A DNA stretch of 62,456 bases, filler included. It is 11 parts of 11 records of this genome, joined end to end, with 100 filler letters (N's around TTAATTAATTAA, not from the genome) between each part and the next. Parts side by side here need not be neighbours in the genome. Positions count along the whole stretch, not along the records: positions 56,524 to 62,456 come from SRR15195285_2052; 10 more parts are not named here. One strand, written 5' to 3'. Positions within the stretch are counted from its first letter, which is position 1. Each line of letters starts with the position of its first letter. Positions 1-62,456 of this stretch are shown one piece after another. The position numbers were made by a program, and so were the translations under genes. A model generated the notes under the pieces. The model was not told the origin of the DNA and did not search any database. It was given only the letters and a program-made list of their open reading frames with translations.

Positions 1-590
1 ATTGTTGGCGGTCAAACGCCCCGCGCATGAAAAGTGATCTGACTTCACTGATTATTTTATGCCCAGCACCGCGCGCGCGCACGCCGGACATAAAAAAAAC
101 CGCATGTCGAAAGCTCCTCAGACGCGTGGGGCGTTTGCAATACAGTGCGAATTTTCGGTACCCCAGTCATTTCCGCAGTCAGTCGCAGCAGTCACTGCAT
201 GCAGTCATTACCACTCCCCCATAGTACAGTATGGTACCGTGCAAAGAAGTGATCTGGCAAAATCAAGACTGGATGATCTCTGCTGCATGCGTACGATACC
301 TCGTTGGAAGCGTCTCGCACTGGGCTTTCCAACGATGTACGGGTCGGTGGGTGTTGGGGGAAAATTTCAATCCATCCTTCAGTCCAAAGCGAATGTACAG
401 TAGAGCATAGAGCATACAGCTGTACGATGTACTGACGAATAGTGTATTATGGCTCAGCTGGTGATATAAACAGGGACCCCCCCCCGTATTGAATTCTGAG
501 TTTCTGACTGGAACTGAGTCCTCGAGTCAGAGTGCATGATTCTGAGACAAAATTCGAGAAAGTACGGAAATCCAATACAGATTGCGTTTT

Positions 591-628
591 CCCACCCTGA
601 CACTTAGTTAATCAAGTGTCAGGGTGGG
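591..628. repeat. Perfect 15-bp inverted repeat (hairpin) with 8-nt loop
   Basis: CCCACCCTGACACTT (591-605) and AAGTGTCAGGGTGGG (614-628) are exact reverse complements. Confidence 0.9.
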
Positions 629-976
629 GAAGCGGTTACCCGGACCTTAGCCCCGACTCTCCTACTTCGCCAAACCATAAATCTACCCCTCCGTCGCCAG
701 CCTCCCTGCAGAGTCGCACTCGAGCCGGCGAGCAGCCTTGCGTTGTTGTGGCTTAGTCACGACGTGAACCGTTTCGTGGCTCTCCACGGGGCAACCACAA
801 CTCCGCGGTGCGCCCACACTACCATGCCCCCCCGCCTCCGGCCCACTGCGCCACGAAAGACGCGGTGAGCTGCGCACAGGCCGACGGGCACGACGGAACA
901 TCATCGGAGCGACGACGACTGCTGGCGGAGCCTCCAGGAGCCTCGTTGGCCGTGTACCCGCCCGCGGCCGTGCTCC

Positions 977-2396
977 ATGGCCGACGCCGTCCCCGAGGGC
1001 GTGCCCCCCAAACAACTGGGGGGAGGCGAGCCCGAGCCGAAGCCGGAAACCGAGCCCGAGGCGGGTTGTGATTCCGAACCCCAACCCGAGCCAGCAGAAG
1101 CGGAGGCGGAGGCGGAGCCCGACGAGGCGGCGCCCGACGAAGCGGAGGCCGAGGCGGAGGCTGAAGCTGAGCCCGCGCCGGCGCCAGCCGAGGGTGCCAT
1201 CGCCCGCGACATCCGCGAGGGCGACTGGCTCGTGCCCAAGTCGCCCGCCGCCTGCCGCGGCGGCCATCTCCAGGTGGCGAAGCTGCGGCTGATCCTATGC
1301 TTCCTGCACAACGATCGGCTGACGGAGGACTGCCCGCTGCTGCTGATGGGCGGCCGGGTGCCCGAGACCATCGCCGCCAACTTCGCCCCTGTGAGCTCCG
1401 TTCTTTGTGGCGCTCTGCAAGGTGGTCGTGCAACCTGACTTAAAGGCGTTGGTCTGGCCAGGAGTTGGGGGCGACGGACGAGGCGTCGCTGCTCGCGATG
1501 GCGCGGGAGCCGGGGGAGGGCGAGGTGCTCGTGGCGACCGGCGCCGAGATCGCCCTCACCATGCCGCTGCGCGTCTGCGAGAAGGCGGGCGACTGGGACA
1601 GGAAGAACCGCCACTGTGAGTGGCGCCCCTCCGGTCCACGGGCTGCGGTGGGGGGCTGGGGCTGAGGGGCGGGTGTGGGCTGTGGGTGCGCAGGCGTGGA
1701 GCGCGCCGCGCTGACCATCGCCGCGGCCGGCGCCGGGGCGAAAATCCTCGGGCCGCAGGGCAGGGACGCGGTGATGTGTTCCGGCACGGCGCTGACGCTG
1801 CAGGGGCTGACGATCGAGTGCCGCGGCGGGGAGTACGACAGCGCGGTGCAGTGCCTCTCCAAGGGCCGCGCCGAGCTGAGCGGCTGCACGCTGACCAGCC
1901 CCGAGGGCACCGGCCTCTTTGTGGGGGAGGGCGCCACCGCCACGATGGACGGCGGGTCCATCAGCGGCTGCGGCGGCACCGGTGTCGTCTGCGGCGGCTC
2001 AGGCAGCACGGCGACGGTGCGTCCCCCTGCCGCCGCCCCCTCTGCTGCGCCCCCCTGTCCGCTGCGGGCGGCGGGCGCGGCGGCGTTTTTCAGTCCTGTT
2101 TCGCCGTTTTTTGCCGCCGTTTTTTGGCCCATCGGAACCGCCGTGACGAAAAGATGAGCCACACAAAAGATCGCGCCAAAAAAACGATCGGGAAGCAAAC
2201 AAATCGAATTTATTTGGAAATCGCCGAGTTTCGCTGTGGTTGTGGCTGAGTGCGGTGCGTGTGTGGGCAGCTGCGAGGGGTCACCCTCGAGCGGAACGAC
2301 GAGGACTCGCTGGACTACTTCACGATGACTGGCGGCAAGATCGTGGCGGACGGCGTGGAGCTGAAGTTCGATGAGTGGGGTGTCTTGATTCGGTGA
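977..2396 (+). CDS. Right-handed parallel beta-helix (pectin-lyase-fold-like) protein with acidic EPEP N-terminus; 4 exons, about 338 aa
   Basis: Exons 977-1390, 1462-1615, 1694-2016 and 2271-2396 join in frame via GT-AG introns (donors GTGAGC, GTGAGT, GTGCGT). Exon 3 has beta-helix-type repeats (LTLQGLTIEC, AELSGCTLTS, GLFVGEGATATMDGGSISGC). Confidence 0.7.
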
Positions 2397-2702
2397 CTTG
2401 CGCAAATGCACATCGCGCATTTGTTTGGTGTTCGAGGATTTGCATTGGCTTTTTGGCCAAAAAGCCCGGAACCACGCCACCCTCTCCGGCCAGCATTGGC
2501 GCCTTGCGCGGCCTTGGTAGGCGGGATGGAAAGGAGGTGGTTTGCAACGGGAGGTGGGTGAGAAACTTTCTCGCGTGCAGACGACGAACGCTGACAAATT
2601 TGTTCCCGCCGGAGATTTCGAATTCGACGATTTGGAAGTCGTCACGCAATAGAAGTCATCCAGAAATCCCGCCCCTCTATCTAGCTAGATCTAGCGCAGG
2701 AG

Positions 2703-2964
2703 CTAAGGGCCGGCCCTCGCCAGCTCCCGCCCCCGCCTCGCCATGGCGCGGGCGCCCAGCCTCCGGCCCACCCTCGCTCTAGCAGCGCTGCTGCTGCGCC
2801 ACGCCGGCAGAGTCCGTTCCGTGGCCTTCGTCGGCAGTGGGTCGCGTCCTCCCGCGATGCGCACCAGGTCGTTCCACTCGGCGTGTTCTCCGTGCTCGCC
2901 CGCCAGCCGCAGCAGCTCCTCCTCTGTGTCCACACTCTGTGGCACGTCCATCCAGATCGATCCG
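2703..2964 (-). mobile_element. Possible 3-prime remnant of a non-LTR retrotransposon ORF
   Basis: Peptide GSIWMDVPQSVDTEEELLRLAGEHGEHAEWNDLV resembles the C-terminal tail (ELxxLA..xxW) that follows the RT domain in LINE-type elements. No RT core is present; resemblance judged by eye only. Confidence 0.3.
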
Positions 2965-3141
2965 CACAGGAATAATCACAGACTCGGACTTCTTGGATTT
3001 TTTCGGCATCTCGCAAACTTTTATCTGAGAAAATATATTTTATGCCGGCATTGCTCGTGCGAATCGTGGTCTCTCGTAGCGATAAATTCCAGAAATCGTA
3101 GTCGGCTGAACATTCACCGGTGGGTGAAATGCCGCTCTGTG
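2965..3141. mobile_element. AT-richer 177-bp insert with CACAG...CTGTG ends; possible non-autonomous element
   Basis: Begins CACAGGAATAATC and ends GCCGCTCTGTG. Composition differs from both flanks and it interrupts coding-like sequence on each side. No target-site duplication seen. Confidence 0.35.
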
Positions 3142-4461
3142 TGAGCTGTATCGCGGGTCTCGGCCTTCCATCTGTTTCACCGCCTTGCGCTTCTTGATCG
3201 AGACTTCCATCTGTCGAACCATCTCCGGATCTTCGACGTCTTCTAGCTTCAATGTTCCTTTTTCCACGAGTTTTGCAACCTCTGGGTTGTCATCCAGATC
3301 ATCCAGCATTGATGCGATTTTCTTGCTGGCAAAAGGTCTGTCTTGAATTGCCACGGGCGGGTTGCGCCCCAGTTTGCCGAGCCGCGTTCTTGGTGGCGGC
3401 TTGGCGTCCATTTTCTCTTCTGCAAGATTTTGTGCCTGCTGTGCACGCGCTCTCTGGCGTACAGAATGCAGAATCCTCGGGCCAGTGACCCCCGCGTAGA
3501 TATCCCCCACGTCGGTGCCATACGAGGCTATCGATGGGTCAAGACCCCCATGCTCTGAAGCGTGTTCCGCGGCCTCGTCTGCAGTCTCTGCGTGCGATCC
3601 CGCGGCGGTGCTGACATGCGATCTCGACACAGATACGTCGACGTCGGAGCCGTGGCGTGGGGCTGTACCGGATAAATCCGCTTGCAGCGCCTGCTGCCTG
3701 TCGCTGACCAACACGTCCCTGTCGCGAACCAACACTTCCGGTTCAACGGGCTCTTCAGGGTCAAGAATAGCAGAGGATTCGATGTCCTCCTCTGTCACGG
3801 CGGGCTGGAACGGGGTCGGCCCGGACGGGATGCCTGCGAACGACCCTTCAAACTCCGTTGTTATGTGCTCAACGGCGGGTTGTTGCGCCACGCTGGCGAC
3901 CATAGAGATCAGTATTGTTCCGACCGTCGCCAGCATACCCGCTTCTACTGGTCTCTCTTCCTTGATCTCCTCCACCTCGTCGCGAATTCTGTCGGCTGTC
4001 GAGACCAGCACATCGTCCCGCAGGTCATCGCTCACGTGGTCCTCATCCTTGCCAAATTCTAGCGCAGCGACCGACTCATCAAGCTTATTATCTGCGATTC
4101 TTTCCAGATTGGATTTGTACGGACGCTCACGCGGACGACAGCCGGCTCTGTAGCATGCCCGGCTCCTGCGGCGCATCAACGCAGCAGAGTTAGGTAGAGT
4201 TACGCAAGGCGCCGGCGTGGCGCGTTGCGGATACCAAAGATCTCGCGTGTGAAGGCTAGAGAGACTGGGCGGGCAAGCGAGGGTGGCAAGGCGTGGGGAG
4301 CACTGCCGAAACGCAGGTGGTACACCCCCACACACACTGCGCGCGCTTGTACGCCCCGCCCGTACTCCCTGCACTAGCCACAACAATCGATCTAACGCTT
4401 GGAGGGGGGTCGAGGGGAGTGCGGAGGGAGCGTACCGCCTGCGTTTTGCCTCTGCACCCAC
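3040..4461 (-). CDS. Hypothetical acidic protein; spliced 5-prime end, 3-prime end runs into the 2965-3141 insert
   Basis: Long open frame with protein-like composition from about 4150 to 3142. Likely introns upstream (donor GTACGC near 4434, acceptor CTACAG near 4149). No recognisable domain. Confidence 0.5.
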   Translation of the reverse strand: MGAEAKRRRYAPSALPSTPLQALDRLLWLVQGVRAGRTSARSVCGGVPPAFRQCSPRLATLACPPSLSSLHTRDLWYPQRATPAPCVTLPNSAALMRRRSRACYRAGCRPRERPYKSNLERIADNKLDESVAALEFGKDEDHVSDDLRDDVLVSTADRIRDEVEEIKEERPVEAGMLATVGTILISMVASVAQQPAVEHITTEFEGSFAGIPSGPTPFQPAVTEEDIESSAILDPEEPVEPEVLVRDRDVLVSDRQQALQADLSGTAPRHGSDVDVSVSRSHVSTAAGSHAETADEAAEHASEHGGLDPSIASYGTDVGDIYAGVTGPRILHSVRQRARAQQAQNLAEEKMDAKPPPRTRLGKLGRNPPVAIQDRPFASKKIASMLDDLDDNPEVAKLVEKGTLKLEDVEDPEMVRQMEVSIKKRKAVKQMEGRDPRYSSHRAAFHPPVNVQPTTISGIYRYERPRFARAMPA

Positions 4462-4897
4462 GCCATCGCGCCAAGTCGGTCTGCAGATCAGCCGTGCGGG
4501 TACGCGGGATTTGCCACTGTGAGGACTGAGTCCAAGCGCCGGGAATCATTTGTGAATCGCGGTCACGACCACTCTCGTTCATGTGTGAATCAACGGTTGA
4601 TCTTTCACGGCGACCGCGGGCACCGCCGAGCGCCGTGACCCGCGGCGTGACGTGCGTGGGTGCGCGCGCCGCGCACGGCCGCACTCGCTCGGCGGCGCGC
4701 GCGCTTGCCAATGCGTTAACCGAGGCTGGGGGCGCCGCCGGAGGTCCGTCCGCCGTCCCGGGCGCGCGTCCGCTGGACGCTCCCCCGGTGGGGGGTCGCT
4801 GCAGTGTCTGAGCCGCGGCTGCTCTGCTGTCGTGCGCGCCCGAGCGCGAGGGGTAACAGTGTCGAGGGACCAGCAGCGGGGACCCCAGCCTCGAGCG

Positions 4898-5800
4898 ATG
4901 CCCAAAAGGACGGCCAGTGGAGCTGACTGCAAAGGTGCAGACTGCGGCAACTGTGGCTTCGTTCTCTTCGTGCTGATTTTCGTGGGGTTCATCTCGTATT
5001 TGATCAGTGTATGTTTTGGTGTTTGCAAGGGCACTGCTGATCCCGTGATCAGACTCCAGTGCGACCAATTTCAGGGGGAAGGAAGCACATCTTCGCGCGC
5101 AACGGGTGAAGACGGGAAGGTGTGGCCATCGATCGGCGACCTAATTTCGGAGTGCACGGATGCACGCATCATCATCAACAGCACCAACAACACCGTCACC
5201 GCACCATGGGAGAGCTCATGGGAGAGCTCATGGGACTCATGGACCGCACCATGGTATTCTAGAGAAGCTCTTACGACGTGCGCGCAATATGGGCATCACC
5301 AACTGTGCAACCCTTGCACCGCGCTCATTGTCGACGGGTCCCTAGCGGACTTTCCTGACGCTCGCGTCGGTGGCGCTGGATGGAAAAACGAATGGGGCAC
5401 CCCTGGCGACGAACAGTACAAGAACCATGGGCATACAGCCGCTAGCGCATGTTGCGCCTGTGGAGGCGGCGTTCAAACCCCGGGGGCTGAGCCGACCACC
5501 ACCATCGAGCTGTGCACGGAGTGGGCATTGGCATGTGACGAACTCGACAGCCACACGGCCAGCTGTTCTACCATGTTTATGGCTACAGCGGTGGCTGCAT
5601 GCGCTTGCTGCTGCTGCTGCTGCTTTTTGCCTGCTGTGTGGGAGGGGTCACATATATCGTGTGTTACTGAGCCAGTTAAGGCCTGCGCCTTGGACTGCAC
5701 TACTGAGCCAGTTAAGGCCTGTTGCTGTGCGTGCCTGAATCGCTTTCGGCTACGACACGAAGAAGAGCAACAGCACGAAGATCGTGTAGCTAGTTGTTGA
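4898..5800 (+). CDS. Cysteine-rich membrane protein with two predicted TM helices (300 aa)
   Basis: ATG at 4898. Hydrophobic segments FVLFVLIFVGFISYLISVCF and MFMATAVAACACCCCCCFLPAV flank a Cys-rich region that includes an ASACCACGGG module. A short duplicated unit TEPVKAC lies near the C-terminus. Confidence 0.65.
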   Translation: MPKRTASGADCKGADCGNCGFVLFVLIFVGFISYLISVCFGVCKGTADPVIRLQCDQFQGEGSTSSRATGEDGKVWPSIGDLISECTDARIIINSTNNTVTAPWESSWESSWDSWTAPWYSREALTTCAQYGHHQLCNPCTALIVDGSLADFPDARVGGAGWKNEWGTPGDEQYKNHGHTAASACCACGGGVQTPGAEPTTTIELCTEWALACDELDSHTASCSTMFMATAVAACACCCCCCFLPAVWEGSHISCVTEPVKACALDCTTEPVKACCCACLNRFRLRHEEEQQHEDRVASC

Positions 5801-6007
5801 CACCAGCCTACGAAGCGCAGGCTCGAGATGGTAGGCGAGCACCGAAGCGCCCCTATATCAGCCAAGTGCCAGTGGGGGACGCGGCTTACGCGTTGCTGGT
5901 GGCGATAAAGTTTTTTCTGAACTACTAGTATTTTGTAGTATATTGTAGTAGTATTCAATCAATTTCTATTAGTTCTTCTGTCAAAATCCCGATATATCGG
6001 GGGGTTC

Positions 6008-6107
6008 NNNNNNNNNNNNNNNNNNNNNNNNNNNNNNNNNNNNNNNNNNNNTTAATTAATTAANNNNNNNNNNNNNNNNNNNNNNNNNNNNNNNNNNNNN
6101 NNNNNNN
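6008..6107. other. Artificial contig-joining spacer (44 N + TTAATTAATTAA + 44 N)
   Basis: Identical 100-bp layout also occurs at 13687-13786, 18050-18149, 24219-24318, 27714-27813, 31286-31385, 36121-36220, 40114-40213, 51656-51755 and 56424-56523. The 12-mer puts stops in all six frames. Confidence 0.99.
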
Positions 6108-6319
6108 TCTGTGGCCAGATTCGGAGCACGTTTTTAATGCCCTTGTCGACCTTGGTCAGGTCGCTCCGGCTCGAGCGCCGGAGACCTCCGTGAAATCCCA
6201 ATTTGACGAACGGGTGAGACACTTTTTCTTTCCTGTGCATTTGTACTGGAAAACAGTACCATTTCTGCGTACCTCTCACAGAGGGACCAGCTCAGGGCGT
6301 CGGCAGGAGGGTGCGGAGG

Positions 6320-8270
6320 ATGGAGATGGAGCAGCAGCAGGCCGAGATGGAGCAGCCCGAGCCCCCGCCACGCAGCACCTCCTGGACGGCGCACCTGCGG
6401 GAGGCTCGCTTGAGCGGGAGCACGCCGGGGCTGCATCGCACGCCCTCGGCGCCGGCGGAGGTCCAGGACGAGTACGACCCGGAGCTGCCGGACCTGGGTC
6501 CGGAGGAGTACGATCCGGAGGAGCCGGCGCTGGCGCTTTCGGGCGCGCACAATGAGGAGTATGACCCGGAGGAACCCGCTCTTCAGCGGCTGGGTAGCTC
6601 TGGTGGCGATGGGGAGTATGATCCTGCTAAACCAGCCACCGTGAGTCTGCCTTCACTTCCCACTGCGAGCGCCAGTCGGTCCTCACCTGCTCGTGCGCGC
6701 TGCAATTGGATGGTACAGGCAGCACAAGAGGAGTATGACCCAGAGAAGAACGTGAATCTAGGGTCGCCCAGATACAGCTACGACGAGGCTCCTGCAGCTG
6801 CACCTTTGACCGGTACGCCGCCTGGTATACGCACACTGTCCCCACGGAGTCCCGAGGAGTCCGACGATGCAGACTCCGACGGAGAGCACGAGCGCGGCCG
6901 AGGTCGCGAATCTGAGCGCGACCGCAGGCATGGGTCACCACAGCAACCTATTGCGGCGCAAACTGGAGCGCGCTTAGCGCGATTTCCGGGTGGTGGCGTC
7001 AACGCATTCGGCGCCGGTAGTCGCGTCGCTGGTACCGGTCACCGCTCTGGTACCGGCACCACTAGTGGCGACCGGTCTGGCATCGATGCGGTTGTACGTA
7101 GCACTGCCGCTGCACTCGACGCTCTCATATCCACGGCGCGACTCAGCGAAGAGAGCTGGTACCTGTGGGGCGAGGCAGGTGAAGCGAGACTGGCGATGGC
7201 AAAGCAGTTTGCACACGGCCTACTAGCAAATGACCTCCTTGCGCTGTTGCGAGATTCGAATGTGGCGACTGAGATGCGCTGGCGGCTCACTATGGAGCGT
7301 GGCACGAACGACAGGGCTGCACCACAGCAGCAAGCTGAAACTCCGCGTGTGCTACCGAGTCACCAGCAGAAACGCCCGCCTGGCATCGTGAGTGGCGGTG
7401 CTCCGGCCATGAGAGCTACCGCTCCTGCCATGGGACCACCTGGTACCATTCGAAAGACACCTGGCCCTGGATACGTCTGCAATATCTGCGGGGTGCCTGG
7501 CCACTGGATTGCTGACTGCCCACGCAAGGCTTCTGGGTCGGTGGGTAGCTCCGGTGGCCGTGGCAGTGGAAATGCTGCTATTGTGCGTCCTCAAGCTACC
7601 GTAGGGGTGTCAAGGCAGCAGTCGCGTCCACCACCAGATGGATACGTCTGCAATGCGTGCAAAGTTCCAGGGCACTGGATTCAACAGTGTCCGAAACGAT
7701 TGGCTCGCTTCACAGAACAAGTGCGACAGCCGCATTGGTGGTTTGCTTTGACATTGAGTTGCACTGCGTGCTGACAGCTATGCTGCCTTGTTGTTTCGCG
7801 TGCAACAGCCGGGGCAAAAGGGCGCCACGGTTGAAGCAGCACCGTATGAAGACTGGATGTCTCCTGCGCTGTCAGTCATGCAAGAAGATGGCGATACAGC
7901 CTCGTCTGGGGGTGGCACAGGGGCTGACCTCAAGGGTGGGAAGCGCAAACGTGTGGGTGGCCATCAGATGGGCACCAAACAAAAACGAAGTACAACCATG
8001 GCACCGCCGCCTGCTCGATTGGCAGCCGGAAGGGGTGCGAAGGAGCTCCTATTAGCGAAGATGAAGTCTCTGATGCAGCAAGCATTGGCCGCTGAGTCAG
8101 CCACAGAAAAGAGGCGGCTACTGTCGGAGATTAAGGTCTTGCAACTGGGGACGAAAGAGAAGACAGCGCAGCAGACAGAGCCAAAGCCAGGGCACGAAAA
8201 GGGTGCAGTGAAAGAAACAGATACAAGCACGCCCGATAAGACAGATGTCGAGGCAGAGGTAGATTCGTGA
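6320..8270 (+). CDS. Double CCHC zinc-knuckle (RBBP6/Mpe1-type knuckle) protein with EYDP repeats; 2 exons, about 620 aa
   Basis: Knuckles PGPGYVCNICGVPGHWIADCP and PPPDGYVCNACKVPGHWIQQCP. Intron 7721-7808 (GTGCGA..CTGAC..CAG) joins ORFs 6311 and 7788 in phase 0. Basic KRKR patch is a possible NLS. Confidence 0.8.
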
Positions 8271-8314
8271 CCAACAACACTAGCATGTTCGCACCCACTA
8301 CAAATGACTACCAG

Positions 8315-11300
8315 TCAGGCCAATTGACCAGCCAGCCCATCGGCTGCACCAAGTGCCCATCGTAGCATCGCAATCCTCAGCAGACGCCAACGGTGGTGCT
8401 GCTCCACGTCGACCACATCAACGCTGCGTGGAAAAGCACTCAACGAAATGCCTGGTGGCCGGTGAATCGTCTTCCGTGCACGAAGACGGTCAGGAGTCGG
8501 CCGTACTGTGGACAACTGCGTAGGTGCACTCCTGACCGACAATATTGTAGACACAGAGTCAGAACGCGAGGCAATCTGTGCAGCGTTGCGCTCGGCTCGA
8601 AGTGTCACTTCTGTAAGCTCCGTCCGACGGAAGCTTCGGCCACCGGAGGGCAATGTGGAGACAAAGAACAAAGGTGGTGGCTCAGCAGTCGACTGCGGAT
8701 CAACAATCGCAACGCGGCGTGACCTGCAACTTTGCTGTTCCTGGCAATCCGCCACCATCTCCTCATGTTGTCGGCGCTGGTGCTGCTTTGGTGGCGGTGG
8801 TTTCCGTGGGTCCGAAGCTAATGTCTGTGGTGTGATTGAACTATCATGTGTGCTCCTGTGTCCCAGTTGTGCTTGCTTGTGGTTTCTTTGGCGTCGTGAA
8901 GCATCCATTTCGCGTGTGCACGTTGTGACCTTGCCACGCGAGGTTGCAAGTGTGGTTTCTTCTTGACTGAGTATCGGTGGCACCGGTCGTGTTCGGTTGA
9001 GTATGTCCAGGAGCTCATCGTCGCTCTCGTCGTCAGATTCGTTTTCAAAGCCAGATGATGCATCCAGTTCGTTTGCCACATCGACTGTCCCTTGATCACG
9101 GTAAATGGCGTTGACCTCAGACGTGAGGAACGGCTCAGTATGAATTACGCCTATCAAGGCATCCAAACTCATTGCTATATCTATACTCTCCCCGATAATC
9201 ACTTCCCCACCTTGAGAAATGTGGCTGTGTGATTGAAATGTCGCAGCTCCACTTGGTTGTTCAGTAGCTGCCCCTGTCACTGCTGTGCCTGCAGCCGGTC
9301 TGTTCGGCTTGCGGTCAGCATCTTCGCGTATGTGCCCAAGCTCTAACTCAGCGGCGCGAAGCTTTTCTCTCACAGCGCGCAAGCCGCTTAAACCTCCGCC
9401 ATCCAAGACCAGCTTCCTGCGTGTTGGCTCTACCGTAGGTCGCTGCACACTTTTGCGAGTAGTATCAGCGCATCCAGTCGGCGTCCGTTCTTGGAGAGGC
9501 TTTGAGCTTTCCGCGCCCGGCTGCATCTCCCCTGCGATAGCAACCTTCTCGCCGTTTGCAGCATCCTCGTTCGCTTCCTCGGCGTCTTTCTCATCTTTCT
9601 CATCTTTCTCTGTTTCCTCCACCGCGCCCACCACCGCAGCAGTCTCTTCATAATCCTCCTGCTGCTCCTCTGTCGCAACCACAGTGACCTCCTTCTTCTC
9701 GCCTCCCTCGTGATGCTGCCAATGTTGCTGCTTCATAAAGCTGACGGAAAGCAAGCGACTGCGTTCGGCAGCTTCGACAGCCTCCGTTGCAATCAGTTCA
9801 GCTCGACGAGCACGCTGTCGTGCCCAGTGAAGCTGCTTCTTGAGGTCTAGCCGCTCATCCCGACTTTGCCATGCTGGGTGTCTGCACAGCTCCTTTAGAT
9901 GCAGCTGCAACTGTCGTTCTGCACTGACCGATGCGATTAGCTCGTTGTGGAGCTTCTGTCGATCTGTCACATTAGCAGCTTGGAGATCAAGAAGCTGTCT
10001 TTCGACTGCTGCCTTCTCGGCCTGCGCAACTTCTATAGCGGCTTTGCATTCTGCCTCTGCCGACTCAAGGTTGAGCACAGACGTTGCATCTGCCAGATCG
10101 CAGCGACGAGACTCTTCTGCAAGCTTCGCCTCCGTTTGAGCAAGCCTTGCTACCACATCGGCCAGCTCTGTCTCAGTAGCGTGGATCTTGAACTTTGCAG
10201 CTTGTAGCTCGCCAACGCTAGTCTCGCATTCACTTGCGAGCTCAGTGTGTCGTTGCGTCCATAATTGCACAGCTGCAATGCCCTCCTGCTGCACCAGTAC
10301 CAGCTCCTGCTGCATCTTGGCGACTGAGCCTGCCGCATCGACAGCAGCTGTTCTGATCTCAGACTCCAAAGCAGCCTGAGTTCGTGCAAAGTTCGCTGCT
10401 GCTGCATCAGCCTCGTGCTGCAGTGTTGCAGCGTCTTTTGCAGCCGCGAGATATTTGGCTTCAGCTGCCTCCCTGCTACTGCGCTCACGTGAAAGAGACT
10501 GCTGCTCTGATTCTAGTGCGCCCGTCAACCGCGCAAGCTCTGCTTTTTTTTCTGCTGCGTCATGTGCAGCCTGAGTATCACGAACTGCATCTGCAACACG
10601 CCGGTCTGCCTTGCTATCATCAAGCTGCTGTTGTGCATGCCACAGTGCTTCCTTCGCAGCGATGAGTGCATCATTTGCTGCTGATGCTCTCTCCTCTGCG
10701 ACTAGAGCGCGCTGAGTAGTGGCCGAAGCTTCTGTGTGCGAACGGGCTTCGGTTGCACACTCTAAATTCTTGATCTGTTGCACAAGTGCAGTGTTTTCTG
10801 CCTCAACTTTGGCATTGCAATCCTGCCAGTGTGTCTTTGTTTGTATTGAAATCTGTTTGCACTCGCGCTGGAGCTGTAGGACTTCGAGCTCGGAATCGCT
10901 GAGCACCGCAGTCTGTGCCTCCAGGTTCTCCACTGCCTGTATATGCGCTGTCTCAAGTTCATCCAACCGTTTGCGCTGAGACTGTAGAACCAATTTAAAG
11001 CCACAGCGTTCCATACTGCATCGAGTAACGAGTTCGGCATGCTTGACAGACAGCACCGCAGACCACCAACGCACCCACGAACGCGACAGTACTTGAGATG
11101 CTGAGATCCGTCTGCAGGACCAAACAACCGCACGCGTGTACTGCAGTGAGCCGGCGCGGATTGAATGATGCCATCGGTGAAAAACCTGAGCCATTTGACG
11201 CCTTCGTACGTGCTTCAAGAAGTCCTTGCTGAGCTGGTTAGTGAACTGTCCGACCCGACCGACCTCGCGAGCGATCTCTGCCTCAATAGATTGTGCTGCT

Positions 11301-13684
11301 TCCATGTGCGACATTAGGGTGCTGGTGTAGTTCTCAGTGACAGCAGCAATATGCCATCTAAACATAACTTGTCGCTGCACACGCACATTCGCTCGCCTCT
11401 GCAGCCGCAAAACTGCCTTGTTCGTAACAACCCTTCTCTTCCAACACTTGAACCAAAACGCCAGCGACCGTTCCTGGCGCAACACCAATGCCCGTCGTAT
11501 GGACCGAGATAGAGTGGCCTGGGTGGTGCTCCACCACAACCACCCTTTGAGTATGACCAGCAAACGATGATGCCAGTGACGATCCAGAGCGTGGTCTACC
11601 GATGCTTGCAGAAACTCATCCTTCTGCCGAGCTAACTCTCTCGTCACGAGATCATGAGCAGAAACAACTGCGTCACGGTATCTCTCTTCAGCAACAGCAG
11701 CAGCCCAATCAGCAAGTGCACGGTGTGTCACACGCAGCTCCACACGCCGCCTAAGAGCAGCCGCCTGACTCGAAGATTTCATGTGACATGCCACTTTGAT
11801 CCGCCAGAACGAAAAGGCACTTGCTAAACACTTGCTGTATACCCGTTCTGTTAGCCTGCTTAGGGCACTAGCTCGTAGGATCTGAACGTGCTGGACAGCA
11901 CGGGCCATGGCTTCATCCCGTATCGTAGACACGTGAAACAACCGCCAGTACGCAAGCGCACGCCTTTGCGCTCGGCAAGACGATCGATAAACCAACGACA
12001 ATAGCCGCAAGCTAGCTCTGCAAGCCCTTGACCAGATTCGAAAGCACGACTGAAGCCGAAGCGATGCGCGCTTGGAGACGTGTCGAGATTCGAGCACTGT
12101 GTGCGCCTTTGCGCAAGAAGTGAGATCATACCATTGGGTGAACATAGACCTGGTAGAATGCCGGTAAAGTTTCAGCTGCACCAGTCGAACAGTACGTACA
12201 CGCAGGCGCTGTTTACGCCAGCCAGCAACTACCACTCTAAGCATCGTTTTCTCGCGCACAGAGCAAGCAAAGACACATGCCAGTTCCGTTTGACAATCCA
12301 GTAACTCTTGGACCCTCATCATGCGTCCTGCTCTTGCTGCTGCAAGGCAACGCCTTATATGCTGGCGCCAGCCGTAGAATACTTCCTGAAGCACTCGCAA
12401 GTGCCGCTTGCAGAGTTTTGCCTCGGCGCGTGCTTTCTGGTGGCGATGCAGATTTCGCATCCTCACTAGCCGGTGCCAGCTGTTCAAAACAGCGCGCAGT
12501 CGTTTCTGTATCCCCTCGTGAAGCAGCCGCCGATAGTATCGCTTCCGCGATGCATGGGCTTGCCATCTACGAATGCAGATATGCATGGCCTCGCAGGTAT
12601 TTGCATCGCAAATGTGGGATACAACAATACCCAGCATCATTTCCCGAAACGAATCCTTTTGTGCAGTGTAGTGATCCTGCTGTGCGAGTAGTTGCTTTTC
12701 GTGTGCGCTAGATGTTTTCTGAATCATCAAAATTCTCACGGCCAGCGACCATGTGGCCAGGGCTCGCAACAACGTCTGTCGACCACGTACATGGTCGATG
12801 TGCGTACAGAACTTCTCGTGCATCTCGTTCTGTCGATGTACGCTCGCAGTCTGTGCAGCTGCCGCCGACCAACCCCGTATCGCACGTAGGATCTGGGCAT
12901 GCACCCGCTTCCTTTGATGCACGGCAAGCAATCTGCAAGTAGCGCTCCTGTGTTGAGCGAGTCGACCCCACTCCGCGATGAGTCTGCGAGTAAGCGAGCG
13001 AAGCTGTCGTGCCACTAGACGAAGCGATGCGGCTTTCCTCTGGGCCTCCCGTGCTAGTTGCAGGGCAGCGTCTGCCTGGAGTCTGGCTTCATTCCGCTGC
13101 TGCTGCGCTCTGATACCAAGACTCACATCAGCTGTAAACAACCAAGCCTGCCACGCCACGCGCACCAGCTTGTGCGCACGTTTCCATGCAATTACCGCGA
13201 TGGCTTGTTGATCGTACTGTTTGCGCACAGCTAGATGCGACTCGGCCATCCGTTGCTGCGCAAGCTCTTCTGCTGTTTGTCGCTCGATCAGCTCCCGCTG
13301 GAGATCGAGCTGGGCCCGTTCCAGCGCTTCACAGCGCAGCTCCGCTGCCAGCTGCCGATTTTCAGCCTGACACACTCTCGCGGCTGCTGTTTCACATGCC
13401 GCAGTCGCCTTCGCCGCGCCCTGCTGCGCTGCCTGCAGTCTGGCTCCGAGGCGGCGGATGGCTACCCTCGCTTCTTCTGCCTGTTCCACCTCTTCCCATT
13501 CTCGATGCTGCAGCTCAAGTCGCGTCGCGAGGTGCGCAAGAGGGGTTTCCCTGTACGCTCGCTGCTGCATCAGCTGGATCATCTGCGGGATCTGCTCCGG
13601 CGCTGGCCCAACCCTCTGCCGCTCCAGCCGCTGCTCCGGCTCCGGCTCTGGCGCCAGCTCCGGCTCTGGCTCCAGCTCCGGCTC
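8315..13684 (-). CDS. Sfi1-repeat-like (centrin-binding) protein with long coiled coil; 5-prime partial
   Basis: Uninterrupted frame of more than 1755 aa, open to the contig end (EPEP tract). Many periodic Trp motifs such as LRAVLNSWH, LQEVFYGWR, LASAFSFWR and LAFWFKCWK, followed by heptad coiled coil and a disordered tail. Confidence 0.75.
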   Translation of the reverse strand, partial: EPELEPEPELAPEPEPEQRLERQRVGPAPEQIPQMIQLMQQRAYRETPLAHLATRLELQHREWEEVEQAEEARVAIRRLGARLQAAQQGAAKATAACETAAARVCQAENRQLAAELRCEALERAQLDLQRELIERQTAEELAQQRMAESHLAVRKQYDQQAIAVIAWKRAHKLVRVAWQAWLFTADVSLGIRAQQQRNEARLQADAALQLAREAQRKAASLRLVARQLRSLTRRLIAEWGRLAQHRSATCRLLAVHQRKRVHAQILRAIRGWSAAAAQTASVHRQNEMHEKFCTHIDHVRGRQTLLRALATWSLAVRILMIQKTSSAHEKQLLAQQDHYTAQKDSFREMMLGIVVSHICDANTCEAMHICIRRWQAHASRKRYYRRLLHEGIQKRLRAVLNSWHRLVRMRNLHRHQKARAEAKLCKRHLRVLQEVFYGWRQHIRRCLAAARAGRMMRVQELLDCQTELACVFACSVREKTMLRVVVAGWRKQRLRVRTVRLVQLKLYRHSTRSMFTQWYDLTSCAKAHTVLESRHVSKRASLRLQSCFRIWSRACRASLRLLSLVYRSSCRAQRRALAYWRLFHVSTIRDEAMARAVQHVQILRASALSRLTERVYSKCLASAFSFWRIKVACHMKSSSQAAALRRRVELRVTHRALADWAAAVAEERYRDAVVSAHDLVTRELARQKDEFLQASVDHALDRHWHHRLLVILKGWLWWSTTQATLSRSIRRALVLRQERSLAFWFKCWKRRVVTNKAVLRLQRRANVRVQRQVMFRWHIAAVTENYTSTLMSHMEAAQSIEAEIAREVGRVGQFTNQLSKDFLKHVRRRQMAQVFHRWHHSIRAGSLQYTRAVVWSCRRISASQVLSRSWVRWWSAVLSVKHAELVTRCSMERCGFKLVLQSQRKRLDELETAHIQAVENLEAQTAVLSDSELEVLQLQRECKQISIQTKTHWQDCNAKVEAENTALVQQIKNLECATEARSHTEASATTQRALVAEERASAANDALIAAKEALWHAQQQLDDSKADRRVADAVRDTQAAHDAAEKKAELARLTGALESEQQSLSRERSSREAAEAKYLAAAKDAATLQHEADAAAANFARTQAALESEIRTAAVDAAGSVAKMQQELVLVQQEGIAAVQLWTQRHTELASECETSVGELQAAKFKIHATETELADVVARLAQTEAKLAEESRRCDLADATSVLNLESAEAECKAAIEVAQAEKAAVERQLLDLQAANVTDRQKLHNELIASVSAERQLQLHLKELCRHPAWQSRDERLDLKKQLHWARQRARRAELIATEAVEAAERSRLLSVSFMKQQHWQHHEGGEKKEVTVVATEEQQEDYEETAAVVGAVEETEKDEKDEKDAEEANEDAANGEKVAIAGEMQPGAESSKPLQERTPTGCADTTRKSVQRPTVEPTRRKLVLDGGGLSGLRAVREKLRAAELELGHIREDADRKPNRPAAGTAVTGAATEQPSGAATFQSHSHISQGGEVIIGESIDIAMSLDALIGVIHTEPFLTSEVNAIYRDQGTVDVANELDASSGFENESDDESDDELLDILNRTRPVPPILSQEETTLATSRGKVTTCTREMDASRRQRNHKQAQLGHRSTHDSSITPQTLASDPRKPPPPKQHQRRQHEEMVADCQEQQSCRSRRVAIVDPQSTAEPPPLFFVSTLPSGGRSFRRTELTEVTLRAERNAAQIASRSDSVSTILSVRSAPTQLSTVRPTPDRLRARKTIHRPPGISLSAFPRSVDVVDVEQHHRWRLLRIAMLRWALGAADGLAGQLA

Positions 13685-13924
13685 CGNNNNNNNNNNNNNN
13701 NNNNNNNNNNNNNNNNNNNNNNNNNNNNNNTTAATTAATTAANNNNNNNNNNNNNNNNNNNNNNNNNNNNNNNNNNNNNNNNNNNNGTTGGATGCTCCGC
13801 GCGGGCCCGCGCGCGGTCGCGCGCGCGCGAACCTCTGGGCCCTGCACCGCGTAGGTCGAGTATACCATAGCATGCCCGCGGGACGGATCCTCTATAGGCA
13901 ACCACGCACTCGTTTCGAGCCAGA

Positions 13925-16900
13925 ATGACGGTGCTTGGGCTCACAGTGGCGCTGGTGCTCGCACGCACAAGCTTCGGTGCTGCACTCCAGCGGCAGCAGC
14001 AGCAGCAGCAGCCTGACGCGTTTAGCGCGCCCGAGCCGTACGCGTTCATGCACGGTGCGCATCCGACTGCGAATCCGGAACGCCCCGCGTCGCCGGATCC
14101 GCTAGTGCGGTACACATGGGACAGCTCCGTCGACAGCAGCGCGCTGCAGCAACTGGCTGTCACCACCGCTGTTGCCGTGCATGCGGAGCCTGCGGACGCG
14201 TTCGAAGGGTTGGATTCACTCACTGGCGATGGCGCCGTCAGCGTCCTTTTCAAGGCTCCTGGGTACATACGGTTGGACTACGGCCTGGAGCGACCTGCGT
14301 GGCTCGAGGGGATTTCTGCTGACCTGAACGCCACCGACCAGAGTCACCTGCTGAACGCTTCCATTTCTGAGTATGACGAGCCATATGATGGTAAAGAGGA
14401 GCCGGTAAAAATGTACGGCACCACCTTCCGCCTGGAGACACATCATCCCAGCGGCGATGGACAACTATACGAAGGCGTGCGCTTTGCATGGCTGTGCTTC
14501 GCTGTCGCCTGCCCCTGGAGCGGTGGCGATGCCGCACCAGCCGCGACGGTCAACCCACCTGTGGTAAAACCGTGGCGGCTGACAGCCCTGCGCCTGGTCA
14601 CAAAGTTTCAGCCACTGCCGTACACTGGCAGCTTCACATCGTCTGACGTGCGCCTCGAGAGGGTTTGGTACGAAGCCAGGAGCCTCAGCACTCACACCTG
14701 CTTACTGCACAGTGCTGTGCAGCATCACACATATTCTCTGGTGATGATGACGATAAAGGCTTTGCCTGTGTAGGTACACGGGTGCATATGGCATCCGCTC
14801 GAACTTCCAGGGCAACGACTTCGGCTCGATCTTGATTGACCGTGGTGACCGGTCGGCCTTCCAAGGCGACGGTCATCCCAGCATGGCAGCTGCCGAGGCT
14901 GCCTTTGGCTCGCCACACCTGTACGAGCTGACAAGGCTGGGACTGGAAGTCACTGACTGCCACACACCACTCAAAACTGGCAAGCAGCTGTGTCGTTTCC
15001 CCAACGGCACCGTCGCGATGCCACAGGGCTCCTATCCTGTCTACTGTACGTAGTCCAGCCGGCGATCCAGGCTGGCCACTGTACAGAAAATGCTGCCAAG
15101 TGGCCGTGCTATCTCTTTTGACCAACTTTTGGTAAGCTATAAGAAACGGGTGTTTGCGCGACACTGTTGTGACCAGGGACAATGTCGGTCATGGACTATC
15201 TCTGGGCGAGCGGCAATGTAGAAGAGTTCGAGAAGTTGCTGCCGGATGTCGAAGCGATTCTGGACGATCAGATCTCGATTTTTGACAAATGTCTGTTGAC
15301 AAATGCCTCTGCAAAGCTGATGACTCGATCTAGATGCAACTATGAGTTTATTGGATGGGACGACCGCACTGGTATTGGGGGTTCGAATCCCATGGCAGCG
15401 GAAGGAGAACCCTACCGCGTCTACAATAGCCTGGTCACGCGTGCTGTTCGAGAGCTCGCAGCGGCTCTGAATGCAACAGGAGCCACAGCCAAAGCCACAC
15501 ACTATGGAGTGATGGCAGATGGCTTCGCCGCCAAGATTCGGCAAGCCCAGCCAGTGGCTAGCTTTCATGTTCACTCAGCTGCACACGCAGCCAACGCTGG
15601 CATTTTTGACACAGCATCATCACAGGCTGCTGTTTTCTCAGCAATTCTCAATGATTCGACGAAGGTGTGCAGTTTCTCACCATTCAACACCTACTATATT
15701 GTGCAAGCGCTGGCAAACCTAGGGAAATGGGAGCACGCGATCGCCACAGTAAATCACTGCTGGGAGCCGATGACACGCATTGCGCATGGATGTTTCTTAG
15801 AACTCTTCGATCCAGACTGGGCACAGTCGATGCATGTCGGGCAGAAGGCTCCATCAAGGCCATCGTACTGTCATCCTTGGAGCTCTGGAGCAACTCCTTT
15901 TCTGTCTAAATTTTTACTTGGAGTGCAACCCTTAACAGTCGGGTTTGAAAGTGTGACCGTGACGCCGTTCGTCTCCGCAGTGTGGCCGTCGGTTTCTGGC
16001 ACGGTTCCTGTACATGTTGGTAAGGCAGTGCTGCAGCTGAACGCTTCGTATAATAGTGGCACAGGTGGCGCAGGCACTGTAACCATAGTGATCGACTCTC
16101 CTGTGCCAGCAAAGGTTGGGCTGCCAGTATCATCTGCAAGTGGTTGTATTCTGAAATCGATCGAACATGGCGGCAAAAGGAGCACTAGCACCACTCGCTT
16201 TGGGCCCGCCCGCCTTGTGTACATGTTCACAGCATCGCTTCCTCTTGGAAAGCACATGGTAACAGGGCACTACACTGCGTGCAAGGAAATCGCAAACGTG
16301 AAGCCGCTATCTGGAGGGCTGTATCCGTTCCCAGACCCTCCAGTCTACGCGACCACGGTCACGACTGACAATACTACATACGGCAGCTGGGTGGGAAAAT
16401 ATGGCTCTGAAGCGTATGCACTCTTTGGCTTCGACCACAGCCACAGCAGTGGGGGCCTTCCTTCGCATCACAAGAAAACACACTATCCAGGAGCACCAGG
16501 CCGTCCAGGAGAAGACCGAGTACATATCCCTGCCGGAAGCTTTGTCAAAAGTTTCTCGTTTGCGTCTGGATGCGGCAGTAAGCCATCACCAATGTGGATA
16601 GGCGCGGAACCCAGGCTGAGGAACCAGACGCTACTCGCTGATCCTGCCGACTCGTCGAAGCCTGGCAGCCTAGGTTATGCATCCGGCGGTGGCGACGGCT
16701 CGCAAGGTCTTTACCTCGATGTGAGCACAACGCCGGGTGTGCGTTACAAACTGGCGCTATATATGGTTGGCAGTGCAGGTGACTTGTCGATTCAGTTTGC
16801 GCGAATCATGGACTTGTTAAGCCTCAACCCAATTGCCAAGGGCACAAAGATCGCGAACTATGGCGCGGGACAATGGTTGGTATTCGAGTACGACCGTGGG

Positions 16901-16969
16901 GTGCGGGTGCAGCTCACGTCAATTGATGGCCTAAGTACCATCTCGGCAGCAATGATCAACAAGATTTGA
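13925..16969 (+). CDS. Secreted alpha-L-rhamnosidase-like glycoside hydrolase (GH78); 3 exons, about 935 aa
   Basis: Signal peptide MTVLGLTVALVLARTSFG. Introns 14668-14773 and 15046-15176 restore FTSSDVRLERVWYTGAY, IDRGDRSAFQGD and YPVYWTMSV. GH78 motif SYCHPWSSGAT is followed by LLGVQP. Confidence 0.85.
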
Positions 16970-17120
16970 GCAGTTTAGGCATGATATATGCACTTAGTTA
17001 CTCAGTGTGGCCCAAGCAACTGCGCCACCAAAAGAAGACCAACGCTCACCGAACCCTAGGAGGGTGTCAACGAGTAGTTTAGGAGTGATATATGCATTCA
17101 GGTACTCAGTGTGGCCCAAG
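16968..17120. repeat. Two imperfect 49-bp direct repeats, 104 bp apart
   Basis: 16968-17016 and 17072-17120 match at 43 of 49 positions; both end TACTCAGTGTGGCCCAAG. Confidence 0.85.
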
Positions 17121-18520
17121 GTTAGTACACAAGGGCCCACCTCGGTCCCCATTCACTTCATCACGTAATCAACATACTGTGTGTATGATTTTGACTGGCG
17201 ATTAACTCGAGGTCTTTTGTGTCCTATCAGCTAGCTAGTACCAAAGACCAGCCATGCCTTCACCTCTGACACCGGGCATAACGCGCATTATACCCAGTGT
17301 CATTGGCTACTACACATCCCTTGCAGGCCTGCGGTGTTTGAATCGATCGAGGGGACGAGATTCCATCACCAAATTCCTGCCACCAGGCACAGACGCACAA
17401 CGCTGCTACTCGCCGATGCTGGCTCATCGTCCTCGTCTTCGGCGACTTGAATGCCGGATGCGCTGGCGCGTAGCACGGCCAAGTCCCCTAGGGTGTCCAG
17501 CTGGCAGAGACGGACACGTTCGTTGGCGTAGAAACGTGTGAGGTCGAGCGTCAGATGGAAACATTTCGACCAGGCGCTTGGAAGACACACGCTGGACAAA
17601 ATATGGGACCCACCCTTCTCGTCCCTACGACGAGGGAAGACGGCGACGACAACGTGGTGGACGCGTGGTAGTAGAGGTTGAAGAAGGAAGGGAGGCGAGG
17701 CCTTATCGTTGCGATTAAGACTAACTTCTGGTGCCAATATTTTCACAGTCTGCCTCGGTCTTCCTGCATGCGTGGTCCTACTAGTGGCAATCGCAGCATC
17801 GCACCAATTCACATTCACTTTGGGTCCACGATCCCGCGGTCCAATTACCCAAATGTAGTCACACGTTCATAGTGGCAACGTGTGCAGTTCCGGTCGTTGC
17901 TGCGCGTCTTTCTTCTTCTGATCACTCTCGCACTCGTCACCCCTACAGTAGTGCATCGTATGCGCCACTACGCTTAGTAGCAACAACAACCAAGCAAATG
18001 CACATCCCGTCGGCTCTATGTCACACGACGCCGTGAACACGTCACCACANNNNNNNNNNNNNNNNNNNNNNNNNNNNNNNNNNNNNNNNNNNNTTAATTA
18101 ATTAANNNNNNNNNNNNNNNNNNNNNNNNNNNNNNNNNNNNNNNNNNNNCGCATTCCAATGAATTTCTGATTCTGATTCATCGGTCCGGGGTCCGTAGCC
18201 CCAAGGAAGCAAGGTGTAGACCATAATAGATCCAATGAATAGATCCAATTTAGAAATTGTCGGTGTCCATTTCACATGCTCCGCACCGCTCCGGCGGGTG
18301 CTTCTATTTTGCAGGCAAAAACCCCGGTAGAAACACGTAGCCCGGACGGTGGAATGCAGCACATTGTATACGTACCCGCCACGGCGCGGGCGCGGCGGGT
18401 GATATCGGCGGCCGGCGCTAGGATTCCTACGCTACGTACGTACACGAGCAGCGAGCAGGCATGCATTGCTTGTAGCGTACCCGCCGAGTACGTCGGTGCC
18501 AGTGGGCGAACTGCTACACT

Positions 18521-21500
18521 ATGAGTACGAGCCAGCCATCAGGATTGCCGTGGGCATCAACGCTGCTCGTGCTGGCTGCAGCATCCTCTCGCAGCTATGC
18601 GGGTGGCGAATCCGCGGACGCATGGCCGCCGTGCGCGGGCAGTGCCGCTGGGCCGTCGCCGGAGGAGGGATTGAACATCACGAAGGTGCATCTAATCATG
18701 ACGAATCACTTTGACGCAGGGTTTAGCACGGACAACTCGAGCGCGCCGCACCAGGAGGGGTTTATAAGCAACGTTCTGAACGAGTACTTCGAAACATATT
18801 TTCCCCGCGCAGTGCGCGTGGCCGCAGACCTGCGTGCCCGTGGCGGATCAGAGCGCCTGGTATATACGACCCACAGCTGGCTGGCGCACCTTTACGTGCA
18901 CTGCCCCGCAGATTTTGTGCTTTCCGGCATCGCTTTGCAGTGTCCGTCGCCTGTCGCCGTGGCTGCGTTCAAGCGTGCGGTGCAGCAGGGCGACATCGTG
19001 TGGCATGCGGGAGCATTCAACACTGAGTACGAGCTGGCGTTCAACGAAGAGATGGTGGGTGAGCAGTTCAGGTTGTCACGCGAACTATCTGACGAGCTAG
19101 GTGTGCCGCGATCCAAGGTTCTGTCACTGCGCGACGTTCCGGGAACCACTCGCGCTCTGGTTCCGTTGTTGGTTCGCAACAATATATCTGCGCTCACTGT
19201 TGGGGTCAACAACGGTGCGCCGGATCCAGCGATGCCAAGTCCTGGTCGATGGGTGGACCGAACGTCCAACACAAGCGTCATGTTCATGCAGACGGGCCCA
19301 GGAGTAGGGTATCCTGCGAGAGAGGCAAACCATGGTGGGCTGTGCCGTCGTGTCTGTGTGACTGCTCCGAAGTTAGGTCACACGATGTGCTGGGCGTTTC
19401 GACCAGACAACTCAGGGCCACCAGTCAGTGTAGACGAGGTGCTTTCATATTTTCAGGTGGCTCGCACCGTATTTCCTGGTGCTGAAGTGGAGGCGTCGAC
19501 ATATGATCGTTTTGTGCAACAGCTTGAGACGGTAAAGCCTCAGCTTCCGACAGTGATGGGGGAAGTCGGGGACACGTGGGTGACATCGCAGTCAGCGGAT
19601 CCGCGCAAGTGGACCTTCTACCGAGAGGCCAGCCGAGCGTACTCTGAATGTCTTGCAGCAGGACTCTGTGATCCAGAACATGATCCGCGAGTTTCAGGGT
19701 TTCTTCGTTGTCTGATTAAGCTGCCGGAGCATACAGGTGGACCGGATAATTTCGCTGGCGACAGGAATTGGACTAATGGCCGATTTCACAGGGATATAGC
19801 AGAGAAAAAACCTACATATATCACGACGAACAAGGCCTACTTAGAGCAGCGGGAGATCGCATCCGTCCTCGGGCTGAAATATCTAGCCGATCACCCACTT
19901 GCAAGAAACATTACTGAGCGGCTCAAGATTTTGCACCCAGTTGTACCCAATATCTCGAAACTCGTACGTTTGCCACGCCGGGAATGGGGCACTCCACTCA
20001 CTGTGCGCACTAGTGCTGGTAACGTCACACTTGGAATGGACCCAGCAACTGGGGGGCTCACAACGCTCAGGATGGACGGCTTCGACTGGGCCGGTCCACA
20101 GAACCCCATCGGCCAGTATATCTACCGGACCTTCAACGATAGCGACTATAACGCTCAAAGAGGCTTTTGTTGCTATGGCTTGCCCGGTCGGCAGCAATCT
20201 GCAAAGCCAAATCAGACCAGCACGACACCAGTTGTGACTAACATGTGGCTAGAGAAGTCGTCCTCGCCTCGAACACTGACTGTCCAGCTTACAATGCCAA
20301 AGCTGCAGCACCAACAATACGGTGCTCCACAAGATTTGTGGGTGACTGCTAGAGTTGAGATGGACGGAGCCGTATCGCTGGACCTCCAAATATTCAATAA
20401 GACGAAAACGCGTTTGGGCGAAGCATCTTTCTTCCGCTTTGAGCCAAAACGACGCAATGGTTGTCGCTGGTTGATGGACAAACTCGGTTCATGGATTGAT
20501 CCACTCGAGACTGTGACCAATGGGTCACTCCATAGTCATGGTGTGCGCGATGGCGTTGCCTACTTCAATGATGTAACAGGGAACATGGTCTTCAGCATTG
20601 AGTCGCTTGACGCTTTCGTAGCAGATCCAGCTACTGCGAAGGAGCCTGCGACTAATTTTCTAACACCATTGACCCCACTAACAGGGCCAGTGCTTGGATT
20701 CGATATGCAGCTACACCAGAATGCTTTTTCAACAAATATGCCTCTGTTCTCTCTAGACTCAGAATTTCGATGGCGATTTCGTTTGCGAGCAGGTCCAGCT
20801 ACGAAAAAGGGAGTTAAGGCTGTACCAGCACTGCGGGAAACGCGGAGACATCTCTCCCTGGACACTAATGATACTCTACAGATGCCTTCGTTGCTCCCTA
20901 TCGAAGATTGGCATTATCCACAGGAAGAGACCGCCGAAATGCAGGCTCTGCTTGGATCTGGTTTGCAAGTGACAAACTTGAACGCTCGCAGCAACACAAC
21001 AGGCACTGTGACGCTGCGCGTCTCGAATGGAACCTCAGCTACGCTGAAGGTATCTGGTGATAGAGCGTTTGGCTGGGTACTGCGTGGTTTTCTCTGCTAT
21101 GACGACGGGCTGCCGTCGGGGCAGTGGGCAGTGCTCGAGTTCGAAGCTCGTCGGTGGGGAATGGTCGCGTTTTTGGGGAGTCACGGCCGTATGAGCCCGT
21201 CAACTCCTTCAAAAAAAGGAGGAATATACGGGGGGTTTGGTTTCAGGAAGGGAGTTGGTAAGCCATCGCAGCTTCGTTTGCCACAGCTCAACCCACGCCT
21301 GAACAGCAGCAGCTACTACACCCAAGCGCTGGCAGACCCTACAGACGCCTTTGCTCGGGCAATGGAGAATGCTAGCGCGTTTGGAGAAACCACATTTGCG
21401 TCGGCAGCAGCGTACTTAGCTCCAACACACGACTATACGATAGTCGGCAACGCACAGAGCCATACCAAGTTTTCTATAGCACAGGATGGCAAAATCTATC

Positions 21501-23921
21501 TTGCAAACTTCAGCATATATTCGCCCATTGATCGTGGACCCAATGTCACAGGCGGCCAGGAGCCAGGAGTTCTATTGTTTAACCCACAGGATTATCTCAG
21601 CAGGTGGCCGGCAGGAGGAAAATTTTCGCAGTACAAGACTAGTCTTCTTGGACGCTATACCCGAGCTGTGGCATTGGCAGCTTGGGATGCAGACGCGAAC
21701 GGAGGCTTTTCGCTCATGACAGTGCCGAACACGCAGCGTGGGATTGAAACGCAGCCGTATGATGTAGCGGAGCTGCTGGTGCGGGTCGAAGCATACCACA
21801 ACACGAGCGCTGACGTTCCTCGTTACTTTGCGATTCGAGGGTGTGTCATTGTTGGCTCAGCAGTCGACCAAGCAGCTGTAAATGGCACATCTGGAGACCA
21901 GCTGTGCAGAACTCCATTGCAGTGCCAACCTGCAGTGCGTTGCCATGCTCCCACGCACACTGCGACTCGAGAGCTGCATGACGCTGGGGCTTTGTTCCAT
22001 GCCAACCTTCTGTCTCATGCAAGTGAGTGGACTTCTTTTTTTGAACCAAACCATTCAACGTTCAGCAGTCCATTGCAAGTAGAGCTTCGGTATGATCGCA
22101 GCGAAGGCACGCGATTAGTTGATATGGCCCGAGCGACGATTGCCAGTGCAATGAGCACGTTCGTGGGTTTACGTCCCAATTACGGTGATGGTGAGCGCCA
22201 GTCCCTACCATTCAATCTACTCCTGTCACACAAGAGCTGTTGTTCCACCAATCCCTGACCTACGTTGCTGCAACACCGCTTGACACTTGACAGGTTCAAA
22301 CTACTGGTCCGTCTCGGCAGCGGACAGGGGTGCTTTGCCACTGGAGTCCTTTTCGTTAGATAGGGCCCTACTTTTGTGGGGCTTGGAATCTCCAGCGGCA
22401 GCTAGGGTTGAGTACTACTTGTCACATTATGTCAGAGGACCTAACGGTTTGACCCCACAGAATTCCAGCGGTGCCAATACCTCCAAGGGGGTTCCAGGAT
22501 CGATCGACTTGAAACACTGGCGTGATACTTGCGCATTTGCAGATAGCTACGCTGATCTAGGACGATGGCTTGACCTCTGGGTCGATGTGGCACGCGCGAA
22601 GGAAGCTTCGAATGACTCCGAGTGGATCACTCGTACGTGGGTGCAGGTGAAATTGATGGCTCAGTACCTGCACAATCTGCGGGAAAATGCGACAAATACA
22701 ATCGGTATCTCGAAAGGACTGATCTACGGCCCTGCTGAGTTTGATGAATGCATGTATCAGGAACATTGGTTTTCGATCTCGGCGTGGGCATGGCGAGGAC
22801 TCTTGCAGCTGCAGCGTTTTCTTGTCGATACTGCGGTGCTCACATCAGAAGGACCGTTTGCAAAACGCATTCTTGACGAATGTACTCGGTTTAAACGCGA
22901 CCTTGATGCTGCTCGTGATGCTTCACTTGTTCGCGATGTGGCTGGCAAAATCATTTTCATACCGCCGTATCCAGCGACAAACTTTACTCCATATCCAGCG
23001 ATGCCATTCTCGAACCGCGGGACCCAGCAGCAGGATTATGGCGGTGGAGCCGCGTATGCAAATTTTAGGTACTTTTCAGAAATGCTTTCGGCACAATTTC
23101 TTGGAGAAGAGATTGACGTAGCCCTGTCCGATTTCCGTGAGAGCCACTACGGAACGCTCTCCTCAATGACACGGTTTCGCACGCACCTCGATGATATGCC
23201 TGCTGCTGGCTATGCCTACTCAAATGTAGCAAACAATCGTACGCTCTCGTTCAACTCGTTGCTGTTTGGACATATTGCGAACTATCAGTCACATGGCACC
23301 TTCAATGCGCCAGAGCAGCTCGGATTTAATATAGGTGACGATGGCTATCGTAAGTTACTCGGAGCTGGCACTGGTGAGGCTGATATTGATACGTGCGTGC
23401 CGAGCACAACTCTTGTGGCACTGATGCTGCGTTGGATGTTGGTGTTCGAAGAGAAAGATTCTGACACAGTCTGGATTCTAAAGACTGCACCTCGTCGAAT
23501 GTTTCCCGGTGGGAGCAAGAGCGAAGAGCACACCTCTGGCAACTATTTATCGGCTGATCGAGCTGCGACGCGCTTCGGCTGGTTTTCCTTTAGTGTCACT
23601 GCGCATGCTGACAATCATACTAGATTCCTCTCTGGCATTGAGGGATCTTCATTGCGGACCAAAGCTATAGTTTCGTTGGAATTGCACGGCCGCGGATATG
23701 TTGGTGTTCAAGACTATCTTCGCGTGGCGGTGCGGTTGCGCGACCCCGCCGGCGATAAATCTCTCCGATATGCTAACATAACAGGCAGCGACCACGACCG
23801 AGTTACCTTGATCGAGGTTGACAGCGAAGGCGAAAATGTTGTTTTGGAGGTCTCTCGAGAAGCGAGTGCAAAGGGTCGCATAACTAGCTTGTCGTTTGAT
23901 ATCGACGCCCACTTTGAGTGA
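18521..23921 (+). CDS. Secreted DUF5054-family (GH38/GH57-like barrel) protein fused to a second, probably (alpha/alpha)6 glycosidase-like module; 2 exons, about 1765 aa
   Basis: Signal peptide, then DUF5054-like motifs KVHLIMTNHFDAGF, YFPRAVRVA..LR..G.ERLVYTTHSWL, EVGDTW and WLMDKLGSWIDP. Intron 22191-22293 joins the two ORFs as PNYGDGSNYW. The C-terminal part has GLIYGPAEFD..WFSISAWAWRGL, YANFRYFSEML and HLDDMP. Confidence 0.8.
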
Positions 23922-24320
23922 CGACATTTCAAGCCTACTGGTGCATCTCGAGTAACTCGAAAGTCGAAATCACGCAAGCGAACTATTTTCCTGTCGTGGA
24001 CTGCCCCGAAAGCACTTAGTACGCCGCCCCGAAATACAGTACCTTTGACTACATGTATGATGACAGTGGTATCACACGAGCTGCAAGTGCTACCACACTA
24101 GACGAGTCTAGTGTGATATCATTAGATCCATCAGATCCATCCTCCAAACTTGTAAACCCGACAGATCTGATGCGGCGAAGATCTAGTATGCTTCATTTTC
24201 AGAAAATTGAAATGGCTANNNNNNNNNNNNNNNNNNNNNNNNNNNNNNNNNNNNNNNNNNNNTTAATTAATTAANNNNNNNNNNNNNNNNNNNNNNNNNN
24301 NNNNNNNNNNNNNNNNNNTC

Positions 24321-26288
24321 ATTGTTATCAACAGTGTCGACCGGCTTACGACCCCGTCACTCCCGTCGAAACCATCAGTAGCTGAAAGGGACGAGACGGA
24401 GCAGGCATCGCCTGGCGTGGAGGGTGTGGCTCTCAGCGGCAGCGTGGACAACACCGTAGCCGAGCAAAGCCTTACACAAGAGCCGGAGCCGGAACTGGGA
24501 CCAGAGCCAGAGGCAGAGACACCTGCCGGTCAGCCGATTAATGAGTTTGTGAGTGTCGACCTGCAAGAAGAACTTGACGATGCAGTCCATCCCTCTCAGG
24601 CAAAAGTCTCCGTGATCGCTGCAGGCGCCAGCGGAGCTGTCGCGGCCGCATCCGCATCGATCGATATGCATGGAATCGCTGCAGGTGAAGAGTCTAGGAA
24701 CGCAGGTGCAAACGCTCACTCAAGCCCAGCCGTTGACGGGCTCGAGCCACAAGATGCGACCGGATCCATGCCTGATCCTAGCGTGGAGGAAGGCATTCCG
24801 TTGCTCGGTGATCAACACGACCGGGCAGGCGACAGCACTAGTGGTAGCCCGGGCGGTACTACCTTCTGCACCTGTGGCTGCGGGATGGAGCAGCCCTCTC
24901 CACCGAACGAAACGCAGCTCGCGAATCGCCGTGAGCTGACTGCCTTGTTACTGATCGAGGATAATCCAGAAATGGAAGAGGTTGCCACAAAGGTGGCAAA
25001 AGGTACAGGGGCGGTGGTTGGTGGCGCAGCAGCCTCGGAGTTCGCGGTAGTCTCAGCCGGGTTCGTCGGTGGTAGGACGGCATCAGCCTGGCTTGCGGCG
25101 GTGGGAGGCCCGCTCGGTGTGGCTGCTGCAGTGACCATCACCGCTGTGACAGCTGTGCAGGGGTACAAAATGCTGAGTTCGGACGGGCAGCTCGACCAAC
25201 TTACAGCACTTGCTAAGAAGTCAGGCTTGCGATGCCAACGCATCGACGAGCTCGTGACTGCTAGTGCTCTCGACGGTGTGCACATCAGCTCTTCGTCCCA
25301 GGTCAATGAGATGAAGATACAGCTACGGGAGCGGTTAGGGATCGATCAGCTCAAGCAAAACGTTTCCGATGCTAACGGTGCATCCTTTGATGTATCCGTT
25401 GAACCTGGTGCCCCAGAGGGTGAACGTATACCAGTGGTGCTCGTGCCGTTGGGTCGCTTTCATCCAGGACAGTCAACAGACAGCACATCAGAAGTACTGC
25501 AGACTGACAGTCACGCTGGCGATGGTGCTGGTGACGGCGACAGCAATGGCGACAGCGGCAGCAGGCTACCGGAGTCAGTGTCAATTTATTACGAGCGTGG
25601 CGTAGACCCACAATCCATCAAGGGTCAGAAACTGCTGATCAAACTCGCCGGTCGCGAGGTAAGCATGGCTACGAAGGAAGGTCTGAGAGGCGCAGCAGAG
25701 GGCACCAAGGTCTTAGCAGCCACTGGCAAGGAAGCTGTCGAAGAGCTGCGAAAGGACGAGACTCAGGAGAAACTACGGCTTGCAGCTGCTAAGCAAAGAG
25801 AAGCCATCGAAGCCTCTGCCGTACAATTGGCAACTCAGTCGATTAAAGTCGCCGAGAAGAGTGCTGCATTTGTTGAGCTCTCAGCAGCCAAAGCATCCGA
25901 GGCAGCAAATTGGGCTGCCACTGAGACCGGGATGCGAGGAACCAATTCAGCGGAAGCAGAAGCAGACGCAAGTGCCGTTGAGCAGCCTGCGGATGTGCAG
26001 AAGCGAATGGCCATCGTTCACGATAGTTTTGACCCGGCAGACCCTAGCGACATGGCACCTTTCGCATCGACAATGCCGACTCAGGTAGCTGGTGCTCGGC
26101 GGATCGGCCCAGTTGCAGTGGACGCTGGCTGTGTGGTAAAGATACTGGACGATGTCTGCGGTGACGAGTCCCATGGCGAGTGGTGGCATGTAGAAGTTCC
26201 AGCCACTGGCGCAGTCGGCTTGATTCCAGCTTCTGTCGCGATCTCAACTGCGAGCGGTGGGAGCGATGGAGCTTGGAGTGCCATCTGA
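24321..26288 (+). CDS. Protein with glycine-rich hydrophobic segment and C-terminal SH3-like domain; 5-prime partial
   Basis: Frame open from the contig start. SH3 signature AIVHDSFDP...AGCVVKIL...GEWWHVE...GAVGLIPAS at about 26004-26240. Gly/Ala-rich GAVVGGAA..GGPLGVAAAV segment. Confidence 0.7.
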   Translation: MVINSVDRLTTPSLPSKPSVAERDETEQASPGVEGVALSGSVDNTVAEQSLTQEPEPELGPEPEAETPAGQPINEFVSVDLQEELDDAVHPSQAKVSVIAAGASGAVAAASASIDMHGIAAGEESRNAGANAHSSPAVDGLEPQDATGSMPDPSVEEGIPLLGDQHDRAGDSTSGSPGGTTFCTCGCGMEQPSPPNETQLANRRELTALLLIEDNPEMEEVATKVAKGTGAVVGGAAASEFAVVSAGFVGGRTASAWLAAVGGPLGVAAAVTITAVTAVQGYKMLSSDGQLDQLTALAKKSGLRCQRIDELVTASALDGVHISSSSQVNEMKIQLRERLGIDQLKQNVSDANGASFDVSVEPGAPEGERIPVVLVPLGRFHPGQSTDSTSEVLQTDSHAGDGAGDGDSNGDSGSRLPESVSIYYERGVDPQSIKGQKLLIKLAGREVSMATKEGLRGAAEGTKVLAATGKEAVEELRKDETQEKLRLAAAKQREAIEASAVQLATQSIKVAEKSAAFVELSAAKASEAANWAATETGMRGTNSAEAEADASAVEQPADVQKRMAIVHDSFDPADPSDMAPFASTMPTQVAGARRIGPVAVDAGCVVKILDDVCGDESHGEWWHVEVPATGAVGLIPASVAISTASGGSDGAWSAI

Positions 26289-26520
26289 CGACGTGGACAG
26301 GGCTGAGCATTACCGAAGATGCAAAAGACAGGCGAGTAGCCAGCGATGACACCGGTGGTCCTGCCACCAATGCAGTGGGTAGCGCTCAAAGAACGCTCAC
26401 TTTGTTATTTTTCGACGCTCGGTACTTGCGCGAAGCTTCGTGGAATTCAATCGGTGTATCGCTACCTATACGTAGCTTGCCCGAATGCAGCAGCTCTCGG
26501 CACGCTTCCAGCAGCCGCTG

Positions 26521-27711
26521 CTAGCTCCGGATTCTGTCTGTCTGTGCACCGCCTCTGTTGCTGTCGTAGAGCTGTCGCAACTCGTCTGTCGACAGCAGGG
26601 CCTGTGCGCTCGGCACTTCTGGTACGTGCAGCCTCTCCGTCGCCGCACCCGGTGTGCCGTGCTGGACGCCCCCTGCGACCGTACGAGACTGCTGCTCCAG
26701 CACCTGGTAAGCTAACCGTAGCCGCGGCGGCAAGTCCTCCATCGTCCGATCGCGCCGAGGGCTTCCGCTTGGTTTACGAGTGCTGCGCGGCGACAAGCCT
26801 GGCAGTGTCGGCAGGTGCATCTTGAGAACAGACGACGACTTGCTGAACTCCCTTGACGCGTGCTGCTGCGGTCGCAACGCAGCTGGTGGGCGTGGCCGCA
26901 GATGCTTGGGCGTCGCGTAGCCACGCTTGCGACCTGCTACCGCGTCATTGTCAGCCCGGCGCGTCCCGCTAGCCATCTGCTTCTGGGTGAGCCGCAGGCC
27001 TAGCTTTTGGAAATCGTTTAGCAGTCGCTCAGATTCAAAGCTGTACATCGACAGCAGCGTGCCAACGTCAATCCCCGTACCGGCCGACGCACCGAACGCT
27101 TCACACATGTGCGCCCAGTTGTTCAGTGTCAGCGACTGAACAGCATCCCCGCGGCCGCACTTCTCCTGCAGGGCAATGAACTCATCGCGAGAAATGTAAC
27201 CATCCTGGTCGGCATCTGCCTCGCTCATGATCAGTCGCACCATTGGTTTCATGTGCCTGCCCGGGTCAGGCTTGCTGCCGTCCTCCAGAGCCGCGAGCTG
27301 CAGCCATTCTTCGAGCTCTGCCAAGCTGACGGTTCCGCCGTGGTCCGTGTCGATCGTGTCTATCAGCGCCTTGAGCTGGTCTGAGACATCTTCCCCCTCA
27401 ACTACTGGGGCGGAGGATTGCAGCCGCACCACTCCTGTGTCGCCGTCTTTGAAGGTTCCTTGCGCGTGTCTGGCACCGCGCTCCGCCCGCGCCACACCCA
27501 CGGTGATGTCCAGCCGTTGCAGCGCCTCGAGCAGCTCGTTCTTGTCGATGTCACCGGTGGCATCCTTGTCGACGGCTTTCATGAGGTTCGCGGCATTGTG
27601 CACTTTCACGCCGTTCAACGTGCGCCCGGCCTTGAGCACCTCGCGCAGCTGCTGGCGCAGCCGCTCGGTCACGGACGCGCCTGCCGGCTCGGGCTCGGGC
27701 TCGGGCTCGGG
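26521..27711 (-). CDS. EF-hand calcium-binding protein; 5-prime partial
   Basis: Canonical loops DKDATGDIDKNE, DTDHGGTVSLAE and DADQDGYISRDE. Frame open into the (GAGCCC)n EPEP tract at the contig end. Confidence 0.85.
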   Translation of the reverse strand, partial: PEPEPEPEPAGASVTERLRQQLREVLKAGRTLNGVKVHNAANLMKAVDKDATGDIDKNELLEALQRLDITVGVARAERGARHAQGTFKDGDTGVVRLQSSAPVVEGEDVSDQLKALIDTIDTDHGGTVSLAELEEWLQLAALEDGSKPDPGRHMKPMVRLIMSEADADQDGYISRDEFIALQEKCGRGDAVQSLTLNNWAHMCEAFGASAGTGIDVGTLLSMYSFESERLLNDFQKLGLRLTQKQMASGTRRADNDAVAGRKRGYATPKHLRPRPPAALRPQQHASREFSKSSSVLKMHLPTLPGLSPRSTRKPSGSPRRDRTMEDLPPRLRLAYQVLEQQSRTVAGGVQHGTPGAATERLHVPEVPSAQALLSTDELRQLYDSNRGGAQTDRIRS

Positions 27712-27813
27712 CTNNNNNNNNNNNNNNNNNNNNNNNNNNNNNNNNNNNNNNNNNNNNTTAATTAATTAANNNNNNNNNNNNNNNNNNNNNNNNNNNNNNN
27801 NNNNNNNNNNNNN

Positions 27814-27842
27814 ACAGCACAGCACAGCACAGCACAGCACAG
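27814..27842. repeat. (ACAGC)n microsatellite at contig start
   Basis: About five tandem ACAGC units. Confidence 0.9.
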
Positions 27843-27940
27843 AGCGTGGCGCAGCAAGGCACAGCCACCCCACCGTTTGTGAAGGTGGTTGGATGCTGAT
27901 GCGCGCGCTGGTGCTGGTGCTTGTTTCTGTTTCTCCTCAG

Positions 27941-30282
27941 ATTATGAAGGGGCAATCGACTACTACCTCCACACTATCGGCAAAACGTTTCTTGACCTGC
28001 ACGTAGGGACCTCAGAGAAGCCACTCGAGCAAACATGCCGTGAGTGCGCTCTCTAGTATTACTATCTCACAGCAATGATTTGTCTGGCACGTCATGTTGA
28101 TTCGCATCGCTAGCCAATGATGCGGTTACCATTGGCATGTGTTGCTGTCTAACCGCACGTACAGAGCCGCTCTTCAATGGCACCTATGACATGGATATGT
28201 TCACTGACCGTGCTCTCTCCATCGTCGACAGTCACCCGGTAAGCATAGCACGCACCGAACCAGAACCACCCATCAAGAGTAGCAGACCGCGACCAGCAGC
28301 CTAGCGGTGCACCCAAGCCAGCCTGTGGGTGTGTCTGATGCACCAGCGTGTTACTTGTATAGCTAACGACATGACACCTCTGTGATTGCTCGTCCGCTTG
28401 CGTATACGACGATGATCATCGATCATAGGACCGCACCCGCGCAGAGTTCACCAAGCCATTCTTCATGTACCTAGCGTTCCACTCTGTCCACGCTCCTGAC
28501 GAGTGCTCAGAGTATTGGTACAAGCAGTTCGGTTCCTTTCCCGACACGGACAACCGCAGAACGATGGCAGGGCAAGTCTCAGCTATGGATTCATCGGTAG
28601 GGAAGATCTTGGAGCACTGGCAGCGATCAAAGTCGACAGAGTTCTGGAACAACAGCTTCTTCATCTTCCATTCGGACAATGGCGGACCGGTCTATCCAGG
28701 CGCAGGGACGAACAACTATCGTGCGTGATGCGCTGTGCAGTCCCTTCGCCGTCGCTGCTGCTGCCAGCCCCGCCGCTGAGCAGTTGTACATGGGTATTCT
28801 AAGCTGGCAGGCTGTACGCAGCGTTGCGCGGTGGCAAGCTGACGGTATGGGAAGGTGGCATGAAAGTGAATGCCTGGGTGTACTCTCCTACATTGATCGC
28901 TAACCCAGGGACAGCGGCTAACCCCCGCTATGAGAAAGGATTGATGCATATCACTGATATGATCCCGACACTTGTAAGACTTAAGTTCTTTAGCAATCTC
29001 TCACGTCGTGTAGAGTGTACTGTACTATACTGGCAGGCACAGGCTTTCTTGATAATAGCGTCTTGCTGTGTGTATGTGCGTCTGTTTGTGTCCCTCCCCG
29101 ACTGGTTACATGATTGTAGGCGGGAGGGCTAGGTGGCGTGGCACCCAAAGGCGGCCGACCATTGGACGGCGTGGACCTGTTCCCTATGCTATCCAACGCG
29201 TCTGTGCCATCGGCACGCACCGAAATCCTCCACCTCATCGACCCACTAGGGAACGGCAAGACAAACTTCACTATGGCGAATGTAGCCGGCTGCGGTGGTG
29301 AGCCAGGAACTACATCGGCGACGCACCCACCAGGTAATCATTGATACTACTGGCTCTAACACGCAGTGCCCATGCTCATTCCACTCACCCATGATACGTA
29401 CTTGTATCGATATGATGTTAGTAATGTGTTGTGCACAGGTGAATGCGAGGACTCGATGGCGATTCGCGTGGGCGACTACAAGCTGATTGTCGGCCAGTTT
29501 GCACGCTGCGGTCGAAATCCTAACCGTGCTGGTGAAGACGAAGACTTTATCACACAGAGGATGTGTGGCTGGTGGCTGCCGGTGGGCAGTGCGAACAATA
29601 CGCAGCGTGCTGAGGAGATTGACGAAGCCTATGCCCTCAATGAGAATGCGTCCCGTCATGGCTCAGCACTCGACGCCATTGATCGGGAGCAACACACACA
29701 GCATGCGATGACGACAGCAGCACCTGCTCCTCCTCCTCACCCTACGCTGCCTGTGATGCTGTTCAATATCGCCCTTGATCCAAACGGTCCGCAGCAACCG
29801 ACCGACTCACTCCCCACACAGATCATACCTTGCTAGGCTGTGACGACATGTTTTGTCAACATTGCTTAATCGCTCCACATCGCACCGTCCCGCACTGCAC
29901 TGAGCTGAATCATGCACTGCTGTGTTGGTACAATCAATCAGAGCGCGAGGACCTCTCTATTTCCGAGCCCGCGATGGTCACATCCATGCTAGCAAAGCTT
30001 GAGGCATACCGCACGACCGAGTGGCTGGGGCCGCAGTGGGATACAAACCCACAGTCACACACCTGCGACACCGGCCCAACGATTGGTTCCAACACAGGCT
30101 CTTGTGAGATGCGACCTGATCTCTACGTGCAGGCACACAATAAGAAGGGCTGCATTGACTCCTACATTGGCCAGAGTAGTGGCGGCAACGGTGCTGCTGC
30201 CGCTGGCTTCGCGCTGGATGAGATAGTAGGGCTAAGGGCCCACATCGATCAAGTCTCGCGCACCGCCGGCAGCTCGTACTAG
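27941..30282 (+). CDS. Arylsulfatase (S1 family, ARSB-like); multi-exon, 5-prime partial
   Basis: Spliced exons give KPFFMYLAFHSVHAP, MAGQVSAMDSSVGKIL, FIFHSDNGG, NNYPLRGGKLTVWEGG, LMHITDMIPTL, PLDGVDL, AIRVGDYKLI and LFNIALDPNEREDL. The N-terminal CxPxR motif lies beyond the contig edge. Confidence 0.92.
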
Positions 30283-31069
30283 TACTACCAGTCTAGTTAG
30301 CTAGTTGCTATCGCTCGGGCGATAGAAAGTGGCCGGTAGGTTGAAATGTAGGATACTTGTTGCAGCGGCTCCCAGCATCGCTCGAGACAGAGTCGAGTTT
30401 CGTGACTGGGAGACACAACCTAGACACCTAGCGGCAGCCGTTTCGGCTGCGAAACGGTCGCGAGGCGCACGCGAGGCGAGGACGTAGAAGCACCAAGTCG
30501 CCGCCGCAAGTCGAGTCGAAGCACAGCAAAGAATGTACCGATGACGAGGACGGCGTAAATCACAATTGTGGCAAATGTAGTAAATCGATCGTTATCACAC
30601 AATGAGCTCGAGTTTTTAAAACACACCGTACACTGTAGGGATCCCAAGTGCATTTTCGCAAATTGCTTGTTGTCGATAACCTTGGTCGATGGAGTCGCAG
30701 CCCCAAACGCACTTTCAGTCATCTCCTCATGTGCGACTTGCACAAATAGCAATTCCTTGCTTGTGGCGGCATTGAGCTCAACAAGCGCTGGCGCGGGCGA
30801 GAGGATTAGGCTGCCTAAGAACAGTAATCAGAAGAGAACAATAAGAAGCCATTAAAAGCTCTGCAACTGCTCTTTCCCTCGCGTAACGCGCGAGACGTTA
30901 GACTCGCTCCCCGGGACCCCCTAGCATCGTGTGCAGATGGCTGTATTATTGTCAACGATACTACGGCACGATGTCGCGCAAGACAAAATGCGCACATCCG
31001 TATGATTCTATATATGGCAAATTCCTACAGATTCACATTTGAACACAGGGTGCTCGGGTACCACTCTGC

Positions 31070-31285
31070 CTACATGCGACCCAGGAATTTTGCGACCCAG
31101 CCATCAAATATGATCGAGTAGCTGTTTGAACCAATCAGAGCTCCGTTGTAGGTGTCGATCGTTCCGACACCGTACGCCTGCTCCTCAACGATTACGCGCG
31201 TTCCAAAAGGCATAGGGCCATCATGTTGGGCTCCGCCCTCACCGTTGGCTGCATGATCGTGACCCGGGCCCCGGCAAAATAACGC
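31070..31285 (-). CDS. Possible 3-prime fragment of a gene cut by the contig end
   Basis: Open frame from the contig end reads PFGTRVIVEEQAYGVGTIDTYNGALIGSNSYSIIFDG, which looks like a small beta domain; no start codon context is available. Confidence 0.3.
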   Translation of the reverse strand, partial: ALFCRGPGHDHAANGEGGAQHDGPMPFGTRVIVEEQAYGVGTIDTYNGALIGSNSYSIIFDGWVAKFLGRM

Positions 31286-31537
31286 NNNNNNNNNNNNNNN
31301 NNNNNNNNNNNNNNNNNNNNNNNNNNNNNTTAATTAATTAANNNNNNNNNNNNNNNNNNNNNNNNNNNNNNNNNNNNNNNNNNNNACCGTATAATATCAA
31401 GTTGTACACGGGACTAATTCCTCGCTGTTTGACGACACGGACACGCGCGGGTGCGCCGCGGCGCGCGGCCGGCTCGCGCTCGCGCGGGCGCGCTACGTAT
31501 CGTACTAGCTAGCTAGTACGGCTACCCCCGTACCGGG

Positions 31538-31549
31538 GTAGGATCCTAC
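31538..31549. promoter_or_regulatory. Palindrome GTAGGATCCTAC upstream of a gene; candidate promoter element
   Basis: The same or a 1-nt-longer motif lies upstream of genes on four contigs (18419, 31538, 40601, 56202). Confidence 0.4.
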
Positions 31550-31697
31550 GCTGCTCGCAGATCTGAGGAGGGAACCGCGGCCCGCGCGAGTCGACGCCAG
31601 CGCCGAGCGTCGTCTACACGCAGAGGGTACAGGCTGGCCTGCTGCGCTGCGCAGAGGAGCGCCCTCTTGCCCCTCAACGGCTGGTTGCAACGAGTAG

Positions 31698-32945
31698 ATG
31701 CAGGCAGCGAGCGCAGAGGCGCTGAAGTTTGAGACGCTGTCGCGCTGGGCGTCGACAACCGACGCTGAACTTGAGTTCAGCTCAGAGGTCGCCAATGGTG
31801 GACCTGTGCGCTCGTCGTCGACCGACGAGCCGAAGCCGATGCGTAGCACGAGCCACACTAGCGGAGCACTCTACGAACCAAGGCTAGCGGATGATGGTGC
31901 GCTGCATCCGACCATGTCCAGCAGTCAGCGTGCCTTCAGTGTGCCAGCACCGCCACAGGACTTGTACCCGGGCGGCGTAGAGCAGGCCGTCTCCGGAGGT
32001 GAAGCGTTGTCGAAACGCGACGGCAGCACTGGATGCCGCAGTCCAGACCCGCTGTGGGGTGGTTCAACGAAGCCGGCCTCGCCTGCCCACCGCTCACAGC
32101 AGGCTTCGTCGCCTCCACCATCTTGGTTTAGTGGGGATCCGACCCTGCAGGGCAACCGTCTGGCGGCGCAGATGGACACGCTTCGACAAGAGAACGAGCG
32201 GCTTGCCATAGAGGAAGCGAGCAGGCAGCCGTTCGGGTCGCTGCCAACCACGTCGCAGTATCTCGAAACGGCGGTAGCCATGCAGAAGCGGCAGCCAGCA
32301 CCAGCCGAGTACGTTGACCGCGAACAAGCCACGCAGCAGACGAGTCAGCAGATTCGTGCGCTCGATCATTCGGAGCAACAGGAGCTGAACCGGCTGCGTC
32401 AACGCACCCACCAGTTGGAGATAAATGTTCAGTCCTCCTACATTCAGGCAGGTACTGTGCATGCGGAGCTTGACACGCAGAGAAGAGCTACTGCTGCCGC
32501 TGAGGATCATGCCCGGCAACTGCAGGCGAAGCTTGACAAAGAACGACGGGCTGTCCAGCGGCTGACGAGCCGACCCATCCCTGTGTCATCGGCATCGGCT
32601 GTGGTTGCACCGACGCGGAGCATTGCTGTACCCGATGACCCCAGAGTTCTTCGAGGGGATGGTTCGCCGTTCGCCGCAGCAAGGGAAGAGCTAACCACAC
32701 TGCAGAACACCACGGCTCGCTTCTCCGACACTGAGAACGAGCTGGCAAAAAGTGTAGCACGAATAGCAGAGCTGGAGGGGACCATTCGTGATCGAGATGC
32801 AGAGCTTTTGCGCAAAGATCAGTTGCTTCGTGAGAAGGAAGAGCTCTTGCGGAGGCAGGAGGAGCAACTTAGAGATAGAGATCGCCGACTGGCCAAGCTG
32901 GCGAGCGGGATGCGTCAACTCATCCACGAGGCTGAGCCGCAGTAG
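31698..32945 (+). CDS. Hypothetical protein with C-terminal coiled coil (415 aa)
   Basis: Single ATG-initiated ORF with a disordered N-terminal half and strong heptads (ELAKSVARIAELEGTIRDRDAELLRKDQLLREKEELL). GC-rich promoter-like region upstream. Confidence 0.75.
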   Translation: MQAASAEALKFETLSRWASTTDAELEFSSEVANGGPVRSSSTDEPKPMRSTSHTSGALYEPRLADDGALHPTMSSSQRAFSVPAPPQDLYPGGVEQAVSGGEALSKRDGSTGCRSPDPLWGGSTKPASPAHRSQQASSPPPSWFSGDPTLQGNRLAAQMDTLRQENERLAIEEASRQPFGSLPTTSQYLETAVAMQKRQPAPAEYVDREQATQQTSQQIRALDHSEQQELNRLRQRTHQLEINVQSSYIQAGTVHAELDTQRRATAAAEDHARQLQAKLDKERRAVQRLTSRPIPVSSASAVVAPTRSIAVPDDPRVLRGDGSPFAAAREELTTLQNTTARFSDTENELAKSVARIAELEGTIRDRDAELLRKDQLLREKEELLRRQEEQLRDRDRRLAKLASGMRQLIHEAEPQ

Positions 32946-33146
32946 CGTGTAGAATGTAGAATGTAGAATGTAGGATGGTCAAGAATGCACTATTCATTCA
33001 AGTATTGATCAGCGTCTAAAATTGCCACTTCAATATGACAGCGACTGTCGGCCACACACATCCACGCGGAGGGGGAGTTGCATAGAAAGTTAGTGGCAGA
33101 ATGCGAACGTGGCACGATCTAAACCAGCGGGCTGCTAGGCACATCT

Positions 33147-35540
33147 CTAGGAGCACACGACACATCTTTTGTCACATGACGTACGGCTGCAGACGACCAA
33201 GAAGACCAGGTACACCACAACGAGAAACTTCGCCACTCCTTTCGTAAGCTGGTATGACTTGTCGGCAACCACATGGACCACGACGAGGAGCACCCACCAT
33301 TGAGCAATGAAGCCGATGAAGAGGAGGGCCGATAGTCGCACGTCCTCAGTGATCGGGCCGCCGCCAGGCATGTGCACAACCTCAGTCAACAAAGCCACCT
33401 ACCGACACAAAACGAGATTCTTAACATAATAATGCGATGCGACCGGACGGCAGACAGTAATGCGCACCGACAGAACCACCGTGATGTTGAAAATTGGTGC
33501 GCCGAAGCAGCCAGAGATTGCCATCGCTGTGGTTGATCCAGCGCCAGCCCCGCCGTCTGCATCGCCGTCTGATTTCTCGCTCGCGGCACCGTCACGGCGT
33601 GCAAGCAGAAAGGCGGCAAACCCATCTGGAACGCAGTTGCCCCAAGCAAGTGCCGTCAGGCCGATCATCGTCAGCGGTATATTCAGCAAAAATCCGACTG
33701 ACTCAAGCAATGCCACTGCTTCCTCTGCGAGCAGGTCTATCCATGCGAGACATGCAATGAAAGATGTAATGCAGTAGCCCCAACGGACGAACGCCGGAAC
33801 TCCGCGCTCTGTGCATCGGTTTGAGGCCTGGAGGAAGATTGCCATCCCAATTGAGACAAGCAGAGAAACGCATAGCGAGACCAGTGCCACCCATCGCGGC
33901 GTGCCTGAGCCAGCACTGGGCAGCACCAAGATTGGTGGACGGGTCCCTGCTTCAATATAGGCGTTCTTGATCCAGGCGTAGAACAAGGCAAACATCCTGT
34001 GACAGGACAGCCGGTCGAAGAACGAAAACAACGCCGGTGAGCCCAAGTAGTTGCGCCAAAGCAGGCGACGAGAACGACACATGGAACCTGTCACGTCTCT
34101 ATTATGATAGGGCATTGGCTCACGTGAAGCATATCGGGTTCAGAACAACGCGAATCTTTGAGAAGCCTGTGCCATACGGGTCGACGTAGCCTACTTCTCC
34201 CCACTCTTCAGTCATTGCGAGCGGCACCTGTACGAGTCAAAATGATGGGAGTGAGCAACGCCGCATATGGCACTATGCGGCGCAGGGAAAAACAGCCAAC
34301 ACACCGTCAACGACCTGACCACTGTGAACGGAAGCTCGATCACGGCAAGTAATTTGGCAGCTGGGCCGAGGCTGCGCCATTGCAGCACGCCACGCACGCG
34401 TGCGCAGATTCGACCCCAGGTGCCGTCTGTGGAGGCAACCTCTTCATCGATCTTGTCCAGCAGTGCCTCGTGTCGCGCGGTGGACTTGGCACGGGCTCGA
34501 GCAGCACGCCACGCTGCTATGGAGTCCTTCGTGTCGTCGGACGAGCGGGGCGAGCGCATGCCGTCTACCACTGCGTCAGAGCTCCAGCTCCGACCGGCCT
34601 CGTCCCCAGTGGCAGTCGGAGACAGCGGCTGCCCAGTGCGCGGCACTGCTGCATCCGGTGCCTGGGCGATCCGTTTGCCGGTATCCGATGCCAGCAGGGC
34701 CTCTGTGTGCTCCCGCGCCCTTTCTGCAGAATCTTCGGCCGTCAGGGCCTGGCGCTCCGCGTTCCGCCGTGCCTTAGCTCGTTCGCGCACAGTCACGGGT
34801 TTGCCCATCACTGCGCGCGCTTCGTACCACGCAGCGCGTTCGGCGCGCACAAGGGGCGGAACATTGTGGCCAAAAGCCACCATCGCGACGTACAGTACGT
34901 ACAGTGCAATGAGGGCCACGAGCTCGATCACGTACACACTGCCATCGAGCAGGATCCCGAACAAGAAGATACTCCCGATGAGCAAAAAAGTGACGTCCCG
35001 CAGCATCATGCCCTTGGCATCCACGCAGCCGCCGCTGCCGTAGACAACAGCACCGATGACGAACGTGGTGACGAAAAGCGACCCACCTATCGCGGAGCCG
35101 ACCGCCAGCGAGACGTTCTTGTTGCGTACTGCTGCCAGCGCGGAAAACATATCAGGCGCACCATTCCCAATTGGTAGGAGCGTCACTCCCGCGAGCCGGG
35201 GCTTCATGCCGACACCCTCACTAATTGTTGTCAACGTGCGCACAAATTTCTGCGCCGTCACTGCGACCATCCGGACCAGGAATGCCCACCACAGGAAGCC
35301 AAGGGCGAGCAGCAGTGCAGCTGTGACGCTGTTCCCCACCACCGCTCGCAGCCCGCCGCTGCGGCAGTAGAAGACCTCGAGGTACGGAATCAGCGACACA
35401 ATGTTGCAGCCGTTCGCCGCGCCATCTACGTTCTCATCCCGAATCCAGCGGCACTGCTCCGTCACATTCAGCTGCCTCGGCACCGAGCAGACCACGCGGT
35501 CTTCATCCGGCGAGCCCGACTCACTGAGGTAGTCAGCCGC
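33147..35540 (-). CDS. Cation/calcium exchanger, CCX/NCLX (SLC8B1-like) family; multi-exon, 5-prime end uncertain
   Basis: Alpha-1 repeat GVTLLPIGNGAPDMFS, GSAIGGSLFVTT, alpha-2 repeat GLTALAWGNCVPD and AISGCFGAPIFN. Introns link ORFs 34212-35495, a small VPLAMTEEW exon, 33399-34115 and 33147-33398. Confidence 0.9.
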
Positions 35541-36335
35541 ATCTATATGAGAACATGCTGTAGCCGCAGGGGGCAGAAGACACGAGGGCCAGTAACAGTT
35601 CTAGCTGTGTGCTACCTGTGTGTGCTACCTGTGCGCGCTACCCGTGTGCGTGTGTGGGCTGCTATCTTCTAGCAATACAGTTGCACTGCAGTGCACTGCC
35701 CTTCTGGAATGCCCCTCCGGGCCTGCGACCGGAGGAGCTCGTGCTCACCGGGTGAGGCCAGGCGGTGGCATCACTGCATGACACGATCGACCAACATCGC
35801 CCGCTCACAGCATGCCCCTCCCCCCCAAACCCTAAACCCTCAATAAACACCCTTCCTCCTACCCCAAACCACCCCAAACCACCCGGGCTCGATTACAACC
35901 AGACAGCAAAGTAGTATAGAGGCAGACAGACACAGACAGAGAATGACGAATGACAGAATGCCGCAGCCACTACCCTCTACAAGCAATGAATGTCACAGCC
36001 AGCCAGGCAGAGACAATACACACAGAGAGAGAGACTAGACAGACACGTTGCAGGCAAGCCGACAGACGGGAGCTCTCCATCAGCAGGTGAGGCTAGGCCA
36101 GCTGCTGGTCTGGGCAGTCCNNNNNNNNNNNNNNNNNNNNNNNNNNNNNNNNNNNNNNNNNNNNTTAATTAATTAANNNNNNNNNNNNNNNNNNNNNNNN
36201 NNNNNNNNNNNNNNNNNNNNCGCGCGGGCCGCGCGGCCGCGCGCGGCGCGACGCGTCGATGCGTACCCGCGGCCGGCGGCGTCGCAGTGCTACCGCGCGA
36301 GTGCATCGCATCAGCAGTGCGAGGGCCACCACCCG

Positions 36336-39300
36336 ATGGCTGCTGCGGTAGCAATATCCCTGCTGCTCTGCGCGCTCGCGCGCGTGCAGCCTGTGCACAG
36401 CGGCCGCTCGGGTCTGCACGCGGGCCCCAGCGAGGCGCTAGCACCGCCGTACCAAGGGCCGATGGAGATCCACCTGCTGCCGCACAGCCACCAGGACGCG
36501 GGGTTTATCGTGACGTACTCGCACGTGCGGGATCAGCTCTGCGATCGCACTTACGAGACGATTTTCGAGTGCCTGCGTGACGACCCGACGCGGACTTTCA
36601 ATGTGGTGCGATGCGCCGCCCCTCACTCCACTTTTGCTAGTGAAGAGTGACGAGCCGGGCACTCCTCATATGCAACTGGCTCGGTATAGGCAGAGGTCAA
36701 CTTCTTCTCGCATTGGTTTGACTCCAAGAACGCGTCTGTGCAAGCCGAAGTCCGGCGAATGGTGCATGCAACCAAGTGCGTAGCCAACATAGTGTGTCGT
36801 GGCACGTGGCGGCTTTTTGACGCTGTTTGAGTTTGACAGGCAGTACGGCTTCTGCGAAGGTGGGTGGGTGCAGCCTGACGAGGGCGCGACGAACTACCTC
36901 GGGAGGATTAATCAGGCAACCTTAGGCCAGGAGTGGCTGAAGGCACGGCTGGATGTCTCGCCCACCGCCGGCTGGCACATGGATCCGTTCGGAAACTCGG
37001 CGATCTCGCCGCTGCTATTCGACGGCTACGGGTTCGACGCCCACGTTGTTTCGGGCGGTCGGCTGCCTACTTACCGACTTGGCAATGTCGCGTGGGGCGC
37101 ACCATTCGGTCAGACACGCTGGCACTGGCAGCAGCAGCTGCAAAACGTTTGGCAGGGAGCCGGCGGCGCGGCAGTCATGCAGCACATTATCGAGGGCATG
37201 TACATGGAACTCAGCGGAGATCCCGACTGGCCTGGCCATGGGTGCGTGCCCCCGCCCTGTAATCATTGGTGCTACCGTAGTCCCGTAGTGCCGCCGGCTC
37301 TAATCCGTCAGAATGACACTTCGCGGCCAGGTACCTGTGGGAATCCGGCCTGCCCGCGATTGTCGCAGCTGCGCCATGGGCTAGCGAATCGGAGGCGGCC
37401 AATGCGCGGGCACAGCTGCACTCGCACCACCAGCGCAAGTTCAATGAGCCACCAGCTCTGGGAACCTCCCCGCCAGTCAACGCAACCAACCTTGCTCGAC
37501 TGTCTGTGGACCTCGTGCGCCGGGCTCGCAACAACACACAGGTGAAATTCGTGACTATTATTGACGTCAATCAAGTCGCACACTCGCAGTCTTACAAAAC
37601 TTGAGCGGGCACGTGGCTGTAATAGCTTTTTCGCAACTTGTCTTATCGCAAGTCGTGCTGTATCGTTGCAGTTCTTTCAGCCCACTGAGAACACTACACG
37701 GCCAAGGGCGATAATGCTACCATGGGGTGGAGACTGGACGTTCTCTGAGGACGCGCATATCATGTTCAGGAACATGGACCAGATCGTCAATTATATCAAC
37801 GCGCATTCAACGGAGCTCAACGCTACGATCATCTACAGCACACTAGATAAATATCTCGACATCGTCCACGGTGGGGACGAAGTGCAGAAGGCAGACCGCT
37901 CCAAGGTGACTCTTCCTGTAGTTGAGGGTACATTCATGGGAAACAACGACGACTGCTGCCAGAAGCTCTCCAATGTCAAGAAGGTGCACTCGTGTTGGAC
38001 TGGGTATTATTCATCGTTTCCGGCTCTCAAGTATGCACTGCGGAAGCTCGACACGTCACTGAGGCATGCTGAGATACTCGCGGTACTCGCAACAGCACAG
38101 GCGGCGTCGAAGGAAGCTAACTTGACGTCTGGATTAAATGGCTTTGGGGACACCTCCAAAGCGTCCGACAAATGGGAGGCAGCGTTGGGATGGGGCCGAC
38201 ATACACAAGGAATCATGCAGCACCATGATGCAATTACAGGGACAGGGGGCAGTGCATGTGATGTCGAATATCACAACATGATCAGCAACGCCACTATTCT
38301 CACCGATCAGGTTCTTGCAAATGCTACCGCCGTGCTTCTGGGTACGCATAAGCTATGTGTCTATTTTCACAACGACCAGCACATGGCTGAGGTATGCCTA
38401 CGTGGCTGAGGTATGTCTGATATATCGGTGTTTTTCGATCGACCGCAACAGGTGAGACAGAGGGTGGCCCTTTGGAGGTATACAGCATGCCCGCGGCCCC
38501 ACCATTGTCCCTGAATGACAGCTCCACAGGACCTTGCGACCCTGATCACATCTCAAGCTTCATTGACTGTCACCCGAAAGGTGGTGAAGCTGGATGGTAG
38601 GCTCCATTTTGTCATGCGCTTCTTTTAGCTGCTCTGTGGTTGACAAATGCTGCCTCGATGTTCTGTTGTACTCCCACACAGTCTGAACATGGGATGCTGC
38701 TGGACACCATCGTCGAGTCATCCATACTGCTATAAGCCGAGTTCTGCTGGACGAGCGGCTCCAACCAAAATCAGTGGTGTAGGCCAGTGGCCGACTGACG
38801 ACGGCAGTGTGCTTACGCTCGGTGACAGTGGCTCCGTCACACTGATCGCATCCAACCCACTCGCGTGGTCCCGCAACACTACCTTAGCAATCAGAGTTTA
38901 TGCTAGAAGCTCTGCGATGTCACTGACTGACTCTGGTGGCAATCATGTAAACGGACAACTCGCACCCCCCGAACCTTGGAACACCTCGCTGACTGGTCAT
39001 GGCTCGCACGTGCTGCGTCATGAGCACTGGGCTGCCTGGGCCAGCAAGCGCCCGAGTGACAGGCACGAGGTCGCAGAAGGCGAGATGGTAATGAGCCGAC
39101 TAATCATCGAAGCATCAGTCCCTGCTTTGGGAACCGCAAAATACGTTCTGCGTGATGCAGCACATGGTGGTAGCACTGCCAATGTCGCGGTATCGCAAGT
39201 GAAGGTTGGCAATGGCAAGTCTGGGTTTATCCTGAACGGGTCCAAGATCAAAGTGTCGGTGAATGCGCAGGGCCTGCTCGACAGTGCACAGCACGCGGGC

Positions 39301-39426
39301 TCCACCACACCGCCATTACCTCTGCGCCAAGACCTTGCTATGTACTGGGGTAATGGTGGGCGGGACGGGCCTTCTTGCAACGCCGACGGTTCGGGTGGAG
39401 ATGGTGGGTCTCAGAGTGACGCGTGA
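36336..39426 (+). CDS. Secreted/lysosomal-type alpha-mannosidase (GH38); multi-exon, apparently truncated at the 3-prime end
   Basis: Signal peptide, then HLLPHSHQDAGF, AEVNFFSHWF, GGWVQPDEG, GWHMDPFGNS, LPWGGDW, YSTLDKY, WTGYYSS, MQHHDAITGT and NPLAWSR. The frame stops at SQSDA, where a Y(I/V)F motif and the C-terminal domains are expected. Confidence 0.9.
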
Positions 39427-39541
39427 TGGTAAAACAGCGCTGGAGATAGCGTTTGAGAGCCAGCACCAGGAGGTTGTGGCAATTATTGAAGCCTTTTCAA
39501 ATGACGAGCGAAACACGTTCTGCCTGTTTAGTGGTAGGTGA
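39424..39541 (+). pseudogene. Ankyrin-repeat-like C-terminal fragment abutting the GH38 break
   Basis: An alternative frame reads DGKTALEIAFESQHQEVVAIIE, matching the ankyrin consensus G.TpL..A....h.e.v..L. Confidence 0.55.
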
Positions 39542-39572
39542 GCTAATTCATGCTGATTTGCTGATAGATCTT

Positions 39573-39995
39573 TCACGAAGAAGCCGAGCAGGCTTTGTCA
39601 GCACCTACGACCTTGGGTCGCTGGCACACCCGCTGCTCCGCCGGATCGCAAGGATTGCCAGCTCGCTTCGTCTTCGTCACCGTCGCCGGTGCCTCCACTT
39701 TCTTTGTGGCGTCCTCCAGAAAGAGCTGCGGTGGTGCATGCCCCAGCGCGAGGTGCTGGCCCAGCTCCTGCAGCAGTGCTGGCTGCGCCACCAACAGGCC
39801 CTCCTCCGTTCGGAGCAGCCCATCCGGCAGCCCAGCTGGCCGGGTCACACTGATCACCTCGAAGGAGGCCGTGATGATCTTCAGCTCCGTCACCTCGTCG
39901 AAGTAGTGGTCGCGCTTGCGGCCGCCTGGCTTGCGCGAGCGGCCGCCTTCGCAGGTCTTGTTGTCGGTGAGCCTGCCCAAACACACACAGCCCAA
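39573..39995 (-). CDS. Last exon of a hypothetical gene cut by the contig end
   Basis: GC3-rich open frame (RDHYFDEVTELKIITASFEVISV...) preceded by an intron-like GTGTGTGTTTGGGCAG acceptor. Confidence 0.45.
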   Translation of the reverse strand: MGCVCLGRLTDNKTCEGGRSRKPGGRKRDHYFDEVTELKIITASFEVISVTRPAGLPDGLLRTEEGLLVAQPALLQELGQHLALGHAPPQLFLEDATKKVEAPATVTKTKRAGNPCDPAEQRVCQRPKVVGADKACSASS

Positions 39996-41098
39996 CCACG
40001 CCAGTCAGCAGCAGCAGAGGTGTGCCGATCTGTGCCCAATCACGCCGGTCAGCAGCAGAAGAGGGTGTGCAGCAGTGTGCTGCGGGACGTACGCCGGTGA
40101 CATCTGCGCGTACNNNNNNNNNNNNNNNNNNNNNNNNNNNNNNNNNNNNNNNNNNNNTTAATTAATTAANNNNNNNNNNNNNNNNNNNNNNNNNNNNNNN
40201 NNNNNNNNNNNNNATCGGTACTTCGGCCCCCGATCCACGGCCGGTGTGACTACTAGTACTATCAATTCTATCGTACTATGTAGTAGTACCTGTGGCATCT
40301 GGTAAGGCAATCATAAAATGCGGTACAGTTGTAGTATCCTATTCGACCTACCAGTACTGTACTCTGGAGTACTAGTATGGCTACTATTTATAGTATAAGT
40401 GTTGAGCAGTTGCCGGTGAAGCCTGAATCTCCACCAGTGCGGCCTGGGTGCGTGTAGATCTACTCTGTCATGTACTGTACTCGTCCTGTACTGGTACACA
40501 GTACGAGTCCAGTACTGTACTGCAGTATACTGTACTAGCTAGTACTCGTCACTCGTCAGCAGTCTCAAGTCTGATCGCTACTCTGAGATCTAGCTAGCTA
40601 GTAGGATCCTACTGGTACAGTACTCAGTAGTACACTGTACAGCTGTACCTGTAGAGCTGTAGAGCAGTGCTCTGACGAGCTGACGTGGATTGGAATGGCC
40701 GATGCCCGGGATGGCAAGCGCGTGGGCTACGTTCGCTGTGCTGCCTCACGAACTCTACATCGCCCGTAGCTCTGCTATCCACGGCCAAGAGCTGACGCAC
40801 CATGTGCCCAGTAGCTAGGCCAGGGCAAACTTGATGCAGCAGGAGCTGGGCTGCCGCATGTCGATGTTTGCCAACACGGGCAACCCGTAGTGGTCAGCAC
40901 GTACGCAACAGCGGTGGCTCAAGCGTAGACCTGCGGTGTATGAACTTGTGCACACCGATGTAAACCTCTGCCCTCGCTGCATGTGCGATCCACCGAAGAC
41001 GCGCAGTATGCGGGCGCTGTAGCTGCGCGGGACCAGCAGAGAAGGTGTTGCGAAGCGAGCAGCGGTGATTCGCAGGTATAGCGCGGCACACTGAAATT

Positions 41099-44000
41099 AT
41101 GGACTTCGACTCGATACCTCACGAGAGGGCGCCGGCACGCTCACTGGCGCGCTCAATGGATTTCGACGTGGGAATGGAGTCCGGGATGACAAGGGCACAA
41201 GCCGCGGACGTAGATCGTATCAACACAGGAGCTGCGGCTGCAGACGATTCACAGATAGAACAGATCCGGAACCTGTTTGCCGAAGCTGATGCAGATGGGA
41301 CTGGGGATTTAGATGTACAGGAGCTCGGGCGGGTGATCGAGCAGCTGGGAATGAAGCTTTCTCATGAGCAACTCCACGATGCCATGGGCATCTTAGATTC
41401 TGACAGCACAGGCGCAGTTTCTATGGCGAACTTCATAGAGTGGTGGATGGCGCATCATGGGAGCGGCAAGGACCAGGAAGAAGCAAGAGAACGCGCACGC
41501 GCTGCGTTCGAGGCTGTTGATGTGGACGGAGGAGGCACCATTGACGCCAGTGAACTCGCGGCATTGGCCGACAACCTTGGTCTAACGCTGTCGGAGAGCG
41601 AGTTGGCGGATGCTCTACAGGAGATGGACGCGGACGGCAGCGGCGAGATAGACATCCAGGAATTCATGGAGTGGTACATTAGCGGTGGGTCAGGATCCTC
41701 GTCTGCATTGGCTATGGGCGTTGGACTCGGGGCTCTCGGTGAACTTGGCCTTGTGGGAACGGCAGACGACATGAACCTATTTGCCGCTGCCAACGACGAC
41801 GACGATGACTCAGAAGATGAGTTTGATGCCGCAGCGGCAGCTGGCGAAATGTTTAACGATCTCATGGCAGCCTCAATGGGGGGCAGCAAGGAAATGCTGG
41901 GGCTGTCGCTCGGAATGTTTACACCAGACAACAGCTTTCGTGTCGCGTTGTCGAGAATCGTGTTCCACCCAGTAACAGAAGTTGGCATTGTAGCTAGCAT
42001 TGTTATCAATGTGGTGGCACTGCTTTTCCAGGAGCCAGGATCTGACCAGATTGAGGTAGTTTCTTTCATCAATTTTGTGTGCGGGCTGATATTCACGACC
42101 GAAATGGTGTTGCGCATCATCGTGCATGGGTTTTTCAGACACGAGGGCTCTTACTTGCGGAATGGTTGGAATGCGCTAGATTGTGTCATCGTGCTCACAT
42201 ACTGGGCTATTTATATCACATCGATATACACGAGTGTCGACAGCTCTCTGTCATCGTGCGCGACATTGCTGCGGTCGTTTCGTCTCCTTCGCTTTTTTGG
42301 TGGAGTGCGTGAAGTGCTCAGCGCTCTTGCGCAGGGCAGTTCGATGATCCTTACAGTTTCTGCTGTAATGCTGTTCTTATTTGTAGCTTTCTCGACGAGC
42401 TCACGGATGCTGTTTGGTGGCGTGCTTATGAACCGCTGTGCAGTAGACGATCCAGTTCAACGGGCTCTGGACTGTCCGTTGTGTGGAGACGAGAGGCAGA
42501 CATCAGTAGTTGGGTCCAGTGAAGCCGGTCGATGCCCGACAGTCCTAGAGTGCGGCTCCAAGAATCTGTCGTGTTTCGAGTACACACCAGATCTTGCGTA
42601 CACGTACACAAATCAGTCAAACTATGCGACTCCAAGGAGACTGGACCATATCGACAAATTTGGCTTCGGAGGGCTATTCGAAAGCTTGCTGTCCGTCTAT
42701 ACCATATCAACACTGGACGAGTGGGGCTACCTTTGCAATATGTACCGGTCCTCAGATTCGTCAACCTCGTTCCTCGCTTGGCCGGTCTTTGCTGCACTGA
42801 CCGTTCTGCTTGCACTTTTCGCGACAAACGTCTTCGTCGCAAGTGTGACCATTGCGTACATGTCTGTGCGGACGGGGGCACGTGACGATAATGCCCTAGA
42901 CGGAATTCGCGACATGGTGATGGCCAATCTGGAAAATCAGGAAGGCCAAGATGACGATGCAAACGATGGGAACGGCAGCCCCAAACGACTTGATGACGAC
43001 TGGTCTGACGACGAGGATCTAATTGCAGAAGACGATCTTACAGAAGAGCAGCTGCGCACGGACCACTGCCTTGCCACGTGCTGCAAGTACGGTCCCGTGC
43101 TGACTGAAAAATCACAAGTCATCATCACGGACAAGCGCTTTGACAATTTCATTATGGCAACAGTTTTAGTAAATATCGTCCTCATGGCTTCAGAGCATCA
43201 TATGATGCCGCAGTGGTACGTGAATGTGCTTGCCACGATCGAGGTTATCTTCACTACCGTGTACACATTTGAGGTGGCCGTTAAACTGCAGGGCATGGGA
43301 TGGCGGCGGTACTTCCGAAGCTGGATGAACCGGCTTGACTTTACTATTGTTTTCGTCGCTCATGCTGGTACCATTCTCACATACTTTGGTGAAGGTATGG
43401 ATGCTTCTTCATCGCAGAGTTTACGGATTGTCAAGGTTCTCGCTCGTCTTGCGCGCCTGATGCGTGTGGCTCGTGTAGGGAAGCTAATTTCTCGCGTGAA
43501 GAGTATCCGGACGGTGTTGAAGGTGGCGTTCGGCTCGATCCATGCGATTGCTTCGCTTTCGTTTTTGTTCATCTTTGTATGCTTCGTAGCGGCTACGATG
43601 GGCACGTTCCTCTTTTGGGAGTGCCACTCTAACCCAGATGGCTCACCACGTCGAACGGAACTAAATGGAATGAGCCTGGGCTCGCTTCGCGACTCGTTCT
43701 TTGCAGTGTTTCAGCTCGCGACAGGCGACGACTGGTCAGGATTGATGTTCGAGTACATGGAATGCTACGGCAATGGTGCTGCGCTGTACTTTGTGGTGGT
43801 CGTTTTTGTTACACAGTATCTGCTGCTGAACCTCTATATATCTGTATTCCTGGAAAACTTCCAGCTCAATGACGAGCAGAAGCGTCAGCGGCAGATTGAG
43901 CAATTCACGAAGCGTGAACTTGCAAAAATGGATTTGACTGAAGAGGGTGCGGCTCGTGCCACCATCTCAATAGCCAGCGCCACACTTAACAGGGCCAGCC

Positions 44001-47000
44001 CGATGGCTCGACTGAATCTAGATGTCACCATGTTGAGCTCGTCTCACTCGGATGATAATGCGAGTACAGTGGATCCAAACGGCAACGCCGACACAGCACA
44101 GCATCAAGGAGACTCAGATGACATGGAGGATCCAAATGCAGGTGTGGACTCGGCCGAAAGAGTAGAGCCAAATGTCGCTCTCAGTCTTTTCTCTGAGAAC
44201 CATCCATTTCGCCAGCTCATGATCAGGCTGGTGGAATCTGACGGCTTCGACAAAGTTATTGTGTTATGCATTGCACTAAGTGGTATGCATATTGCTCTCG
44301 AAGGACCAGACACGTACGAAACCTCGGGGCTTCCTGACTGGTTTCAAGCTGCAATGGCGGTGCTTGACGGGGTCCTATTCATTACTTTTTGGGTAGAGCT
44401 GCTGTGCAAGCTCATCGCGTATGGCTTCTGGAAACATCCAGACTCCTATCTGAAGCGGTCAAATTCAAACTTACTCGACTTTACAGTGGTACTGGCAACA
44501 AGTGTCGACGTGGTGCTCGCACTGATGGGTTTTTCCAGTTCGGCAAAGTTGTTTCGATTGCTGCGAGTGCTGCGGTTGGTGCGTTTGTTGCTGATTATCG
44601 ATGGAATGCAGGTAATCTTATACACGCTGTTGAAGGCTTTGCCATCGGTGTCAGCAATCTTGGCTTTGCAAGCTTCCACCTTCTTGGTTTTTGGGATCCT
44701 TGGAATCAACATGTTTTCTGGGCAGTACTACCGATGCGTAGAAGATATCAAGCTGGATCGTGTGCAATGTGAAGCGTCGGCACTGACGTGGAAGCAATAC
44801 GAGTTCAATTTCGATGATATATTTGAAGCAATGGCATCTCTCTTTGTGTGCATGACAATTGAAGGGTGGGTACAAGTGATGCGAATCGGCATGGACACAC
44901 CCTCCGGGAGCTGTGTGGACTGTGCACCGGTGCCAGACTACAGCGCCAGTGTCGCGTTTGCGTATTTCTCCAGTTTTATGGTGGTAAACGCATTCATGCT
45001 GGACAAGCTCTTTGTTGGACTTTTAGTGGACTTTTTCCAGCAGGAGAGCGGGTCTGCACTTATGACGTCTGAACAAAAGAACTGGCGGTTTATGGAGGTG
45101 ATGGCAATGCACATCGTCGACGTCGACCGCAGACCGCCAACAAACAGCAGGTGGCGAGAGGAGTGCTTCAGTCTGGCTCAATCAAGCACGTTTACATCCT
45201 TGGTCAACGTTTTCATCTTGCTCGATGTGACATCAGTGGTTGTTGGCGACAATGAGAACGTGCCTCAGATGCTGACCGATATTTTTTGGGTTGTAAATGA
45301 GACCACAATGGTAGTTTACACCTATGAGGCACTCGTTAGAATTGGCGCATACAGCTGGAGTGGGTACATATCGACTGACAAAACGCCATTTGTGATTGTA
45401 CTCATCATGTGGCTCATGACAATTCATTACAAGCTCAAGCAATTTGACTCATTTGACCCTGCTGGCTACTTCGACTGGATTCAAGGGCTCTCATTTGTTA
45501 TGATCTTACGGATGACCCGCCTCCTGTCTGCTTCCACGCAGATCCGAAAGCTGCTGAAACTACTTTGGATATCGATGCCGCAAGTTCTGAATCTGGTCAC
45601 AATCATGGTTCTCCAGTTTTTCATTTTCGGCATCTTGGGCATGAAATTGTACTTACTCCATTTATGCAGAATGCGTGCACCAAACGAGTCAATTTCGCAC
45701 TGTTGCGCACCCACTAACAGCACGCTGTGCATGATTTATGTCCGTAGGTACGGTCAGGTTCCTCTTGATGGGACAGATATCAAGACGCACGAACTGAACG
45801 AGTACAGCAACTTTCGTTCAGTTCCCTCCGCAATGATGCTTATGTTTCAGGTGGCCACAGGGCAGCCAATTCTAAAAATTGTTGAAGAGATCAAGTCTAC
45901 TGTCGGTGGCCACCCGTTTGTGTTCTTCGCTACATTCTACATCTTCTGTAATATGGTTCTACTGAACCTGTTCACCGCGTTGTTGATGGACAACCTCGAT
46001 CTGATGGGTGCAAGCGACTTTGGCATTACGGATGATGATGTTAGATGGTTCCACAAACGCTGGCATGACTTCGGGCTGTACGTATCCGATGAAATTGAGA
46101 TGAAGGATCTCAGAGGATTTGTCGCCGGTATTGGGCGGTCGTTTGGCGTAGTGACTGCCGCAGACAGGCACTGGTACAAGCGACTGTTGCTCGACCTGGA
46201 CGTGCCGCCGGACGAGATGGACGGCACTTCCACCCGCTCATTCAGTTTTCACCGGGTTCTGCTGTGCCTCTGTCATCTGCGGTTCAATTCAGCCTGTTTG
46301 CCGTACGAGCAGGAGGTCGCCGAGGCTGCTAAGTCTGCACATATGGCAAAAGAGCACGGTGCACGTGTGATAATGATCTTCTGGCGTGCGTATCAATCAA
46401 AACGGAACATGCCAGATGATTTGCAGGCAAGTGAACCCTCGTGGAAGCTGGCTGTGGAGTGCGCGCGGATGCTGTCGTTGGATACTGTCAACCGTGTCTT
46501 TAAATTGAGCAACATCGAAGTGGTGGAGAAGAAAACAAGCAATCTTGCGACTGCAATGGAACTGATGTCAGGATGGTCCGGGCCTGAGATTGAGGGCGAA
46601 GAAGACGGCAAGGTACAGTTGGACGAGCTGGGCGATGAGCACCTCGAAAAACTGGCAGAGGGTGACGCAGAAGCACACGAAATGTTACTTGCACGCATGG
46701 AAGAGATTCACCAACAGCGGATCAAGGTGTCCGGGGGTATTGGGACGTGGTGCGTTGGTGGAAAACTAGTTGGCAAGCCCTTTGAAATCGCGCAAAAGTT
46801 CGTTCTGTCCTTGGTCCTACCAGTTGTGGTGTACGCACTCTTCTACGTTCTCATCCAGATCATCGGGGAGCATCACATGTAAGAGATCACGGATACTCCT
46901 TGCCGTGCTCATAAACGACTCAATGGAGTGGAATGGTTCTAACACAAGTGATCTCTGTCTGCTGCTGTTGCCTCTGCTTGTGGACGCAGGAATGTGTTCA

Positions 47001-50000
47001 GTCCAGCGTTCTTAATCCTTGTCATATTTCCCACGGCGAGTTACATTGGATGCTGCTATATCGTTGCACAGTACTTCTTAGTGCCGTCTTTATTCTCCGC
47101 GCGGCGACAAATGCTAATGTTCAGTTCGTGGGCTGGGATAGCGAACTATGGCGCGATTCTTTACGGGCTCACAGACGAAGGGCGACAGTACTGCCAGTAT
47201 CTAGCAGTGCTCAATAATTCGGCGTACGTAACACAAATGTCCTGGCAGGTCACAGCAACGTACACTGCATTCAGATTTGTAGCGCTTGACAAGTTGCGGG
47301 TGAAAGGACCATGGCGGGTGCTGTTGCACGTTTTCAATTGGGGGGGAGGTTTTTTAATGACCCTCGGTCTGTTCCATCTGAAGCGCGAGGCTTTCCATGA
47401 AAGCCTAGACGAACTGAACGGTCTCGGCTGGTGCGGAGTGAGGGGTGATCCAGAATTCATGTACTGGAAGCTGTTCTTCATCCTCATTCCACAGCTGATA
47501 GGCGTCTCGGTCTACGCATTCTGCTTTTCGTACATTATTGATGTGGTTGACCCACCTGAGACAACAGTGATGCGGCGGTCAGCAGACGATTCACGCGTCA
47601 GTACGAGTCATCATGAAGACCTGCTACACGCTAGCACTGCCAAGCAAGCAGTGGCAATGGCTCGTGCTGCAGATCGTATCAAGCTGTACTTGACAGGGTT
47701 CATGCTTAGCTATCTGACAAACACGCTTCTGACCATTTTCTTGGAGCGGGAGAAGAGAGACGATGAATGGACGACATTTGACTACTTAATCTGTGCGGCT
47801 GTTGTGACACCGCAGCAGGCATTATACGCTCGCGTTTTCAATAGTGGTGGCAACAGCGGTATTGTGTCTAGTCTGGCAAGCTTCCACAAATCATCGATGG
47901 TTTCAACGTCTGGTTCAGTGGTGTCTAGCATCAACAGCATGGCAACGTCGTATAGATGGGTGCAGGTGCTGCAGGCGAGCGTGGTAGGGCAGACAGTGAC
48001 AGTCCAGGTAAAATCTTCAGTCACTTTAGCCACATCTGCTTTCGAAGGGACTTTACATGAGGCGAGTCGGAAGACAAACCAGGCGGTACAAGCTAAACCG
48101 AAGAACCCCTGGGCAGATCACACGGCTGTTGTGTTCGTGATGTCTTACGTGCGGATGGTCTTCCAGTGGGTGTTCAACATTTGGCAGGCATGTGTGATGG
48201 TCCCTGTTTCTCTGTGGGTCTGGACTCCAATTGAGTTCATCAAGGAAAATTTTTCAACCGAGCCTATCAAGGTAATGGCGTCACTGCTTGCATACGGTCT
48301 CTTCTTGCTGGTGCCAATTTTCTACTTCAGGACAAATGAAGGAGAGGATGGCAGCTTTGCCAATACCACCATTTTCGAGCCCGTCCAGCAGGAGGATCTG
48401 TGGGACAGACGCGCAAATGGCCCTGTCGGCGTATTCAGCTACATGGTAACGATCTTCCTCATTGGTATCGCTGGTATGTACGTCAACCGGTTTAGTTTTC
48501 ACTTGCTCGTCATTGACGGACCGCGCGATACCATGCGCATGACCAAGAAGAATGGCCTTGGAGTGTACACCCTGGCAGTGGAGTGGATGCAGGTAGCCAT
48601 GATTGCCGTCACCGCATGTGGGCTTGTGCAACGATACCGTAACAGCACTTCAGACAACTCTGAAGACGAGCTTTCGCTTCGACAGCTGATCATTGGGCTT
48701 ATTCTGGACAACGTCTTCTACATGCAATACTGGGCATCCTTGTTCGCAGTCGTGGTCTGGGCGTCCTGTTATGCAGGACCTAACATCGTGGAGAAGCTCT
48801 ACTCGCGGAAACGAGCGAAAGCGTTGCAGCGCAAATTTGGTGTGATCTATGTCGTGCTGTCGGGACCTGGGTTCTTGACAATCATGAAGTCGTTGATGAA
48901 ACCGTTATTCTGTACCTACTCTGGATCAGATATCCAAAGCAGTGTAGTTCTGAAATTCTATTTTGTGTCCATTCTCGTTCTAAACCGCGCATGTGCTGGC
49001 TGTGGCAGGCATCTATGATCCAACTTCATATGCATTCCCAGTTGCAATCGCTGACAAGGACCTTCAGTGCTGGACTCAGGAGCACCTGAACATTGTCTGG
49101 CCTGCACTTTGTGCTCTGTGCGTCTACTTCCCGTCTGCAACTCTTACAACGGCGATTAAGTACTCGCCGGAAGAGGATATTCGATATGTGTTCTTGTACA
49201 ATCGCTTGGAGTTGATTACGAAAGGTCTAATGCTGTTCTTGTCCTTGAGCTATGCAAATGAGCCCATAATTGGACTCTTCTGCCTACTGCTTGGATCGTG
49301 CGTCGTCATCATGGCGCTCCACTACATGAGACCGAGTTGTCAAAAGCTTGCAATGCGATGGAAGTATTTCGTACACTGCAGTAATATCTGGACGTGCTTG
49401 ACATGTATCGGTGCACTGCACTTTCAGATTGATCACACCAACTGGCAGTACCACTTGCAAGCAGCCGGTGCCGGGTGGGGAGCAATCTTCATATTATGGA
49501 GCTTGAATATCTGGCGCAACGAACAGCAGGACGTAATGAACGCACCGGTAGACGAGCCGACAACTAGTGCGCGCGCATGCAGGGAGATTGATCAGCTGCG
49601 GCACGATATCGGTTATGTAACTGGGCCACCAGCGTGGGGCAAGCACGCCTTGATCCTTCGTTTGCTTGAGTTTGCGGCACACGAAAGTTTGACTGTTCGA
49701 GTTCGCGCGTTTGAGTCGCTGGCTGTGCTGTCATATTGGGACCACATCACGTCGGAGGCATTCTTCATTGAGATGACGCCAAACACAGCAATGCTGCTGG
49801 TGATCAATGCCATTACCACAGAGCAAGACCAAACTCTCCTCATCTTTGCAATTCGCGTTCTTGGTGCCTTTGTTCGTGCAGAGCTGCACATCAAAGAGCT
49901 AAGCAGATTTATAGAACAGGACAATGGCGTGAACTTACCACAGAGCATTGCCAAGCTGGCGTGTTCTACATGTCGCCGTGAGTCACAAGTGGACTGCATG

Positions 50001-51655
50001 CAGACTATCTTGGCAATCACGTACGTGGACAGCAACACACTCGATGCTGTCGCAGAGCACTGCATACCAATGCTCGCAGAATGGGCACAGAAGGGCTCGC
50101 TCATTGAGCAGCATCTTGCAGCTGAGATATTCATGCTGATCTCTGGTCGCTTTGACCATACATCCGAGCTGATCGCACAAGGAGCGCTGCCAAAACTGGT
50201 GTCTCTGTTCATGTCGGTCGATGACATCGAGGTTAACCCTAAGTCTCTCAAGGTAAACAGATCCACTGGTTTCAGGTCTGGCTGTTTACAGCCAGAACGT
50301 GCGGTGGTGATGGCGCATCAGGTGCCACACAATTTGCGCCAAGCTTTCCAGCGGATTTACCCACGTGTGAAGCACATTTACCACGAAAAGGATGATGAGT
50401 CGTACGAGCAAACTGCGCACAGGGCAGACCGGCGGGAGTGGGGTGCCTGGGTAAACTCTGGTATGCCGCTGGCGATAGAAATCAAACAAAAACTGACGGC
50501 GCGGGAATTCGAAGGTGTCTCGAGGGTCAAGTCTGCGGGAGTAACGCGCCAGCATTTGAACGAACTGTTCGATATCATGTACAATGGTAGCGATGCTGGC
50601 TCGTCGAATCTCACTGAGGGGACACTGGATGGTAGGACAATAGCCACGTTTCTTTCTGGCTATGGTCTGGGTGACACAGATGATATTGAGAAGGTCTTAT
50701 ATGACACTGGTATCTACCAGCATGGTATCGGCGAAGTTGATGACAACGACATGCAAGAAGAACTGCCACGGGAGCTGTTTTGCCGCTGGTTGCTCATGTC
50801 TATGCCCGACACGGATGCTTTGATGCAGGGCCAGGAAGTTGACATGGGCTCTCTCGCACTCCGTGTTCTGCAAGAGTGCATGCCACACTCACGCGATGCT
50901 GATTGTGACACTACTCTGCTGAAGCGTGATGTAGAAAGCTTTTACGATGAGATGCAGAGCGCATGCTCCACTGGGGAGAACCCTGAAGCCAAGGAGATAG
51001 TACTGTGTATAAGCCACGTTGCTCGATATCTCGTGGAGAGCAAACAGTTGGGCATTGGTACGTGTGATGAGGTGGAGAGTGCCATGACGATTGAAATCAC
51101 CGCAGGCGAGGCTGATGTTGACGCGCATGTGCAGCTCAGTACATTGCAGCTCCAAATTATGAAGGACGAGATTACCAAAGCGACAGTCCACACATTGACA
51201 GAGATAGCCATGGCTCAGGGTGCGCAAGGACGCGCAGATATGGTTGATGGTGGTGTCCTTGTAATTATTTCGCGATGTTTCAAGCTGTTCAAGCCACCGG
51301 AAGTGCACGCCCTCGCCTTGAATATGCTACACGCACTCATGAACGGCCGCTTTTCTGAGAAAGATATAGCTCACGATGCCGACCTGATTGGCTTCTTCAG
51401 CGAGATCAACGAGTACAAGGCGCAGCTAGAACGGGATGAGAATGCGTCGCCACTTTTGAGATTCGAAGGGCTCACTGCGCTTGAGCGTCGAAAAGCACAC
51501 ATGATGGCAGCTTTCCTTGGCATGTACCATCGATCGATCGGTTCTCCCGTCAACCGCAAGGTGATTGTCTCGCAGATGCCTATCACCGAGGACATAATTT
51601 GGCAGGTCGTTCGTGCGGATACAGACGATGACGAGGTCGATGACGAGGTCGATGA
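41099..51655 (+). CDS. Giant fusion protein: 4 EF-hands + four-domain voltage-gated cation channel + IQ + cAMP-receptor-like 7TM + second TM bundle + ARM-like repeats + R3H; 4 exons, more than 3416 aa, 3-prime partial
   Basis: Exons 41099-45648, 45748-46878, 46990-48911 and 49009-51655 splice in frame through GT-AG introns of 99, 111 and 97 bp. Four S4/pore repeats have P-loops TLDEW, TGDDW, TIEGW and TGQPI. The channel identity is near certain; fusion across the introns is predicted. The start may be at 41156 or 41174. Confidence 0.85.
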
Positions 51656-51974
51656 NNNNNNNNNNNNNNNNNNNNNNNNNNNNNNNNNNNNNNNNNNNNT
51701 TAATTAATTAANNNNNNNNNNNNNNNNNNNNNNNNNNNNNNNNNNNNNNNNNNNNATTCGCATCTCTTCTGCCGAAGGGTTAACTCTAATTGAATAAACG
51801 AGGGTGGATTATCAGGTGTGCACGAACAGGTCAGTGAGGTCATGAGAACACCGGTGCGAGCGGCGACGGTGGGCGCGGGGCGGAGGCAGCTGGGCAGCTG
51901 GACGGGAAGCCGGGCACGCAAGGCTGCTGGCACGCAAGGCTGCCGAGGGGGGTGGTCGGCCCGCAGCTGGCGAG

Positions 51975-54190
51975 ATGTCCGGGGTACGCGCCGGTGCACA
52001 GCTGGACGGCCTTGCGTGTGGTTTGGTGTGTGTGCGTGTGCTGACTCTCGGATCGTGTGCAGTGTGACCTCTCGCAGCTGGAGGACGCGGTGGAGCAATG
52101 CGCAGAGCTTATGGGCGGCAGCACGAGCTGCGAGGAGCTGGGGGAGGGTATAGTGGAGGAATCAGCGGTGCGTGGCGCGCGTGCTCTACCTGTGCCAGTG
52201 GCGAAGCTGCTGTGCGGTGCATTTGGATGTATCAAATGTTGCCGTGCCACAGGCGCTTGCTCATCCACTCACGTGCTCGCTCACGTGCAACAGGAGGCCC
52301 TGGAGGAGGAGGCGATCTTGCTGCACTACGGCTTCTTTCTCATGACACTGATGTTGACGCTTGGGGTACGTGCTGGTGTTCAGACATGCACCTCGATCCC
52401 TTCGATGCGTGCGACTGACATTGCTGTGCTCGCGAACACGCCGCGTGCAGTTTCTCGGCGGATACGTCTTGGAGAAAAAGCACTTCACGTACATCCACGA
52501 GGCTGGCGGCCACCTACTTATTGGGGTGTTCTGTGGGCTGGTCCTAAACCTTCAGTTCGGTCACTCGCACGAGAGCAAGACAGAGCGGCAGCACGAAATG
52601 ATCAATGTTGCGCGATTCGATACAGAATTCTTCTTCCTGTTGCTGCTCCCACCTATCATCTTTGAGGCTGGGTACAACATGCAGCGTCGCAAGTTTTTCT
52701 CCAACATCGGCGCAATCTGTATGTATGCTTTTGTGGGCACCTCCATTTCAACCATCCTCATCGCCGGGACTGTGTATCTCTTCAGCCAAGCATCTGGAAA
52801 GGACGGTGTCTTCGCAGCTACCTCAGACGGAGAACCGTTCAATGGACTCGAGTCACTGATATTTGGTGCTCTGATTTCAGCCACAGACCCTGTGACGGTT
52901 CTGGCGGTGTTTGGCGCCATGGGTGCCGACTTGAACCTCTTCAGCTTGGTATTCGGCGAGAGTGTGATGAACGATGCTGTTGCTATCGTGCTGTACAAAG
53001 CCCTCGATGGCTTCAACCCGTCCAGGTGTGGAGATTCTTGTGAGGTGACGGGCTCGTCCATCACGGCCGCTTTCGCGAACTTCATCTACATTTTTGTCGG
53101 CTCGGTTGTTGTAGGGACCGCGATTGGGCTCATTTCAGCGCTTCTATACAAACATGCAACGATGTACGAGGAGGATTTTGAGCATATCGAGATGATTCTC
53201 TTGGTGTTGTTTCCGTACATGTCATGGATGATGGCGGAGGCCTTGCAGCTCAGTGGCATTGTTTCTATTCTGTTCTGCGGTATTCTGATGGCACATTACA
53301 CTACGCACAACCTGTCGCCGGAAACAGAACTGTTCTCGCGGCGCTTCTTCAAGACCATGGCATTCGGATGCGAGTCTTTCGTTTTCATCTACATGGGCCT
53401 GGCAACATTCACCTACGAGCAAGACTGGGACCATTGGCCTATCATCGTCGTGGCCATTATTGCAATTTTGGTGTCGCGCGTGTTCAACGTCTACCCGAAT
53501 AGCTATATGGTCAATCTGTATCGCTCAGAAGAGAAGAAGGTTCCTATGTCTTTTCAGCACATCATGTGGTTTTCGGGCCTCCGTGGCGCAATTGCTTTTG
53601 CACTGGGCCTTGAGGCGGCAGAAGGATATGCGGTTCGGGCTGATACTGACTCGCCGGGCGCAGGGCTGTGTATACTCACCATGACGTTGAGCATCGTTAT
53701 ATTTACGGTATTGGCGATGGGCGGGTCTGTGTACACGGTGCTGAACTACTTTGATACTCCAGAATGCTCAGTGTTTGAGGGGCCGCCGGCTGTCGAGAGC
53801 GCAGATGATGGAGGGAAGTCTGCTGCTGACGACAGCAAGGCGCTTGGGTTTGACCGTAAATGGTTTAAGCCATTTTTCACGTGGCGATACCAGGACGAGA
53901 CGAAGACTACTGCATCAGAGAGGTGTGTCACATCCCCTGTTAGCGTGGCTCGTCTTTCTCGTCTACATGGCGTGAAAACACCTTCCCTCCTGCTCGATTT
54001 TTCGTGTCCACTTGATCATGCAGTACACTGTGTACATTGCAGGGATCCACGCTGGTCGTCAACAAATAAATCCGGTGATATTAACCGCAGCCATAGTCAC
54101 GGCAAACCGGAAGCAACGGCGCGCCCTGTCGGTGATGGAAACCCCGAGTCTGAGGGCGAGACGCAAAGCCTCCTTACGACAAGTGTCTGA
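51975..54190 (+). CDS. Na+/H+ exchanger, CPA1 family (NHE8/NHX-like); 5 exons
   Basis: Motifs FFFLLLLPPIIFEAGY, FGALISATDPVTVL, VFGESVMNDAVAIVL and WFSGLRGAIAFAL. Predicted exons 51975-51983, 52063-52167, 52294-52365, 52451-53922 and 54043-54190 are all in phase. Confidence 0.93.
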
Positions 54191-54412
54191 TCGTGATCGA
54201 CCGCATGATTTGCCTCGACCTCATGCAATTGGCTCGAAGTCTGGACTCCCGCACCTTAAATCGACTCCGTATTTTCATCGCGTGTTCGTGACGCAATCAC
54301 TATGGTGCAACACCTACCTACTAGTAAATAAACGTGATCGCATAGCTGTTTCACCGTGTTAAATGACCAAGCATAACTGTGGTCCGATGTGTCCCCATTA
54401 GGCACACGCATG

Positions 54413-56167
54413 TTAAGAGCGGCTCTGGAGCTGCCTGCTCAAGTCATTTTCTAGAGAGCTTTCCGTCGAGCCTAATATCGAGCTTGCCGTCCTAAGTGCT
54501 TGCTGCAGGCGCACTTCTGCCTGCTGCCATCTCCCACTAATGGTGTGCAATTGCAACGACTTCCCGTCCATCAACGGTGTGGAGGTTTCAGATTCGAGTC
54601 TAGTAGCCGCTGCGGCAGCACCATAGGCAGGTACTCGCCATCCACCCCTACTTGCACTGCTACTCCCAGCTGCACTGGTAACATCACCAGTTCCGCTTCC
54701 ACTGTGCGCGAAATTAGCTGTATCTGCTGTACCATTGTCAGCGCGGGCAGCCAATGGATTTTCTACATCTTCGGCATGCAGCTCGCCCAAGACATCGGTC
54801 ACCATCATACAGTGCGGTAAGGCCGATATCGTGATGCCAGCTTGCAAGGCGGCATTCGTTCTGCTTGCAGCTTGTGGTGCTGCGGTCTCCGCGACGTGTG
54901 TGTGTGTTTCGTCAATGAAATTTGCAGCGTGGGTATCAACGTGCTTGCCTGTGTGCTTCCCTCTACCTTTCGGCGGGCGATGAGATGCCTTTTCACGAAG
55001 CGTGTCAGTGATTTTAGTTCCCACGGTGAGCATCTCGGCAGCTGATTCACATTTTCCCAAGCGTTCACGCTCCTCCACCACAAACATGATTACCTCGTGT
55101 GGACTCACTGCCAAGCACTCGACACTACCACAATCAGTGCCAGATAAAATGACAGCCCCTTCCCGGTATGCCGGTGGATGGTGGCTCTGCTGCAGTACCA
55201 CGCTGCACCTTACTGCATAGCCAACAGTTGGACCACTCATATGGTCTGACCTATGTTCACCAGCTGCGGTGATGCTCACCTCACACTCACTCAGGCATGC
55301 AGCCAGGCACGCATGAGGCCCACCAGTTAGGGCAATTTCTGGGGCCTGTGAAACCAGCTCGGCACAATGTGCCTGCCGGTTCTGCCCCAATTGACCACGG
55401 ACTCGCCGCTGCGACGGTGGACCCCCAGCCATGCTTGCCTGTGCAGCAGCTGCACCGCATAATATCCCCACCAGCAAGAATCGCTCTATGCATTCGGATG
55501 GCACCGCGACGTACCCTTCTGCTCGCCAAGAACGTAGGCTGCCGTCTTCGGCTTGGCATGAGGCGACCAATGACCTTTCTAGTGTCAGGTTCGTCACGTT
55601 CCACCGCTCGGTAACCACTGCTGCCTTAGCCACTTGACTGCGACCCGAATGGATGATTGTGGGAATTGGAACAGCAATCGAGCGTGACACCGCACCTCCG
55701 CGTCCAATGATATCCAATGGCAGTAGCAGTGAGTGTGGCAGCAGCCGTATTCCGGCCTCCTCTTCGCCGAACAGTGCCAGCAGCTGCAGTCGCTTCCGCG
55801 CAGCTCCTACCAGCAGTCGCCGCCTGAATTTTGCTGCCTCGCGCTCTGTCTTTCGTTCATTTTCGCGTAGCTCTTCGCACAACAACGAGTGCATATAGAG
55901 CAGCTCACCACGGACGTCCTGTTCAAGTGCCAAGATCTGGTCACTAAGCAGCTGTGCAACTCGAGTCGCCTCGGCAGCCTCGCCCGCCAGCGACTGCGCG
56001 GCTCGCAGGCGCTGCAGCTTCGTTTCGAGCGGCCATGAACTGTGTCCACCCTCTGAGATGAGTGCGCGCTGGCGCGACAACGCAGCGCGTTGGCGGCGTA
56101 CGCTGGCTAGGGCGACTGCCAACGGCGCTGGCGTGCCGCCGGTCGCAGACCCGGGGTGTGATGCCAT
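54413..56167 (-). CDS. Hypothetical protein with N-terminal coiled coil
   Basis: Single long ORF with ATG at 56167, convergent with the exchanger gene; no family recognised. Confidence 0.6.
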   Translation of the reverse strand: MASHPGSATGGTPAPLAVALASVRRQRAALSRQRALISEGGHSSWPLETKLQRLRAAQSLAGEAAEATRVAQLLSDQILALEQDVRGELLYMHSLLCEELRENERKTEREAAKFRRRLLVGAARKRLQLLALFGEEEAGIRLLPHSLLLPLDIIGRGGAVSRSIAVPIPTIIHSGRSQVAKAAVVTERWNVTNLTLERSLVASCQAEDGSLRSWRAEGYVAVPSECIERFLLVGILCGAAAAQASMAGGPPSQRRVRGQLGQNRQAHCAELVSQAPEIALTGGPHACLAACLSECEVSITAAGEHRSDHMSGPTVGYAVRCSVVLQQSHHPPAYREGAVILSGTDCGSVECLAVSPHEVIMFVVEERERLGKCESAAEMLTVGTKITDTLREKASHRPPKGRGKHTGKHVDTHAANFIDETHTHVAETAAPQAASRTNAALQAGITISALPHCMMVTDVLGELHAEDVENPLAARADNGTADTANFAHSGSGTGDVTSAAGSSSASRGGWRVPAYGAAAAATRLESETSTPLMDGKSLQLHTISGRWQQAEVRLQQALRTASSILGSTESSLENDLSRQLQSRS

Positions 56168-56523
56168 TGCCGCCACGGCCCGCAGCTTCGCTAGCTAGAG
56201 CTAGGAATCCTACTCGGTAGTGTAAACGCGTGCCCGCGCAGGGGTTTTCGTAGCGATCGATTGGCACACGTTGAAGGTAGCGGCGTGCTGGCACCAGTGC
56301 TCGATCGCCTGTGGTCCATCGCTTACCATCGCTCCATCCGCGGACGCGCGGAGTGTGCATATATAGCTGCATACTGATTCCCGGCATGACAACATGATTT
56401 CGCGGGAAAAGCGGAAACCAGCANNNNNNNNNNNNNNNNNNNNNNNNNNNNNNNNNNNNNNNNNNNNTTAATTAATTAANNNNNNNNNNNNNNNNNNNNN
56501 NNNNNNNNNNNNNNNNNNNNNNN

Positions 56524-59500
56524 TCCTGTGCCTTAGCTCTGGTAGATTCCTGTTCCTGTCGCGCTTTCTTGTGTCGCGCTTGACGCAGCATCTGTACCTG
56601 CTCGTTGTGCACCACAATCTCCGCCTGCACATGCACGGTGCACTTGTCAGACTGAAGGTATTCTGCAGAGCCCGTGCTTGTCATCAAGCAAATTCATGCG
56701 ACCCAGAGCTGACTTACATGTGTGTAGAGTGCTGAGACTGCAACCGGGAAGCTACTCCAGGCACCTTTGTTCCAACACATCCATTCATCTGCAACTGGTA
56801 TCTCTCCGTCTGTTTCGCAGTAAGCCACAGCAGTAGTGCTGCCCTTCGCAGACAGGTGCCACTCGCGGTCACCGACACAGCGAAACAGCACTTTGCCGTC
56901 TACAGAGCTCCAGCGCGGCCATCCATCCACTGCCCCATCTGGCAAATACACGGTGTTGAAATCGACTTTCGGCACGCCTTCGACAAAGACACCTACCGTT
57001 CCTTCGAATTGATGCGCTGCCATGCGACGCTCCTCGTCTTCGTTGCCAGTTCTCTGTTTCCGCGCCTTCTTCGTCGTCTTCTTCTTCTTCGCGGCTTTCA
57101 GTTTCTCCCGCTGCATCTCTGCGTTCTTAGCGCGCCGCTCAGCAGCTTTAGCAGCTTTGAAAGCGGCATTCATAGCTCTCGCGCGAAGTTGTGCTGTCTG
57201 TCGCCGGCCCAGGTATCCACGGAACAACGACTGAATATTAGTGGCGGCAGTAAATTGCTCAGCATTTGCACGCTCTTCCGCTTCCAACCGGGCGGTCTCC
57301 GCTGCCTCCTGAGCCGCTTGCAGCGCTGCCTCTTCCTGATCTGCACGTTTCTTGCTAGCAACAACTTCTGCTCGTAAAGCTTTAAACCACGCTCTCATGA
57401 GGATAAGTGCGTACGAAGACAAAACTTCCTGTGAGTGTGAGGCAACAGCGGACGCCTCCTCGTGAAACGATGCAAGCTCCTGGTCCAATGAGTTTAACGT
57501 CATCGCCTTTGCAAAAGACTTCACGGCCGCATCGTAATCGCCACGTTCCATCTGGTTGTGCCCTGACCTTTTCAGCACAGCAGCAGTCCAGTATTGCTCA
57601 GCCTGCTCCTGTGCAGCTCGGATTTTTGTGTTCTTTGGATCTAAGTCCCGAGCCTTAGCCAGCGCGTGAGCAGCTTCCTTGAACTTCCCTCCCGTAAGCA
57701 AAGTATGTGCATCATCAAGTAGCATCGGTACACGGCAGCGTCTTTCCACCTTGTCACGGGATTTTCTATAGCGCATATGATCTGGCACGAGCTCTGATAC
57801 TTTTTCCCAAGCCGCAAGAGCTCCTGCGTAATCTGACCTTGCTTCCAACTCGCGACCCCTTTTCGCCCATTGCGATGCTTCATGTTGGCGTTTCCTTCTC
57901 TCCTCGATCTGTGCAACTCGATCAAGCGCTTCCTGGCCAGCGACGACTACAGCTTTGTCCTTCGCATAGCTCAGCTCGAACTCTTCCTGCTCAGCTGTGG
58001 ACCACTGAACCGGCTCGCTATCATCACCTTCGTCTTCTTCTTCGTCCTCGTCCTCTTCATCTTCGGCCTCGTCTTCCTCCTCTTCATCCGTCTCGGGAAG
58101 CCCTGCCATAGCTGTTGTCAAACCGAAGTCGGGACACCGGATGTAGACCGTTTCGTCCCATTCGTACGGAAGATTCACAACATAACCAGGCTTGCCAGCA
58201 AATGCAGCACCATCTCTCGACCAGGAACCGAGGGCATCGCAGACTCGCCACTTTGCACGCAGCTCATCATAAGTTGCTACTTCGACGTCCATCCCAACTA
58301 TGCACGTGTCCCTGGCGAGCTGTACACCGGCTGCTGTGAGCGAAGCGATGGGAACCCAGCCCTCAAGAAGCTCAACTTCCTCCTCAGATGAAGAAGGTAT
58401 TTCTGCAACTGGGTCACTAGCGTACACGGCCCGGTACCTAGGACGCTGCACTGACGGCAGCAGCTCGCCAAACCAGTTGAGTACAGCATCTTCCTCTTGT
58501 CGACACCACTCGGGGAGTGGAGTTATCAGCTTGATTGACTGGTGAGCATGTTCACCCAACGTGGGTACTCCGGGCTGAAGAGACTCTAGCAGGTCACGAG
58601 CAGCTTTCTCCTTGTCTTCCAGACCCGCTATGGTGGCAGAAACTTCTGATATCTCGGTTTCCAGCCTCGTCACTGCCATCGTGAATGCTTCCAATTGTGT
58701 CAGTGTCTCGTCGGCATCCGTGGTGGGCATTAGTAGTCCTTCAGCACCAAGCCGCAAGAGTTTCTCGCCGTACTCTCGCAGAAACCAAGTACTGAATTCC
58801 TCAAAATCAATTTCGTTGTTTCCATTGGTATCCACTGCAGCAAAGACCTCAGCAATATCCATGGATTTAACCTTCTCCTCACCTTCGAGGACCAGAAGTA
58901 CAGCCAGCAACTCGCTGTGGTCCAGCACGCCGTCCTCGTTGCCGTCCATTTGTTTCCACACCATTTGTAGCAGCGACATTTGTGTGCTTTGGAGCTCTTT
59001 TTGAACATCTCCTTTTGGCCTCAATGCTTCCAGTTGTGCCGTAATCTCATTTTTCTTAGCCGACGCCATATCCAAGTCCGCAGTTAGTGCAGACACTCTT
59101 TCGTCCGCCGCTAGCACTTCTATTTCCGTCTGCGCAACTGCGGCTCGCGCAGCGTCCAGGTCGGCTTGCATCTTTGCAATCTCTTCTGGTGACCCCAACT
59201 GCACTGCTTCCAGGTCCTTCTTCAGTTGTTCAGCGCTCGCAACCACCTCCTCATGGGTTCGAAGCGCTGACAATTTGGCGGTAGCGTCAGCGTGTTGCTT
59301 GGTCACACTATCTCGCTCACTTGTTTGTTTTTCAAGCATTACCTCGACGGCAGGCAGCGCCGCCTCCAGCTCACCAAGTCGTTTTCTAACCGTCGCAATC
59401 TCTTCTTTCATCTTGGCAATGGTCTCTGGTGACCCTACTTCAATCTGAGCCATGGCGTCCTCGTAAGCCTTGTGTTGCTCTTCCAACGCCAAGCGCAGCC

Positions 59501-62080
59501 GTTCGACCTCATCCGTGAGTGGCCGACACTGCCGCAAAGCATCCGCGTAAGAAACCTGAGCCGTCGCCCAGGTACATAGCGGTGATGCTGCCTTCGAGGC
59601 CCGTGCAATCTTCTCCGGCTTGAATGCCTCGTTGGATAGGTATGACTTTTTAAGCAAGTCTGTTGCTTTTTTCTTCACTTTGTTTGCATCGAGCTCGAGA
59701 ACGGACTCAATAAAGCCTTTCTGAACAACCTCCTTCCGAATTTCGGACCACTCCATTTTTCCTTTTCCCAACAAGATCATCACGGATTCCATTGTCAGCC
59801 GAACCCCTTCAGGTGGCTTCAGCATAGCCTTCATCTCGTCCAGCTGGGAAGTCTTGATAGACTTCACAGCCTTGGACGCTGCATCAACGATCGGTTGGAG
59901 ACTCTCAAGCTCAGCCTTGACCTCTTCTCGACGGGCCGCGATCTCCTTCTCCGCCTGATCCAGCTCTGCTTTGAGCTTCTCGGCTTTGAGGCGTCCAGCC
60001 TCAGCAATGGCTTCTGCGTTCTCGATTTCATGAGAGAGACGCTCTTCTTCACTGCGACTATGTGTCTCCTGTTCTCGCAGTTCACCCAGGCGACTTTCGG
60101 TAGCAGAAACTGCCGCGGAGGCAGCTGCAGCCATCTCGGCAAGCCTCTGCTGCTCCTCTTGCGCCTTCACAACGAGCCTCTGTTCCTCCTCAACCGCAGC
60201 CAGTGCATCAGACAACTGTTCATGGCGCCTCTTCGAGGCTTCGGCGGATGCCTCAGCGTCCTGCACTGCCGCAGCCAGCCGATCTTCTTCTGCACGGCCT
60301 TGATCCTGCTGTGCGTGCAGTCCCTCCCGCCGCTGAGTTTCTTCCGCCAACGCCGTTTCTGCCTGCGTGAGCGCCTGATCCGCTGCAGCTTCATCGGACT
60401 CACACTGCATCACACGGCCCAGGTCGCCCTCCAAGCGTTTCACTTCCCCAGCAAGGCGCGCAATCTCGTTGCGGGCTTTCGCAGCAGCGTCCTTGTCAGC
60501 ATCTACAGCAGCTTTGTAGTCCGCCAAAGATGCTCGTGCGTCATCAAGTGAGCGCTTCCGCGCCTCGAGCGCTGCCCGTTCCTCTGCCAGGCGCCTCTTC
60601 AGCGTGTACAACTCTAGAACCACATTGATTACGTCTTCTCTTAGCTCTACGTCGTCTGGTACCGACTCCACACTTTCCTCGCCATCCGATTCTCCAGGTG
60701 TTGGTTCATAATGCATTATCAGCTTCATCACTGTATCTGACAAAGAGATCACCTCCGGCTCTGGCTCCGGTGGAACCAAGCGCTGCTTTGCCTCGATTTC
60801 ATGTGCGGCAAGCTCTTGTGCGATGTGACGCTCGACATTTGTAAAGATCGATCCACCGTCTAATGTTTCCGGGTTTTCCCAGATTTCCTTGGTGTGACGG
60901 CCCATCCGGATATGGCGTTTGCGCAGGGCATCTAGTAAGGATGGTGGACGGGGCTTTTTTGCCTCCGGTGGGACAGGCAATGTCTTGTGCAGGTTCGGCC
61001 CAATTATCTCGACTGTGGTGGGGTTGCGCGTGGTGAGCATCTGGACTGTGGTCGGGCCCATCGCGTCTGCTGGGTCCTCCACGCCGTACGATGGCAGGCG
61101 AAACTTTGATCGTGCCGCCACTTCCACGTTGGCTGCATTGAGGAGCTTGTAGTGACCCGCGGCGAATTCGTCCTCTGCATCCGAGATGGCACGCTTCACA
61201 ACCTTTAGTCTGCTGTGTATATCGTCATGCAAATCTTTTGGGTTCTTATTCAGCGTAGGCTCCTTGTAATCCAGCTTGAGGAGCGGCCTGCCCAGACTGT
61301 GAGCTACCTCCATCTGCTGCACAATATCCTCGGCGGCAGACGCTACCATGGCATGCTCTGGGGACATTTCCGGCGGTCCCGCCGGTGGCGATGCCTGTGC
61401 ACGGGCAGCAAAAGCCCCGCCACGCCGCGCATAGGCTTGGGCCTCCTTACTTTCGCCAGAGTAAACTTTTGCCAGGTGCTCGCTGACCAAATCGCGGGTA
61501 AAGTGCTCGCCGTACGCGCATCTCGCCTCGACAACTGATCCGAACAGTGCCTTGCCGTCCATGGCCGCTGCACTTGCGTCAGCATCTGCCTGGTGCTTGA
61601 AGTCAACGATGGCACAGTGCAAACTCTTGGCAATGGTGTCTGCCGTCCCAACTGCGGCCTGTCCAGTCGGCGCAACTGGCACACTGCCGATCTTCGCCAT
61701 GCAGACCGCAACGACCGGGCCGAACGCACCACATGCCTGTCGCAACTGGTCCTCCCCTACAGCGCTATCCAGCCCTCGTAGAACCACCGAAAAGCACCTC
61801 TCCTGGTCCTCGGCGCGCTGTACGAGGGTCTCCACTTCGGCCATGCGCGACTCCTCCGCAATCGCATCGGCCAGCTCCGACTTGAGCACCTTTGCCGCGC
61901 GGCGGTCCTCCTTCTGTGCCGCTGTAGGCGGCGCTTTGTAGCGAGCGCGGACGGCCATCTTCAAGGCTGAATTAACCACCACCCTCGTTGAGCTCCAGCG
62001 CAGCTGATGCTTTCCGCACCATTCCTCATCGTACCTCGCACTATCGTACTCCACTGGTCCTGTCTATCGCGGGCGCCCAT
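56524..62080 (-). CDS. Motorless multidomain protein: RRM + dynein heavy-chain stalk/MTBD + EF-hand pair + TPR + IQ; probably 3-prime partial
   Basis: 1786-aa ORF with RRM at about 61515-61795, MTBD at about 59505-59912, EF loops DGNEDGVLDHSE and DTNGNNEIDFEE, TPR-like helices at about 57450-57870 and IQSLFRGYLGRR. Probable introns at 61967-62034 and 56625-56717 keep the frame and extend it to the contig edge. Confidence 0.85.
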
Positions 62081-62456
62081 GAGCTCCTCCGCGGTACGCG
62101 TAGATCCTGCACGGCTCGGCACAGCACACCACAGCACAGAACGGCCAGGCAAGGATCAGCGGGACGAACAAGCACACAGCCACCACAGCAAATTGCTCCG
62201 CGAGTACCACACACCGATGGACAGCTGAAGCCCCCAGCGATCCATTGCCGCCCGCCCACCCCGCCCGCGGGGACCCACCGGCCAGCACGCACGGCTGCTG
62301 CAACAAGAGCCAGGCCGCAGCAGCCGCCTCAGCGACCAGCCGGCCGCTGCATCGACGGCTGTATCTGTACACCTACCGACTGCACGCTTCCGAAGCTAGA
62401 AGGCCCATCTCCCCCGTCTTCATCAGCAGCAGCCCCGCCCTTCCCCACCAGCATCA

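Follow-up and report, generated by a model that had tools for sequence, protein, structure and literature searches.

A lineage-specific four-domain cation channel, probably Ca2+-permeable, with an Asp/Asp/Glu/Gln filter and fused calmodulin-like and GPCR-like regions

The window considered here, the whole stretch of DNA analysed, is 62,456 nucleotides of contigs chained via N44-TTAATTAATTAA-N44 linkers, one of which bears a gene for a large membrane protein (Table 1). More than 10 kb is open across the gene, and the spliced frame has 3,416 open codons. Pfam Ion_trans (PF00520) matches four stretches of the one polypeptide (E 1.8e-132), i.e. the superfamily trait of four six-helix repeats in a single chain is present, and in a PDB search solved Cav and Nav chains match the channel full-length. 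All four filter codons are in frame in the ORF at 41099..46882 (plus strand). The end of this ORF is not that of the protein, the apparent stop being carried by intron 2.

Table 1. Features of the channel gene, in positions of the window
Feature	Positions	Strand	Detail
Gene-bearing contig (SRR15195285_2046)	40214..51655	+	
Exon 1	41099..45648	+	Start codon, EF-hands, domains I-III, domain IV S1-S5; ORF; collinear with P0002 and P0003
Calmodulin-like N-terminal region (aa 50-193)	41246..41677	+	Two EF-hand pairs; Pfam, PDB
Domain I (aa 280-589)	41936..42865	+	Filter codon GAC 42716..42718 = D540, ISTLDEW
Domain II (aa 681-922)	43139..43864	+	Filter codon GAC 43727..43729 = D877, ATGDDW, Asp at +1
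Domain III (aa 1050-1315)	44246..45043	+	Filter codon GAA 44861..44863 = E1255, MTIEGW
III-IV linker motif GSALMTSEQKNW	45050..45085	+	ALMT = three hydrophobic residues + T
Domain IV (aa 1366-1636, unspliced numbering)	45194..46006	+	Split by intron 1
Domain IV S4 and start of S4-S5 linker	45485..45565	+	
Intron 1	45649..45747	+	99 nt, GTACTT...ACTAAC...GTAG; in frame, no stop; codes 33-aa insert
Exon 2	45748..46878	+	Domain IV pore loop, S6, cytoplasmic C-terminal domain, extra transmembrane helix
Domain IV filter codon	45863..45865	+	CAG = Gln, ATGQPI (Q1589 unspliced, Q1556 spliced)
Extra hydrophobic helix (FVLSLVLPVVVYALFYVLI)	46799..46855	+	Right before junction; hydropathy 2.69; conserved in P0003
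Intron 2	46879..46989	+	111 nt, GTAAGA...CGCAG; contains apparent stop; frame kept on removal
Exon 3	46990..48911	+	Seven-helix GPCR-like module (46991..47890), then about six further hydrophobic helices
Intron 3	48912..49008	+	97 nt, GT..AG; RNA contig; P0003 collinear
Exon 4	49009..51655	+	Further helices, then soluble region; open at contig end

Intron 1 lies between S5 and the pore loop of domain IV. Its 33-residue insert has no counterpart in P0002, P0003 or any other row, and its borders are where the match to one relative (P0044) ends and that to another (P0046) resumes; none of the RNA contigs searched joins these borders. Because this in-frame 99-nt intron is unspliced in the ORF, Q1589 of the unspliced numbering is Q1556 in the mature protein. 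Part of the sequence formerly assigned to domain IV is intron-coded. At the intron 2 junction P0003 and P0046 read through without a break; splicing there was not confirmed in the RNA contigs searched, and two RNA-library contigs contain 85-101 nt of the intron. For intron 3, an RNA-library contig of X16 joins 48911 to 49009 with 116 nt either side. A sub-threshold R3H match falls in the soluble region of exon 4, and a DNA contig of X1 extends past 51655. The extra membrane and soluble domains add more than 1,500 residues to the protein.

A stretch of 33 residues absent in relatives, and a stop codon shortly ahead of further coding sequence, are what would be expected if domain IV were an artefact of sequencing or assembly, or part of a decaying pseudogene. 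Both oddities are, however, GT..AG introns (99 and 111 nt), the nearest relative shares the GQPI of the fourth pore loop, and 19 runs from 14 studies contain part of the stretch. Independent contigs from other runs have the same Gln codon, no difference being listed there in either the X1 DNA contig (6,112 nt) or the X15 RNA-library contig (45763..45931). With the intron structure, the shared GQPI, these contigs and the open spliced frame, the artefact reading is refuted on present data and its probability is close to nil.

The D/D/E/Q filter originally proposed has its codons where they had been placed, and its residues lie on the Cav filter glutamates by three alignment methods: MAFFT with Cav1.1, Nav, NALCN and Cch1-like rows, hmmalign with 192 proteins, and phmmer with solved Cav1.2/Cav1.3. 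Alignment of the pore loops with Cav, Nav, NALCN and Cch1 had been suggested as a check, and the filter positions hold. The Gln is assigned to the place of the domain IV Glu because phmmer pairs ‘mlmfqvatgq’ with ‘lllfrcatge’ of the solved channels. A T-x-[D/E]-x-W loop is present in domains I-III (TLDEW, TGDDW, TIEGW) but not in domain IV (TGQPI), where the pore Trp is indeed missing as the initial reading had it, with Ile at +2 and Pro at +1 (MAFFT, phmmer). Since such a departure is a clade trait, it marks a variant and does not exclude superfamily membership.

The nearest relative, P0002, has D/D/E/Q with the same GQPI, and the filters of other close relatives read D/D/E/- (P0045), -/D/E/T (P0003) and -/-/-/M (P0046). 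Among them the three carboxylates are fixed and the fourth place varies among uncharged residues. That drift (Q, T, M), the absence from domain IV of both an acidic filter residue and the Trp kept almost everywhere outside the clade, the Pro directly after Gln, and the more than 1,500 residues of additional membrane and soluble domains could all point to a poorly conducting pore, with the four-domain body chiefly sensing voltage or Ca2+ or providing a scaffold for C-terminal modules. Against this, close relatives strictly retain D/D/E and the Trp of domains I-III (MAFFT, hmmalign), identity to P0002 is 80-85% in the domain IV pore loop and S6, and the excerpted text of PMC6259924 lists pores with a small neutral domain IV residue (DEEA, DEES, DEET) as calcium- or non-selective. 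A poorly conducting pore is distinctly improbable.

The channel falls in a clade of 25 rows, in which every organism label found reads Picozoa. At the domain IV filter place these rows have Q (15), T (2), M (2), N (1), K (1), H (1) or E (2), with the residue missing in one. A non-acidic residue is thus present in 22 of 24 clade rows versus 7 of the 132 outside, where the other 125 are acidic, and the domain IV pore Trp is retained in 5 of 24 versus 130 of 132. Conservation of DDEQ in homologues, also put forward earlier as a check, is complete in P0002, and the non-acidic domain IV extends clade-wide. The neutral, Trp-less domain IV is a conserved clade trait, neither decay nor sequencing error.

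The phylogeny called for at the same time places the clade outside Cav/Nav and beside NALCN/Cch1, as a separate branch (SH-aLRT 99-100). In this unrooted tree the best-supported deep split has the clade and NALCN/Cch1 on one side and Cav and Nav on the other; the branching order of the clade, NALCN/Cch1 and P0086 has a support of 58. Membership of Cav1/Cav2 is rejected, the filter not being E/E/E/E and Cav1 rows (P0011, P0143, P0173) being in the other major group; in alignment A1 the C-terminal region has no clean line-up with the IQ stretch of Cav1.1. Cav3 is likewise rejected (filter not E/E/D/D, Cav3 rows elsewhere in the tree), as is Nav1/Nav2 (domain II Asp and domain IV Gln, Nav rows P0016 and P0039 in the other group). 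Nor is the filter of NALCN/Cch1 type, being neither a Lys-bearing E/E/K/E or E/K/E/E nor a neutral domain I residue with E/E/E, and the NALCN/Cch1 trait of several charge-poor S4s is not shared, only that of domain IV being poor here.

Fused modules flank the channel. N-terminally, Pfam EF-hand_7 matches two stretches (E 9.7e-22) and PDB calmodulin chains match aa 43-192 (E 2.4e-24); EF-hands are also found by Pfam in 12 of 24 other clade proteins scanned. At the other end, the extra helix would put the N-terminus of the next module outside the cell, as in GPCRs. The gene continues there by splicing, and, in line with the fused receptor surmised from the sequence, a C-terminal seven-helix, GPCR-like module is covalently joined to the channel in the window, P0003 and P0046. 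Structure prediction puts seven helices within the first 284 residues of exon 3 (model pLDDT 53.9, pTM 0.52). With this low-confidence model, all 50 Foldseek matches listed are GPCRs (E 1.2e-3 to 6e-3, TM-score 0.39-0.54), and so are all 50 listed by VIA-align (Z 12.2-13.8, 202-237 residues aligned, rmsd 3.5-4.9), values of Z below about 13 being common among helical bundles. Language-model features give a match score of 0.93 with cAMP-receptor and family-2 clusters, and Pfam at E up to 10 gives no family for the window module or for five relatives. Most clade members have a neutral domain IV but no seven-helix module, and therefore the neutral filter did not evolve for the receptor.

Of the voltage sensors, that of domain IV stands apart. 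Its S4 (ILRMTRLL) has, as first described, two Arg, at the Cav R3 and K4 places, versus 5-6 in Cav rows, and its S3 acid is replaced by Pro (DKTPFVIV). The S4 regions of domains I, II and III hold 4, 10 and 5 K/R, in agreement with the charge-rich S4s reported for domains II and III, and the S3 Asp is kept. NALCN rows have 2-3 K/R in the domain II S4 and 3 in that of domain IV. To call domain IV ‘degenerate’ was an overstatement, its conservation nearly equalling that of the other domains: compared with P0002, 70% identity in the sensor and 80-85% in the pore, with 78-87% for other domains.

The III-IV linker aligns best with those of NALCN (KGTALLTVDQRRW) and Cch1-like rows (SGTAYLTAEQRRW). 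This likeness had been recognized from the outset; the accompanying contrast with Nav IFM is false, as ALMT fits an ancestral motif. It aligns with IFVT of the Nav-type row P0039, which is presumably at the place of the Nav IFM motif. The excerpted text of PMC5824947 (Pozdnyakov et al. 2018) is in line with that placement and describes three hydrophobic residues followed by T/S in this linker as widespread and ancestral.

The linker and sensor IV are pertinent to an alternative in keeping with the first-pass annotation, which had proposed altered selectivity and possibly reduced voltage dependence suited to control by the fused receptor: a NALCN-like, largely voltage-insensitive leak or receptor-operated channel gated by the seven-helix module or by EF-hand Ca2+, with the S4s only modulating. 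A clade outside Cav/Nav and adjoining NALCN/Cch1, the shared linker type, two Arg and no S3 acid in sensor IV, and a covalently attached GPCR-like module would all suit it, and the excerpted PMC5824947 infers voltage insensitivity from even a single charge-poor S4. However, sensors I-III, with their S3 Asp and 4, 10 and 5 K/R (2-3 in domain II of NALCN rows), argue against a voltage-insensitive channel; the order of the clade, NALCN/Cch1 and P0086 is supported at 58 only; the neutral domain IV is common to clade members without a seven-helix module; and the GPCR assignment comes from a low-confidence model with no Pfam match. The NALCN-like alternative is unlikely.

Preferred instead, with a probability of about 0.6, is a functional, lineage-specific cation channel with four domains from a small marine protist; it would be voltage-gated, Ca2+-permeable and not Na+-selective. 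Which residues it has and how far they are conserved, the clade it falls in and the layout of its gene are observed; its selectivity and gating are predicted by analogy with animal channels, and its regulation is a prediction too. The pore would be lined by Asp, Asp and Glu from domains I-III and an uncharged Gln from domain IV, with Glu in domain I and Asp in domain II one place above the ring, and would resemble the DEEA-type of Nav2 channels. With no Lys in the ring itself and with the domain II Asp above it, the pore is expected to conduct Ca2+ without selecting for Na+. In the excerpted literature Na+ selectivity is tied to Lys in domain II or III, and Asp above the ring is linked to Ca2+ selectivity or Ca2+ block (excerpts of PMC10120453). 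Opening most likely depends on sensors I-III, which look intact; sensor IV, with most charges lost, has probably ceased to drive gating. Ca2+ feedback would come from the fused calmodulin-like N-terminus, and the C-terminal seven-helix module may add ligand input. A single swap of a filter residue can alter selectivity unpredictably, and loops beyond the filter matter, according to the excerpted PMC5824947; a pore that lacks the domain IV Trp and has Pro at +1 could also have a distorted shape that is not apparent from sequence.

A more elaborate version, tentative and rather less probable than its channel core, is that the single polypeptide, exceeding 3,400 residues, forms a receptor-operated Cav-type channel: calmodulin-like Ca2+ sensor, three-carboxylate pore, silenced sensor IV and helix-tethered GPCR-like receptor, with ligand gating Ca2+ entry via domain IV and its C-terminal domain, without G proteins. 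Such a covalent link, if real, would be a new way of coupling a receptor to a Cav-type pore.

Animal work regards a ring of four acids, or DEKA, and a Trp in each pore loop as near-universal rules among four-domain channels. In domain IV a whole clade departs from both and nonetheless remains constrained, which makes it a natural experiment in how far one pore loop may diverge from the other three. If its D/D/E + neutral pore is Ca2+-permeable, the logic of Nav2 DEEA extends to an unrelated lineage. The clade's place beside NALCN/Cch1 is relevant to what the ancestor of that little-understood branch was like. Picozoa are tiny marine heterotrophs, uncultured or barely cultured, with abrupt jump-like swimming, a behaviour for which a large EF-hand-fused channel family is a concrete candidate trigger.

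Non-canonical filters in protists are already known. The text of PMC5824947, as excerpted, names D/D/K/D, A/G/K/E, D/D/D/D, E/Q/D/E and T/E/N/D, none with a domain IV Gln, and mentions no missing domain IV pore Trp and no fusion to EF-hand or seven-helix modules. Its channels likewise have four Ion_trans repeats per chain and, widely, the III-IV motif of three hydrophobic residues with T/S, and they include lineage-specific clades whose filters are unusual and clades in which one S4 is charge-poor.

NALCN/Cch1 share the side of the deep split, a similar III-IV linker and a charge-poor domain IV S4, and in Cch1-like rows one residue of the filter is likewise neutral (Q/E/E/E, N/E/E/E; hmmalign), though in domain I rather than domain IV. 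NALCN rows differ in having Lys in the filter (E/E/K/E, E/K/E/E), and the present channel differs from both in its fully charged sensors I-III and its separate branch. Cav3 is the best match among solved structures (7wli, E 3.1e-103) and also uses Asp in its filter, but Cav3-like rows have E/E/D/D and Trp in all four loops, are in another part of the tree, and Cav3 is without EF-hand or seven-helix fusion.

The closest parallel at the pore is Nav2 D/E/E/A, with its three carboxylates and neutral domain IV residue, the fourth place there varying among A, G, S and T and in close relatives of the present channel among Q, T and M. Shared descent is not involved, Nav rows being inside the Cav/Nav group; domain II has Glu in Nav2 and Asp here, and the one D/E/E/A row aligned (P0016) keeps the domain IV Trp where the present channel has Ile. 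Nav2-type D/E/E/A channels are described, in the excerpted PMC6259924, as not Na+-selective.

The four residues that the first-pass annotation assigned to the selectivity filter of the window channel, D540, D877, E1255 and Q1589 of its protein P0001 (Q1556 once spliced), all lie where it placed them. As it also proposed, they fall on the Cav filter glutamates by three methods: a MAFFT alignment that took in named Cav1.1, Nav, NALCN and fungal Cch1-like rows, an hmmalign alignment of 192 proteins, and phmmer comparison with solved Cav1.2/Cav1.3 chains, in which the window 'atgq' is opposite 'catge'. Domain IV does lack the P-loop Trp, with Ile at that site, and one place above the ring domains I-IV have Glu, Asp, Gly and Pro. 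On the aligned sequences, the neutral domain IV residue is the trait of a clade and no one-off.

Decay or sequencing error, raised at the outset as a possible cause of this domain IV, is contradicted by the partial sequence of the closest relative, P0002 (67-75% identity), which has D/D/E/Q and GQPI as in the window, and by independent contigs with the Gln codon: a DNA contig of 6,112 nt from sequencing run X1 and an RNA-library contig from run X15 (45763..45931) cover it without listed difference. Nor do homologues bring back a canonical domain IV, the residue being neutral in near relatives and in most clade rows. Conservation of the full D/D/E/Q extends to P0002 and gives way at the fourth place, which is also T or M in near relatives: the fragmentary P0045 reads D/D/E before its sequence ends, and the two relatives with a downstream module read -/D/E/T (P0003) and -/-/-/M (P0046). 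Three carboxylates are thus fixed, and the fourth place is variable among uncharged residues. Identity to P0002 is 70% in the domain IV sensor and 80-85% in its pore, compared with 78-87% in other domains, so that conservation of domain IV is only slightly lower.

Querying 1.84 billion cluster representatives with domains III-IV and the C-terminal domain gave 7,037 matches at E <= 1e-3. Among the best 150 of these, together with the window, the domain IV residue is E in 94, Q in 20, D in 18, T in 3 and M in 3, with six other residues once each and 7 rows not aligned at the domain IV filter. FastTree (157 rows x 1,200 columns, the 192 proteins having been reduced by 17 near-duplicate vertebrate rows, P0007, 9, 10, 12-14, 18, 19, 21, 23-29 and 41, and by 18 fragments) puts the window inside a 25-row clade with support 99. 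There, the 24 rows with domain IV have Q (15), T (2), M (2), E (2) and N, K and H (1 each), whereas outside the residue is acidic in 125 of 132 rows; Trp at +2 of domain IV is found in 5/24 clade rows versus 130/132 outside, and the domain I residue is Asp in 20 out of 23 clade rows covering it. IQ-TREE under LG+G4 (61 rows x 982 columns) gives SH-aLRT values of 99 for the clade (23 rows), 100 for a Cav/Nav/other group (33 rows) and 99 for NALCN plus Cch1-like; under LG+C20+F+G4 (52 rows x 879 columns) they are 100 (20 rows), 100 (27 rows) and 98. The branching order of the clade, NALCN/Cch1 and the E/E/E/E row P0086 has support 58 in an unrooted tree, and sampling is biased, as rows were picked for similarity to the query.

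Among 20 clusters looked up, EukProt accessions reading Picozoa sp. occur in six (P0047, P0048, P0055, P0058, P0060, P0182), and no other organism name was present, the remainder being marine metagenome proteins. P0002 and P0005 have labels in the style of these accessions. None of 462 pattern matches was confirmed in a first scan of metagenome contigs for close relatives' DNA; a second gave five loci (L001-L005, 27-30% identity), which were left out of the analysis.

The window consists of eleven separate contigs end to end with ten N44-TTAATTAATTAA-N44 linkers between them, so genes on either side of a linker need not be adjacent in the genome. The main channel ORF encodes a calmodulin-like N-terminal region (aa 43-192 of P0001 are matched by calmodulin chains) and four Ion_trans repeats (Pfam Ion_trans E 1.8e-132, EF-hand_7 E 9.7e-22). 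It differs from the mature protein, since the gene has three GT..AG introns.

Coordinates of features in the window
Feature	Position	Length	Details
Linker	6008-6107
Linker	13687-13786
Linker	18050-18149
Linker	24219-24318
Linker	27714-27813
Linker	31286-31385
Linker	36121-36220
Linker	40114-40213
Linker	51656-51755
Linker	56424-56523
Channel contig	40214..51655		carries channel gene
Upstream repeats	40214-40700		dense, short, GTACTG/TAGTAC type
Channel ORF	41099..46882	1,927 aa	P0001
Intron 1	45649..45747	99 nt	GT..AG; in frame, stop-free; ACTAAC branch-like site
Intron 2	46879..46989	111 nt	GT..AG; GTAAGA start; contains apparent stop codon
Intron 3	48912..49008	97 nt	GT..AG; frame moved by one
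Exon 4 product	49011-51653
12-nt repeat	51600-51655		Asp/Glu/Val codons; contig end
GH38 alpha-mannosidase pieces	36793-39426		N-terminal and middle domains; successive frames; neighbouring contig
Na+/H+ exchanger	52358-54187 (+)		Pfam E 1e-65; another contig
Dynein-stalk, EF-hand and TPR matches	56697-62054 (-)	1,786 aa	another contig

Read through, intron 1 would add an insert of 33 aa, placed after domain IV S5 and before the pore loop; this is absent from P0002, P0003 and all other aligned channels, and the fragment P0044 stops at its left border while the P0046 match restarts at its right. Removal of intron 2 fuses the channel in frame to the following ORF. By tblastn, collinearity with P0003 (44-46% identical) runs from domain II through the junctions of introns 2 and 3, and P0046 likewise extends from domain IV to the downstream module. 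Once spliced, the frame continues for 3,416 codons, with no stop before the contig end. On the neighbouring contig, the GH38 gene is probably also interrupted by introns.

Parts of the stretch are present in 19 runs from 14 studies, and the top DNA run may be the source sample. Intron 3 is spliced out in an RNA-library contig from run X16, with 116 nt each side. No joint 45648-45748 or 46878-46990 occurs among RNA-library contigs, uncovered bins being uninformative. One X15 contig ends at 46876, near the start of intron 2, and two others begin within this putative intron and continue into exon 3 (X14 46889-47263, X15 46905-47250); these ends could be due to intron retention, pre-mRNA, library DNA or assembly-graph breaks at the splice site. 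As RNA-library contigs may contain DNA or pre-mRNA, splicing of introns 1 and 2 is neither confirmed nor excluded. A further X14 joint, 42930 to 43130 in the I-II linker (199 nt skipped), has ends GG..CG rather than GT..AG and a shorter side of just 26 nt, and is probably foreign, repeat-derived or an artefact. Behind 51625, other runs have one or two additional 12-nt units, so the acidic repeat at the contig end varies in length.

The S4 of domain IV has, as reported earlier, only two Arg, occupying the R3 and K4 positions of Cav; the count is 5-6 in Cav rows, lower than that in NALCN rows, and 2-3 in sister subclades of the window. In place of the conserved domain IV S3 Asp, the window and P0002 have Pro and P0003 has Ala; an acid is retained at this site in P0047, P0050 and P0053, and the full WN.xD motif in a D/E/E/Q subclade. 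Sensors I-III have the S3 Asp, and domains II and III are indeed strongly charged (S4-region K/R counts of 10 and 5, and of 4 in domain I). For the III-IV linker, the likeness to NALCN and Cch1 stood, ESGSALMTSEQKNW pairing best with NALCN (NKGTALLTVDQRRW) and Cch1-like rows, but the contrast with the Nav IFM did not. Its ALMT, opposite IFVT of the Nav-type row P0039, matches a motif of three hydrophobic residues plus T/S that, in passages of PMC5824947, is ancestral and widespread, NALCN included; the linker therefore backs the tree position and offers no mechanistic contrast with Nav.

The window protein has EF-hands ahead of the channel, as do 12 of the 24 further clade proteins scanned with Pfam, counting P0056, which is under the Pfam cut-off, several of the remainder being N-terminally cut. 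In one clade member, P0148 (2,534 aa), both EF-hands and an entire adenylate kinase domain (Pfam ADK, E 1.8e-47) come before the four-domain channel. The C-terminal extension is limited to the near relatives P0003 and P0046 and fragments P0245-P0250, and is absent from the wider clade; a word-based homologue search with exon 3 gave seven proteins, all close relatives, and no distant or standalone family. Exon 2 ends in a strongly hydrophobic helix, after which come seven predicted helices without a Pfam family even at E 10. Language-model features of this module score 0.93 against cAMP-receptor-like and family-2 GPCR clusters, and with a weak model (pLDDT 53.9) all 50 matches listed were GPCRs both by Foldseek (E 1.2e-3 or weaker) and by VIA-align (Z 12.2-13.8), at modest scores. 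The chance that the extension contains a GPCR-like seven-helix module is put at about two in three. A fold model of all 640 exon 3 residues (pLDDT 41) was unusable. The exon 4 product has more hydrophobic helices, then about 700 soluble residues; its sole match is R3H at 25.3 bits, below the 26.8 cut-off, with no usable Atlas match. A candidate IQ motif, ARVIMIFWRAYQSKR, resembles a basic amphipathic helix, yet is unaligned with the Cav1.1 IQ.

Protist four-domain channels with odd filters and charge-poor S4 segments are already known, as passages of PMC5824947 describe. Among the papers searched there was no publication on this clade or its neutral, Trp-less domain IV, nor on its EF-hand fusions or a seven-helix (GPCR) fusion to a four-domain channel. 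They yielded no relevant DEEQ, DDEQ or DDQQ filter, though similar ones may be listed in Figure 3 or the supplements of PMC5824947, and nothing relevant on voltage-gated channels of Picozoa.

The first-pass annotation suggested that these traits would suit control by the fused receptor; the neutral domain IV long predates the receptor fusion, and so the filter did not evolve for the receptor. Voltage dependence should come from sensors I-III, sensor IV looks retired or re-purposed, and the calmodulin-like domain, being tethered, may provide Ca2+ feedback within the protein itself. According to PMC10120453, Asp in the position over the ring is linked to Ca2+ selectivity or Ca2+ block. Given that domains I-III are acidic, that the ring has no Lys and that domain II has Asp above it, published rules predict a pore that is most likely calcium- or non-selective rather than Na+-selective. 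It is most like the D/E/E/A family, in which, according to passages of PMC6259924, the neutral domain IV residue varies and the pores are listed as calcium- or non-selective; in both, the fourth place is the variable one.

Follow-up and report, generated by a model that had tools for sequence, protein, structure and literature searches.

A dynein-type microtubule-binding stalk joined to predicted calcium-binding and docking domains in a protein without a motor

The locus described here raises the question of what a dynein stalk may be doing in a protein that carries no dynein motor. It lies in a window of 62,456 nucleotides (the whole stretch of DNA analysed), in which contigs are chained by N44-TTAATTAATTAA-N44 linkers, and its source is an uncultured marine protist. 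Position 56524 is the first base past such a linker, and the whole open reading frame (ORF) sits inside a single contig piece, 56524-62456. The ORF listing gives one ORF only on the minus strand, 56694-62054, with 1786 codons counted from a GTG at 62054 and a TGA stop codon at 56694-56696. The frame stays open upstream of an ATG at 61958 as far as this GTG, just 5' of which an in-frame stop is found. The ATG at 61958 (residue 33) was chosen as the likely start because the first residue of P0003, an orthologue, is the Met that corresponds to it. Residue numbers are counted from the GTG throughout; the peptide cited in the original prediction corresponds to residues 715-846 of the translation. 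The gene and the parts of its product, from the N- to the C-terminus, are as follows.

56694..61958, minus strand: coding sequence, conserved ATG through TGA stop, 1754 amino acids plus stop (orthologue alignment)
61806..61922, minus strand: N-terminal helix, approximately residues 45-83 (AlphaFold2 secondary structure, model helix 13-51)
61509..61799, minus strand: domain with the RRM fold, residues 86-182, in which an inserted loop separates strands 2 and 3 (Pfam, model, Foldseek)
60645..61508, minus strand: linker of 288 residues, partly helical, with conserved Pro-rich and acidic stretches (model, alignment, Pfam)
59895..60644, minus strand: stalk strand CC1 (outgoing), residues 471-720, with a conserved junction proline, LQP, at its end (model helices, dynein homology)
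59520..59894, minus strand: dynein-type microtubule-binding domain (MTBD), residues 721-845, of cytoplasmic type, without flap insert (Pfam, phmmer, stalk alignment)
59019..59519, minus strand: returning stalk strand CC2, residues 846-1012, opening at a junction proline, RPL (phmmer, model, stalk alignment)
58782..58970, minus strand: EF-hand pair, residues 1029-1091 (Pfam EF-hand_7, 41 bits, cut-off 30)
58581..58697, minus strand: helix 3' of the EF-hand pair, residues 1120-1158 (second AlphaFold2 model, helix 21-59, pLDDT 65-79)
58101..58574, minus strand: conserved middle domain, residues 1161-1318, fold unassigned (71 of 158 columns invariant)
58005..58100, minus strand: acidic low-complexity stretch, residues 1319-1350 (translation, alignment)
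57420..58004, minus strand: TPR-like helical repeat, residues 1351-1545 (model, Foldseek, sub-threshold Pfam)
57204..57236, minus strand: IQ motif IQSLFRGYLGR, residues 1607-1617 (regular expression IQxxxRGxxxR)
56697..57014, minus strand: C-terminal Trp/Cys-rich, beta-rich domain, residues 1681-1786, family unassigned (alignment, model, Pfam)

The stalk and MTBD are homologous to those of dynein, and the original prediction was right that the MTBD follows the cytoplasmic heavy chain and that the flanking coiled coils resemble CC1 and CC2. The Pfam family MT (PF12777), named for the microtubule-binding stalk of the dynein motor, matches residues 696-931 over profile positions 64-281 of 344, with an E-value of 1e-10 and 41.6 bits, above the gathering cut-off of 24. 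Searching the PDB sequences with phmmer returned 86 distinct sequences at E <= 0.01, and the best 60 of these 86 are nearly all named dynein heavy chains or dynein-MTBD chimeras. The top match is a cytoplasmic dynein (1.1e-35, entries including 3vkh), followed by the mouse dynein-1 stalk 3wuq (1.1e-33), full-length cytoplasmic dynein 1 heavy chain 1 (2.7e-30, e.g., 5nug), a second entry named 'Dynein heavy chain, cytoplasmic' (1.9e-23, e.g., 9di3), dynein-2 (2.4e-16), and the axonemal dyneins (6e-15 or weaker). At the sequence level, the Pfam match and the PDB dynein stalks identify the MTBD-tipped antiparallel stalk that characterizes dynein. With the dynein-1 heavy chain (DYNC1H1; 3wuq, 5ayh, 3vkh, 3j1t), homology extends over approximately 260 residues (E 1e-35 to 1e-30), and the order CC1, proline, six-helix MTBD, proline, CC2, with no flap insert, is shared. 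In the stalk alignment, both junction prolines are retained, together with the dynein-1-like blocks KPPxGVxLTMESV, WxEIRK, and RASKAxxPLxxWAxAQ.

Nevertheless, several features depart from DYNC1H1. The stalk strands are longer and unequal (250 residues for CC1 vs. 167 for CC2), and because CC1 exceeds CC2 by about 80 residues, the stalk geometry cannot be a plain copy of that of dynein. CC2 also contains two helix breaks, each at a GSPE motif (residues 874-877 and 954-957), which none of the 79 stalks that are not motor-less, among 88 aligned, shares; at the first of these sites, G[ST]PE is present in six of the 88, every one motor-less. CC1 is modelled by AlphaFold2 as helices at residues 473-665 and 670-732, and its homology to dynein starts at around residue 659 in the phmmer alignments. 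The model that includes the stalk has a mean pLDDT of 56 and a pTM of 0.24, with most of the MTBD under 50, and does not resolve the hairpin. Beyond the EF-hand pair, the helix at residues 1120-1158 may continue the stalk.

The motor is absent. A Pfam scan of the whole protein at E <= 1 gave no AAA family, the Walker A pattern [AG]xxxxGK[ST] does not occur anywhere in it, and neither DHC_N1/N2, Dynein_heavy, AAA_lid_11, nor Dynein_C was matched by Pfam, domains of a kind that true dynein fragments do give in the same analysis. The earlier claim that no AAA+ or Walker motif stands beside the stalk was thereby borne out by both searches. The six AAA+ modules with AAA1 Walker A/B motifs and the linker/DHC_N2 and C-terminal domains that define a motor dynein are not found and, unlike DYNC1H1, the protein has no linker, AAA1-6 ring, buttress, or C-terminal dynein domain. 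In the same ORF, the stalk is preceded by 470 and followed by 770 residues that are not AAA sequence, so the gene is no mere piece of a dynein gene.

Four metagenomic orthologue clusters, 73, 72, 66, and 41% identical to this protein and 1685-2087 amino acids long, have the same architecture; counts over five orthologues comprise this protein and these four. Pfam MT is matched at E <= 0.01 in all five (best E 1.6e-11). The MTBD is the most constrained region, with 80 of its 125 columns invariant (64%), compared with 4-44% in the 15 other regions, and in the most distant orthologue it is 73% identical vs. 42% overall. Residues 471-1095, i.e., the stalk and the EF-hand pair (about 625 residues), contain no gap in any of the five, while gaps are many in the N-terminal regions and in those after the EF-hand pair. 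Such a gap-free stalk fits a hairpin whose strands would have to stay in register.

On the N-terminal side, a weakly conserved helix precedes the RRM, whose predicted presence is supported at the level of the fold. RRM_1 (PF00076) scores 21.3 bits on the whole protein (cut-off 20.7) and 31.2 bits (E 2e-7) on the isolated segment, and it is matched at E <= 0.01 in three of the five orthologues. The model has the beta-alpha-beta-beta-alpha-beta order, with pLDDT in 10-residue blocks of about 65-84 on the structured elements and below 50 in the inserted loop. RRM domains dominate the top Foldseek matches and make up four of the five with E <= 1e-3 (TIAR RRM, 3e-4), with TM on target of 0.6-0.8 for single-domain targets. 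The linker that follows has no family match in Pfam.

The EF-hands had been predicted within the CC2-like region, and there they are: on the CC2 side, the models show long helices before and after the pair, which lies some 167 residues away from the MTBD. Its loops, DGNEDGVLDHSE and DTNGNNEIDFEE, both have 12 residues and are canonical (D1, N/D3, D/N5, E12), with acidic or amide residues as predicted Ca2+ ligands. EF-hand (PF13499) is matched in 5/5 orthologues, and both loops keep the ligand pattern in all of them.

The middle domain could not be placed in a Pfam family (DUF6907 came closest, E 0.018), its Atlas leads are all under 0.8, and its AlphaFold2 model has pLDDT values below 50 and little regular structure. 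The suggestion of a Mind-bomb-type SH3 repeat is supported neither by this model nor by the Pfam searches: SH3_15/MIB (MIB-HERC2) gave no match when the whole protein was scanned at E <= 1, nor when residues 1161-1318 were scanned by themselves at E <= 10. The acidic stretch shows a spike in read depth that comes from cross-mapping reads of other organisms. The predicted TPRs may correspond to a TPR-like helical repeat, which the fold model supports: TPR_1 scores 26.4 bits, under its cut-off of 27.8 (it is matched in 3/5 orthologues), the model gives paired helices with pLDDT of about 85-94 over most of the region, and Foldseek returns 49 matches at E <= 1e-3 (best 2e-5), topped by designed TPRs, Hop, FKBP51/52, and SGT, these top matches having a TM on target of only about 0.1-0.4. 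The IQ motif is an exact occurrence of the consensus, conserved in 4/5 orthologues (missing in P0005), although Pfam IQ (PF00612) stays below its cut-off (17.5 vs. 20.3 bits). The C-terminal Trp/Cys-rich domain is absent from the most distant orthologue.

Taken from the sequence, the protein is probably a non-motor, microtubule-associated anchor or scaffold, in which docking domains take the place of the ring on a dynein-type stalk and MTBD. As in dynein, residues 471-1012 would form a long stalk of antiparallel coiled coil, with the cytoplasmic-dynein-type MTBD at its tip docking on the microtubule lattice. The far end of the stalk would carry, instead of an AAA+ ring, the RRM-fold domain on the CC1 side and the EF-hand pair set into the CC2 strand, as well as the conserved middle domain, the TPR-like repeat, the IQ motif, and the beta-rich C-terminus. 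The role of these docking parts would be to keep partner proteins at a set distance from the microtubule. As candidate partners, the IQ motif might recruit calmodulin- or centrin-like light chains, and the TPR-like repeat might bind peptide clients; RNA is a possible but less likely partner, and Ca2+ on the EF-hand pair may modulate the assembly. A wider motor-less group is in keeping with this reading: in the careful tree, the family and four other proteins that are AAA-less by Pfam (P0037, P0140, P0121, P0086) form one clade (support 100/98), which adjoins the dynein-1 stalks.

Seryl-tRNA-synthetase/MTBD (SRS-MTBD) chimeras, which are among the PDB matches (3err, 3j1t), likewise place an MTBD and part of the stalk on a non-AAA+ base. 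These chimeras bind microtubules, with an affinity that depends on register. An MTBD lacking the ring could still bind. They are, however, laboratory constructs with a short fixed coiled coil, whereas the present gene occurs naturally, is conserved, and encodes the stalk at full length together with further domains. Other non-motor anchors of microtubules that use long coiled coils, for instance the NDC80 complex, are alike in principle: cargo is kept at a distance by a small globular head that binds microtubules and is carried on a long coiled coil. Their sequence and fold are unrelated, and NDC80 uses calponin-homology domains.

Two other functional readings appear about equally improbable. 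The first, put forward in the original prediction, is that of a Ca2+-switched tether between RNA and microtubules, in which the RRM holds RNA or an RNP, and Ca2+ at the EF-hand pair shifts the stalk register and toggles MTBD affinity, replacing the AAA+ ring. The register of the stalk coiled coil sets MTBD affinity in dynein, and the canonical EF-hand loops of all five orthologues, roughly where the ring would sit, the strictly fixed stalk length, the SRS-MTBD chimeras, and the supported RRM fold are all in keeping with such a tether. The RRM itself speaks against the RNA part. In canonical RRMs, the aromatics that stack on RNA occupy the third and fifth positions of RNP1 and the second of RNP2. 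Here, RNP2 reads VVLRGL and RNP1 (K)SLHCAIVDF, of which L145-F152 (LHCAIVDF) is invariant in 5/5 orthologues, and the residues at the stacking positions are Val (RNP2) and Cys and Ile (RNP1), also in 5/5. The RNA reading is thereby weakened. RRMs without stacking aromatics often bind proteins, and UHM domains occur among the Foldseek matches of the segment. Furthermore, the related P0037 clade has neither EF-hand nor RRM by Pfam, so the stalk module can do without them.

The second reading, that the stalk-MTBD has been re-used for a non-microtubule partner or as a rigid spacer, in a coiled-coil scaffold unrelated to microtubules, draws on the tree and on the MTBD itself. In the careful tree, the family lies outside all 30 sampled dynein-1 stalks (98/79), on a long branch. 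The sister motor-less group, the P0037 clade, has lost both junction prolines, and in this family one H1 lysine is replaced: the residue aligned with the second lysine of the dynein-1 motif IKK is Thr in 5/5 orthologues. Against this stand the conservation of the MTBD, the highest in the protein, and the retained dynein-1 blocks of helices H1, H3, and H6, which are the helices that contact tubulin in dynein.

Read data bear on the integrity and expression of the gene. Metatranscriptome contigs tile the ORF without a splice joint, most long pieces being at least 99% identical; run X8 covers 26 of the 30 bins and run X18 covers 17. RNA libraries can contain DNA; the gene is likely expressed. None of the metatranscriptome contigs joins the RRM to the MTBD or spans the gene, so a single transcript is supported by the continuity of the ORF rather than by a read. 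An independent DNA run tiles 30/30 bins, one of its contigs (59330-60507) linking the MTBD with both stalk strands. As predicted, the RRM and the MTBD share one ORF and one contig piece, and because this order of domains recurs in four independent metagenomic orthologues, misassembly is unlikely. The assembly comes in fragments (3.4-11.4 kb per contig piece across the window), and no single independent sequence record covers the whole stretch. Even so, it is highly improbable that the feature is an artefact, whether a chimeric contig, what is left of a decaying dynein gene, or a single exon block from a larger one, in view of the intact 1754-codon frame, the orthologous ORFs on other contigs, the strong and uneven conservation, as under selection, the independent DNA coverage, and the non-AAA sequence directly beside the stalk in the same frame.

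A full-text literature search found no description of such motor-less dynein-stalk proteins. In the sequences analysed, the P0037 clade has the stalk in common with this family, and P0037 itself also has a GTPE motif. The MTBD is also found outside a motor in tandem arrays of 2-5 copies (P0028, P0031, P0066, and others), which differ in having no long stalks and in standing elsewhere in the tree, and in P0171, whose MTBD is joined with a dehydrogenase domain. None of these proteins brings together an RRM, an EF-hand pair, a TPR-like repeat, and an IQ motif. On the preferred reading of an anchor or scaffold, a natural gene has kept only the microtubule-gripping stalk of dynein and joined it to calcium-binding and docking domains.

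The protein encoded in the last contig piece of the window carries a dynein's stalk and microtubule-binding domain (MTBD) on a base that has no motor. The Pfam MT model matches residues 696-931 (numbered from the GTG at 62054) at 41.6 bits (cut-off 24), and a search of solved-structure sequences yielded 86 distinct matches at E <= 0.01, so that the proposed dynein stalk and MTBD are well supported. The dynein match spans about 60 residues of CC1, the outgoing stalk strand (residues 471-720), the entire MTBD (721-845), and some 70 residues of the returning strand, CC2 (846-1012).

Matches to the protein in the solved-structure sequence search
'Dynein heavy chain, cytoplasmic' (entries including 3vkh), E 1.1e-35
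Mouse dynein-1 stalk (3wuq), E 1.1e-33
Cytoplasmic dynein 1 heavy chain 1, full-length (e.g., 5nug), E 2.7e-30
Second 'Dynein heavy chain, cytoplasmic' (e.g., 9di3), E 1.9e-23
Dynein-2, E 2.4e-16
Axonemal dyneins, E 6e-15 and weaker

Both of the prolines between which a dynein MTBD lies are present (LQP and RPL), and the blocks KPPEGVRLTMESV, WSEIRK, and RASKAASPLCTWATAQ remain near their dynein-1 counterparts. In helix H1, however, the IKK of the mouse dynein-1 stalk is replaced by IKT in all five sequences of the family (the window protein and its four metagenomic orthologues). The flap insert is absent, whereas it is present in P0006, the sole non-cytoplasmic dynein stalk that was aligned. 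Pfam detected no AAA family in the protein, and a Walker A pattern search over its length found none, in agreement with the original prediction of a stalk without a motor. Since 470 and 770 residues of other sequence flank the stalk in the same frame, a dynein-gene fragment can be ruled out. The predicted N-terminal RNA recognition motif (RRM) and the MTBD do belong together, both lying in one uninterrupted open reading frame (ORF) on one contig piece.

This piece runs from 56524, the first base past the last linker, to the window end, and holds one long ORF, at 56694-62054 on the minus strand. Conservation across the orthologues begins at a Met, residue 33, and one orthologue starts exactly there; the gene was, therefore, taken to run from the ATG at 61958 to the TGA at 56694-56696 (1754 aa). 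Eleven contig pieces make up the window, and pieces across a linker are thus not genomic neighbours. Each of its ten joints, between separate contigs, is a linker of the form N44-TTAATTAATTAA-N44.

Linkers of the window (44 N, TTAATTAATTAA, 44 N)
6008-6107, linker 1
13687-13786, linker 2
18050-18149, linker 3
24219-24318, linker 4
27714-27813, linker 5
31286-31385, linker 6
36121-36220, linker 7
40114-40213, linker 8
51656-51755, linker 9
56424-56523, linker 10

The remaining pieces also hold long unbroken ORFs, close-packed on both strands, which is consistent with a compact, intron-poor eukaryotic genome. Compactness also shows in the roughly 220 bases that separate the convergent ORFs at 52361-54190 and 54413-56176. 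An Rfam scan of the window gave no match.

Other ORFs of the window
18521-22258, plus strand, 1245-aa ORF with DUF5054 (E 4e-16)
41099-46882, plus strand, 1927-aa ORF for a four-domain voltage-gated cation channel (Ion_trans in four stretches, E 1.8e-132), with EF-hands at its N-terminus
48993-51707, plus strand, 904-aa ORF with a weak R3H match (25.3 bits, slightly under the cut-off of 26.8)
52361-54190, plus strand, Na+/H+ exchanger (E 1e-65), convergent with the next
54413-56176, minus strand, 587-aa ORF matching no known family

A giant-virus origin of the gene is unsupported, as 87 pattern matches in viral contigs included no relative. Among metagenome contigs, a single 2-kb locus matched, over residues 38-256 only, and is too short to provide context.

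The stretch is present in 19 of the 23 public runs listed, from 16 studies, nearly all with marine or seawater labels and one with a rhizosphere label. Four runs were mapped: the DNA run tiles 30 of 30 bins, two metatranscriptome runs tile 26 and 17 of them, with most long pieces at >= 99% identity, and a further RNA run (X19) covers only 6, chiefly in the acidic repeat. ORF stretches devoid of RNA contigs (e.g., 60682-61077) have no bearing either way on expression. No splice joint was found within the ORF in these four runs, the only joint being a 53-base slip (a back-step) that the DNA run shows within the acidic repeat. Over this repeat (58005-58100), depth rises sharply in each of the four runs (to 2768 for DNA, versus about 5-10 elsewhere), and the mapped pieces have many loose ends, since reads from the acidic repeats of other organisms accumulate there. 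Expression of the gene, as one transcript, is likely; no single record spans the whole gene in the four mapped runs, and DNA may be present in RNA libraries.

The four orthologue clusters (73, 72, 66, and 41% identity; 1685-2087 aa) comprise 23 member sequences, all metagenomic and lacking informative names. MT and EF-hand are found in all four orthologues, in unchanged order. The MTBD is the most constrained region, with 80 of its 125 columns invariant (64%), versus 42-44% in the adjoining stalk segments and 4-44% in other regions; even the 41% orthologue retains 73% identity there. From CC1 through the MTBD and CC2 to the EF-hand pair (residues 471-1095), the alignment of the five sequences is free of gaps, as would be expected if both strands pair in a defined register, whereas the N-terminal regions and those past the EF pair show many gaps. 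One further protein, P0175 (904 aa, from a 10-kb metagenomic contig), shares 49% identity with the entire C-terminal half, its ORF starting at the equivalent of residue 1118, directly past the EF pair; P0175 is either an independent gene for this half or an ORF that an intron or frameshift has interrupted.

For the phylogeny of the stalk, reference rows were labelled via the solved-structure searches (P0051, P0082, and P0141 as dynein-1, P0077 as dynein-2); P0084 carries a Pfam dynein-2 marker. Near-identical cluster members (P0007-P0025) were left out beforehand. A careful tree, an unrooted IQ-TREE analysis of 263 columns, was computed from 50 of the 88 stalk rows: all motor-less and all dynein-2 sequences, P0006, the tandem-MTBD protein P0089, and 30 of the dynein-1 group. 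It unites the family with the P0037 group, a sister motor-less clade (support 100/98), and places this clade on the dynein-1 side of the dynein-2 split (98/86), outside the 30 dynein-1 rows (98/79). By contrast, an MTBD-only FastTree (168 rows, 156 columns) groups the family weakly with the dynein-2 clade (SH-like 92), and a quick stalk-plus-MTBD tree of the 88 rows leaves its position unresolved. The careful 50-row placement beside dynein-1 is trusted over these two, although the matter is not settled. The module is judged to be of the cytoplasmic-dynein type and closest to dynein-1; it represents either an early split or fast evolution.

Other proteins also carry the MTBD apart from a motor. 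An exhaustive HMMER search with residues 640-940 returned 2555 matches at E <= 1e-3, four of them at E <= 1e-30, and 26 of the best 150 were scanned with Pfam. Seven of these 26 are parts of genuine dyneins and have AAA domains; the other 19 show none, although some of them are short, possibly fragmentary sequences. A fragment is excluded for several, namely P0037, P0140, P0121, P0086, P0026, about ten tandem-MTBD proteins, and P0171. Stalk and MTBD are common to the first four, P0037 (1624 aa) having a GTPE motif where the family has its first GSPE. The metagenomic P0026 (869 aa) has two full stalk-MTBD units in tandem and no AAA domain, and groups with the dynein-2 stalks (100/95). The roughly ten tandem proteins, with two to five MTBD copies and neither an AAA domain nor a long stalk (metagenomic P0028, P0031, P0066, P0128, P0062, P0080, P0068, P0119, and P0089), occupy a separate part of the MTBD tree, alongside the non-cytoplasmic dynein P0006. 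The metagenomic P0171 (646 aa) combines a dynein MTBD (residues 248-379) with the NAD-binding domain of a D-isomer-specific 2-hydroxyacid dehydrogenase (436-608).

What replaces the motor in the window protein is partly recognizable. The RRM_1 model matches residues 86-182 with 21.3 bits in the whole protein (cut-off 20.7) and 31.2 bits (E 2e-7) in the segment alone, whose AlphaFold2 model follows the order strand-helix-strand-strand-helix-strand, with a pLDDT in blocks of 10 residues of about 65-84 on the structured elements. Its top Foldseek matches are mostly RRM domains, some of them protein-binding UHM domains, and the RRM fold is thus upheld. The positions at which canonical RRMs have their RNA-stacking aromatics are Val, Cys, and Ile, which are invariant across the family. 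The EF-hand pair (residues 1029-1091) scores over the Pfam cut-off and is present in all five sequences, with the canonical ligand pattern in both loops. In the AlphaFold2 model, it is predicted to follow the last long helix of CC2 and to precede another helix of 39 residues, which makes the original description of EF-hands inserted within the CC2-like region a fair one.

Further along, residues 1351-1545 are the sole confidently modelled stretch of the C-terminal half (pLDDT about 85-94 over most of it). For the TPRs proposed for the protein, this stretch is a TPR-like candidate: its Foldseek likeness is to TPR proteins (49 matches at E <= 1e-3), although the TPR models of Pfam fall slightly under their cut-offs. 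A putative IQ motif is also present, as an exact IQxxxRGxxxR in four of the five sequences. A suggested Mind-bomb-type SH3 repeat, on the other hand, found no support: the middle domain (residues 1161-1318), 44% of whose columns are invariant, matched no family and was modelled without confidence. Pfam searches with the linker, the middle domain, and the C-terminus, each isolated, gave nothing usable. In the ESM Atlas, the whole protein had no usable match, and the middle domain drew leads only at 0.75-0.76, which is the chance range. AlphaFold2 models from five-sequence alignments were of low confidence (pLDDT 56 and 57), and the models resolved neither the hairpin nor the middle or C-terminal domain.

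How such a protein would work can be sketched from these parts. The stalk would fold into a hairpin some 25 nm long or longer, given 167-250 residues at an assumed 0.15 nm or so each; the MTBD would bind the microtubule lattice, and the far stalk end would hold partners. A preprint (10.1101/590786) describes the dynein-1 MTBD as 'permanently primed' for binding, only H1 shifting with the register, and on that account a ring-free MTBD is a plausible binder. Docking-type domains lie at both ends of the protein, and a competent-looking EF pair sits distally on the returning strand. The reading that we consider probable is that of a non-motor microtubule anchor or scaffold. The full reading as an RNA tether with a Ca2+ switch appears improbable. 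Similarly doubtful is a register allostery decoupled from ATP hydrolysis, in which the EF pair set into the returning strand would drive that allostery and Ca2+ would toggle the MTBD, with anything bound at the RRM, TPR, and IQ end released or captured. If the Ca2+-switched reading were true, the sister clade and the tandem-MTBD proteins would place this protein in a broader, so far undescribed class of microtubule-associated proteins of protists, assembled from the dynein MTBD.

To our knowledge, the dynein MTBD and stalk have been treated as exclusive to dynein heavy chains, and their behaviour has been examined as a product of the AAA+ ring. In full-text searches of the openly accessible literature, no motor-less dynein stalk or MTBD protein was found described. 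The MTBD itself is already known; what is new, to the best of our knowledge, is a non-AAA base with EF-hand, RRM, TPR-like, and IQ parts. Taken with its sister clade and the tandem-MTBD proteins, the family suggests a group of microtubule-associated proteins in protists, none of which was found described in the full-text literature searched. A conserved, probably expressed natural protein with stalk and MTBD on a quite different base shows that this module can exist alone. The protein is a naturally occurring analogue of the fixed-register chimeras that have been engineered, and offers a direct way of asking how a stalk behaves without ATP: what its default affinity is, and whether other inputs, such as Ca2+, may move its register.
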